This document shows positions 1 to 64,000 of a stretch of DNA of 64,000 nt, piece after piece (the stretch's first letter is position 1; each line of letters opens with the position of its first letter). The DNA is taken from the NCBI GenBank assembly GCA_964016885.1, contig OZ024741.1:46686001-46750000 (forward strand), given 5' to 3'. Below the pieces are notes generated by a model, which was not told the origin of the DNA, ran no database searches, and saw only the letters and a list, made by a program, of their open reading frames with translations. This DNA is from Eledone cirrhosa (taxonomy: Eukaryota). A program made the position numbers and the translations under genes.

Positions 1-224
1 TAGACTACATACGCTCTCATGCACATCAGGTCGTAGCTACATCACTGGCTTGTGAGAGTTTTCTTGGTAGTTAAAGGTATCACTCATTGCTCCATCTGCC
101 CTAGTAGTTGAACCAGAGTTTCTGATTCATCCAGCAGGAGCCCGCTAATATCGCAATTAACTAACATATCTGGTAACCGTATCGATAGCTGCCACATGCG
201 GCCAGCTCTCTAACAGAATGCTCT

Positions 225-590
225 GCCGAGAACCCTTACAGGAGAGGAGCAAGAACTGGTGGAGGGAGCCAGATGTTACCGGCTAGATATAGTTGGGTTT
301 CCTCAACAAAGTTCCGTAAATCTGGTACTTTAAATTTGGATGGCAACTCAACTATTCAGATGTGACGCCAGAAAAGACTGCACAGCGGGAGTGGAATACT
401 CACAAGCCACCGGCTTGAAGCTCTGATTAAAATATATGTCTCTGTGTGTTGTAGAGGTGTATGCACCAAACAGAATCCCGAATACAGGTCCTTCCTTGAT
501 GAAGTCACTGCAGCGTTAAATGTAGTTATGAATAAGTCATATATCCTAATGGGAGACTTCAATGCACATATTGGCACTGACTACCTGACC
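225..590 (+). pseudogene. Degenerate APE endonuclease fragment of an RTE-like LINE
   Basis: Manual translation across frameshifts gives 'EQELVEGARCYRLDIVG', 'VYAP' and 'FLDEVTAALNVVMNKSYILMGDFNAHIGTD'. The VYAP and GDFNAH motifs are typical of LINE APE domains. Confidence 0.6.
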
Positions 591-613
591 TGACATGTAA
601 AGGATTCATTCTT

Positions 614-649
614 TCTTCTGATGAAGGACTAGCGTCCGAAACGTCAAGA
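614..649 (+). ncRNA. Minimal type I hammerhead ribozyme motif (Penelope-associated type)
   Basis: TCTT-CTGATGA-A-GGAC-TAGC-GTCC-GAAA-CG-TC-AAGA: stem I TCTT/AAGA, core CUGAUGA, stem II GGAC/GTCC, GAAA, palindromic ACGT in place of stem III, GUC cleavage triplet. Confidence 0.7.
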
Positions 650-792
650 CCCTCTTCCTGCTGTTTCAAGCGTTAACCTAATATATTCCTTCCATATACT
701 GTATCGATTGTGTTATTTCTGTTTACCTTTTACATACATAAATATATGTGTGTGTGGGGGGGGGGGTGCATTAACCTTAATTATTATTATTT

Positions 793-965
793 GGCAGTAT
801 CGGTAGAGCGTCAGACGCCATGTTTTGCAGCATAGAGTTATGACCCTTTACTTTCTAAGTTCAAATCCCGCCGAGGTTAACTTTGCCTTTCATCCTTACG
901 AGGTCTATAAAATAAAGCACCAGTTATGCACTGGAGTAATTACTGGCCTTGTGCCAAATAGTAGA

Positions 966-969
<4 letters not shown>
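793..969 (+). mobile_element. tRNA-derived SINE (main family)
   Basis: A-box-like GGCAGTATCGGTAGAGCG, B-box-like GTTCAAATCC, body GCCTTTCATCCTTACGAGGTC, tail GGCCTTGTGCC...AGAAAC. Preceded by (TTA)n; many copies in the window. Confidence 0.8.
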
Positions 970-1043
<74 letters not shown>

Positions 1044-1334
1044 ATATATATTTGTGAAATGGGTGGTGGTTGAAATTCAGATGTGCACGGTTAAATGGTA
1101 GTAGACGTGGTCGGACTGACATGAAAATTTACACACCTATGTAAAAAGTGCCAAGGAAGCAAATAGACGAGGTTTCAAATCTCTAACTTGAAAAATATGG
1201 TCCCTTGGGCCCCAAAACTATCGCGTTCGGTGAGTTATTTACCCCTGTTCTAATACTTTTGTCTTATTTACAATTTCATACAAATAAAGCAGTAAATAAA
1301 GGATTATGAGTTCATGCAATTGGCTTATGTTTCG

Positions 1335-1376
<42 letters not shown>

Positions 1377-1933
1377 GAAAACGCTTTAATAAAAAAAAAA
1401 TCAACTGTAATGTATGTATCCATGTATTTATGTGTTTATATGAGCGGGGATATGCAAGTAAATCTTACTTTGTGGACAGCTTATCCTTAGCATAATATTC
1501 ATGCTAGAACAGCATATATTTGAAAGTTTTCAGGGAGTTGAATTACTGATTTTGGATTGGCAGCTTTAGGTTTGAAAAAATGAAATGTGCAGTGTAAACA
1601 TGTTTTTATTATTCCTCCGGGGATGAATCTTCTCTGCCTTTTTCCATCTCTTTCTTTCTCTCTGGAAGAAATCAGCCGTAGTAAGACCTAAAAAATGGTT
1701 AGATACACCATGACGCACCGTGCATCACGGTGGAGTTGAAAAGAAGACTCATAACATGGCGTTTTGTGGGGGTGGCTCGCAGCCCAATGTTCCAGAGGGA
1801 GCAAAAGAAGATAACGAAGAAGATGTGAGCTGGAGTCCTATCAAATATGTAGGATATCTTAAATTGAAGGTTTAGTAGAAACATTTCATGTATAGTTTTG
1901 TACTTTTCTTTTTGTCATTCATATATAAACAAA

Positions 1934-2934
1934 TCTACTATATAAATTGGAAGTGGTCGGACGTTGTATATGTAGGTGTAGTTGGATAAACGTCGAAACG
2001 GCTTGGTGGAATGCAGCGAAAATTTACAAGCTTCCAGAAAATCGATGAAACAGGAATTTCCCATTCAAATTGAACTGAGAGTAATCTGTGAACGCAGAAG
2101 TAATTATTTCGAGAAACGTTGCAACCGAACGAAAACAGGAAGACGATATTTTGTTCGTGAAGACGTCCCCTGGCAATGAACGGGAAAAAAGCGAGGATAA
2201 TACGTCGTTATGTGGAGCGTCAAGAACAATTTCATGCAAAGACAAGACCAAGTTTATGGTATAAATGGAGTCGTTAGACTAATATTCTATTTAAAATAAC
2301 AGAATGATTTCCAGCCCCGGAGTTTAAGAATTATGTAAATAAAATTGAGAACGAAAATGACAGAGGTTAGTAAAATAGTAAAAGTAAATAGTGAAGATTT
2401 AGGCCAGTACATACGTATGCCCCGACGGACATACACATACATATGCACACACAAATACATACACACACACACACGCGAACGCATGCGCGTATATATAAAC
2501 CTTATGCATTTCTACAGTATTTTCACCAAACTTAAGACATAGGTTACTTATGTACTCCAGATGGTCATGGGCTCTGTTATTTTTCCAGATATTGATTATA
2601 GGGCCCCCGGCAGATAACCCCTTTAACCACTTTAACCACTTCCTTGGAGTCGACTGAAGCACTGCAGTGCAATGCAACAAAACGTCATAACTTCTGGAGT
2701 TCGCAACCGATTTTCACAAAACTTGACACATGGGCTACGTTTGTTCTACAGATGAATGTGAACTCTCAGAATTGGCACATATTGGGTAGGGGACCCCTGG
2801 GGACAGGGACCCCCTTTTAGAAAAAGCCGATGATTTTGTAAAAGTATAGTTTTCGAAGCAGCACTGAAGTATTGACATAAATGGTATACACAACTGCTAT
2901 TTAATATTCGAGCAACGCCGGGTACCTCTGCTAG
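1934..2934 (+). mobile_element. Non-autonomous Helitron-like element
   Basis: Starts A|TCTACTATATAAA, ends with the subterminal hairpin-like TTCGAGCAACGCCGGG followed by CTAG|T. This matches Helitron TC...CTAG termini inserted in an AT dinucleotide. The same 3' motif occurs at 20468-20495. Confidence 0.65.
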
Positions 2935-3187
2935 TATATATATATATAAGAGAGAGAGATTTGTGAATGGTACCGGACGGAGATGTCTATAAACTGATGG
3001 ATTTTTTTTTATTTTATTCATATTTTGAATGTATTTTCTATAATTTTTCTGTTTCCTTGTGTTTTTGTTTTTATTTTTGTGGAAATGTTCCAAGATAGAA
3101 TTTGTTTTGTAATCAACAAGAGTGTGGCAGAAAGAGATGAGTAGAGATGTGGTAGAGGAGGGGTGGACGTGAATGGACAGTAGTAGT

Positions 3188-3202
3188 AGAGAGAGAGAGA
3201 GG

Positions 3203-3258
<56 letters not shown>

Positions 3259-3388
3259 ACGAGAGAGAGAAAGAAATGCTTAAATAGATAGAGAGAAGGA
3301 GAGAGAGAGAGAGCACGTGGCAGAGAAAGAAATACCTAAATAGATAGATATGTTTCTTTATTAGCCACTAAATAGATAGATAGATAGA
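3188..3388 (+). repeat. Compound (GA)n/(TAGA)n microsatellite containing a ~17-nt LINE 3' stub (~3353-3368)
   Basis: Direct reading; TTTCTTTATTAGCCAC is identical to the 3' end of the adjacent LINE. Confidence 0.85.
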
Positions 3389-3622
3389 TTTCTTTATTAG
3401 CCACAAGGGCGCAAAAAAAAAGGGGACAATACAAAGACATGCCGGGGATTTTACATACAGTCGTGTAAAAAATATAAAAACAAACAATTTCAACAATCGA
3501 AATCCCCAATAGGGGGGAGGCGTCACAAATGGGTTGTTTAATACCCCGTCGATAGAACAACCCTCAACTCCAGGAGCGTGTTGTGCAAGTGCTCCTTTCT
3601 TCCTTTTGCTCTCTTCCTCAAC

Positions 3623-6600
3623 CTACAGGCTTATAAACAGAGAAGGCCAAATCACTCGGGCCATTTTCGCTTCATTCACCCACTTTTCAGTAAATTTACT
3701 GGGGTGCAGTGCCTCTCTCTCCACCCTGATTCTCCTTCTAAAGTGATACTTAAAGAAGGGAATCAATTGTTGTCCGGAGAGAAAGGCATCTGTCCTCAGT
3801 CCTCTCAACCTCGTCCACCATATAACTTCTTTCACCATAGCCACCGTACAGAGGAAAACCGCCTCTCTTTCGTTTTTGAAAGAGTCTGGCGGTTTGATCC
3901 TTACTATGGACTCGGCAGTCAACTGGATTTATCCCATACGCGACAGCAGTTGTTCTGCATAGTTCCACAGGTCGCTTACGCCCGGGCAGTGTACAATTGC
4001 GTGCAGAACTGTTTCAATGTCCTGCGCACATCTTGGACACGTCCTCTTGGAAGGATCCCTGCCAGGGTGTCCGTGCCTGTAGATTTTGTCACGAACCGGT
4101 AGAGCTCCTCGGTAGCACTGCCAGGCCAGGGACCTCTGGAAGTTGTCCATAGGTCCCGGGCGGGAAGTCCTACCAAACAGACTGGTGAGCTCATCGTCTT
4201 CGACGTCCAGAGTCTCTCCGAGCACGTCGTCGCCCTTGTAACGTACAATCCCTCTATAGAATGTCGAAGTGGAGTCTCCACTGATTGCTGCGCCCGCTTG
4301 CCAGAGGACTGTGAGCGCCTGAGCGCATTCAATGTGCCAGGCGCCCATCGTTTTCGGTCTTTTCTTCACCCAGGACTGCAGCTCCGTTAGCGAGACGAGC
4401 TGTGGGAAAGCCTGTCTCACAAACGGTGCCCACACCGGTTGGGGGGTCGGTGAGGAATACCTGGAGATGCCGCAGCCTCAGCGCATGTTTGCGCATCATC
4501 AGCCACGGCATTCCCAGCCCTCCGTTGGAAGGGTGCTGACAGCAGACGGATCTCCTCACCAGCGGAGCCTGCTTCTTCCAAAGAAACTGGAAGAGCATGC
4601 GTTCCATCTTGGCAAGGTGTTCACGGGGACAAGGCACGACAGTCAAGCGGTAGTAGATGACGGACGCTATGAAAGTGTTCGCCACCTCCGCTCGACCTTT
4701 CAAGGACAGTTTGCACTCTGCCCACTTCTGAGTGAGTGCAAACACCTTGGCCGTGACCTCGTTCCAGTTTTTCTCCACCTGGAGGTCTGGACCGAACCAG
4801 ACCCCGAGCAATTTCACCGGTCCGTCCGTCCATCGTCCAACGACGCTGTCGGATGTCATCGGTTTGCCTCTCCACGTACCGAGTTGCAAACCGACAGACT
4901 TGTCTGGGTTTAGTTTTGCTCCCGTCAGCGTTTCGTATTCTTTCAGTAAGTTGCCGATCACCCCGATTTCCGAGGTGCTCGACACCATTACCGCTACGTC
5001 GTCGGCATAAGCCGACGCCGCTTTGCGCAGTCCCGGTTCTAGGGGGATGCCCTGCAACAGCTCCAATTTCCGCAGTAGTGGCTCTAGAGTCAATACATAC
5101 AGAATGGAGGAGAGAGGGCATCACTGTCGAATGGAACGCGTGATTGCGAACGGCTCCGATAGGTAGCCGTTCACCTTGACCCTCGAGCAGATGCTGGTGT
5201 GCATCGCCTCGATCCATCCTCTGAATACGGGACCGAAACCGGCCGCCTTGAGAAACGCTTCCAAGTATCGATGGTCGACCCTATCGAATGCCTTAGACTG
5301 ATCCAAGTTGATCAGAGCCCCACCGAAGCCGGGTTTAGTACCCACCCTCTCTATGATGTATCGCATGAGGTGGAGGTTGTCGTGTATGGACCTGGTCGGG
5401 ATTGCACACGTTTGCGCTTTCCCTACCAGGTTCTCGACGACAAGCGCCAACCTCGTCGCTAGCACCTTGGCCAAAATCTTTAACTCTGTTGAGCAGAGTT
5501 ATGGGCCTGAAGTTGTTAATTTCGTCCCCCTTGTTCTCGTCTTTCCTGATCAGCGTTACTACGCCCTTGCCTGCAGAACTGGGAATTCTCCCGTTCTGCT
5601 GCCAATTGCAGTAGACGGCTTCGAGGACGCCAGAGAACAAGTCCGGCATGCCTATGTAAAATTCGTAGGGTAGACCATCTAGACCGGGTGACTTGCGTTT
5701 CCCGCAGCGGCCCAGAGCGTCCCGTTTCTCAGTGTCCGTGATCGGTCTTTCGCAGAACTCGGCGTCCGTGTTCGAGAGACGCGGCAGGCCGTCGAGGTAT
5801 GAACTAAAGTCCATTGTCCCGTTCGGCTCACCGTCGTTCTGCTCAAACAGTCGCGCAAAGTGCCGCTGAAAGGCCGCGCACATTTGCTTGGGGTCAAGTA
5901 GCACGCGTCCGTTTTGGTCTTTCAAAGACCGAATCGTGGACTTGTTGCCACTTTATGCCTCCGCCACTCGGGGCCAGCTGACAGCTTTCGCTCCTTCGTT
6001 TCCTAGAGCACGTGTTTTGCTTCTGACCACGCAGCCTTCGTGTTTCGCATCGAAGAACTGGTCCAGTGCCGTTCTCGACGCTAACACTCTAGCCGCGTTG
6101 CCACTTCTAAGTGCCTCCTCTACCTTGGCTACTAGTTTTCTTTCTATTCTGTTTTTCTCTAAGGCTAACTCTCTGCTATACCCTATCGATTCTATTCTAA
6201 TTGCTTTCTTGAGAGAGTACCACCATCTATTGTTGACGATAGTTCCCGTTAACTGTTGCTTGGCTAGTCTACTTATCCGTTCACTGTAAGCTTTACGTGC
6301 CGGCAACGACACGTTCAGCTTCCAGTATCCGGGACCCTGTCTATGTATTCTATCACGGTTGACTAAGCAGACGACTAACTTGTGATCTGAATAGGCAACC
6401 ATGTGCATTCATGGACAGCTTAACATCTCCTTGTCCCTTTCTCTAATGAAGAACCTATCTAAATACGATCTAGATGTCCCACTGCGGTTTACCCACGTCC
6501 ACTGTGGTGCAGTCTGGAAATCCAGTCGATACCTATCGGCCAGTTGGAATTGGCCGATTAAAGTTTTGAGGCTGTTGCACCCCGCTCTACTGGGAGGACA

Positions 6601-7071
6601 TGCTCCCACATAGTCCCATCGTGCATCTAGGATACCATTCCAGTCCCCCACTAAAAGTAAGGAGCGAGACGTTCCCAGAAAAGACTCTAGACGCTTAAAG
6701 AAGTCTGGCCGTAATTGCGATTGCCCGGTCAGGGCATAAACGGCCACCAGTCTGAAGGCTCCACCTCCGATACTGTTCACGTCTAGGACTACCAGTCTAC
6801 CCTCCGGGTCCAAGTGTACTTGCTGTACTCCGACGTCCAGGTTCTTCCGAAACATAACAGCCACTCCAACTCCACCTCCTGGCTGACAGAGAGATGCGTA
6901 GATCTCAAAGTCGTCGAAGATGGGGGTTAGTTGCTGCCTGTTGTGGATCCTGGACTCGGTGATGGCTATCACATCCATACTGTGTGACCTAAGGTCGTTT
7001 AAAAGTTGGCCCTGTTTCCAGGGCATCCCTAGGCCACGCACATTCACGGTTCCAACTCGTAAACCAGCCAT
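3623..7071 (-). pseudogene. Tx1 ORF2 (APE endonuclease + reverse transcriptase + C-terminal Zn-finger), copy A, disrupted
   Basis: ORF pieces MAGLRVGTVNVRGL, GDWNGIL, SYLDRF, YSDHK, GPGYWKLN, KSPGLDGLPYEFY, NFRPITLLN, LDQSKAFDRVDH, AYADDV, GGLGMP, CPRC..ETVLHA..C; several frameshifts. Confidence 0.9.
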
Positions 7072-7112
7072 GTTGGTGAAGAAGAGTTGGAGAAAAAGGA
7101 CGAAAGGTGCAC

Positions 7113-8852
7113 TTACCTTTTCGTTTCCTGGAGATCGGGTTGTTCAATCTCCATTTGGGTGCTGGATGGGGTGTTGGGTGGGGTGGAGAAACCTTTCAAC
7201 AGGACGCGGTTGATGGGTTTGTGGCAGAGGTTGCCCACGTCCTGTGAAAATTTAATTTTTAGGTCTTTATAGGTTTCCATAGAAACCCTTATAAGTTTAA
7301 GGTGTGGAGACGATTCTGCCTTGACGAAAGTTTTGCTCTCCGTCTCCACCTTGGTGTTTTGGGAGATGACCTCCATCAAACTCTTGTTGTTTGTGTTGAT
7401 GTATGCGTATTGTTGTTTGTGTTTTTGTTGTGTTGTTTTAGTTTGTTGTTCATCCGGGAGTTTTCTTTTTATGGTGGGTGCTTGTGTTTGGGGTGGTGTT
7501 GGTGCTGGTTTTGCTGATAGGAGGATGTTTGACTGTGGTGTTGTTTGTGTTGTTGTTTGTGTCTGTGGTTGTGTGTTGATGTTGGTGATTGGAGTTTTGG
7601 GGGTTTTGTGGTGTCTCTTTTTTTGTTTTTTAGATTTCCGCGGTTCTCCCTCTTCTTCACTTAAAGAAGGAGAAGCAGCTTCATCCGTCGATGAATAATC
7701 ATCGTCAGGTGTGTGGGGTAAGGGTATGTTGTGTGGTGGTGGTGGTGTTTCGGTATGTGTGTTTGTGGTAGTGTTTGATGGAGTGAGATGGAGTGGGGAT
7801 GTGTTCTTCAGGGGTGTTGTCTCTGTTTTTTCTGTTGTTGTTGGTTGAGTGTCTGTTTGTTTTGGTGTGGTTGCTCGTTTCGTCTGTCGTTGTACTTGTG
7901 GTGGTGGTGGTGGTTGTTTTGGTGTTGGTGTTGGTAATAGCGTTTTTTTTATGATGTTGTTGTTGTGTGTTTGTGGACAAGAGGCTTTTATGTGAGCTGT
8001 GCTAACACAGCGAAAGCAATGAAATTTTCGTCCTTCTACCGAAATGTTTATTTTGTTGTTATTATCAATAACGACTCTTTCGGGTATTTTGGAGATTCTC
8101 TCCGGTTTCATTTGCAACAGAATCTCCAAATCTGTGCCCGCCCACCTTTGTCGAATAGATTTTTGTATCGAAAGTATTATTTCTGTTTCTGGCTCTACGA
8201 AGCCAGCCAAGATCCACCAGATGTTAATGCTTGGAGGTATGTTTTTATTTTTATTTTTTGTGTCCTTTTCCCCATGTATGAGGGAAAAAGGTGTATGCTT
8301 TTGACACTATTGGTGTCACAGAGTTTTTTGGGGCGAGTGCCTCGCTTTTAAACAGTACGGAAACACTTCCGTACTGTTTTCCTCGCTGGAGAAAATCGAC
8401 ATTTGCTAGAATTTCCTTGAAAGAATCTTCTATATCTGCTTGATTAACAAATGTCGGTTTTCTTGACGAATTTGACACAGTCCTAAAAGTGACTGATCGG
8501 CGGTTTGTGTCTTGCTTTATTTCAAGGGGTGAGTTAATTCTAAACGCACCTCTTTCTTCGAAAGTTACAAATTTTCTCCCTTGCTGGAGCATATCTCTTG
8601 CGTTGGAGATATCAAGATTTATAAAATCTTGTTTCTTGTTGACTGTGTCAGCGAAAGACATTTTCTTTTTTTGTGTGGTGTTGTTGTTGATGATGATGTT
8701 ATCGTTGTTGGAAACTTTATGTGTAGATGTATCTGTAGAGTTGTTGATGTCTTTTTCATGTGTATGTATGTCAATGGGTTTTTTTGCTGTGTTTTCCTGT
8801 GTGTTATTGTCATTTTTCTCCGCTTCGGCGGTAGAAATTGTAAAATTTTCAA
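7113..8852 (-). pseudogene. Tx1 ORF1 (RRM-like region + CCHC knuckle + P/T/Q-rich linker), copy A
   Basis: ORFs 8251-8661 and 7113-8210; CFRCVSTAHIKASC is a CX2CX4HX4C knuckle; RGKQYGSVSVLF is shared with the other ORF1 copies. The start position is uncertain. Confidence 0.75.
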
Positions 8853-9209
8853 ATGTTAATATATATATTTTTTTCTTTTGTGACAGTTGTATCTATGGCG
8901 ACGTCCATAGTAGCAGAAGCAGATATAACGTTAATATCTGCCTCTTTCTCTCTATTAACGTTCTCCAGCGTTCTAGTGTTGCTCAAGTTTTTTACTTTGT
9001 AAAATCTGATATTTTAAAACAAATTTTTAAAATAGAATTTTCGCCCCTATAGGGGCGAAAAATGGGATTACCACCCAGCTGACAATTCAGCTTGGGGGTT
9101 AATCTACAAAGTGTTGTGTTTTTTTCAAACAATTAGATCGGTTTTTTGCATAGAAATTAACAAAAAACTTACCGGCGATATTCCACACGTCAGACAGAAA
9201 GAGAGAGAG

Positions 9210-9772
<563 letters not shown>

Positions 9773-10075
9773 TAAATAGAGAGAGAGAAAGAGAGAGAGA
9801 GGAGGCGGAAAGTGAGATAAAGAAAATAATGAGGCTTGAAGGAGGAAACAATCTACAACATTTTTTACATTCGACTATGAAATTGTTTTTAAATTGACGT
9901 TCTATTTGGACGTTATTGCTATGGAAACAGTTCTCTTTGAATATTATTTACCATTCCATATATGTAATATTGTTTCAACTTAACTACAACAAGTTTAGGT
10001 TCCGAAGTTTACTTTGTCTACCAGCCAAGCAACGATTTCCTCGCCGTCGCAGTATATTTCTTATGCTCTGGTGTC

Positions 10076-10432
10076 CTCTCTGTCGTAGCAGATGAATTTA
10101 TGCTCTATATATATAGAGAGAGAGACTCAATGTGGTTGCTCTATAGTACTAGAAATAACAGCCAAATCTCCTTCAAACCACTCCCTACTGACTTTAAAAT
10201 AACACTACATCTAGATCAGCAATTCCCAAACTTGTGTCCGGGGATCACGTTAAAGTCTCTCTGTCGTAGCAGATGAATGTATGCTCTATATATAGAGAGG
10301 GGCTCAATGTAGTTGCTCTATAGTACTAGAAATAACAGCCACATTTCCTTCAAACCACTCCCTACTGACTTTAAAATAACACTACATCTAAATCAGCAGT
10401 TCCCAAACTTGGGTCCGGGGATCACGTTAAAG
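10076..10432 (+). repeat. ~180 bp direct tandem duplication
   Basis: CTCTCTGTCGTAGCAGATGAAT...GGGGATCACGTTAAAG occurs at ~10076-10255 and ~10257-10432 with few differences. Confidence 0.85.
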
Positions 10433-10754
10433 CCCACAATAGTCTTACAGTGAATCAGTTATCTAAGTTAAGAAGCCGCAGTATAAGATGTATAAGCATC
10501 CACGGTAAGACTGACATAAATAAACATTAACAAATCTAAAAATAAAATCTTCAAATCTACAAGAATAGTTTATTGGAACATGACCTCCGCTTAAAACTAT
10601 CTGTTATTGAAAATGATATTTTGAGAAAAACCCGTATCGACCGTTTCATTAAACAAATAAGACTTTTGTTTAATACAGCCTCATATTTAACTGAATATAT
10701 AGTTAAATATATCTTTTAGTTGAGAGATGAAACTGATAAAACGGATTTAATATT

Positions 10755-10812
10755 AGCTAAACGCCACAAATACCACAAGCTGTTCAATAAAAACACTATC
10801 AAACTTTCATTT
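10755..10812 (+). pseudogene. Tiny Penelope-like ORF remnant
   Basis: KRHKYHKLFNKNTIKLSF resembles a motif (HKxHKIFNRNTVKxSY) I recall from the RT-to-GIY-YIG linker of Penelope-like elements. Very short match. Confidence 0.4.
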
Positions 10813-11330
10813 CGTCACAGACAAACGCATTTTATTTTTCCAACAGACTATAGATTCTTCAATATTATGTGGAGACAACTTTTCCTTGTGGTGTATACAA
10901 ATAGTTTTAATTTTAAATTACGGTACCGGTGCTGGTTGAGACTGGAGTTGTGGCATAAATTGTAGATGTACCTTATACAGACCTGTCAACTCTCCCTGTC
11001 GGACGAGGTGGGGACCTCGCACCCACTTTGGGGTGGGTGAGAGATGTCTTCTCTTGTGAAAATGCGTATAGCTTTCATTATGTAAAATCTCCCCATTTTG
11101 TCTCATTTCTCCCTGTTTGGGGGCACATTTTCATGGTACTCCCCGTTAGGGTTTTTAGAGTTTGGCAGTCTGCTTATAGGTATTGTGAGTTAGCCAACAT
11201 ATGCAGAGTAGTTAAATCAATTGATATAAATCATTTGCAGAAATTGTCTTCTGCTTTGGTTTAATGCTAGACAAGAGGCTTAAAAATGGATCGGATGAGT
11301 TACCAATCCCCAAACCAGTTTCCTTTTTGC

Positions 11331-11361
<31 letters not shown>

Positions 11362-11574
11362 GTCTGATAAATGGAAATCATCGTGTCAATCTTCAAACAA
11401 TGGCCGGTTGAAATAATAATCGTGGCGCATGCGCTCATAAGAATTTCTTCAATTGTAATTAGATTAGATTGTTGTTAGATGCTTAAATTCGTCTACTGAA
11501 TATATTCTCAATTGTACACTTACTAAAATTTGTAAAATGATAGTGCTAAGCCCGAGAAGCATTGATGAGCATAT

Positions 11575-12119
<545 letters not shown>

Positions 12120-12399
12120 GATTATAGTTGTTTTCATGTAATTGGAGGATTATGTGAGTAAACAAATAGATAAATCAAGATAAATGAGTATTCATTAACG
12201 CAATCACGAACTATTATAATGAGAAACATAATTAATAATATGATGGATCCTCAGTCGGTTTTGACGATGAGCATTTAGTCGTTCAGTCAACTGAACATAG
12301 TAAATTAACGTGTAAACGAGGGAGAATTACACCAATGCGTGTACCGTTAACGTAATTCTCAAACAGAATCAGAGTTACACAGTGCTGACTTATGTAGTG

Positions 12400-12908
12400 T
12401 TGTTGTTTTTAGCTAATTTCGAGGTGCTTATTTCAAATATGGCATCCATTTTTTCCTAACACATCAAGTTTTCATTCTATAGCACACCCCTATTTCATTA
12501 TGCACTGTATGAATAATATAATTTACTTAGGATGGATTACTAAGTCATATAGCTTGAAGCCTTAAGTTATACTATCAATAGAATCTGATATGATAGATGA
12601 AATATAAGATAACATCACCTTTTATTAAATACATCTTGCTCATTCTCAAATAAAATGGATAACGCAAAAACAATCTGACACTATCCAACATATTCATGGA
12701 ACCAATTTTCGCTTACGAGAGCGCCTGGGGTGTTTCATGTCTACACAGTCTCTTTGAAGACTCCAACAGTGGTCTGCCATCATGTGTGTGTTCCTTCTAC
12801 TACCTTGATATCTCTCCTGCATAACCTTAATATATTGATGGAAGCGTTCGCCATGTTCATCGCTCACATCTCCAAGATTAGCAGGAAATTCATTGAGATG
12901 GCTCTTGA
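12400..12908 (-). mobile_element. DNA transposon 3' remnant, Chapaev3-like (CMC) transposase C-terminus
   Basis: SHLNEFPANLGDVSDEHGERFHQYIKVMQERYQG...MMADHCWSLQRD (12694-12908) matches a motif I associate with Chapaev3 transposases. The family assignment is from recall. Confidence 0.6.
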
Positions 12909-14096
12909 AGATAAGATCATGAGAGTTGGGAAGGAACTCCTCAAGAGGTATTCCCTGTGTGATAATCAAAAACTTACACCCAGGGAAGATTCTCAGCAGT
13001 ATCGCAGTGAATCCATGGATGAAAAACTGCATGCTTATCAGCAAAAAAATCATGCATGGATATGTTGCTAGGAAGCTCCAGAGTGAGAGTAATATAGATA
13101 AAGAAAGTAGTCTATCTTGGACCAACAACCGCTATATTGGCTCCCACTTTGAAGGATATGCTTTTGCAATCCAAGAACAGGAAATCAATACGAAATACCT
13201 GATTCACAAAAGAGATAGGGATGCAGGCAAAACACCTAGATGTGATAACAAGCGCAGACTCTGCAGAATTAACATCGAAGATGTCACCCATGTCATCAGC
13301 AGCTGTAATCGCGGTACTATCTACCTATGAGGGATGATGTAGTGGCCAAAACACTGTACAATGCAATCCGTAGAAAAGATATCCCCGGTAATAAACACAT
13401 TAAAAGCTACAGCAATGTGGAAGACATACATATGCATAATATGAAAGAGTACTGGTGGAATGTTCCAGTAAAAACCCCAATAAAATGCAGGCATAACAGA
13501 CCAGATATTATGATATGGAACAGGGAAAAGAAGGCATGCATAGTAGTGGAAGTTAGCTGTCCAGCAGATGCCAATATAATATCAAAGATTAGCAAAAAGG
13601 GGAATATTTATGCAGAACTGATGAAAAATCTGCAGATACTCCACCCTGATTATACCTTCAGATTTATGCCTGTGATTATTGGGGCACTGGGATATGTTAG
13701 TAACAGCATCAATACAAATCTTGAGAAGCTGGGTTTCACAGGAACAGAAAGAATACAACTAGTTAGGAAATTACAAGTACAATCCATTAATGGAACAGTA
13801 AACATATGCAAATGGAACAGTAAAAATATGTAAAACATTCCAAAAATTATGCATCTAATAACTGCATATACACATGTACAGATACTAAGCATATACACAT
13901 GCACACATACAACTCAAAACATACACATCCACACATACAATAACATCCATACCTGCACACCCACACATGCATGCAGACATGCATACATATCTACCTAGTT
14001 GATGTGTAAATTCCAGTGAGAGAGTCTTGTGTCTATGTTAGAAACCGACTCTCTCTCTATTGGCAAAAAATTGTGAAATTATAAAACCAGAAGAAC
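12909..14096 (+). mobile_element. 5'-truncated R4/Dong-like RLE LINE, copy 1, ending in (ATAC)n
   Basis: EGYAFAIQEQ, degenerate CCHC, RPDI, EVSCP (RLE nuclease), GALG. The 3' UTR ends AAAACCAGAAGAAC followed by (ATAC)n. Confidence 0.85.
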
Positions 14097-14139
14097 ATAC
14101 ATACGTACATACATACATACCTACATACATACATACTAC

Positions 14140-15660
14140 ATAAATACCAAACCCGATTAAGAAAGATCTGCTCATCGGAACTCTCTGCGCAAAACAAAAC
14201 AGTGGCTCACAATGTGTTTGCTGTGCCTGTCCTAACACCAACGTTTGGAATACTCAATTGGAGGATAGACGAAATCCGAGCAGTTAATGTTGGAACTCGA
14301 AAAATACTAAACAACACCGGAAACTTCCACATCAACAGTGACATAGACCGCCTTTACTTGAAACGTAAGCAGGGAGGCAGAGGCCTAACATCAGTCCAGA
14401 CAACATTTGAATGTTGCATCATATCTCTCCGACAACATCTAAGAACCTCGAAGCGTAGGCGCCCGCTTCTCGAAAGAGTCTATCTGCATGAAACAGATAA
14501 GATCATGAGAGTTGGGAAGGAACTCCTCGAGAGATATTCCCTGTGTGATAATCAAAAACTCACACCCAGGGATGTCGCTCAGCAGTATCGCAGTGAATCC
14601 ATGGATGAAAAACTGCATGCTTATCAGCAAAAAATCATGCATGGATATGTTTCCAGGAACCTCCAGAGGCAGAGTAATATAGATAAGGAAAGTAGTCTAT
14701 CTTGGACCAACAACCGCTATATTGGCTCCCACTTTGAAGGATACGCTTTTGCAATCCAAGAACAGGAGATTAGCACGAAATACCTGATTCACAAAAGAGA
14801 TAGGGATGCAGGCAAAACACCTAGATGTGATAACAAGTGCAGACTCTGCAGAACTAACACCGAGGATATCACCCATGTCATCAGCAGCTGTCCAAAGATA
14901 TCATCGCGGTACTATCTACCTATGAGGGATGATGTAGTGGCCGAAACACTGTACAATGCAGTTGGTAAAACAGATATCCCCGATAATAAACACATTAAAA
15001 GCTACAGCAATGTGGAAGACATCCATGTACATAATATGAAAGAGTACTGGTGGAATGTTCCAGTAAAAACCCCAATAAAATGCAGGCATAACAGACCAGA
15101 TATTATGATATGGGACAGGGAGAAGAAAGCATGCACAGTAGTGGAAGTTAGCTGTCCAGCAGATGCCAATATAATATCAAAGATTAGTGAAAAAGAGAAT
15201 ATTTATGCAGAACTGATGAGAAATCTGCAGATACTCCACCCTGATTACACCTTCAAATTTATGCCTGTGATTATTGGGGCACTGGGGTGTGTTAGTAACT
15301 GCTTCAATACAAATCTTGAGAAGCTAGGCTTCACAGGAACAGAAAGAACACAACTAGTTAGGAAATTACAAGTACAATCCATTAATGGAACAGTAAAAAT
15401 ATGTAAAACATTCCAAAAAATTTTGCATCTAATAACTGCATATACACATGCACAGATCCAAAGTATATACACATGCACACATACAACTCAAAACATACAC
15501 ATCCACACATACAATAACATCCATATCTACACATGCATGCATACATACATATCTACCTAGTTGATGTTGTGTAAATTCCAAGAGAGAGTCTTGTGTCTAT
15601 GTTAGAAACCGACTCTCTCTCTATTGGTAAAACTTTGTGAAATTAGAAAACCAGAAGAAC
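14140..15660 (+). mobile_element. 5'-truncated R4/Dong-like RLE LINE, copy 2, ending in (ATAC)n
   Basis: ORF 14202-15560: LYLKRKQGGRGL, CRLC...HVISSC knuckle, RPDI-EVSCP-EK RLE motifs. The 3' end is the same as copy 1 and the 5' side abuts copy 1's (ATAC)n tail. Confidence 0.88.
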
Positions 15661-16199
15661 ATACATACATACATACATACATACATACATACATACATAC
15701 ATACACACACACACATACATACATACATACATACATACATACATACATACATACATACATACATACATACATACGTACATACATACATACACACATACAT
15801 ACATACATACATACATACATACACACATACATACATACATACACACATACATACATACACACACACATACATACATACATACATACATACATACATACAC
15901 ACACACATACATACATACATACATACATACATACACACATACATACATACATACATACATACATACATACATACATACATACATACACACATACATACAT
16001 ACATACATACATACATACACACATACATACATACATACATACATACATACATACATACATACATACATACATACATACATACATACACACATACATACAT
16101 ACATACACACATACATACATACATACATACATACATACGTACGTACATACATACATACATACATACATACATACATACATACATACATACACACATACA

Positions 16200-16228
<29 letters not shown>
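15661..16228 (+). repeat. Long (ATAC)n/(CATA)n microsatellite
   Basis: Direct reading; it produces the spurious MYVC and HTYI ORFs. Confidence 0.95.
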
Positions 16229-16230
<2 letters not shown>

Positions 16231-16407
16231 TTATCACAATATTCAAATCGTCCCTCTGTTATTCAACATATATTTGAGATTACAGGAGATTCCTTCTCCC
16301 AAATCTCCATTGATCCGTGAAAGACAGCAATGGAAATTGACAGGAAAGGAAGAAAAATATAAATATAACATTAAAAACAGATAAGAATAGTTTCAGTAGG
16401 TGAGCTC

Positions 16408-18545
16408 ACTACCACCTTACCACCACCGTACTACAACCATACGAACACCATACTACCACCATACCACCACCGTACTACAACCATACGAACACCATACTAC
16501 CACCATACCACCACCATACTACCACCATACTACCACCATACTACCACCATACCACCACCACCATACTACCACCATACTACCACCTTACCACCACCATACC
16601 ACCACCATACTACCACCATACTACCACCATACTACCACCATACTACCACCATACTACCACCATACCACCACCACCATACCACCACCATACTACCACCATA
16701 CTACCACCATACCACCACCACCATACTACCACCATACTACTACCTTACCACCACCATACCACCACCATACTACCACCATACTACCACCATACTACCACCA
16801 TACTACCACCATACCACCACCATACTACCACCATACTACCACCATACTACCACCATACCACCACCACCATACCACCACCATACTACCACCATACTACCAC
16901 CATACCACCACCATACCACCACCATACTACCACCATACTACCACCATACCACCACCACCGCACTAGAACCATACCAACACCATACTACCACCATACCACC
17001 ACCATACCACCACCATACTACCACCATACCACCACCATACTACCACCATACTACCACCATACAACCACCACCATACTACCACCATACTACCACCTTACCA
17101 CCACCATACCACCACCATACTACCACCATACTACCACCATACCACCACCATACCACCACCATACTACCACCATACTACCACCATACCACCACCATACCAC
17201 CACCATACTACCACCATACTACCACCATACCACCACCATACTACCACCATACTACCACCATACAACCACCACCATACTACCACCATACTACCACCTTACC
17301 ACCACCATACCACCACCATACTACCACCATACTACCACCATACCACCACCATACCACCACCATACTACCACCATACCACCACCATACTACCACCATACTA
17401 CCACCATACCACCACCATACTACCACCATACTACCACCATACCACCACCACCATACTACCACCATACTACGACCTTACCACCACCATACTACCACCATAC
17501 TACCACCATACTACCACCATACTACCACCATACTATCACGACCATACTACCACCATACTACCACCACCATACTACCACCATACCACCACCACCATACCAC
17601 CACCATACTACCACCATACCACCACCACCATACCACCACCATACCACCACCATACTACCACCACCATACTACCACCATACCACCACCATACTACCACAAT
17701 ACCACCACCACCATACTACCACCATACTACCACCACCATACCACCACCATACTACCACCACCATACTACCAGCACCATACTACCACCATACTACCACCAT
17801 ACCACCGCCATACTACCACCATACTACCACCATACCACCGCCATACTACCACCATACTACCACCATACCACCGCCATACTACCACCATACTGCCACCATA
17901 CCACCACCATACTACCACCATACCACCACCCTCCAACCACCACTACAAGACACTCCCTACCACCACCACCACCATCCCACCACCACTACAAGACTCTCCC
18001 TACCACCACCACCACCATCCCACCACCACTACGAGACTCTCCCTACCACCACCACCACCCTCCCACCACCACTACAAGACTCTCCCTACCACCACCACCA
18101 CCATCCCACCACCACTACCCTCCCACCACCACTACCCTCCCACCACCACCATCCCACCACCACTACCCTCCCACCACCACTACAAGACTCTCCCTCCCAC
18201 CACCATCCCACCACCAATATAAGACTCTCCCTCCCACCACCACCACCACCACCATCTCACCACCACTACAAGACACTCCCTCCCACCACCATCACCATCC
18301 CACCACCACTACATCACTCTCCCTCGCACCACCACCACCACTACCATCCCACCACCACCATCCCACCACCACTACAAGACACTCCCTCCCACCACCATCA
18401 CCATCCCACCACCACTACATCACTCTCCCTCGCACCACCATCACCATCCCACCACCACTACATCACTCTCCCTCGCACCACCACCACCATCCCACCACCA
18501 CTACAAGACCCTCCCACCACCACCACCATCTCACCACCACTACAA
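16408..18545 (+). repeat. CCA-based satellite: (CACCATACT/CACCATACC)n to ~17930, then a ~40 bp minisatellite (CCACCACTACAAGACTCTCCCT...)
   Basis: Direct reading. Confidence 0.9.
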
Positions 18546-18801
18546 GCCTCCCCCCCCCCCCCTCTCAAATGTGGCACCATCTACGTCATACTTGCGAGAA
18601 CTCATGCTATGTTCTCATTAGATTCTGCACGTTGGTGAAACTGACCGTGCAAGAGGAACTGTCAATAACAGTCTAAGGAATAATACAAAGGAAGGAATCA
18701 GTCGTTTACCAATTCTTCCCCTTCCCCTCCCCTTTCTCTCTTTTCTCAACTCCTCCCGACCCCACCGCCACTTCTCCCGATTCGCTTTTCGTCTGTAGGT
18801 A

Positions 18802-18871
<70 letters not shown>

Positions 18872-18899
18872 TGTGTGTATATATTTATTTATATGTATA

Positions 18900-18955
18900 T
18901 ATGTAAGTATGTATGTATACGTACATACATATATGTATACAGACGTACAGTAGCA

Positions 18956-19007
<52 letters not shown>

Positions 19008-19436
19008 CAGGTACACATACATATATGCACGTATCAGTTTAGCGGACGCTTATTATAACGCCGCTTTGTTCGTTTGTAAACAAACTGAACAGCCAGAATT
19101 TATGCCATACGGTGTTAAGGCAACCACGTCACCTTTTTGTTCAACACTGATACAGGAACGATGTACTAGTTTCAAGCTTGTTAGCTATCATCAGCACCGT
19201 ATACCCTTCTGCCAGATAGCTGAACGTTCGAAAGTATATACTTTCCTTATGAAAATTAACGGCTGAGCAGCCTAATTTGCATATCGAGTGAGTTAAATCG
19301 GTCAGGCATACCGAAAACGATAAGTTGAAATAAAATGAAAACGAAATTTCATTTCTCACTCTTAGTACGGCACTTACTTAAATGTAAGTATGTATGTATA
19401 CGTACATACATATATGTATACAGACGTGCAGTAGCA

Positions 19437-19496
<60 letters not shown>

Positions 19497-20113
19497 CAGG
19501 TACACATACATATATGCACGTATCAGTTTAGCGGACGCTTATTATAACGCCGCTTTGTTCGTTTGTAAACAAACTGAAAAGCCTGAATTTATGCCATACG
19601 GTGTTAAGGCAACCACGTCACCTTTTTGTTCAACACTGACACAGGAACGATGTACTAGTTTCAAGCTTGTTAGCTATCATCAGCACCGTATACCCTTCTG
19701 CATACATATATGTATGTACGTATACATACATACTTACATTTAAGTAAGTGCCGTATTAAGAGTGAGAAACGAAATTTCGTTTTCATTTTATTTCAACTTA
19801 TCGTTTTCGGTATGCCTGACCGATTAAACTCACTCGATATGCAAATTAGGCTGCTCAGCCGTTAATTTTCATAAGGAAAGTATATACTTTCGAACGTTCA
19901 ACTATCTGGCAGAAGGGTATACGGTGCTGATGATAGCTAACAAGCTTAAAACTAGTACATCGTTCCTGTGTCAGTGTTGAACAAAAAGGTGACGTGGTTG
20001 CCTTAACACCGTATGGCATAAATTCAGGCTGTTCAGTTTGTTTACAAACGAACAAAGCGGCGTTATAATAAGCGTCCGCTAAACTGATACGTGCATATAT
20101 GTATGTGTACCTG

Positions 20114-20173
<60 letters not shown>

Positions 20174-20286
20174 TGCTACTGTACGTCTGTATACATATAT
20201 GTATGTACGTATACATACATACTTACATTTAAGTAAGTGCCGTACTAAGAGTGAGAAATGAAATTTCGTTTTCATTTTATTTCAAC
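18900..20286. repeat. ~480 bp unit in partial direct tandem followed by an inverted copy
   Basis: 18900-19380 is repeated at 19381-19700; 19701-20286 is the reverse complement of the unit running across the tandem junction. Confidence 0.85.
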
Positions 20287-20467
20287 CTATATGTATATAT
20301 ATATATATGTAAATATATCAGGGCGTGCATGTGTATATTCACGGACTCACACACATACATACATATATATATATATTTATTGTAGACGCGTTCTTGAGAC
20401 TAGTAAAATGAGGTATCCTCTTGATAAGTCGGCAGACCTCGCAAGGACTCTATATCTTTATGATGTA

Positions 20468-21112
20468 CTAGCAGTAAAGCCCGGCGTTGCTCGGGGTCGC
20501 TCAGTAGCTGTGTTAAAGTTACAATGTTAAGTTTCTTTTTTGGCTTAAAGTCTGTCTGCACGACTGTCTGTCTGCACGCCTAACGAAATTTACAGATACA
20601 TATATTTTAAATAAACTTATATAATTTTTGCTTTTTTTTACGAAATATTTGCTTGTTTTACGTAGTCTTTAAATAGACTTGTTTTCAATTAAAAATATTG
20701 TTTTAAAAGGCTTTTAAATGGAAATGAAGCAAAACGGAAGCTTAGTGTTCGAACTGATGAATTTTGCTGGCTCGACAACTGTTCGTGTATTGTGTTAATG
20801 TCATTTTAAACGCTGAGAAAGCCAGCGAAATTTTTTTAATTTTTGCACGCAGAAAATGTAAACAGAACGTAAGACGCTCAATGTAAACAGAACAAAGGGA
20901 AATAACTCGTCACTTACGCTCAAAAATCGATACATTAGATTCGATTTCGTCACATAGGGTGGGTCAATTTGAAATATTTTTTTTCCGATGTCTTCGCTAG
21001 GGCTCAATGTACAAATATAGCAATTTCGGTGCAATTCCGTCAGAGATTCTAAGAGGAGATGTGTGCCAAAAATCGATAGACAGACAGACAACCACAGCTT
21101 TATATATATAGA
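20468..21112 (-). mobile_element. Non-autonomous Helitron-like element
   Basis: Minus strand reads A|TCTATATATATAAAG ... CCCGAGCAACGCCGGG-CTTTACTG-CTAG|T, with a (GTCT)n tract near the 5' end. Confidence 0.75.
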
Positions 21113-21381
21113 TTGTTTTTGTTTATGCCACGAAACTACGTAGTCGAGGAATCTAGGAGCAGTTTAGGTATGATACATTTTATTACTAATTATATCTAAA
21201 TGTTTCTTCTCTCTTCATAATGTATTTTTAACTCTGATACTGGTTCAGTCTAGTTCAACCGGATTGGTCTGTCCCAGTCATTCATTGAGCAACATCGGTG
21301 AAGTTGGCACCCTTAACTCATGGTTGGGTGCGGATGCATTCATGTATATGTGTGTGTCCGCATGTATCTGTGTGTTTCTAA

Positions 21382-21421
<40 letters not shown>

Positions 21422-21612
21422 GGTTTGAGGTTCACCACTGTATAGAGCTGGTCTATTCCGTATGGTCAATCGTAATGCAATAATATAGAGAGTACTCAAC
21501 GTAAAGCAGTTCAACCGTCTTTGTTTTTGTAGTTGGTGGTGCTATTACGGAGTTAAATATTATAATGAAATGACAGGAGGCTGGATTTGTGTAAATCCTT
21601 GAAAGGTTTATT

Positions 21613-21670
21613 ATACTATGATCATTTCAATGACCGGGTTCCGTATGAATCCGGTGATATCATCAGGTAT
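21613..21670 (-). ncRNA. Hammerhead ribozyme motif (inverted copy)
   Basis: Reverse complement of 22521-22578. Confidence 0.6.
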
Positions 21671-22520
21671 TCGAAATATAATACGTGAATGTAATAGGTA
21701 AAATCCATGGGGCTGAGAATCGAGACCCGAGGGCGACCGCTATTCTGTTCCTTCAACCTCAGCCTGTCGCACTGGAGTGACGTGGCTAAATTTTATAGTA
21801 TGCTACTACCGGTCAGATGAACGAAAACAGAAAGAGATGGGAGCATAGGTTAACGTCGATCCCATGACACAAGGTAAAAGAAAGAAAGAAAGGAAGGAGA
21901 AGAAGGGGGAAGAAAGAAGAAGAGAAGTCAGGGTTAATGTCAGCTAAAAGAGGAAGGTAACTACTACTGGTCAGATATAGGCAAGCAAGAGGGGGAAGGA
22001 AGATAAGTCTGCGGGAGGAGGAGAGGAGAGAAGGAAGGGAAGAGAGAAGTAGAAAAGTAAGGGTTGATGGCTACAAGAAGGAAGATAGAAAGGAAGAGGA
22101 AGAAAGGTCGATATTAATGTCAGACCACAGTCAAGCCAGGAGTGGCGCGAGAAAATTTTCACAGGGACCCGCATCTTAGCGGAGATGAATATATTGGGAG
22201 TCAGTGTTTTACAGTGTTTAGACTTCTAGGATGAAGTTAAAAAAATTTAATAATCGATATTCAATATTAAAGAGGTTAGAAAATTTAAAGTTCAACAGTT
22301 TAACAATTAATTATATAATAGTTCCGATTTGTTCTGTAATTTAAAGGTACTATTTGGCGGTTAAAACAACGGCCGCGCCCCGGGCCCCATGGCGAATTAA
22401 GCCACGCCGAGTATTTTCATTTACTGAAAGAAAGGGAAATTTATTTTTCCGAGCACTCCAGGTGGTCTCGATTCTCAGCCCCATGGATTTTACCTATTAC
22501 ATTCACGTATTATATTTCGA

Positions 22521-22578
22521 ATACCTGATGATATCACCGGATTCATACGGAACCCGGTCATTGAAATGATCATAGTAT
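22521..22578 (+). ncRNA. Type I hammerhead ribozyme motif
   Basis: ATAC-CTGATGA-[T AT c ACCGG a TTC atacg GAA c CCGGT c AT T]-GAAA-TGATCA-TA-GTAT: stem I ATAC/GTAT, long imperfect stem II, palindromic ATGATCAT stem III, AUA triplet. Confidence 0.6.
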
Positions 22579-22628
22579 AATAAACCTTTCAAGGATTTAC
22601 ACAAATCCAGCCTCCTGTCATTTCATTA

Positions 22629-22724
<96 letters not shown>

Positions 22725-22757
22725 TGCATATGTATATATATACATATATATATATTC

Positions 22758-22837
<80 letters not shown>

Positions 22838-22860
22838 ATATAGATGCATATATATATATT

Positions 22861-22927
<67 letters not shown>

Positions 22928-22933
<6 letters not shown>

Positions 22934-24320
22934 AAGTTTGTGCTCATCAGTGGCCATCCAACCGTCGTAGGCATTTCGTCGCAGTAAAGGCCATATACCT
23001 CAGGTTGGTGCGAGCAACGGCTAAAAAAAGTCGTTGGGACACGTAAATAAAGGGGACGCTAGGGTAAACGAACAAAATGGTTTAAGCAGCAGAAAGTGAT
23101 GAAGAAGGAAACAAGTCCCAGATTTCTATGAATATAAATTCGGTGGAATCGTGAACGAGAGAATAAAGACCATCAAACCTGGTTGAAATGTGAGCAAGGA
23201 AGGAATTTCGCACAGGTCTAACGGGAGGAAGAAGGGGTCTGGTCTGCGAATTCGGTAAACATAAGTTCTGTGAAGTCGCAGACGAGAGAGAGAGAAAAAA
23301 AATTCATATCGGCTTGGCCAAGTGCCCGCGAGAAAATGATTATGGACAGGTCAAACGGGAAGAAAGGGGAGGAGGAGAGGTAGTGACAGAGAGTGAGTGA
23401 GTGAGTGAAAGGTGAGGAAGAGGCTAACAGAGAGAGAGACTGCTAGAAAGGGTAAAGACACAAAGAACGAAACAGACGGTGGCAGCGGAGAAAAAATATA
23501 TGTGTAAATATGATAATAATGGAGCTGCGGCGCTGCAAATGGGTTACATATGAAAAAGTTTGTCCTCATCAGTGGCCATCCAACCGTCGTAGGCATTTCG
23601 TCGCATTAAAGGCCATATACCTCAGGTTGGTGCGAGCAACGGCTAAAAAAAGTCATTGGGACACGTAAATAAGGGGGACGCTCCATTATTATCATATTTA
23701 CACATATATTTTTTCCTCCGCTGCCACCGTCTGTTTCGTTCTTTGTGTCTTTACCCTTTCTAGCAGTCTCTTCTCTCTGTTAGCCTCTTCCTCACCTTTC
23801 ACTCACTCACTCTCTGTCACTACCTCTCCTCCTCCCCTTTCTTCCCGTTTGACCTGTCCATAATCCTTTTCTCGCGGGCACTTGGTCAAGCCGGTATGAA
23901 TTTTTTTTCTCTCTCTCTCTTGTCTGCGACTTCACAGAACTTATGTTTACCGAATTCGCAGACCAGACCCCTTCTTCCTCCCGTTAGACCTGTGCGAAAT
24001 TCCTTCCTTGCTCACATTTCAACCAGGTTTGATGGTCTTTATTCTCTCGTTCACGATTCCACCGAATTTATATTCATAGAAATCTGGGACTTGTTTACTT
24101 CTTCATCACTTTCTGCTGCTTAAACCATTTTGTTCGTTTACCCTAGCGTCCCCCTTATTTACGTGTCCCAACGACTTATTTTTAGCCGTTGCTCGCACCA
24201 ACCTGAGGTATATGGCCTTTACTGCGACGAAATGCCTACGACGGTTGGATGGCCACTGATGAGGACAAACTTTTTCATATGTAACCTATTTGCAGCGCCG
24301 CAGCTCCATTATTATCATAT
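22928..24320. repeat. ~620 bp unit with a ~130 bp direct terminal repeat followed by an inverted copy; flanked by (TA)n
   Basis: 22928-23060 is repeated at 23549-23681; 23679-24320 is the reverse complement of the unit. Confidence 0.85.
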
Positions 24321-24363
24321 ATATATATGTAGATATATATATATAGATGCATATATATATATT

Positions 24364-24428
<65 letters not shown>

Positions 24429-24509
24429 GTACATATATATAAATACAAGTACACACATTTTTTCTCATTATTTCCATTATTTGATGTCTTTGCATTGTAC
24501 TTTACAAGT

Positions 24510-25795
24510 AGCCACCACCACCACTACCACTGCCACCACCACCACCACCACTACCACTCCCACCACCACCACTACCATTGCAACCACCACTACCACTGCA
24601 ACCACCACCACTACCACTGCCACCACCACCACTACCACTCCCACCACCACCACTACCAATGCCACCACTACCACTGCAACCACCACGACTACCACTGCCA
24701 CCACCACCACTACCACTGCCACCACCACCGCTACCACTGCCACCACCACCACTACCACTGCCACCACTACCAATACCACCACCACCACTACCACTCCCAC
24801 CACCACCACTACCAATACCACCACCACCACTACCACTGCCACCACCACCACTACCACTGCCACCACCACCACTACCACTACCACCACCACCACTACCACT
24901 GCCACCACCACCACTACCACTGCCACCATCACTACCACAGCCACCACCACCACTACCACTGCCACCACCACCACTACCACTACCACTGCCACCACCACCA
25001 CTGCCACCATCACTACCACTGCCACCACCACCACTACCACTGCCACCACCACCACTACCACTGCCACCACCACCACTACCACTGCCACCATCACTACCAC
25101 TGCCACCACCACCACTACCACTGCCACCACCACCACTACCACTGCCACCACCACCACTACCACTGCCACCATCACTACCACTGCCACCACCACCACTACC
25201 ACTGCCACCACCACCACTACCACTCCCACCACCAACACTACCAATGCCACCACTACCACTGCCACTGCCACCACCACCACTACCACTGCCACCACCACCA
25301 CTACCACTGCCACCACCACCACTGCCACCACCATCACTACCACCCCCTCCACCACCACTACCAATGCCACCACTACCACTGCCACCACCACTACCACTGC
25401 CACCACTACCACCCCCTCCACCACCACTACCAATGCCACCACTACCACTGCCACCATCACTACCACTGCCACCACCACCACTACCACTGCCACCACCACC
25501 ACTACCACTGCCACCACCACCACTACCAATACCACCACCACCACTACCACTCCCACCACCACCACTACCAATTCCACCACTACCAACACCACCACTACCA
25601 CTACTATCACCACTACCACCACTACCACCACTACCACCATTACCACTGCAACCACCACTACGACAGCTATCACAACTACCACCACTACCACCACTACCAT
25701 CACTATCACCGCAACCCCCACTACCACCACTACCTTCACTATCACCGCAACCACCACTACCACAGCTACCAGCGCTGCCACCGCCGCCGCCATCA
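24510..25795 (+). repeat. (ACC/ACT/GCC)n trinucleotide-based low-complexity repeat
   Basis: Direct reading; open in several frames (poly-T, poly-H, poly-P, poly-V). Confidence 0.9.
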
Positions 25796-26671
25796 CAATC
25801 GTTGCTATTTCTTTTCGCCTGTTTTTCTTTTTTTGGGGGGGGGGGGGGGGTCCATCTGTGATGTTTTCCTTCGCCATTTTTTTTTGTCTCCTTTCTTAAC
25901 GATAAATCGTTTGGGATTTCTGTCTCTTTATTTATTCTCTATTTATTCACTCCTTCAAATTATTTATCAATAAGGAAGTTCTTTGATAGTCATAAAACTT
26001 ATTTAATGCGTACAATCTCTCAGGTGTCAACCACACACATTGCCATGATATCACCTACTGTGATACACAACAATTGCATACGTCACTTGCATATTTTCAG
26101 ACAAACACATTTCCTTACGTCCATGCACCTACCTACCTATAGATATAATTTGTCTGCACGCCTGGAAGCTGTTATTGTTATTATTGTTATTATCATTATT
26201 GTTGTTGTTGTTGCTATGCTTTGAAGCATACGAACATCTTTCAAGATAGTTCCGAGAAAATTGGATTATTACTAAGTTTTCAGGGGGAGGGGCATTTTTT
26301 CTTTCTTCTTTGTGTTTCTTTTTTTGTTTTTGTTTTTGTTTTTGTTTTTGTTTTGTTTGTTTTTTTGTTGTTTTTTTTGCAACAGCAGATTTCTGAAACG
26401 TATGGATGTTTATTTCAACATATATATTTGTGTTGACGTTCAATATGGCTTCTACTCTCATGTTTCCCCCCGAAGACAACCGACAGAAAAATCCAGGATT
26501 TATACCCTAATATCGGTGCAAGAGGGGAGTAAGCCCATTAGACTGGAGGTGCGATACAGAGAGCCCAGATGTACCTGTAATATTATGGGGCATTTGATGG
26601 ATTTCTGTTCAGAAGGTCTGATAATGCAAAAAATATATAAATAATAAAATGATAATAATAGCAATAATAAT

Positions 26672-27131
26672 GGGTTCTGATTTAGGTACAAGGCCAGCAA
26701 TTTTAGGGGACGGGTAGTGGATTAAATCGACCTCAGTGCATTACTGGTACCTTATTTTATCGACCCAACAAGGTTGAAAGGCAAAGGTAACCTCGGCGGG
26801 ATTTGAATTCAGAACGTAAAGGGACATAACTCTATGCCACGAAGCATGGTGTCCGACACTCTACCGATACAGCAAAATAATTATCTATAATATAATAAAG
26901 GGAGGAGTGCGGGACTGAGTCTGTTTTATAATTTTTTGTCCCGTTAACCTCGACGGGATTTGAACTCAGATCATAAAGGGCCGTAACTCTATGCTGCAAA
27001 GCATGGCGTCCGAACCAATACTGATACTGCCAATCCAATGCTCTTAATAATAATAATTGTTTCTACTTTTGGCACTAGGCCGGCAATTACTCAGTGCATT
27101 ACTGGTACTTTATTTTATCGACCCCGTAAGA
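26672..27131 (-). mobile_element. Cluster of three tandem SINE copies or fragments (main family)
   Basis: Reverse complements of the SINE at 793-969, at ~26672-26873, ~26940-27040 and ~27058-27131; two have (TAA)n at their 3' ends on the + strand. Confidence 0.8.
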
Positions 27132-30100
27132 ATGTAACAAAAAAATAATGAAAAATTCCCCAATACGGGGGAGACTTCCGAGGGACATTCGTGGAGAAAG
27201 CCCATTAAAAAGCCACAGTGACCCTGACCACCAGGGCAAGTACCCTCTCCCAGTTTTCCACCTTTAATTTACAGACACATACTCAGAGTAGGCCCATTCA
27301 CTCGAGCCATTCTTGCTTCTCTCACCCATCTTTCAACAAAATGCTGGGAAGAAAGCACTTCCCTCTCTACCCTGATTTTCCTTTTCAAATGAAATTTGAA
27401 AAAGTTAATCAGGGCATCACCGAAGAGGTAAGTGCTCGTCTTCAGCCCTTTCAAACGTGTCCACCATACTATCTCTTTCGCCATGGCCACCAGACAGATA
27501 AAAACTGCCTGCCCTTCCCGGCTAAAGGAAGAGGGCGGGGACAACCTCACGATGGACTCAGCTGATAGCTGGATCCGTCCTACACGCGACAGCAGGTATT
27601 CGACATAAACCCACAAGTCAGCAATGCTCGGACACTGGACGAGTGCGTGCAGGACGGTTTCGTCGCCCTGCGCGCATCTCGGACATGCCCGGCTGACGGC
27701 ACCTCCATGCCTGAAAAGTTTATCCCGAACTGGCAAAGCTCCTCGGTAGCACTGCCAGGTCAGGGATTTCTGGAAATTGTCCATAGTGCCCGGCCCAAAA
27801 GTTCTTCCGAAGAGATTGGCTAGTTCATTTTCGTCGACGCTGAGAGTCTTCCCAAGTACGTCGTCGCTCTTCCCCTCCACTAATCCGCTATAGAACGCCA
27901 AGGTAGAGTTTCCACCGATCACATTCACCGATTGGTCGAGGGCTGTGAGCGCCTGAAAACATTCCAGTCTCCAAGCGCTCACTCTCGGTCTTCGCTTGAC
28001 CCAGGACTGCAGCTCCGGCAAGAAACAAGCTGGGGAAAGACTTGTCTAGCAAACGGTGACCACACCTGATCACCGTCGAGGAAGAGGTGGAGATGTCGTA
28101 GCTGAGCGCGTGTCTGCGCATCATCAGCCACGGCATGCCCAGCCCTCCACGTTGCGCGTGTTGACAGCAGATGGACCGCCTGACCATCGGAGCGCGTCCC
28201 TTCCACAAAAAGCGAAAGAGCAAACGCTCCAGCGCAGTCAGGCGGGGCTTAGGACAAGGTACGACGGTCAGGCGGTAGTAGATGACGGACGCGATGTACG
28301 CGTTAGCCACCTCCGCTCGACCTTTCAGGGATAGCTTCTTCTATGCCCATTTCTGGGTGAGAGGAGTCACCCTGCTCCTTACCTCGTCCCAGTTTTTGTC
28401 CGTCGGGAGGTCCGGACCGAACCAGACCCCTAGCAATTTAACCGGTCCGTCCGTCCTGCGCCCGACGACGCTGTTGGACGGCATGGACCTGCCTCTCTAG
28501 GTGCCGAGCTGCAGGCCCACTGACTTTTCCTGGTTGATCATTGCTCCAGTCACCGCTTTGTATTCTCTTAATGTAGTGCCGATCGCCTCGATATGTTTGG
28601 CGTTCGACACCACTACGGTGACATCGTCCGCATATGCTGACACGGATCTTCCGCATCCAAATACGCGCGGGATCCCCCTCAACGTCTCTAGTTTGTGCAG
28701 TAATGGCTCGAGTGTCAATACGTACAAGAGGGACGAGAGGGGACATCCTTGGCGGACCGAGCGCATGATGTTGAACGGTTCCGAAAAGTGACCGTTCACT
28801 CTCACCACAGAGCAGATGTCGCTGTGCATGGCAGTGATCCAGCCTCTGAAGACAGGCTCAAAGCCAGCCGCCCTCAGGATTGCCGCTAGGTAACGATGGT
28901 CGACCCTATCGAAAGCTTTCGACTGATCTAAATTGATCAAGGACCCACCCGTGCCAGGTTCCCTAGCTACCCTCTCCACAATGTATCGCATGAGGTGGAG
29001 GTTGTCGTGGATAGATCTGTCGGGAATGTCGCATGTCTGCACCTCTCTCATCAGACCACCAACGAATATCGCTAACCTCTTTGTTAGTACTTTGGCCAAA
29101 ATCTTGAACTCTGTGTTTAGCAGAGTTATGGGCCTGAAATTATCTATGTTATCCCCCTTGTTCGGATCCTTCTCAGCAGCGCCACAGCTCCTCGGCTCAC
29201 AGAGCTGGGAATTCTCCCGTTCTGTTGCCAGTTGCAGTAGACGTCCGCCAAGAGGCCTCCGAACAAGTCTGGCATCTGTATGCAAAGTTCATAGGGCAGA
29301 CCATCCATACCAGGCGATTTACCTCCTGTGCAGCCAGTCATTGTCTCCCGTACTTCAGCGGCTGTTATCAGCTTTTCGCATCACTCCGCCTCAATGGCCG
29401 AGAACAGCGGCAGTCCGTCGAGGTAGACACTAAAGTCCATCCCTCGATCCGGCCCGCCGCTGCCACCCGTACAGCTGAGCGAAGTGCCACTGAAAAGCTT
29501 CACACATTTGCCCGGGATCGAGTAGCATGTGCCCGTCGTGGTCCACCAAAGACCGGATCGTGGCTTTGTTGCCACGATGCGCCTCCGCCACTCGGATCCA
29601 TTGAACGGCTTTCGTCCCCTCGTGTCTGAGAGCTCGCACCCTAGCTATGACAACGCAGCCTTCGTTCTTTGCATTGAAGAATTGGTGAAGGGCCAATTTC
29701 GCCGCAAGCACCTCGGTCGCGATGCCTTTGCTAAGCGCCTCGTCTAATTTTCTAACTAATTCTCCCTCTACTAAACCTAATGGACTCTATTCTAATCGCT
29801 CTTTTCAGAGCAAACCACCACTTGTTGTTGACGATGGCCTCCGTCAACGCCCGCTTAACTAGTTCGCTAATCCGGTCTCTGTAGGTCTTGCGCGCTGGTA
29901 AGGACGCGTTTAGCTTCCAGTAGCCGGGTCCTCGTCTATGAAGCCTATCTAAGTCAAGCACACTGATCGCGAATTTGTGGTCCGTGTAGCTGAATATCTT
30001 GAATTGTGGACAGCCTATGCTAGACCTATCTATTTCCCTACAAAATACTCTATCTAAATATGATCTGGATGACACTATGCGGTTTGTCCAAGTCCACATT

Positions 30101-32824
30101 GGCACATTCGGGAAATCCAATCGGTACCTGTCAGACAGTTCAAAACGCCTGAGCAGGTTGGTGAGGCTCTTGCACCCTCCACCCCTATCCGCTAATCCCA
30201 CACAGTCCCAGCGTGCATCTAAGATCCCGTTCCAGTCGCCCACTAACACTAAAGAGCGGGACGTTCCAAGAAAGGTCTCCAGACGCCGGAAGAAATCAGG
30301 CCGCCCTGCTCCTGTCGGGGCATAGACGGCCACTAGCCTGAAAGCTTGCCCGTCTGCGCTGGCCACGTCCAGCACCACCAACTTACCTTCTGGGTCCAGG
30401 AAGATGGCCCGTATGGCGAGATCCAAACCTCTCCGAAAAAGCACAGCAACTCCTCCCCCCGATCCAGGACGACTGGGAGATGCGTACACATCGTAGCCGC
30501 CGAAGATCGGTGCGAAGGCCCGTGCTTCGGAGATTCTGGTCTCGCTGATTGCCACTACATCCATGTTTAGTGACCTGAGGTCGTTGAGCAGGTGGCCCAG
30601 CTTCCATGACGACGCCAAGCCACGCGCATTTATGCTGCCTATTCTGAGTGAGGTCATGTTGAAATGGAGTGGAAAAGATGGGAAAGACCACTTACCTTAC
30701 TTCTCGTAGAGGAAGGATGGTTTCTCCATCCCTTTTCACTGCTTGTGGCCTCCTCCGGAAGGATGTCCTTATAAATCCCCCTGGAGAGTGCTTGTCGGAA
30801 GTCTCCGATGTCTTTGGGGAATTTTTATTTTAGTGTCGTGTACGTTTTCTGTGTGATGCGAGTGATTTGTATGTGTGGAGGTGGTGTGAACTTTTGGGGT
30901 GTTGTGTAGTCCTTTTCTGTGATATTGGTGTTGTGTTGGATGTAGTGTAATAATTGGTTGTTGTTCAAATTTAATGCTGTGTAGTGTGTATCGTTTTGGT
31001 GGTTTTGTTTTGTATGCGTTTGTTGTGGGTTTGTTTCTGTTTCGTTTCTTGGTGACTTTTGTTGTGTTTGTGATGGTGGTGTTGGGGTTAATGATGGTGA
31101 TGGTGTTGTTGTTTGTGGTGATGGGGTTGGTGATTCTGGTGTGGATGGTGGCATAGCTGTCCTAACTTTTTTGTTTGATAGTTTATTTGTTTCCCTCTGT
31201 ATTCAGTTTTTGGAGGAGGAAGGAAGTGGATTTTTTTCTTTTTTTCTTTTTTCCTGATACCGTTTCCCACTCCTCGTCGTCACAATCTGTCTCCAGTTGC
31301 GATAGGTCGGGTAGTGGAAAATCCTCCACAGGCGTTGGTTTTGGTTGTGGTGTGGTGGATGGTGTAGGCATTGGTGCTAGTTCTGGCGCGTTGGGTGGTG
31401 GTGGTGTTGGTTTTGCTACTGTTGCTGGGGTTGTTGTTGTTATAGTTGCTTCTGTTGTTGCTGCTACAGTTGTTGCTGCTGGTGGTGTTGATGGTTGCGT
31501 CACTGGGGTGGGTAATAGAGGTGGCCTTAACTTTTTAGCCTGAGAGCAGAAAGCCCTTATGTGGGCTCCTTCACCACAAACGACACACATAGGCCTTCTA
31601 CCCTCGACGATTACGGCGAGGTGGCTGCCGTCAGTGAGGTCTATTACCTCTGGGATTCCTCAATGCTTTTTTGCTCCGCTTGGATCAGGAGCTCCATTTC
31701 AGATCCGGACCAGTTCTCCTGTTTTTCTTTTGCTATTTCGATTATCTTGGTGTTGGCTTCGATGCCGGCGAGGATGGCAGCCATTAGCCAGGGAATTTCG
31801 ATGGCCAGCGAAACGTGGGTCACCCTGAGATTCACGTGTCTCTGGCCACAATAGCTTGGGACGAGTGTGAAGTCGTCGCTTCTTAATGGGGCCATGGTGT
31901 GCTCTCTGGCCTCCTGTGGTGTTCCAAAGAACACGTCCACGGTTCCATAATTCTGCCCACGTCTGGTGTGGGTCTTTTTCGCCCACACATGTCCCAAAGC
32001 TTTTTGGATTTGGGACTCGGATGCCCGTTCCACTCGGCGCGATTTTATATTAATCGTCCGATAAGACACGGTGCATAGGCGCCGATGCTCCATTTTATTA
32101 TGTCGGGGGGGGGGGGGGGGCTTACCCTGTGCCCATCTTTCTTTACCATTCTCTTGGCTTCATCTAATTCTTCCTGAGTTACCTGGATTGCTTCGCATTT
32201 TTTGGCTGCTTTGGCAAACGACACGGTGGTGTTGATGTTTTTGTTGTTATTCTCATTGTTGTTGTTGCTGTTATTGTCATTGTTATTTATGTTATTGTTA
32301 TTTTTAGTTTTAGTTGTGGTGGTGGTGGTGTCAGTGGTGCTCGGTGTGGAAGAGTCGATTCTGGGTGAGTCCATTTCGATGTCACGAGATAATTTAATTT
32401 TTTCTTTTGTTTCTGTTGTCGCTGTGGTGGCGGCTTCAACACCTGCAGTCATTGGTAATGGCGGGAAATGAATATCTGCATGAGACAAATTTTAATTATT
32501 GCTACTGCTTATATTTTTAGTGTTGGCAAACGTAGTAATTTTACAATGGTGGTGTCGGTGTGAGGTGTTAGTTTGTGAGGAAGGCTCTCAGCTGCTCTGA
32601 GTGGTCCATGATTTTTTCAAAGAAATTTTTTGTTTGATAATTATAAAAGTTTAAATTTTGGGCTCAAGGCCCCAATCTTTTTGAGTCTCCTTTTCCGAAA
32701 GCAAATTATGTGGCCTTATAAACACTTAACAAACAAAAATTTTCTATAAATGGCAATTTGAAACAATTGAAAACAACAAACCTTTGCGGAGCTCACGATG
32801 ATACGATTTTCTACGTAGGTCGCC
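27132..32824 (-). mobile_element. Tx1-clade LINE, copy B (ORF1 ~32609-30692, ORF2 30657-27269; disrupted; 3' tip replaced by SINE sequence)
   Basis: MTSLRIGSINARGL APE start, GPGYWKLN, QGCPLS, AYADDV, CPRC; ORF1 knuckle CVVCGEGAHIRAFC; 5' end GGCGACCTACGTAG directly after (TTA)n. Confidence 0.9.
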
Positions 32825-32848
32825 AATAATAATAATAACAATAATGAT

Positions 32849-32880
32849 GATTTCTTTATTGGCCACAAGGGCTGACATCA
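32849..32880 (-). mobile_element. ~30-nt Tx1 3' stub between (TAA)n tracts
   Basis: TTTCTTTATTGGCCACAAGGGCTGACATCA is identical to the 3' end of copy C (33194 onward). Confidence 0.8.
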
Positions 32881-32900
32881 AAATAATAATATAATAATAA

Positions 32901-33178
32901 TTCTATCTTTATTAAACACAAGGGTTGACACAAAGTATAACATTAAGGACAGTACAGGGCGGTACAAATGGGCATTTCTGTGTGTAAAAAACAAAAACAG
33001 AGTATGTAACAAAAAAAAGAAACAATGAAAATTCCCCAATAGTGGGGAGACTTCTAAGGGTCGCCCCTGGAGAAAGCCCACAAAAAAGCCACGGTTACCC
33101 TGACCGCTAGGGCAAGTGCCCTCTTCCAGTTTTCCTCCTACGATGCACACTCTCAGGGTAGACCCATTCACACGGGCC
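32901..33178 (-). mobile_element. 5'-truncated Tx1 fragment (3' UTR plus last ORF2 codons) between (TAA)n tracts
   Basis: ARVNGSTLRVC is homologous to ARVNGPTLSMCL; the 3' UTR is homologous to copies D and E. Confidence 0.85.
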
Positions 33179-33193
33179 AAATAATAATAATAA

Positions 33194-36100
33194 TTTCTTT
33201 ATTGGCCACAAGGGCTGACATCAAGAAAAACATTACAGACGGCACAGGACGGTACGATGTGGGTTTTGTGCGTGTAAAGATTTTTATTATTTATATGAAA
33301 AAAGAAAAAAAGACATAGAAACACATATATATATATATAAACAATAAAAATGAAAATTGAAACAATGAAAGATTCCCCAATAGAGGGGAAAACTCTGAGG
33401 GTTACTCGTGGAGAAAAGCGCACAAAAGACCATGGCCACACTGACCACCAGGGCAAGTGCCCTCTCTCAATTTTTCCATTTCTCAAACTACAGGCGTACA
33501 TTCAGAGCGGTCCCGTTCACTCGGACCATTCTCGCTACATTCACCAACCTTTCAACAAACTTGCTAGACGGCAGCACTTGCCTCTCCACCATGATTTTCC
33601 TCTTCAAGTGAAACTTGAAAAAGTTAATTAGGGATTCGCCGAAGAGGAAAGTATCTGTCTTTAACCCTTTCAACCTTGTCCACCACACAATCTCTTTCGC
33701 CATGGCCACCAGGCAGATGAAAACCGCCTGCCCTTCCTCCTCGAAGGAAGACGGCGAGACCATCTGCACAATGGACTCAGTCGATAACTGGATCAGTCCT
33801 ACACGCGACAGCAACTGTTCGACATAGCTCCACAAGTCAGCAATGCTCGGGCACTGAACGAGTGCGTGCACGACGGTTTCGTCATTCTGTGCGCATCTCG
33901 GACAGGCTCGGCTGACGGCACTTCCGTGCCTGTAGAGCTTATCTCGAACCGGCAACGCTCCCCAGTAACACTGTCAGGCCAGGGATTTTTGGAAGTTATC
34001 CATAGGCCCTGGGCTGAAAGTTCTCCGGAAGAGAGCAAACAGCTGATCTTCTTCGACGCCCAGGATCTCTCCGAGAACGTCGTCGCTCCTCCCCTCCACT
34101 AGTCCTCTATAGAACGCCGAGGTGGATGTTCCACCGATACTGGTGCCCAGCTGGCAGAGTGCAGTGAGCGCCTGGAGACATTCCAGTTTCCAAGCGCTAT
34201 CCCTCGGTCTTTTCCTGACCCAGGACTGCAGCTCCGTCAAGGAGATGAGCTGTGGGAAAACGTGCCTAGCGAACGGCGACCACACCTGTTCACCGTCAAG
34301 GAAGCACCAGAGATGTCGCAGCCTCAGTACATGTTTGCGCATCATCAGCCTTGGCATGCCCAGTCCTCCAGGCAACGGGTGTTGACAGCAGATGGATCGT
34401 CTGACCATGGGAGCGCGTCCCTTCCACAAAAAGCAGAAGAGGAGGCGCTCCATTTTGGCGAGAGTTGGGCCGGCGCAAGGGACAACGGTGAGGCGGTAGC
34501 AGATGACGGATGCGATGTACGCATTCGCCACCTCCGCCCGGTCTTTCAGGGACAGCTTCTTCTCGGCCTATTTCTAGGTGAGGGAGGCCACCTTGCTCGT
34601 CACCTCGTTCCAGTTTTTCTCCATCTGGAGGTCCGGTCCGAACCAGACCCCGAGCAATTTAACCGATCCGTTCGTCCAACGCCCCACGACGCTGTCGGCC
34701 GGCATGGGCTTGCCTCTCCAGGTGCCGAGCTGCAAGCCCACCGACTTTTCCTGGTTTATCTTTGCTCCTGTCACCGCTTCGTATTCCTTGAGAGCCATGC
34801 CGAGCATCTGGACGTGTCTGGTGCTCGACACCACTACGGTGACGTCGTCAGCGTAAGCCGACTCGGATTTCCCGCATCCTAGTTCCCGTGGGACGCCCCT
34901 CATCGCCCCCAGTTTGTGTAGTAACGGCTCGAGAGCCAATACGTACAAGAGGGACGAGAGGGGACAACCCTGGCGGACCGAGCGCATGATACTGAACGGC
35001 TGCGACAGGTGACCGTTCACTCTCACAACTGAGCAGATGTCGCTGTACATCGCAGCGATCCAACCCCTGAAAACGGGCCCGAAACCGGTTGCCTCGAGGA
35101 CCGCCGCCAGGTACCGATGGTCGACCCTGTCGAATGCTTTGGATTGATCCAAGTTGATCAGGGCCCTATCCGTGCCAGGTTCCTTAACCACCCTCTCTAT
35201 GATGTATCACATGAGGTGGAGGTTGTCGTGTATGGGTCTGTCCGGAATGGCGCATATCTGCGCCACTCCCACCAGACCCTTGACGACAAGCGCCAACCCC
35301 GTTGTTAACAGCTTGGCCAAAGTCTTGAACTCTGCGTTTAGCAGCCTTATGGGCCTGAAGTTATCGATAACATCCCCCTTGTTCGGGTCTTTTCTCAGCA
35401 GCGCCACCGCTCCCCGGCTCACAAAACTAGGAATGCTCCCGTTCTGCTGCCAGTTGCTGTAGACATCTGCCAAGAGGTCACCGAACAATTCTGGCATAAA
35501 TGCATAAAGCTTGTAGGGTAGACTATCCAAACCTGGCGATTTACCCCTCGTGCAGTTAGCCATCGCTTCCCGTATTTCACCGGCTGTTATTGGCTTTTCG
35601 CAACACTGTGCTGCGGTTGTCGAGAGCCGAGGCAGTCCATCATGGTATGCACTGAAATCCATACCCCGATCCGGCCCGCCGCTGCTCCCGAACAGTCCAG
35701 CAAAGTGCTGCTGAAAAGCTTCACACATCTTCTCGGGTTCAAGCAACACGCGCCCGTTTTGGTCAGACAAAGATCAAATTGTGGCTTTGTTGCCACGTCG
35801 CACCTCTGCCACCCGGGCTCATTGGACGGCTTTTGTCCCCTCGTGTTTCAGAGCACGCGCTCTAGCTCTGACAACGCAGTCTTCGTGTTTTGCGTTGAAG
35901 AACTGGTCAAGCACGTCGGTTGCGATGCCTGCCCTAAACGCCTCTTCTAGCTTTCTGAATAGCTCTCCCTCTACTCTATTTTCCTCTATCACTACTCCTT
36001 TGCTAAACCTAATCGACTCTACTTTAATTGCCCTTCTCAGGGCGAACCACCACCTGTTGTTGACGACCGCTCCCGTCAACGCCCGCTTAACTAATACGCT

Positions 36101-38574
36101 AATCCGGTCTCTGTAGATTTTGCGCGCCGGGAAAGACACGTTCAGCTTCCAGTAACCAGGCCCTTATCTATGAAGTCTGTCTATGTCGATCTCACAGATC
36201 ACAAATTTGTGGTCTGTGTAGTCGACTATTTTAAATTGTGGACAACTTATACTAGCGTTATCTAGTTCTCTGCAGAATACCCTATCGAGATACGATCTGG
36301 ATGACCCGATGCGGTTTGTCCATGTCTACATTGGCACATTCGGGTGATCCAGTCGATACCTGTCAGACAGTTCAAAACGTCTGAGCAGGTAGGTGAGGCT
36401 CTTGCACCCTCCTCCCCTATCCACTAGCCCCACACAATCCCAGCGTGCATCCAAGATACCGTTCCAGTCGCCCACTAATACTAAAGAGCGGGACGTTCCA
36501 AGAAAAGTCTCTAGACGTCTAAAGAAATCTGGCCGTCCTGTCCCTGTCGGGGCATAGACGGCTACTAGCCTGAAAGCGTTGCCTTCGGTGCCGCTTACGT
36601 CCAGCACCACCGACTTACATCCTGGGTCCAAGAAGATGGTCCGTATGGCGAGACCCAAGCCTTTCCGAAACAACACAGCCACTCCCCCCCCCCCCCCGGC
36701 CCGGACGGCTCGGAGATGCGTACACCTCGTAACCGTCGAAGATCGGTGCGAAAGCTTGCGTTTCGGAGATTCTCGTCTCGCTGATGGCCGCCACATCTAT
36801 GTTTAGTGACCTGAGGTCGTTAAGCATGTGACCCTGCTTCCAAACCGAGCTCAAGCCACGCACGTTTACACTTCCGATCCTGAATACGGCCATGTTGGGT
36901 GAGGAACGGGGCAAGTGAGAAAGGATCACTTACCTTGATCGTCTGGTGAAGGGACCGTTGAATCGTCCCTTCGGCTGGTCGTCGGCTCTTCTGTGAGTAT
37001 ATCCGAGTATACTCTCCGGTTTAGTGTCTCTCCTAGATCTCTGAAATCACCAACTGCGTTGGGGAATTTGATTTTAATGTTTGTGTATTGTTTCTGTGAT
37101 ATTCTTACCCGTCTTGTGTTCGTTGCTGTTTTGATTGGTGCTGGTATTATGTAGTCGTGCTGTGAAATGTCTGTGTGTTCAATTATGTAAGTCATTAGTT
37201 TCTTATTGTGTGTATTTATTGCTGTGCATTTCTTTTTCTGGGGGTGGGGTGTGGTTCTACTATTTTCTTGTCGTTGTTGCTGGGTGTGTGTGTTTTGTTG
37301 TTGTGTTTGCGATGTTGGTGCTTGTGGTGGTGTTGTTGTTGTTGGCGGTGGTGATGGTAGTGCTAGTGTGGGTGGTGATGGTGTTGGTGGTGTTGCTGCT
37401 GTGAGTCTCTTTGCAGTAGCCTTTACCCTTTTTTCATTTCTTCTCTCCCTTTTCGAAAGCGACGATGCGCTGCTTCTGCGTTTGTGCTTTCTTGCGACCT
37501 TTTGCCATCCCTCTCCCACCTCACACTCTATGTCCGATTCTGTGAGGTCGGGGAGGGGTACCAGCTCCACTCTTTCACTTGTTGTTGTTGGTGATGTTTA
37601 CAGTGGAGTCTCTGTTGCAGTTGCAGTTGGTATTACTGTTGTTGTTGTTGTTAATACTTCCACTGCTGTTCTTGATTTCCGTGGCGTGGGTATGGGTGCC
37701 ACGGACTTATCCTTCCTGGTTGCCGCCTGTCCTGTTGCTGGTAGCAGTGGAGCCGGTTTCGGAAGGAGGAGGGTTTTCTCCTTTCCCGGGGTCTTTTCAT
37801 TGCAGAAGGCCCTGAGGTGAGTCTTCGACCCACAGCGAAAGCATTTCGGGCGTTTCCCCTCAACACTTATGGGAAGTTGAGTGCCGTTATCGAAGTCTAT
37901 CACATCCGGGATAGCTTCGATGCACTCCTGGTTTGTTTGAATTAACATCTCAATGGAGGCGCCGACCCAATCTTCTCGTAATTTTTTCTGTACTTGCAGT
38001 ACGGTTGTTTTGTCCTCGATTCCGACGAGGAGAGATGCGACCAGCCAAGAAGGAGCCTTCCCGGAGGGGACTTGGGTCAGTTTGACCCTCACAAGTTTTT
38101 GCCCGCAGTAGGAGGGCACCAAAATCATTTCCTCGCTCTTTAGGGTCACTAAGGATTGATCCTTTGCCTCCTGGGGTGTGGCAAAAAGCACGTCCACGGT
38201 GGCATATTTCTTGCCTCGGGTGATATGCGTTTTCTGCTGCCACACAGACCCGAAGGCTTTTGGTATTTGAGCCTCTGTGGCTCTTTCAACCCTACGTGAT
38301 TTTGTGCTCACTGTACGGTACGTGACCGTACAGTGTTGTTGGGTTTCGAAAAATTCTTCGGTTGCCTTACAGATACAGATTGCTCGGTGTCCGGTTTTCG
38401 TCACCATCTTCTTTGCTTCCTGTAATTCCTCATTTGTTATAAGGATGGTTTCCAGGTTCTTTGCGATACCTGCAAACGAGATTGGTTTTTCTTTGTTGTT
38501 GTTGTTGTTGTCGTCAGAGCTGCTGTTACTTTTGTTGTTGCTGCTGGTACTACGACTACTGCCGCCGCCGCTGT

Positions 38575-38605
<31 letters not shown>

Positions 38606-39168
38606 TATGCTGCTGCTGATGTTGTTGCGGCTGCTACTAGTATTTTCCTCGCCACTGTTGCTGCTGCTGCTGTTATTACGGCTGCTGCTGCTATTCTTCA
38701 TGACGTCAGACGAATGAAATGGCTTTCCGTATTTACCGCACACATCTTTCGTCGTTGTCGCAGTCGTGGAGAAATGTTCCACGGTACGCGTGTTCTCTTG
38801 ATGAAGAACGCTACGAGAAACTACATTTTTCTTTTTCTTTAATGGCGTCGCTTGTGAAAGAGGCGACAGAGGCGACACCACATTTAGAGAAGGGAGGGAT
38901 AGAGACAATCCTTTCTCTGACGTAACGACGATTGGGGAAGAAGAAGACGGAAGGAGTGGGAGTGACTTGTGAAAATTCTTTTTTGTAGCCATGTTTTTTT
39001 ACGGTTTAAAATGAATATTGGGCACAAAACGGACAGAAAGACCCCTCTCGCGAGGAGGAGGGTGTCTTTATCTACAATTTGGTTCAAGTTTTAAACAATT
39101 TACAATTGTTATAACGGTTAAAAATTACTATACCTTACAGAGCCGAGCCTCCGTCAACTATGGCATTC
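33194..39168 (-). mobile_element. Tx1-clade LINE, copy C (ORF1 38992-36926, ORF2 36893-33488; disrupted)
   Basis: ORF1 MATKKNFHKSL...CFRCGSKTHLRAFC; ORF2 MAVFRIGSVNVRGL with RT motifs QGCPLS and AYADDV; (TAA)n at both ends. Confidence 0.9.
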
Positions 39169-39207
<39 letters not shown>

Positions 39208-39209
<2 letters not shown>

Positions 39210-42200
39210 TTTCTTTATTAACCACAAGGGTTTACATAAAGTAGACATTAAGGACAGTGCAGGACAATACAGGACGGTACAAATGGGCATTTCTGCGTGT
39301 AAAAAACAAAAACAGAGGATGTAACAAAAAAATAACAATGAAAAATTCCCCAATAGAGGGGAGACTTCGGAGGGACATTTGTGGAAAAAGCCCAGTAAAA
39401 GGCCACAGTGACCCTGACCACCAAGGCAAGTGCCCTCTCCCAGTTTTCCACCTTTAATTTACATATACGTACTGAGAGTAGGCCCATTCACTCGGGCCAT
39501 TCTTGCTTCTCTCACCCATCTTTCAACAAAATGCTGGGAAGAGAGCACTTCCCTCTCTACTCTGATTTTCCTTTTCAAATGAAATTTGAAAAAGTCAATC
39601 AGGGCATCACGGAAGAGGTAAGTGCTCGTCTTCAGCCCTTTCAAACGTGTCCACCATACTATCCATTTCGCCATGGCCACCAGACAGATAAAAACTGCCT
39701 GCCCTTCCCGGCTAAAGGAAGAGGGCGGGGCAATCCTCACGATGGACTCAGATGATAGCCGGATCCGTCCTACACGCGACAGCAGGTGTTCGACATAAAC
39801 CCACAAGTCTGCAATTTTCGGACACTGGACGAGTACGTGCAGGAAGGTTTCGTCGCCCTGCGCCCATCTCGGACATTCCCGGCTGACGGCACCTCCATGC
39901 CTGTAGAGTTTATCCCGAACTGGCAAGGCTCCTCGGTAGCACTGCCAGGCCAGAGATTTCTGGAAGTTGTCCATAGGTCCCGGCCCGAAAGTTCTTCCGA
40001 AGAAATTGGCTAGTTGATTTTCGTCGACGCCTAGAGTTTCCCCAAGTACGTTGTCGCTCTTCCCCTCCACTGATCCTCTATAGAACGCCGAGGTGGAGTT
40101 TCCACCGATCACATTGCCCGATTGGTCGAGGGCTGTGAGCGCCTGAAGACATTCCAGTCTCCAAGCGCTCCCTCTCGGTCTTCGCTTGACCCAGGACTGC
40201 AGCTCCGTCAAGGAAACGAGCTGGGGAAATACATGTCTAGCAAACGGCGACCACACCTGATCACCGTCGAGGAAGAGGTGGAGATGTCGTAGCCTGAGCG
40301 CGTGTCTGCGCATCATCAGCCACGGCATTCCCATCCCTCCACGTAGCGGGTGTTGACAGATGGACCGCCTGACCATCGGAGCGCGTCCCTTCCACAAAAA
40401 GCGAAAGAGCAAACGCTCCAGCGCAATCAGGCGGGGCTTAGGACAAGGTACGACGGTCAGGCGGTAGCAGATGACAGACGCGATGTACGCGTTAGCCACC
40501 TCCGCTCGACCTTTCAGGGATAGCTTCTTCTCCGCCCATTTCTGGGTGAGAGAAGCCACCCTGTTCGTCACCTCGTCCCAGTTTTTGTCCGTCTGGAGGT
40601 CCGGACCGAACCAGACCCCTAGCAATTTAACCGGTCCGTCCGTCCAGCGTCCGACGACGCTGTTGGACGGCATGGACCTGCCTCTCCAGGTGCCAAGCTG
40701 CAGGCCCACTGACTTTTCCTGGTTGGTCATTGCTCCTGTCACCGCTTCGTATTCTCTTAGTGTAGTGCCGATCGCCTCGATGTGTTTGGCGTTCGACACC
40801 ACTACAGTGACATCGTCCGCATTTGCTAACACGGATTTTCCGCATGCTAGTTCGCGCGGGACCCCCCTCAACGTCTCCAGTTTGTGCACTAATGGCTCGA
40901 GAGTCAATACGTACAAGAGGGACGAGAGGGGACATCCTTGGCGGACCGAGCGCATGATGTTGAACGGTTCCGAAAGGTGACCGTTCACTCTCACCACAGA
41001 GCAGATGTCGCTGTGCATGGCAGCGATCCAGCCTCTGAAGACGGGCCCAAAGCCAGCCGCCCTCAGGACTGCCGCTAGGTAACGATGGTCGACCCTATCG
41101 AAAGCTTTCGACTGATCTAAATTGATCAAGGACCCACCCGTGCCAGGTTCCCTAGCTACCCTCTCTACGATGTATCGCATGAGGTGGAGGTTGTCGTGGA
41201 TGGATCTGTCGGAAATGGCGCATATCTGCGCCTCTCCCACCAGACCACCAACGACAAGCGCTAACCTCTTTGCTAGCACCTTGGCCAAAATCTTGAACTC
41301 TGTGTTTAGCAGAGTTATGGGCCTGAAATTATCTATGTTATCCCCCTTGTTCGGATCCTATCTCAGCAGTGCAACCGCTCCTCGGCTCACAGAGCTGGGA
41401 ATTCTCCCGTTCTGTTGCCAGTTGCAGTAGACGTCCGCCAAGAGGCCTCCGAACAAGTCTGGCATCTGTACGTAAAGTTCATAGGGCAGACCATCCAAAC
41501 CAGGCGATTTACCCCTTGTGCAGCCAGTCATTGCCTCCCGTACTTCAGCGGCTGTTATCGGCTAATGGATTCTATTCTAATCGCTCTTTTCAGAGCAAAC
41601 CACCACTTGTTGTTGACGATGGCCCCCGTCAACGCTCGCTTAACTAGTTCGCTAATCCGGTCTCTGTAGGCCTTGTGCGCTGGTAAGGACGCGTTTAGCT
41701 TCCAGTAGCCGGGTCCTCGTCTATGAACCCTATCTAAGTCAAGCACACAGATCACGAATTTGTGGTCTATGTAGCTGACTATCTTGAATTGTGAACAGCC
41801 TATGCTAGACCTATCTATTTCCCTACAAAATACTCTATCTAGATATGATCTGGATGACCCTATGCGATTTGTCCAAGTCCACATTGGCACATTCGGGAAA
41901 TCCAATCGGTACCTGTCAGACAGTTCAAAACGCCTGAGCAGGTTGGTGAGGCTCTTGCACCCTCCACCCCTATCCTATAATGTTACACAGTCCCAGCGTG
42001 CATCTAAGATCCCGTTCCAGTCGCCCACTAACACTAAAGAGCGGGACGTTCCAAGAAAGGTCTCCAGATGCCGGAAGAAATCAGACCGCCCTGCTATTGT
42101 CGGAGCATAGACGGCCACTAGGCCGTCTCCGCCGCTTACGTCCAGCACCGCCAACTTACACTCTGGGTCCAGGAAGATGGCCCGTATGGCGAGATCCAAA

Positions 42201-44765
42201 CCTCTCCGAAAAAGCACAGCAACTCCACTCCCCGATCCAGGACGGCTGGGAGATGCGTTACACATCGTAGCCGCCGAAGATCGGTGCGAAGGCCCGTGCT
42301 TCGAAGATTTTGATCTCGCTGATGGCCACTACATATATGTTTAGTGACCTGAGGTCGTTGAGCAGGTGACCCTGCTTCCATGACGACCCCAAGCCACGCG
42401 CATTTATGCTGCCTATTCTGAGTGAGGTCATGTTTAAAATAGAGTGGAAAAGATGGGAAAGACCACTTACCGTACTTTTCGTAGAGTAAGGATGGTTTCT
42501 TAATCCCTTTTCACTAGATCGTCTGGTGAAGGGACCGTTGAATCGTCCCTTCGGCTGGTCGTCGGCTCTTCTATGAGTATGTCCGAATATACTCTCCGGT
42601 TGAGAGTCCCTCCTAGGTCTCTGAAATCACCAACTGCGTTGGGGAATTTCGTTTTAATGTTTGTGTATTGTTTCTGTGCTATTTTTAGCAGTCTTATGTT
42701 CGTTGGCGTTTTGATTGGTACTGGTATTATGTAGTCGTGCTGTGAAATGTCTGTGTGTTCAATTATGTAAGTCATTAGTTTCTTGTTGTGTGTATTTATT
42801 GCCGTGCATTTGTTTTTCTGGGGGTGGGGTGTGGTTCTGCTATTTTCTTGTCGTTGTTGCTGGGTGTGTGTGTTTTGTTGTTTTGTTTGCGATGTTGGTG
42901 CTTGTGGTGGTGGTGTTGAAGGTGTTGTTGTTGGTGGTGGGGTTGTCGCCGGTGGTGCTAGTGTGGGTGGTGATGGTGTTGGTGGTGTTGCTGCTGTGTG
43001 TCTCTTTGCAGTAGCCTTTACCCTTTTTTCATTTCTTTCCTCCCCTTTCGAAGGCGACGATGCGCTGCTTCTGGGTTTGTGCCTTCTTACGACCTTTTGC
43101 CATCCCTCTCCCACCTCACACTCCATGTCTGATTCTGTGAGGTCGGGGAGGGGTACCAGCTCCACTCTTTCACTTGTTGTTGTTGGTGATGTTTGCAGTG
43201 GAGTCTCTGTTGCAGCTGCATTTGGTATTACTGTTGTTGTTGTTGTTAATACTTCCACTGCTGCTGCTGTTCTTGATTTCCGTGGCGTGAGTATGGGTGC
43301 CACGGACCTATCCTTCCTGCTTGCCGCCTGTCCTGTTGCTGGTAGCAGTGGAGCCGGTTTCGGAAGGAGGAGGGTTTTCTCCTTTCCCGGGGTCTTTTCA
43401 TTGCAGAAGGCCCTGAGGTGAGTCTTCGACCCACAGCGAAAGCATTTCGGGCGTTTGCCCTCAACACTTATGGGAAGTTGAGTGCCGTTATCGAAGTCTA
43501 TCACATCCGGGATAGCTTCGATGCACTCCTGGTTGGTTTGGATTAACATCTCAATGGAGGTGCCGACCCAATCTTCTCTTACTTTTTTCTGTACTTGCAG
43601 TACAGTTGTTTTGTCCTCGATTCCGACGAGGATAGACGCGGCCAGCCAAGAAGGGGTCATCCCGGGGAGGACGTGGGTCAGTTTGACCCTCACAATTTTT
43701 TGCCCGCAGTAAGAGGGCACCAACACCATTTCCTCGCTCCTTAGGGTCACTAAGGATTGAGCCTTTGCCTCCTGGGGTGTGGCAAAAAGCACGTCTACGG
43801 TGGCATATTTCTTGCCTCGGGTGATATGCGTTTTCCGCTGCCACACAGACCCTAAGGCTTTTTGTATTTGAGTCTCTGTGGCTCTTTCAACCCTACGGTA
43901 CATGACCGTACAGTGCTGTTGGGTTTCGAAAAAATGTTCGGCTGCCTTGCAGATTGCTCGGTGTCCGGTTTTCGTCACCATCTTCTTCGCTTCCTCTAAT
44001 TCCTCATTTGTTGAGGATGGTTTCCAGGTTCTTTGCGATACCTGCAAACGAGATTGGTTTTTCTTTGCTGCTGTTGTTGTTGTTGTCGTCGTCAGAGCTG
44101 CTGTTACTTTTGTTGTTGCTGCAGGTACTACGACTACTGCCGCCGCCGCTGTTGCTGTGGTTGTTGTTGTTGTTGCTGCTGCTGCTGCTGTTGTTGTTAC
44201 TGTTGCTGCTAATGCTGTTGTTGTTTATGCTGCTGCTGATGTTGTTGCGGCTGCTACTGTTGTTTTCCTTGTCACTGTTGCTGCTGCTGCTGTTATTACG
44301 GCTGCTACTGCTATTATTCATGACGTCAGATGAATGAAATAGGTTTTCGTATTTCCCGCACACCTTTTTCGTCGTTGTCGTCGTCGTCGTGGAGAAATGC
44401 TGCACGCTTTCTACGTGATTTTTCTTTACTGGCGTCGCTTGCGAAAGAGAAGGGAGGGAGAAAGACAATCTTCTCTCTGCTGTAGTGACGATTGAGGAAG
44501 AAGAAGACGGAATGAGTGGGAGTGACCTATGAAAATTCATTTTCGCAGCCATGTTTTATTTGTTTAAAATAAATATTGGGCACAAACCCCTAATAAGTGG
44601 TTATTTAACCCCGAAGGGCCAAATAACGGGCAGAAAGACCCCTCTCACGAGGAGGAGGGTGTTTTTGTCTACACTTTAGTTAAAGTTTTAAACAATTTAC
44701 AATTGTTATAGCGGTCAAAATGTACAATACCTTACAGAGCCGAGCCTCCGTCAACCATGGCATTC
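39208..44765 (-). mobile_element. Tx1-clade LINE, copy D (C-type 5' UTR and ORF1, B/E-type ORF2 and 3' UTR; internal ORF2 deletion at ~41560)
   Basis: 609-aa RT/ZnF ORF at 39459-41288; ORF1 44552-42500 near-identical to copy C; (TAA)n at both ends. Confidence 0.9.
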
Positions 44766-44783
44766 AATAATAATAATAATAAT

Positions 44784-47700
44784 GCTTTCTTTATTAACCA
44801 CAAGTGTTTACATAAAGTAGACATTAAGGACAATACAGGACGGTACAAATGGGCATTTCTGCGTGTAAAAAAAAACAGAGGATGTAATAAAAAATAACAA
44901 TGAAAAATTCCTCAATAGGGGGGAGACTTCCGAGGGACATTTGTGGAGAAAGCCCATTAAAAGGCCACAGTAGCATTGACCATCAGGGCAAGTGCCCTCT
45001 CCCAGTTTTCCACCTTTAATTTACAGACACATACTCAGAGTAGGCCCATTCAGTCGGGCCATACTTGCTTCTCTCACCCATCTTTCAACGAAATGCTGAG
45101 AAGAGAGCACTTCCCTCTCTACCCTGATATTCCTTTTCAAATGAAATTTTAAAAAGTTAATCAGGGCATCACGGAAGAGGTAAGTGCTCGTCTTCAGCCC
45201 TTTCAAACGTGTCCACCATACTATCTATTTCGCCATGGCCACCAGACAGATAAAAACTTCCTGCCCTTCCCGGCGAAGGGAAGAGGGCGGGGCAATCCTC
45301 ACGATGGACTCAGCTGATAGCTGGATCCATCCTACACGTGACGGCAGGTGTTCGATATAAACCCACAAGTCAGCAATGCTCGGACACTGGACGAGTGCGT
45401 GCAGGACGGTTTCGTCGCCCTGCGCGCATCTCGGATATGCCCGGCTGACGGCACCTCCATGCCTGTAGAGTTTAACCCGAACCGGCAAAGCTCCCCGGTA
45501 GCACTGCCAGGCCAACGATTTCTGGAAGTTGTCCATAAATCCTGGCCCGAAAGTTCTTCCGAAGAGATTGGCTAGTTGATTTTCATCGACGCCTAGAGTT
45601 TCTCCAAGTACGTCGTCGCTCTTTCCCTCCACTAATCCTCTATAGAACGCCAAGGTGGAGTTTCCACCGATCACATTGCCCGATTGGTTGAGGGCTGTGA
45701 GCGCCTGAAGACATTCAAGTCTCCAAGCGCTCCCTCTCGGTCTTTGCTTGACCCAGGACTGCAGCTCCGTCAAGGAAACGAGCTGGGGAAAGACTTGTCT
45801 AACAAACGGGGACCACACCTGATCACCGTCGAGGAAGAGGTGGAGATGTCATAGCCTGAGCGCGTGTCTGCGCATCAGCCACGGCATGCCCAGCCCTCCA
45901 CGTAGCGGGTATTGACAGCAGATGGACCGCCTGACGATCGGAGCGCGTCCCTTCCACAAAAAGCGAAAGTGCAAACGCTCCAGCGCAGTCAGGCGAGGCT
46001 TAGGACAAGGTACGACGCTCAGGCGGTAGTAGATGACGGACGCGATAGCCAGCTCCACTCGACCTTTCAGGGATAGCTTCCTCTCCGCCCATTTCTGGGT
46101 GAGAGAAGCCACCCTGCTCGTCACCTCGTCCCAGTTTTTGTCCGTCTGGAGGTCCGGACCGAACCAGACCCCTAGCAATTTAACCGGTCCGTCCGTCCAG
46201 CGCCCGACGACGCTGTTGGACGGCATGGACCTGCCTGTCCAGGTGCCGAGCTGCAGACCCACTGACTTTTCCTGTTTGATCAATGCTCCTGTCACCGCTT
46301 CGTATTCTCTTAGTGTAGTGACGATCGCCTCGATGTGTTTGGCGTTCGACACCACTACGGTGACATCGTCCGCATATGCTAACACGGATCTTCCGCATCC
46401 TAGTTCGCGCGGTACCCCCCTCAACGTCTCCAGGTTGTGCAGTAATGGCTCGAGAGTCAATACGTACAAGAGGGTCGAGAGGGGACATCCTTGGCGGACC
46501 GAGCGCATGATGTTGAACGGTTCCGAAAGGTGACCATTCACTCACACCACAGAGCAGAAGTCGCTGTGCATGGCAGCGATCCAGCCTCTGAAGACGGGCC
46601 CAAAGCCAGCCGCCCTCAGGACTGCCGCTAGGTAACAATGGTCGACCCTATCGAAAGCTTTCGACTGATCTAAATTGATCAAGGACCCACCCGTGCCAGG
46701 TTCCCTAGCTACCCTCTCTACGATGTATCGCATGAGGTGGAGGTTGTCGTGGATGGATCTGTCGGGAATGGCGCATGTCTGCGCCTCTCCCACCAGACCA
46801 CCAACGACAACCTCTTTGCTAGCACCTTGGCCAAAATCTTGAACTCTGTGTTTAGCAGAATTATGGGCCTAAAATTATCTATGTTATCTCCCTTGTTCGG
46901 ATCCTTTCTCAGCAGTGCCACCGTTCCTCGGCTCACAGAGCTGGGAATTCTCCCGTTCTGTTGCCAGACGCAGTAGACGTCCGCCAAGAGGCCTCCGAAC
47001 ATGTCTGGCATTTGTACGTAAAGTTCATAGAGCAGACCATCCAAACCAGGTGATTTACCCCTTGTGCAGCCAGTCATTGCCTCCCCTACTTCAGCGGCTG
47101 TTCGCAACACTCCGCCTCAGTGGCCGAGAGCCGCGGCAGTCCGTCGGGGTAGACACTAAAGTCCATCCCTCGTCCGGCTCGCCGCAGCCCCCGAACAGCT
47201 GAGCGAAGTGTCGCTGAAAAGCTTCACACATTTGCCCGGGATCGAGTAGCATGCGCCCTTAGTGGTCCACCAAAGACCGGATTGTGGCTTTGTTGCCACG
47301 ACGCGCCTCCGCCACTCGAGCCCATTGAACGGCTTTCGTCCCCTCGTGTCTGAGAGCACGCACCCTAGCTCTGACAACGCAGCCTTCGTGCTTTGCATTG
47401 AAGAATTGGTCAAGGGCCAATTTCGCCGCAAGCACGTCGGTCGCGATGCCTTTGCTAAGCGCCTCGTCTAATTTTCTAACTAATTCTCCCTCTGCTCTAT
47501 TTTTCTCTATTGCTAAAGTCTTACTAAACCTAATGGACTCTATTCTAATTGCTCTTTTCAGAGCAAACCACCACTTGTTGTTGACGATGGCCCCCGTCAA
47601 CGCTCGCTTAACTAGTTCGCTAATCCGGTCTCTGTAGGCCTTGCGCGCTGGTAAGGACGCGTTTAGCTTCCAGTAGCCGGGTCCTCGTCTATGAAGCCTA

Positions 47701-50568
47701 TCTAAGTCAAGCACACAGATCACGAATTTGTGGTCCGTGTAGCTGACTATATTGAATTGTGGACAGCCTATACTAGACCTATCTATTTCCCTACAAAATA
47801 CTCTATCTAGATATGATCTGGATGACCCTATGCGATTTGTCCAAGTTCACATTGGCACATTCGGGAAATCCAATCGATACCTGTCAGACAGTTCAAAACG
47901 CCTGAGCAGGTTGGTGAGACTCTTGCACCCTCCTCCCCTATCCGCTAATGTCACACAGTCCCAGCGTGCATCTAAGATCCCGTTCCAGTCGCCCACTAAC
48001 ACTAAAGAGCGGGACGTTCCAAGAAAGGTCTCCAGACGCCGGAAGAAATCAGGCCGCCCTGCTCCTGTCGGGGCATAGACGGCCACTAGCCTGAAAGCTT
48101 GCCTGTCCCCGCTGGTCACGTCCAGCACCACCAACTTACCTTCTGGGTCCAGGAAGATGGCCCGTATGGCGAGATCCAAACCTCTCCGAAAAAGCACAGC
48201 AACTCCTCCCCCCGATCCAGGACGGCTGGGAGATGCGTACACATCGTAGCCGCCGAAGAACGGTGCGAAGGCCCGTGCTTCGGAGATTCTGGTCTCGCTG
48301 ATGGCCACTACATCTATGTTTAGTGACCTGAGGTCGTTGAGCAGGTGGCTCTGCTTCCATGACCACCCCAAGCCACGCGCATTTATGCTGCCTATTCTGA
48401 GTGAGGTCATGTTGAAATGGACTGGAAAAGATGGGAAAGACCACCTACCTTACTTCTCATAGAGGAAGGACGGTTTCTCCATCCTTTTCACTGCTTGTGG
48501 CCTCCTCAGGAAGGATGTCCTTATAAATCCTCCTGGAGAGTGCTTGTCGGAAGTCTCCGATGTCTTTGGGGAATTTTTGTTTTAGTGTCATGTACGTTTT
48601 CGGTGTGATGCGAGTGATTTGTATGTGTGGAGGTGGTGTGAACTTTTGGGTTGTTGTGTAGTCTTTTTCTGTGATGCTGGTGTTGTGTTGGATCTAGTGT
48701 AATAATTGGTTGTTGTTCAAATTTAATGCTGTGTAGTGTGTATCGTTTTGGTTGTTTTGTTTTGTTTGTTGTGGGTTTGTTTCTGTTTCGCTTTTTGGTG
48801 ACTTTTGTGGTGTTGGTGATGGTGGTGTTGGGGTTAATGATGGTGATGGTGTTGGTGTTTGTGGTGATGGGGTTGGTGATGCTGGCATATCTGTCCTAAC
48901 TGTTTTGTCTGATAGTTTATTTGTTTTCCCCTGTATTTTGTTTTTGGAGGGGGAAGGAAGAGAATTTTTTTCTTTTTTGGTTTCATTTTTTTTTCTTTCC
49001 TGATACCGTTTCCCACTCCTCGTCGTCACAATCTGTCTCCAGTTGCGATAGGTCGGGTAGTGGAAAATCCTCCACAGGCGTTGGTTTTGGTTGTGGTGTG
49101 GTGGATGGTGTAGGCATTGGTGCTAGTTCTGGCGCGTTGGGTGGTGGTGGTGTTGGTTTTGCTACTGTTGCTGGGATTGTTGTTGTTACAGTTGCTTCTG
49201 TTGTTGCTGCCATTTCAGCTGCTGGTGGTGTTGATGGTTGAGTCGCTGGGGTGGGTAAGAGGTGGCCCCAACCTTTTAGCCTAAGGGCAGAAAGCCCTTA
49301 GGTGGGTTCCTTCACCACAAACGACACACCTAGGCCTTCTACCCTCGACGATTACGGCGAGGTGGCTGCGTCAGTGAGGTCTATTACCTCTGGGATCTCC
49401 TCAATGCTTTTTTGGTCCGCTTGGATCAGGAGCTCCATCCCAGATCCGTACCAGTTCTCCTGCTTTTCTTTCGCTATTTCGATTATCTTGGTGTTGGCCT
49501 CGATGCCGGCGAGGAGGGCAGCCATTAGCCAGGGAATTTCGATGGCCGGAGGAACGTGGGTCACCCTGATCTTCACGAGTCTCTGGCCACAATAGCTTGG
49601 GACGAGTGTGAAGTCGTCACTTCTTAATGGGGCCATGGTGTGTTCTCTAGCCTCCTGTGGTGTTTCAAAGAACACGTCTACGGTTCCATACTTCTGCCCA
49701 CGTCTGATGTGGGGTTTTTTTGCCCACACATGTCCCAAAGCTTTTTGGATTTGGGACTCGGATGCCCGTTCCACTCGGCGCGATTTTATATTAATTGTTC
49801 GATAAGACACGGTGCATAAGCGCCGATGCTCCATTTTATTAGGTGTGTGTGTGGGGGGGGGGGGGGGGGGGTCTGACCATGTACCCATCTTTCTTTACCA
49901 TTTTTGGGGCTTCTTCTAATTCCCCCTGAGTTACCTGGAATGCTTCGCACTGTTTTGCTACTCTGGCAAAACTCAGGGTGGTTTTCTTAATGTCATTGTT
50001 GGTGTTATCGTTATTTTTGTTATTAATTTTAGTTTCAGTTGTGGTAGTGGTGGTGTCAGTGGTGTTCGGTGTGGAAGAGTTCATTTTGGTTGAATTCATT
50101 TCGATATCACGAGTTAATTTATTTTTTTCTTTTGTTTCTGTTGTCGCGGTGGTGGTGGGGGTTGTCGCGGTGGTGGTGGCGGCTTTAACACCTGCAGTTA
50201 TTGGTAATGACGGGAAATGAATGTCTGCCTGAGACAAATTTAAAATATTGCTACTGCTTATATTTTTAGTGTTGGCAAACGTAGTAATATTTACAATGGT
50301 GGTGTCAGTGTGAGGTGTTAGTTTGTGAGAAAGGAGTGACTCTGAGTCAGCCATGATTTTTCAAAGAAAAATGTTTGTTTGATAATTATAAAAGTTTAAA
50401 TTTTGAGCTCAAGGCCCCAATCTTGTTGGGTGTCCTTTTCAGATAACAATGTATGTGCACTTATATACATTTAACAATAAAAATTTTCCATGAATGGCAA
50501 TTTTAAACAACTAAAAATAACAAACATTTGCGGAGCTCGCGATGATACGATTTACTACGTAGGTCGCC
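44784..50568 (-). mobile_element. Tx1-clade LINE, copy E (same family as B; ORF1 50354-~48445, ORF2 48410-45021; disrupted)
   Basis: Same 5' end GGCGACCTACGTAG as B, MTSLRIGSINARGL, RT motifs; (TAA)n at both ends. Confidence 0.9.
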
Positions 50569-50617
50569 AATAATAATAATAATAATAATAATAATAAGAA
50601 GAAGAAGAAGAAGAAGA

Positions 50618-53600
50618 AACATCCCGAAAACAGAGGCTATATTGACAGTAACAAACTAGCCAATATACGAAGAAATATTGTAAGAAAAAAGTTACTAACT
50701 GATATAGAAATTGATCAGATCAAGCTAGTAGCACAAAGTCAGCGAAGGGAAAATGAAACATGTGTCAGTGAAAACGAGGTAAACTGTAACACTTCGAATC
50801 CCAGGGTTGGGGCGGAATCACTGGCAACAGAACAAATTAAAGAAAGGATCGAAAAAGTGGAGGGAGTGCATGCTCAGGATGAAACTTCAAATGAAAATAA
50901 TGAGATCGTAAATGATAAAGAAATGAATGAGAATGAACTTGCCAACTTGAAGGATGAAATTATGATCGAATGGATGAAAATGAAAGAATCTGACATGGGG
51001 CAACGAGACACCCTCCCTAAGATCCAGAACTCCAAACAGAACCAAAAGATAATACACAAGACTAACATAATTCTCAAAAACATTATCATCACAAACAAAC
51101 TAAACATTACTGATTTAAATCATCTCTATTATGCATCGGCTAAAGTCACCACTCACTTATGTGGAGTGAAGATGAAAAAACAAAGGAATTCCCACAAGAA
51201 ATCTACTTGGCAAGAGAACATCAATCGCCAAATAAACCTTCTCCGATCTGACATAGAAATTTTAACAAACTATAAAGTAGGTGAACATGTTAAACAAACT
51301 AAACTTAGAAAATTGAAAAAAAAGTACAGTATAAAATCAACATGTGACATAGACATGCTGATAGAAATAATCAAGCAAAAAGTGTCGGCCAAAGCTGCTC
51401 GTATAAGGCGCTTTGAAAAACGATCTAGATTCTATAAGGACAATAATATGTTCAAAAACAACCAAAGAAACTTCTACAGAAAAATTGGTAAGTCAACAAT
51501 AACTGCTAAATCAATACCACCCAAGGAGGAAGTGCAAGAATTCTGGGAAAAGATCTGGGCCGAAGAAAAAGTTCATAACATACATGCCCCATAGATAGAC
51601 AGACAAATGAAAGATACAGCTCACCTTGAGGAACAGATATGGGAAAATATAACAGTTGAACAGTTGCGCTTGGCTCTAAGAAAAACCAGCAAATGGAAAT
51701 CCCCAGGAAAAGACAAAATACAAAACTTTTGGATAAATGCCTTCACAGAGTCTCATGAGCTGTTAGCCCAACTTTACAATGAAATAGTTAAGGAGCCAGA
51801 AAAGATACCATCATGGCTAGTTAACGGCATTACATTCCTGCTTCCGAAGAATGATGAGACAAACAATCCCAAAAATTACAGACCGATAACTTGCTTGACC
51901 ACAATGTATAAAATTTTAACATCAGTCCTAACTGAATACACATATGACCACCTGATAACAAATGACCTATTTCACATTGAGCAGAAAGGGTGTAAACGAG
52001 GCTCATATGGCTGTAAGGATCAGCTTCTGGTTAACAAAATGATACTGGAAGATTGTCATAATAGACACAAAAATCTATCGATTGCTTGGATAGATTATAA
52101 AAAAGCATTCGATAGTTTGCCACACAGTTGGATTGAAAAATGTTTAGAGATTTTCAAAATATCCCCCGTTGTCAGGAGGTTTTTGTCATTCAGTATGAAG
52201 ACATGGAAAACGGCACTCCTTTTGAATAGTGAAACAAAATCACTGGAAGCTGGAGAAGTTAATATTAATTGTGGAATTTTTCAAGTTGACTCTTTATCAC
52301 CGCTTTTATTCTGCATCGCACTTATACCATTAAGTAAAATGCTCAATGAAACAAAACATGGATATAGAGTCTATGACAAAACCATTACTCACCTGTTCTA
52401 CATGGATGACCTGAAACTATTTGCAAAAAATGATGAACAATTGCAAGGGCTATTATCCACCGTGGAGCAGTTCAGTGATGACATTAAAATGGAGTTTGGA
52501 CTAGATAAATGCGCCAAAGCAACGTTCACCAGAGGAAAGCTGCTGAAGAGTTCAGACATTAATCTTGATCGGGGGAACGTGATAAGAGGACTTGATCAAG
52601 AAAAAACTTACAAACATCTAGGTGTTTGTGAAGGAGACGGAATCAAGCACTCGACAATGAGGGAAAGGATAAGGAAGGAATGTTACCGCAGAGTAAGAGC
52701 AATCTTAAGAACGGAATTGAATGCAAGGAATAGGACCGATGCCATAAACACGCTTGCCATACCAGTAGTAACCTACAGTTACAATGTCATCAACTGGTCA
52801 AGCACAGAGATCCGTAGGCTCGATACAAAAATTCGAAAATTCTTAACCATGCACCGAATGAATCACCCTAAGGCAGATATAGATAGAATATATCTCCCTA
52901 GGAAAGAAGGAGGACGTGGGTTAATCCAGTTAGACATTGCGTTGAAAACTGCAACAATTGGATTATCTACATATCTAAGAGAATCACATGATTGGATGAT
53001 CAAACTCGTTTTGAAACACGAAAGCATCAAAAGATCATATTCCATTACAAAAGATGCACAAAGATACAGTAATGGACTACAAATTTCAGAAGTCCCATTT
53101 ACTGCTGAAATGGAAAACACAGAAAAAGCAAAGCAGGTAAAAGTAACTGCAAAGAAAGAACTGCTACAGAAACTGGCTAAGAAATGGCAAGAAAAGCCTC
53201 TGTATGGAAAATACCCAGAGCGAGCTAACAATCCTGATGTTGACAAAACTTTAACCCATCAGTGGTTGGCATCCTCTGGACTGAAATCGGAGACTGAAGG
53301 ACTGATTATATCAGCACAAGATCAGTGTCTGCCAACAAAAAATTACCAAGCCAACATAATAAAAAATGGGTGCAGCCCATTATGCCGTGTATGCAAAAAA
53401 CAACCAGAGACCATTGACCATATAATTTCAATGTGCAGTCCTATAGCTCCAACCGAATACCTAAACAGGCATGACAGAGCTGCACAATACATACATTGGA
53501 TAATGTGTAAGCATTTTGACCTGCCCCATCAAAAGAATTGGTGGGAGCATCAACCACCTCCCATACTTGAAAAAGATCACATCTCAATCTTGTGGAACTT

Positions 53601-54093
53601 TAGCATCCAAACAGACCGAAAAATAGATGCAAATAGACCTGATATAATATTGAAGGACTTTCAAAAGAGGGTATGCCTGCTAATTGATATGTCTGTTCCA
53701 ATAGACAAGAATGTATCTATAAAAACATTTGAAAAATTGAGCAAGTATAAGGACCTGGAGATAGAAATTGGAAAAATGTGGAAATTGAGAACTAAAACAA
53801 TACCAGTGGTTGTAGGCGCTCTGGGAATGATACCTAAGGGGTCTAATGATTACATATCGCAGATCCCAGGAAACCCGCGTATAGGAGAAATACAAAAGAT
53901 AGTACTAATGGGAACTGCCCATATACTAAGGAAGATTCTGTCAATATAAGTACATCGGAAGTCTAAACACTAAAGATGCATGTGTGAATATGTATGTTCT
54001 TTCTTGAACATGGCGGACCTTGTTGTCTCTTGAGGTCACTGGTTGTGACTTGGTGATAACTCGTATGAACATAAAGCAAGATAAATGCAACTA
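50618..54093 (+). mobile_element. R4/Dong-like RLE LINE, 5'-truncated, ending in (TAA)n
   Basis: Single long ORF with RT, CCHC and RLE domains; the 3' UTR ends GATAAATGCAACT followed by (AAT)n. Dong elements are known to target (TAA)n. Confidence 0.9.
50620..53949 (+). pseudogene. R4/Dong-type polyprotein (RT + CCHC + restriction-like endonuclease) with one in-frame stop
   Basis: The frame is open from 50620, with TAG at 51592-51594. Motifs: KWKSPGKD, NYRPITCL, WIDYKKAFDS, GIFQVDSLSP, FYMDDLKL, GGRGL, CRVC..ETIDHIISMC, RHD, RPDI, IDMSVP, EKLSKYKDL. Confidence 0.9.
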
Positions 54094-54109
54094 TAATAAT
54101 AATAATAAT

Positions 54110-56282
54110 AATGAGACAAACAATCCCCAAAATTACAGACTAATAACATTCTTGGCCACAATGTATGAAATGTTAACATCAGTCCTAACTGAATATACAT
54201 ATGATCACCTGATAACAAATGATCTATTTCCCAATGAGCAGAAAGGGTGTAAACGAGGCTCATAAGGATGTAAGGATCAGCTTTTGGTTAACAAAATGAT
54301 ACTGGAAGATAGTCATAATAGACGCAAAAATCTATCATTGCTTGGATAGATTACAAAAAAAAGCATTCGATAGTTGGCCACACAGTTGGATTGAAAAGTG
54401 CTTAGAGATTTTCAAAATATCTCCTGTTGTCAGGAGGTTCTTGTCATTCAGTATGAAGACATGGAAAACGACACTCCTTTTGAATAGTGAAAAAAAATCA
54501 CTGGAAGCTGGAGAAGTTAATATTAATTGTGGAATTTTTCAGGGTCACTCTTTATCACTGCTTTTATTCTACATCGCACTTATACCATTAAGTAAAAGGT
54601 GGATATAGAGTCTATGACAAAACCATTAATCACTTGTTCTACATGGATGACCTGAAACTATTTGCAAAAAAATGATGAGCAATTGCAAGGGCTATTATCC
54701 ACTGTGACGCAGTTCAGTGATGATATTAAAATGGAGTTTGGACTAGACAAATGCGCCAAAGCCACGTTCACCAGAGGAAAGCTGCTGAGAAGTTCAGACA
54801 TTAATCTTGATCGGGGGAATGTGATAAGAGAACTTAACCAAGAGGAAACTTACAAATATCTAGGTGTTTGTGAAGGAGACGGAATCAAGCACTCGCCAAT
54901 GAGGGAAGGATAAGGAAGGAATGTTACCGCAGAGTAAGAGCAATCTTAAGAACGGAATTGAATGCAAGGAATATGATCGATGCCATAAACACGCTTGCCA
55001 TACCAGTAGTAACCTACAGTTTCAATGTTATCAACTGGTCAAGCACAGAGATCCGTAGGCTCGATACAAAAATTAGAAAATTATTAACCATGCACAGAAT
55101 GCATCACCCTAAGGCAGATACAGATAGAATATATCTCCCTAGGAAAGGAGGATGTGGATTAATCCAATTGAATTATCTACATATCTAAGGGAATCACATG
55201 ATTGGATGATCAAACTCGTTTTGAAACATGAAAGCATCAAAAGATCATACTTCATTGCAAAAGATGCACAAAGATACAGTAATAAACTACAAATTTCAGA
55301 AGTTCCATTTACTGCTGAAATGAAAAACACTGAAAAAGCAAAGCAGGTAAAAGTAACTGCAAAGAAAGAACTGCTACAGAAACTGGCTAAGAAATGGCAA
55401 GAAAAGCATCTGTATGGAAAATACCCAGAAAGAGCTAACAATCCTGATGTTGACAAAACTTTAACCAAACAGTGGTTGGCATCCTCTGGACTGAAATCGG
55501 AGAATGAAGGACTGATTATATCAGCACAAGATCAGTGTCTGCCAACAAAAAATGATCAAGCCAAACATAATAAAAAATGGATGCAACCCATTATGCCGTG
55601 TATGTAAAAAACAACCAGATACCAGTGATCATATAATTTCAATGTGCAGTCCTATAGCTCCAACCGAATACCTAAGCAGGCATGACAGAGCTGCACAATA
55701 CATACATTGGATATTGTGTAAGCATTTTGACCTGCCCCATCAAAAGAATTGGTGGGAGCATCAACCACCTTCCGTACTTGAAAAAGATCCCATCTCAATC
55801 TTGTGGAACTATAGCATCCAAACAGACCGAAAAATAGATGTAAATAGACCTGATATAATATTGAAGGACTTTAAAAAGAGGATATGCCTGCTAATTGATA
55901 TATCCCTTCCAATAGACAAGAATGTATCTATAAAAACATTTGAAAAATTGAGCAAGTATAAGTACCTGGAAATAGAAATTGGAAAAATGTACCAGTGGTT
56001 GTAGGCGCTCTGGGAATGATACCTAAGGGGTCTAATGATTACTTATCGCAAATCCCAGGAAACCTGCGTATAGGAGAAATACAAAAGATATTACTAATGG
56101 GAACTGCCCATATACTAAGGAAGATTCTGTCAATATAAGTACATCACAAGTCTAAACACTAAAGATGCATGTGTGTGTATGTATGTTCTTTCTTGAACAT
56201 GGCGGACCTTGTTGTCTCTTGAGGTCACTGGTTGTAACTTGGTGATAACTCGTATGAACATAAAGCAAGATAAATGCAACTG
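54110..56282 (+). mobile_element. Second, more truncated and frameshifted copy of the same Dong-like LINE
   Basis: Homologous to ~51852-54093; begins inside the first copy's (AAT)n tail and ends in (TAA)n. Confidence 0.9.
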
Positions 56283-56306
56283 TAATAATAATAATAATAA
56301 TAATAA

Positions 56307-57748
56307 TTTCCCTTATTATTGGCCACAAGGGCCGAACATAGAGGACAATACAAAGACAGAGGGGGGGGGGGGGGGGGTTACATAAATTCCTGTAAAAACA
56401 ATGCAACAAAAAACAATTAACAATACAATAAAAACAACAGAATTCCCCAATAGGGGGGATATCACCCAGGGATGACCTTAGGCACGCCACAAATCCTAAC
56501 CCACCTTCATCTCCAAGAGCACCCTAGGAAGGTTCCCCTTTTCCTTTAATCCCTCCAGCCTACAGGCACTTGGTCAGAGTAGGCCCACTCACACGAGCCA
56601 TCATCACCACATTCCCCCACCTTTTAACAAATGTACCCTCACATTCTTTTCCAAGTGGAACTTGGAAAAGTTGATAGGGGATTGGCCGAAGATAAAAGTC
56701 TGTTTTCAGACCTTTCAGACGCGTCCATCACACCTCTTTCGCTACAGCTATAAGAGAGAGTAAAATTGCCTGACCTTCCCGGTCAAAAGAAGGCGGCGAG
56801 ACGGTCTTCACTGTGGATTCGGTCGACAGCCGGACGCGATAACAACTGTTCGACAACAAAGACATCAAGTCAGTAATGCACGAACACTGGACGAGTGCGT
56901 GCAGAGCGGTTTCATCGCTCTGTGCGTATCTCAGTCAGGTCTGCCTGACAGCACTTCTGTGCCTATAGAGTATATCTCGAACCGGCAGTGCCGCCAAGCG
57001 AGAGACTTCTGGAAATTATCCATAGTCCCTGGCTTGAAGGTCCTCCAGAACAAACTGGTCAGTTCGACTTCGATGACGCCCAGAGTCTCTCCGAGTCTGT
57101 TGTGCACTTGCCTGCCTGGTAGAGGGCAGAGAGCATCTGGCAACATTCCAGATGCCTGGCACCCAGTCTCGGTCTCTTCTTGATCCAGGACTGCAGCTCA
57201 GTCAAAGAGACGAGCTACAAAAAGGCCTGTCTCACAAACGGCGACCACGCCTGATCACCTTTTAAGCAGAATATCTGGAGACGCCGCAACCTGAGCGCAT
57301 GTTTGCGGATTATTAGCCACGGCAAGCCCAGCCCTCCAGGTAGAGGGTGCTGGCAGCAGATAGATCACCTCACCAACGGAACTTGTCACCTCCAAAAGAA
57401 GTTGAAGAGGACCCGTTCCAATTTGGCGAGGCACGACGGTCAGGTGACGGACGCAATGCACGCGTTTGCCACCTCCGTCCGACCATTCAGAGATAGCTCT
57501 TGGCCCATTTCTGGGTGAGAGTGGCTACCCTGTTCGAAACCTCGTCCCAATTCTTATCCATCTGGTCTGGTTCGAACCAGAACCCGAGCAACTTTACCAG
57601 TCCATCCAGCGCCGACGAAGTTGTTGAACGGCATGAGCTGGCCCCTCAAGGTGCCAAGCTGCAAGCCCACCGACTTTTCCGAGTTTAGTTTTTCTCTCGT
57701 CAACTTTTCATATTTCCCCAAGAAGGTGCCGACCACCTCGATTTCCGA
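56307..57748 (-). mobile_element. Older, 5'-truncated Tx1 fragment (divergent family)
   Basis: EKSVGLQLGT and MDNFQKSLAW; 3' end GCCCTTGTGGCCAATAATAAGGGAAA followed by (TTA)n. Confidence 0.8.
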
Positions 57749-58585
57749 GGCAGTATCGGTAGAGCATCAGACACCATGCTTTGCACCATAAAATACAGCC
57801 CTTTACGCTCTGAGTTCAAATCCCACTGAGGTTAGCTTTGCCTTTCATCCTTATGGTGTTCGATAAAATAAAGTACCAGTCACGCATTGGGGTCGATTAA
57901 ATCGACTTTTCTCTCACCTAAAATTGTTGGCCTTGTGCTTATATCAGAATCTGAGTTCAAATCTGCCGAGGTTAACTTTGCCTTTCATCCTTACGGGGTC
58001 GATAAAATAGAGTACCAGTAATGCACTGAGATAATTGCTGGCCTTGTGCCAAAAGTAGAAACAATTGTTATATAGGGCGGTAAATTGGAAGTATCAGTAG
58101 AAAGTCGGAGGATATGCTTTGAGTTCTCTTTACGCTCTGAGTTCAAAAACCACCGAGGTTAGCTTTGCCTTTCATCCTTTCGGGATCGATAAAATAAAGT
58201 ATTAGTAACAAACTTGTGGAGGCGCGTGGCCTAGTGGTAAGGGTGTTTGACTTACGATCATAGTGCCGTTGGTTCGATTCCTTGGCTGGATTGCGTGTTG
58301 TGTTCTTGAGCAAAACACTTCATTTCACGTTGTTCCAGTATACTCAGCTGAAAATGGGTACCAGCAATAGCTGGCGATTTTACCCTGCGATGAACCGGCG
58401 TCTTGTCCATCGGGGTTAGGAGTCTTTTACTCTCAGTCGCTTCACGCCACGAAACCGGGATAAGCATCAGCCAGGCCTAACGAGCCTTCTGGCTTAAGAC
58501 AGACTTTAGCCTGGGTTTGATTCAATTGAGTTTCCCTTCCCCGAAAATTGTTGGCCTCGTACCTAAATCAGAAACAATTATTATT
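57749..58585 (+). mobile_element. Tandem SINE cluster (main family; ~57749-57950, ~57950-58068, ~58075-58205 with its tail at ~58510-58585)
   Basis: Repeated GAGTTCAAA, GCCTTTCATCCTT and GGCCTTGTG...AGAAAC motifs. Confidence 0.8.
58216..58508 (+). mobile_element. Second tRNA-derived SINE family, nested in a main-family SINE
   Basis: A box TGGCCTAGTGG, B box GGTTCGATTCC, body GTGTTCTTGAGCAAAACACTT. A related head occurs at ~61558-61650. Confidence 0.7.
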
Positions 58586-59269
58586 AGGATCGGTGCTCTG
58601 AAATAACGATGTATACATGAATGTCACCAATCCTAAAACCTAATTTTTGTTGGACCGGCAACCGCTCTGTATAATCAGCTCCTGATTATTACTGAAATTC
58701 TATAAGAATCCAGCTTCTAAAATGTTCGGCGGAAGCAGGGGTGCGTGGCTCTGATGATCGCCAACCAACGTAAAACAGACTGTTAGCTTCTCTCCCTTCT
58801 TTTGCCGAAAAGAAGTAAGTGACATAGTCACTACTTTAAAACCGATAGCGTATGGTCTTCTAAATGTTTTTAATTAAACATACAGTATATTGCCAAATAT
58901 ACTATACATACATTTATTACTTTTGCCGAGTCCAAACGTTTATTTTCCTGTCCGTAAGTTTACTCGTTTAGGGATTTGTTATTAATATTTTTGTTGTTGT
59001 TTTTGTGTTAATCCAACGAAGGCTGAAAGGAATTGGTCGGCTTCTTCTATTTCTCGTCCGACGGAGGTAGAAATTTGAAAAAGCTTGTTTTGGATTTTTG
59101 TTTTTTGAAAAACTAATATTAAAGGAGAGTGCCATCTTATTCCGCCCCCTTCAAAAGGTAGATGACCTTTTATTTCTGTAATAGAAAGTTGTATTTTATT
59201 TTCACTCACTGCCTCTGTTTCTCTCGCTCTTCCCATCTCTCACTATTATAAGCAAATGAGAGCCCACGC

Positions 59270-59660
59270 GCTGGCCACTCCTGTCTTGATGGTAATTCCT
59301 AGCTTCTCATGCAATACATACAACCTTTTTCTTACTGCTCCCAGTGCTTCAACCACAATCGGTACCACTTCTCTATAGTTTCTTGATTTCTCTCTTCAGC
59401 TCCTGGTTTTTCTCAACTTTCTCACTTTTCTTCTCATTCACCCTGTGGCCCCACAGCGAAGCAATATCCACAATACATGCCTTGTTATTCTTCTTTTCTA
59501 CGATAAAATGGTCGCACTGGATGGTCATCTCCCACAAGATCTTATACTGTTCATTTTCAGCAACCGTTTCCGGTTGGTGTTCATACCATTTCTTACATCT
59601 GCTCAGGTCATACTTATGACAGATCTTCCAATGAACCAATCTGGCAATGTTGTCGTGTCG
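59270..59660 (-). pseudogene. Degenerate R4-like RLE LINE C-terminal fragment
   Basis: HRHDNIARLVHWKIC...WYEHQPETVAEN...ILW...IVDIA...EKVEKNQELKREI; cut off at a SINE at 59661. Confidence 0.75.
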
Positions 59661-60095
59661 GTGGATTGGCAGTATCGGTAGAGCGTTGGACACCATGCTT
59701 TGTGACATAAAGTTACGACGCTTTACGTTCTGAATTCAATTTCCGCCAAGGTTAGCTTTGCCTTTCATCCTTACGGAGTCGATAAAATAAAGCACCAGTT
59801 ATGCACTGGGGGATTTAATCGATTTTCCCCTCCCACCAAATTGCTGGCCTTGTGCCTATATAAGAAACCATTATTATTATTGGGGGATTGGCAGTATCAG
59901 TAGAGCGTCGGACAACATGCTTTGCGGTATATAGTTACAGTTCTTTACGTTCTGAGTTCAAATACCGCCGAGGTTAGCTACTTTTCATCCTTATGAGATA
60001 AAATAAAGCACCAGTAATGCAATGGGGTCGATTTGATCGACTTTCCCCTCCCAAAAAACTATTGGCCTTGGGCCTAAATCAGAAACCATTATTAT
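59661..60095 (+). mobile_element. Two head-to-tail full-length SINEs (main family) joined by (TTA)n
   Basis: ~59661-59880 and ~59882-60095, each ending AGAAACCATTATTAT. Confidence 0.85.
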
Positions 60096-60802
60096 CATTG
60101 TTATTGTGGCTACTGCTGCTATAAAAGTAACTATAATCTTGTCTCTCTTCTTTTCAATAAGGTTATTGTTTATTTTGTGTAATGATGCAGTAGTTGTTTG
60201 GGAAAGACGATGTCTGTCTCATATGATAGAATATACGTTTTAAAAGAAACGGAAACGAAAGGAGCATTAAGTACAGTGTGATGGGAGATACGTCTTAAAA
60301 ACAGTTGTCAGAATCAATCTAGAGAAAAACTTGACAAGAGATAAAAATATGGGAACATTTTTCAAGATACAATTAACTTTTTCATTTCTCGAAGAAAAGT
60401 TAATCTAGCATAAATAATAGAGAACAAGTTTTCCTATCTTGGCTTTTGTGTATTGAAAGACAAAACATAAGAAAAACAAATGATAAATGAGACAATCTAA
60501 TAAATCTTTTGAGAACACTTCTTGTTTCTAGCGAAGTTTAGCTGTATTGTTTTTCCGTGAAACGAAAGATATGGAGCCACGCTAAAAAAACAACAAACAA
60601 ATAAATGCAAAAAGTGGGCATAAAAAAAGGAACAACAGCAAAGGCTACAAAATAGATGCATGTAAAAAAAATACCATTCCGTCCATTCATGTGAAGTCGA
60701 CAATGCCTTTAGATATGAAACTATTCTGCAATTAATCTTGTTACATAATTACTCATAGGCAAACATTTATGTATCATTGCAAGTATTTGTCGGGTCTAGT
60801 CT

Positions 60803-61155
60803 GAGGCGGCGACTTTGCAAAGACGTTAGAACGTTGGATAGAATGTTTTGCTGTATTCATTCCGACTCTCTGCTCTCAGAGTTCAAATCCTACCGAGGTC
60901 AACTTTGTCTTCCATCCATATAAGGTCGATAAAACAAGTACAAGTCTAGTACTGGGATCGATTATTCCTCTATATCTCTTTCTCACTTCCATTCTCCAAC
61001 TTTCTATCTCTCTCTGGATGAAATCTACTGTATTCAGACCTGGAGAGGAGATGGGCTCCGGGAGGTTTAAAAAAATTTTTGTTTAACCCTTGAAACGCCG
61101 TATGACAATATGGCACCTCTACGACTCCCTCACGAGTTATGGGACTAAGAAGAAG
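60803..61155 (+). mobile_element. SINE variant: related head and body with a different 3' tail ending in (AAG)n
   Basis: GAGTTCAAATCC and CTTCCATCC..AGGTCGATAAAA, then CTCTCTGGATGAAATCTACTGTA...CCTGGAGAGG..ATGGGCTCCG...ACGACTC; homologous to 63027-63285. Confidence 0.65.
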
Positions 61156-61649
61156 AAATATAAGGTTTATGAAGAAATATAAGGTATATGAAGAAATATA
61201 AGTTTATGCCTCAATATTTATTCCGACTCACTGCGCTCGGAGTTCAAATCCCATTATGGTCAACTTTACATATCATCTTTCGAGAACGATAAATAATAAA
61301 AGTACTAGCCCAGGGTGGTGGTTAGGCGGAATTGTTTTAAAGAATCGGACGGGGTAGTTTTGAGTATCTGATTTGACTGTGTGTTCTGAGTTCAAATCCC
61401 GCTTCCTTCTATCATGAGTTGCAACGGGTAGCTAGTGGAAACATCGTTTCCTTGGTCCGATCTAACAATTGATCTTTTTCCTTTTCTAGTTTAAGATTTA
61501 CTCTAACTAGAGCTATGTTTTGGGTCATTACCAATCTCATCGTGAACACGAATACCCTAATGGTTAGAGTGCTAGGCTCTCGACTTTAAGGTGGTAAGTT
61601 CGGTTTCCAGATCAGGTGACATATGTCCTTGAGCAAGGCATTTTATTTT

Positions 61650-62120
61650 ACTACGAGGTTAAATCACTGGAGCTGATTTTCCGACGTAATTGAGTGGTTC
61701 CACGGAATTGAAATTAAAACCCGCATGCAAATTTATTTAATTTGAAATTCTGGATTTTTGTCCATTCACATTGAAGACGCTCTTCCTGATACCTTTAGAT
61801 TTGGGGAAGCAATTTATTCTGAACAGCAACCTTAATATCAGAACAATGATGAATGTCAAGAAATCATTGTTATACCATGACCATTCCTACTGAGTCAAAC
61901 AAACAAAAAAACAGATATACTATTCGACGTCACTGCGTGGACAGGGGGGGGGGGGGCTGAAGTGGCTGATCTTGTGGGACTGTTTGTCTAGGAACACTTA
62001 TGCAAGAAACCGCTCAACAATATCAGATTTGTAACGAGATGACGGATTGGTAGTCATGAACGGCTATACCATGGGTAGATTTAGAAAATACCTGATAAAC
62101 ATATTCAAGGTTTAAATATG
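61650..62120 (+). pseudogene. Penelope-like reverse transcriptase remnant
   Basis: Manual translation across frameshifts: DVIEWF, CKFI*FEILDFCP, MMNVKKSLLYHD, FDVT, GAEVADLVGLFV, *RDDGL (YRDDGL-type active site). Confidence 0.7.
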
Positions 62121-62357
62121 ATCAGCTCCATAGATCTAATAATAGCTAACACCCCAGGCCTTACGTCAGGTAAACACAACTCAAATAGGAAGCCAAACAA
62201 GTTCACGGTATCTATATGTATAACATAACGTGCTCTAATTACAATAATTTCAATGGAATACATTTCTAACACGATATCTTACTTTCTTCTTCTTGCCTTT
62301 TTCCTTTCTTTCTTTACCCTCTTTTTTCACGAGACTATATAAGTGCAATTATCCCAG

Positions 62358-62500
62358 TTCATTACTGGTACTTTATTTTATCGACCCCGTAAGGATGAAA
62401 GGCAAAGTTAACCTCGGCAGGATTTGAACTCAGATCATAAAGGGCCGTAACTATGCTGCAAAGCATGGCGTCCGACCCTCTACCGATACTACCAATCCAC
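62358..62500 (-). mobile_element. SINE (main family)
   Basis: Reverse complement of GGCAGTATCGGTAGAG...GAGTTCAAATCC...GCCTTTCATCCTTACGGGGTCGATAAA. Confidence 0.8.
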
Positions 62501-62563
62501 CACCCTCCTGCCTTCTAAATAATGACAGAAATGTTTATGAATATAAATACAATTTCTGCACAG

Positions 62564-62740
62564 CTACTCTCGGGTCCCAAATATTAGAGGGAGGGTGGGG
62601 TGGAAAATTGGTAATTTTTCTAGGTTGTCTCCGATGATTTAAAAAAAACTAGAATTAGATATCGTATGGGATTTCTAATAATGTATTTTCTTTTTTTGTC
62701 ATGTATAATGTTTTCTTAATGTATAAAGAAAATTAATTGT
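62564..62740 (+). repeat. Dispersed repeat with a second diverged copy at ~63840-64000 (possible DNA-transposon end)
   Basis: Shared TCTCGGGT(C/A)CCAAA...GTATGGGATTT...TTTTGTCAT.TATAATGTTTT.TTAATGTA. Confidence 0.45.
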
Positions 62741-63026
62741 TGCAGTAATGCTACCACTTAAAATTAAAATTTTGTCGAAGATAGATGAGCAGAATTTGAT
62801 AAGCGGGGGGTGGGGACGATTTTTCGAGACCCGAGAGTATGTCGATAAAAATTGAGTTCCAAACATTCTCGAAGCTTCCTTGGGGACGTAGTAGTGGATG
62901 GTCCAGAATGACCATGATGATCAACAAGGGGAAAAAAGCCACACAAACATTTTGCTGCGTTCGTCATAATACCAAAATGATGAAAACGATTAAATGATGT
63001 CGATTCTAGTTTATGGAATGTTATAA

Positions 63027-63285
63027 GCGGTGAATTGGTAGAGTCGTTAGAACGTCGGATAGAATGGTTTATGGTATATTCTGGCTCTCTGCTCAACATT
63101 GCCATCCATCCTTTCGAGGTCGATAAAAAGCTACCAGTCTAGTACTGAGGTCGATTCTTCCTCTCTCTGGAAGAAATCTGCTGTACTCAAGCCTGGAGAG
63201 GGATGGGCTCCGCTAGGCTTAAAATGCACAAGAAACCCTGCATATCAATACGGCGTCCCTACGACTCAGGAGTTTCAGGACCATA
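63027..63285 (+). mobile_element. SINE variant with the alternative tail
   Basis: Homologous to 60803-61155. Confidence 0.6.
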
Positions 63286-64000
63286 CCATAATCAATAGGT
63301 TCAACAAGTGTTTGGTTGCAAGTTCGAATGAAATTGACTATGTTCAGTGAGGAAATAAATTATATGTGTGTGGTAAAAGGTACTTGTCTGGAATGGTGTG
63401 AGAATTTAATATATATGATAATCCTTGCAAGGACGTCAGACACCAGAAATTCTCTTGAAACCATATGAAAAGGAGAAAACCAATTAGCAGATAAAGGACG
63501 AATAATAATTACAGCAGGTGGTTGAATTCCAGTTTGGATATATTTAAAGAATCTGAAACTAATATATGAGGCTTCGACAAAATAATGTGATATGCAACAA
63601 CAATTTTAATTTTTTTTTGCTCATTTTCAATCTCTGATGTTTAAAAGAAACCAACAGACAAAAAAAAAAAAATTAAACTACTTTTCTAGAAAGTAAAAGA
63701 ACGTTTGAGGAGGTGATGGTTAAAACAAAAATGTATGCTAAAATGAAGTCATTGTGTACAAAAGTTGATATAACTATATACCAGACCTGCCAACATCGAA
63801 AAACTCAAACGTGGTGTACCATGAAATAAACTGCACTAAGTAGTCTCGGGTACCAAATAATAGGGGCGGGGAGTTGGAATAAACTTAAATTCTTATAAGC
63901 GGAGGGAGGGATTCGGTAATATAGTGTATGGGATTTTTGTAAAGTTCTTTTTGTCATATATAATGTTTTTTTAATGTAAAATAAAATTATTAGATTCTCC

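Follow-up and report, generated by a model that had tools for sequence, protein, structure and literature searches.

A short 3' signal in common between an abundant SINE and Tx1-clade LINEs of Eledone cirrhosa suggests mobilisation of the SINE by Tx1

An abundant SINE in the genome of Eledone cirrhosa is likely mobilised by LINEs of the Tx1 clade. This relationship had been proposed in an earlier note on the window, as we call the whole stretch of 64,000 nucleotides analysed here (contig OZ024741.1, 46,686,001-46,750,000), and it is supported by a match between the 3' ends of the two elements, by a predicted hairpin with compensatory pairs within that match, by the footprint of their target duplications and by overlapping activity. 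The Tx1 ORF2 enzyme probably copies the SINE, and, judged from the sequences, the predicted recognition signal is a small hairpin with a CUUGU loop.

The SINE and the Tx1 LINEs

The genome (3.0 Gb) was sampled as 60 evenly spaced 10-kb stretches, together with loci fetched around chosen motifs. The SINE, with 206,845 exact tails genome-wide, behaves as a SINE in the respects tested: it is short and high-copy, it is flanked by target duplications, and one empty site was found. It exists in two forms, with consensus lengths of 181 nt (short) and 212 nt (long). The long copy at 59660..59869 consists, in this order, of a head with A-box-like and B-box-like motifs, a central domain, a palindrome of the type GTCGAT-TTA-ATCGAC with a C tract, and the 3' signal. 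The two motifs of the head lie ~52 nt apart and resemble the box consensus; ARAGORN detected 0 tRNA genes in the SINE, and Rfam returned no tRNA match. A second long-form copy is inserted in the tail of this one (Table 1), and the right copy of its 13-bp duplication is present at 60088-60100 with one mismatch.

The short form is the younger one. Relative to the long form, ~31 nt are absent from it, the perfect palindrome and the C tract among them, and it outnumbers the long form among full-length copies (46/67); in the window, the difference can be seen between 57950-58063 (short) and 59660-59869 (long). The plus strand at 58217-58520 carries a SINE-like element of another kind; its head is tRNA-like, its tail differs, and its Rfam tRNA match (E 0.025) is below the cut-off. 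The label MetaSINE, which denotes elements with a 66-bp Meta-domain behind the head, was considered for the SINE and dropped, as the central-domain motif TTTCATCC is missing from the accessible part of the supplement of PMC4824008; the bivalve Meta alignments available from that source, which comprise bivalve members only, look unrelated by eye to the SINE central domain. Further searches on the central domain yielded no assignment.

The Tx1 LINEs have 11,775 exact tails genome-wide. Their ORF2 contains an APE endonuclease domain (PF03372), a reverse transcriptase domain (PF00078) and a zf-RVT domain (PF13966), and its nearest solved structure is L1 ORF2p (E 2e-26), with R2 behind (E 4e-13). 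The homologues include a protein annotated as “Transposon TX1 uncharacterized 149 kDa protein” (P0100, E 6.6e-50). The ORF1 motif CX2CX4HX4C is present in the open reading frames at 37598-38998 and 42500-44224, and a CCHC zinc knuckle in ORF1 is a feature of the Tx1 clade. As judged from its domains, ORF1 motif and target preference, the LINE partner is probably a member of this clade. An open frame of 1152 aa was found in 2/19 Tx1 copies.

Other repeats in the window include near-identical inverted duplications (93-100%) at 18898-20290 and 21556-24445, which are anchored at (TA)n runs. Long minisatellite arrays rich in (ACC), their units measuring 11 nt and 21 nt, occupy 16408-18546 and 24511-25771.

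Table 1. Positions of SINE and LINE features in the window.
Feature	Position	Strand	Remark
Short-form SINE	791..969	+	followed by (AT)n
3' signal of a sister Tx1 family	3389..3411	-	ends in (ATCT)n
SINE cluster	26663..27137	-	long form 26663-26876, head 26945-27037
Truncated short-form SINE of this cluster	27058-27137	-	abuts Tx1 3' UTR
Tx1 3' signal, repeated end	32849..32873	-	same family as 33192..33216
Tx1 3' signal GCC[CTTGT]GGC-CAATAAAGAAA	33192..33216	-	
Tx1 3' signal AACC[CTTGT]GGTT-AATAAAGAAA-TC	39208..39233	-	then 13 ATT units
Tx1 ORF2 fragment, RT + zf-RVT	39459..41357	-	nearest solved relative L1 ORF2p
Two Dong/R4-type LINE copies, (TAA)n tails	50563..56307	+	landing pad, not partner
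Tx1 3' end in the (TAA)n tail of a Dong/R4-type LINE	56308..56334	-	tail-to-tail
Stack of three SINE pieces	57749..58214	+	
Piece 1, long-form SINE	57749-57949	+	
Piece 2, truncated short-form SINE	57950-58063	+	3' signal 58040-58063
Piece 3, SINE head and body	58074-58214	+	
Long-form SINE, ~210 nt	59660..59869	+	first of two stacked copies
Its terminal hairpin GGC[CTTGT]GCC (predicted)	59846..59856	+	3 pairs
Its AGAAA + 2 nt, element end	59863..59869	+	ATT from 59870
Its ATT tail	59870..59882	+	doubles as left copy of the second SINE's 13-bp duplication
Second long-form SINE, in the tail of the first	59883..60087	+	3' signal 60064-60087
CCTTGKG-N8-AGAAA, Tx1 ends	3389-3408, 32851-32870, 33194-33213, 39210-39229	-	
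CCTTGKG-N8-AGAAA, SINE ends	58042-58061, 59848-59867, 60066-60085	+	

The common 3' signal and its predicted hairpin

The sequences that the earlier note quoted for the 3' ends of the SINE and Tx1 proved correct on re-reading, and so did the motif that it saw in both. CCTTGKG-N8-AGAAA occurs 7 times in the 64-kb window (shuffled mean 0.02), a number attained by none of 100 shuffles of the window, although these matches are copies of two repeat families and hence not 7 independent events. An ungapped alignment of the seven ends has in common CC TTG.G, one A and AGAAA, and ATT starts two bases later. The common stretch is only ~22 nt long and is made up of a predicted 3-pair hairpin with a CTTGT loop, AGAAA and 2 nt, followed by ATT; both elements terminate 2 nt past AGAAA, at equal distance from the loop, and no alignable sequence was found upstream of the hairpin. 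The two elements had also been credited with the same (TTA)n tail, but the Tx1 copy at 3389 has (ATCT)n. As a sign of pairing, an (ATT)n/(TAA)n tail is not diagnostic, because a CR1 family and Dong/R4 families also have one.

The stem that both ends can form around CUUGU has 3 pairs, GGC/GCC in the SINE and GCC/GGC or ACC/GGU in the Tx1 families, with C-G/G-C swaps between Tx1 and the SINE and G-C/A-U swaps between Tx1 families. The three inner positions are paired in 21/21 cells, and two of the pairs are changed on both sides. The covariation score of 0.452, which represents two events among related sequences, was equalled by 3/500 shuffles, and slid controls scored lower. A common 3' hairpin is predicted on these grounds. 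It is present in the minimum-energy fold of 5/8 ends, with no z-score below -1.5, and the fold of the SINE copy with the signal at 59846..59856 differs from it. Among SINE subfamilies the 6-nt spacer varies, and the hairpin and AGAAA are kept at 90-100% per column in 150 copies (150/168 in-register tails, selected with the hairpin unconstrained). The CTTGT loop is found in nearly all ends of the ATT families, and variant loops occur mainly in (ATCT)n families. The sister Tx1 families targeting (ATCT)n (3389-3411; L021, L022, L063, L096, L206) keep the GCC/GGC stem and have the loops CCTGT, CTAGT and CTGGT, hinting that loop and target of Tx1 families vary together.

Tx1 could also move the SINE loosely, via AUU pairing and proximity, in which case the hairpin would be a relic of common ancestry or have another role such as 3' processing. 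The hairpin folds no better than shuffles, the sister families alter its loop, and mammalian L1s are described as relaxed (PMC3472496). We nevertheless consider loose mobilisation unlikely, as the stem stays paired where both of its sides have changed and the loop hardly varies in the ATT families; a role in polyadenylation is opposed by the SINE keeping hairpin and spacing without AATAAA. In our reading, the hairpin would be the signal by which Tx1 recognises the SINE.

The earlier note had suggested comparing the SINE tail with other LINE ends and with shuffled sequences. We compared 14 LINE ends, five of Tx1 and 9 of CR1, RTE and Dong, with three SINE copies; the clade names CR1, RTE and Dong/R4 are presumed from protein motifs. 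Tx1 came out closest, with 13-16/22 identities to the SINE over the last 22 nt for the five Tx1 ends versus 6-12/22 for the 9 others. Against 2000 shuffles, the two main ATT Tx1 families (15-16/22) gave p<=0.001 in this anchored comparison, the window of which was picked after the match had been seen. The shuffle comparison was weak when unanchored: for local scores over 60 nt, p was 0.003-0.52 with the Tx1 ends, and a value of p=0.006 was obtained for one RTE end against one SINE copy. The ends of two further RTE families are unlike that of the SINE by eye.

A generic form of the motif excluding the SINE's own stem has 12,969 matches genome-wide. Among the 100 matches listed, ~9/10 are Tx1-type by eye, and the remainder resemble mutated SINE or Tx1 ends. 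The SINE tail is preceded by a non-SINE 5-mer at only 66 places in the genome. We fetched 30 of these and found a SINE body upstream in 25/30, and an adjoining RT end at none of the 30. A pattern scan of metagenomes for the tail gave 2 matches, neither with LINE or SINE context by eye, and the viral contigs searched contained no relative. A DNA search with the Tx1 3' end yielded no candidates, which says little either way.

The panel covered these 14 ends and two RTE families. It is conceivable that an unsampled LINE with a similar ATTAT nick (Hero, L2, R2, Penelope or another RTE or CR1 family) moves the SINE and that its likeness to Tx1 is convergence on the target. The SINE and Tx1 differ strongly in array preference (see below), and many recently active LINE families are described in O. 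vulgaris (PMC13282606). The genome-wide matches listed include no third abundant carrier of the motif, however, and a crude and noisy scan of 80 loci for inserts bounded by duplications, in which 358/367 matches were unassigned noise, gave no other recurring family starting at ATT. We regard an unsampled mover as quite improbable.

Insertion footprint, target arrays and activity

Duplications were scored by one rule for all families. Loci L001, L101-L130, L241-L242 and L257-L262 were dropped, as were copies without both junctions (SINE 3/144, Tx1 16/75, CR1 16/55) and those with simple-repeat 3' flanks (SINE 9, Tx1 22, CR1 16); the comparison covers SINE, Tx1 and CR1, and in Dong and RTE, where simple-repeat flanks would mask them, duplications were not seen. 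Duplications of >=10 bp were found in 61/132 SINE copies, versus 61/937 (6.5%) in the cross-paired control, and in 15/37 Tx1 copies, versus 45/632 (7.1%), the Tx1 set being enriched for short-tail copies by a pattern that forces ATTATT and leaves motif positions 1-6 not independent. When junctions were compared, as had been suggested earlier, the duplications of both elements were found to be 10-26 bp long and to start at Y|ATTAT. They begin at the first ATT (offset 0) in 43/51 SINE and 14/16 Tx1 cases, and a pyrimidine precedes them in 47/51 and 13/16, respectively; row L236 of these data is doubtful, and some 5' junctions are blurred by nested insertions. At locus L108, exactly 39 nt are absent from one contig of organism B. 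This corresponds to one copy of the 15-bp duplication together with the 24 nt of the SINE end, which shows that the L108 duplication is real; the insertion added no extra ATT units.

A CR1-type family (L031-L060, L181-L210) with a single 945-aa frame ends in (ATT)n. At least 9,065 exact copies of its tail were counted, and its 3' UTR contains SINE insertions at L054 and L188. With so many tails, many intact frames, and the tail polarity and age of the SINE, this family might be its driver. However, 0/23 ATT-tailed CR1 copies have duplications of >=10 bp (cross-paired control 16/594, 2.7%), the end identity is 8-10/22, and the hairpin-like end of CR1 is its own and different in sequence. The missing duplications largely refute this possibility, which we judge very unlikely. 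Chance resemblance between two AT-rich ends, to which the short match and the weak unanchored score would be open, has hardly any probability in view of the exact register to the duplication start, the paired swaps and the matching insertion footprint.

At least 4 ATT units follow the tail in 2/54 SINE copies of the random sample, versus 284/1950 background YATTAT sites (14.6%), and in 5/6 Tx1 copies of the random sample and 23/30 at the first places listed. In Tx1, ATT runs of >=7 units are also present 5.3-6.1 kb upstream of 9/19 ends. The SINE has the short nick motif of Tx1 in common, without its array preference, and these counts contradict the earlier claim that the SINE inherits the microsatellite specificity of Tx1. 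Of the apparently short Tx1 copies, 6/8 end in arrays too by eye, so that selective loss of long insertions probably does not account for all of the difference. The array split is compatible with an effect in cis, for instance if the Tx1 transcript carries an extended AUU run, and equally with a different enzyme.

The activity periods, which had also been singled out for comparison, overlap. SINE divergence from the consensus starts at 1.2%, with medians of 5.7% for the short form and 11.4% for the long form, and nearest-neighbour divergence in Tx1 is 0.5-11.6% and 3.5-22%. SINE and Tx1 have also inserted into each other's junctions (L137/L205 versus L211, L223). As CR1 and Dong are equally young, timing permits Tx1 but does not select it.

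Two loci considered as SINE-Tx1 hybrids (L231, L211) were rejected, both being stacked insertions. Genome-wide, 2 SINE-body/Tx1-end and 3 Tx1-body/SINE-like-end sequences (L293, L294, L296-L298) cross over inside CCTTGTG; a third SINE-body/Tx1-end match is not a hybrid but a SINE variant. Because the flanks of the hybrids are ATT-rich, template switching is indistinguishable from deletion between neighbours, and they were not counted as support.

Other repeats serve as neighbours and landing sites. In the (TAA)n tails of Dong copies (56283-56334 in the window; L096, L134-L158), Tx1 and SINE 3' ends lie tail-to-tail; 28 Dong ends carried 13 Tx1 and 3 SINE ends, all antisense, in a sample biased to Tx1 loci. 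A very young RTE family (L273-L290, e.g., G000:C1:62510900-62517300), with open frames of ~1200-1250 aa in many copies, has long (ATT)n and (TG)n tracts in its 3' UTR, and a Dong copy lies inside the tract in L282. In L173 and L180, Tx1 and SINE insertions have flanks similar to this tract, and the family seems to spread landing pads for other elements.

A proposed mechanism and its known relatives

Our model of binding, nicking and tail length draws on target-primed reverse transcription and on work with L2 elements (PMC4176376). Tx1 ORF2p would bind the hairpin, and its endonuclease would nick the strand opposite ATTAT. The freed end would then pair with the initial AUU repeats in the transcript, the spacing from hairpin to AUU would set the start of copying, and a second nick ~11-22 nt away would yield the duplication. 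A Tx1 transcript that reads into the donor's own array could pair over many units, which would favour long (ATT)n, and a putative short Pol III transcript of the SINE, with one or two units, could land at any ATTAT. We offer only tentatively the full proposal that the 3-pair hairpin picks the RNA for the Tx1 enzyme and sets a priming ruler, with two target spectra arising from one enzyme.

Several known systems resemble parts of this pair. Crocodilian SINEU elements are inferred to be moved by the Tx1-clade LINE Tx1-Mar, on the grounds of a common target and concurrent age (Kojima 2015, PMC4494074), and have in common with the Eledone pair a Tx1-clade LINE as the probable mover. SINEU elements have U1/U2 snRNA heads and a Mariner target, and their link consists of the target and the 5' head; we found no description of a common 3' tail in the part of that paper at hand. 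The Eledone SINE, in contrast, has a putatively tRNA-like head and is linked to Tx1 by a predicted 3' hairpin signal and a duplication footprint. The same source describes Kibi, Koshi and crocodilian Tx1 elements in the microsatellites (TC)n, (TTC)n, (TTCC)n and (TTTC)n, and in the pages available we found no partner SINE named for these elements. Eledone Tx1 also sits in microsatellites, but in (ATT)n and (ATCT)n.

Stringent pairs of the L1 clade are maize ZmSINE2/3 with LINE1-1_ZM and Chlamydomonas SINEX-3_CR with L1-1_CR (PMC3472496, PMC3747384). SINEs with L1-group tails are counted as rare, with three cases, all plant or algal (PMC3472496). In these pairs a LINE of the L1 group has a 3' hairpin with a compensatory stem, a conserved loop and a conserved 3' flank that are also present in the SINE, as is predicted for ours. 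They have ~45-100 nt in common, whereas the Eledone pair has ~22 nt, is animal and Tx1-type, and has 3 pairs and an ATT target. For ZfL2-1 and ZfL2-2, ORF2 binding of the 3' stem-loop has been proposed, general for the stem and specific for the loop (PMC4176376); that system is of the L2 clade and experimentally shown, whereas the Eledone pair is of Tx1 type and inferred. In RTE-related SINEs, the duplication start correlates with the 3' microsatellite, and the RNA repeat has been proposed to set the priming site (PMC6007223, consulted in part). That system belongs to the RTE clade, and the four RTE ends in our data terminate in (GAT)n or (ATGT)n/(AT)n, unlike the SINE.

The mix of SINE, Tx1-type, Dong/R4-type, CR1 and RTE elements in this genome resembles reports on octopus, as far as these were accessible (PMC13282606, PMC8967140). 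No publication on the Tx1-SINE pair turned up in our literature searches. The SINE as such has quite possibly been recorded before, in Repbase, Dfam or SINEBase or in a 1994 paper on an octopus SINE.

The animal Tx1-SINE precedent that we found rests on common targets, and the Eledone pair has a 22-nt signal in common, in which few point mutants would suffice to test whether recognition in the L1/Tx1 group is stringent or relaxed. The array split between SINE and LINE is a natural experiment on whether target specificity is a property of the endonuclease or of the RNA tail. If the proposed mechanism is true, the Tx1 enzyme would insert its own RNA into long ATT arrays and that of the SINE at any ATTAT, and the length of RNA-target pairing, rather than the endonuclease, would give microsatellite specificity. 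The SINE-Tx1 pair would then be the engine of a major SINE expansion in the genome, and the pairing would name the driver of one of its most abundant repeats.
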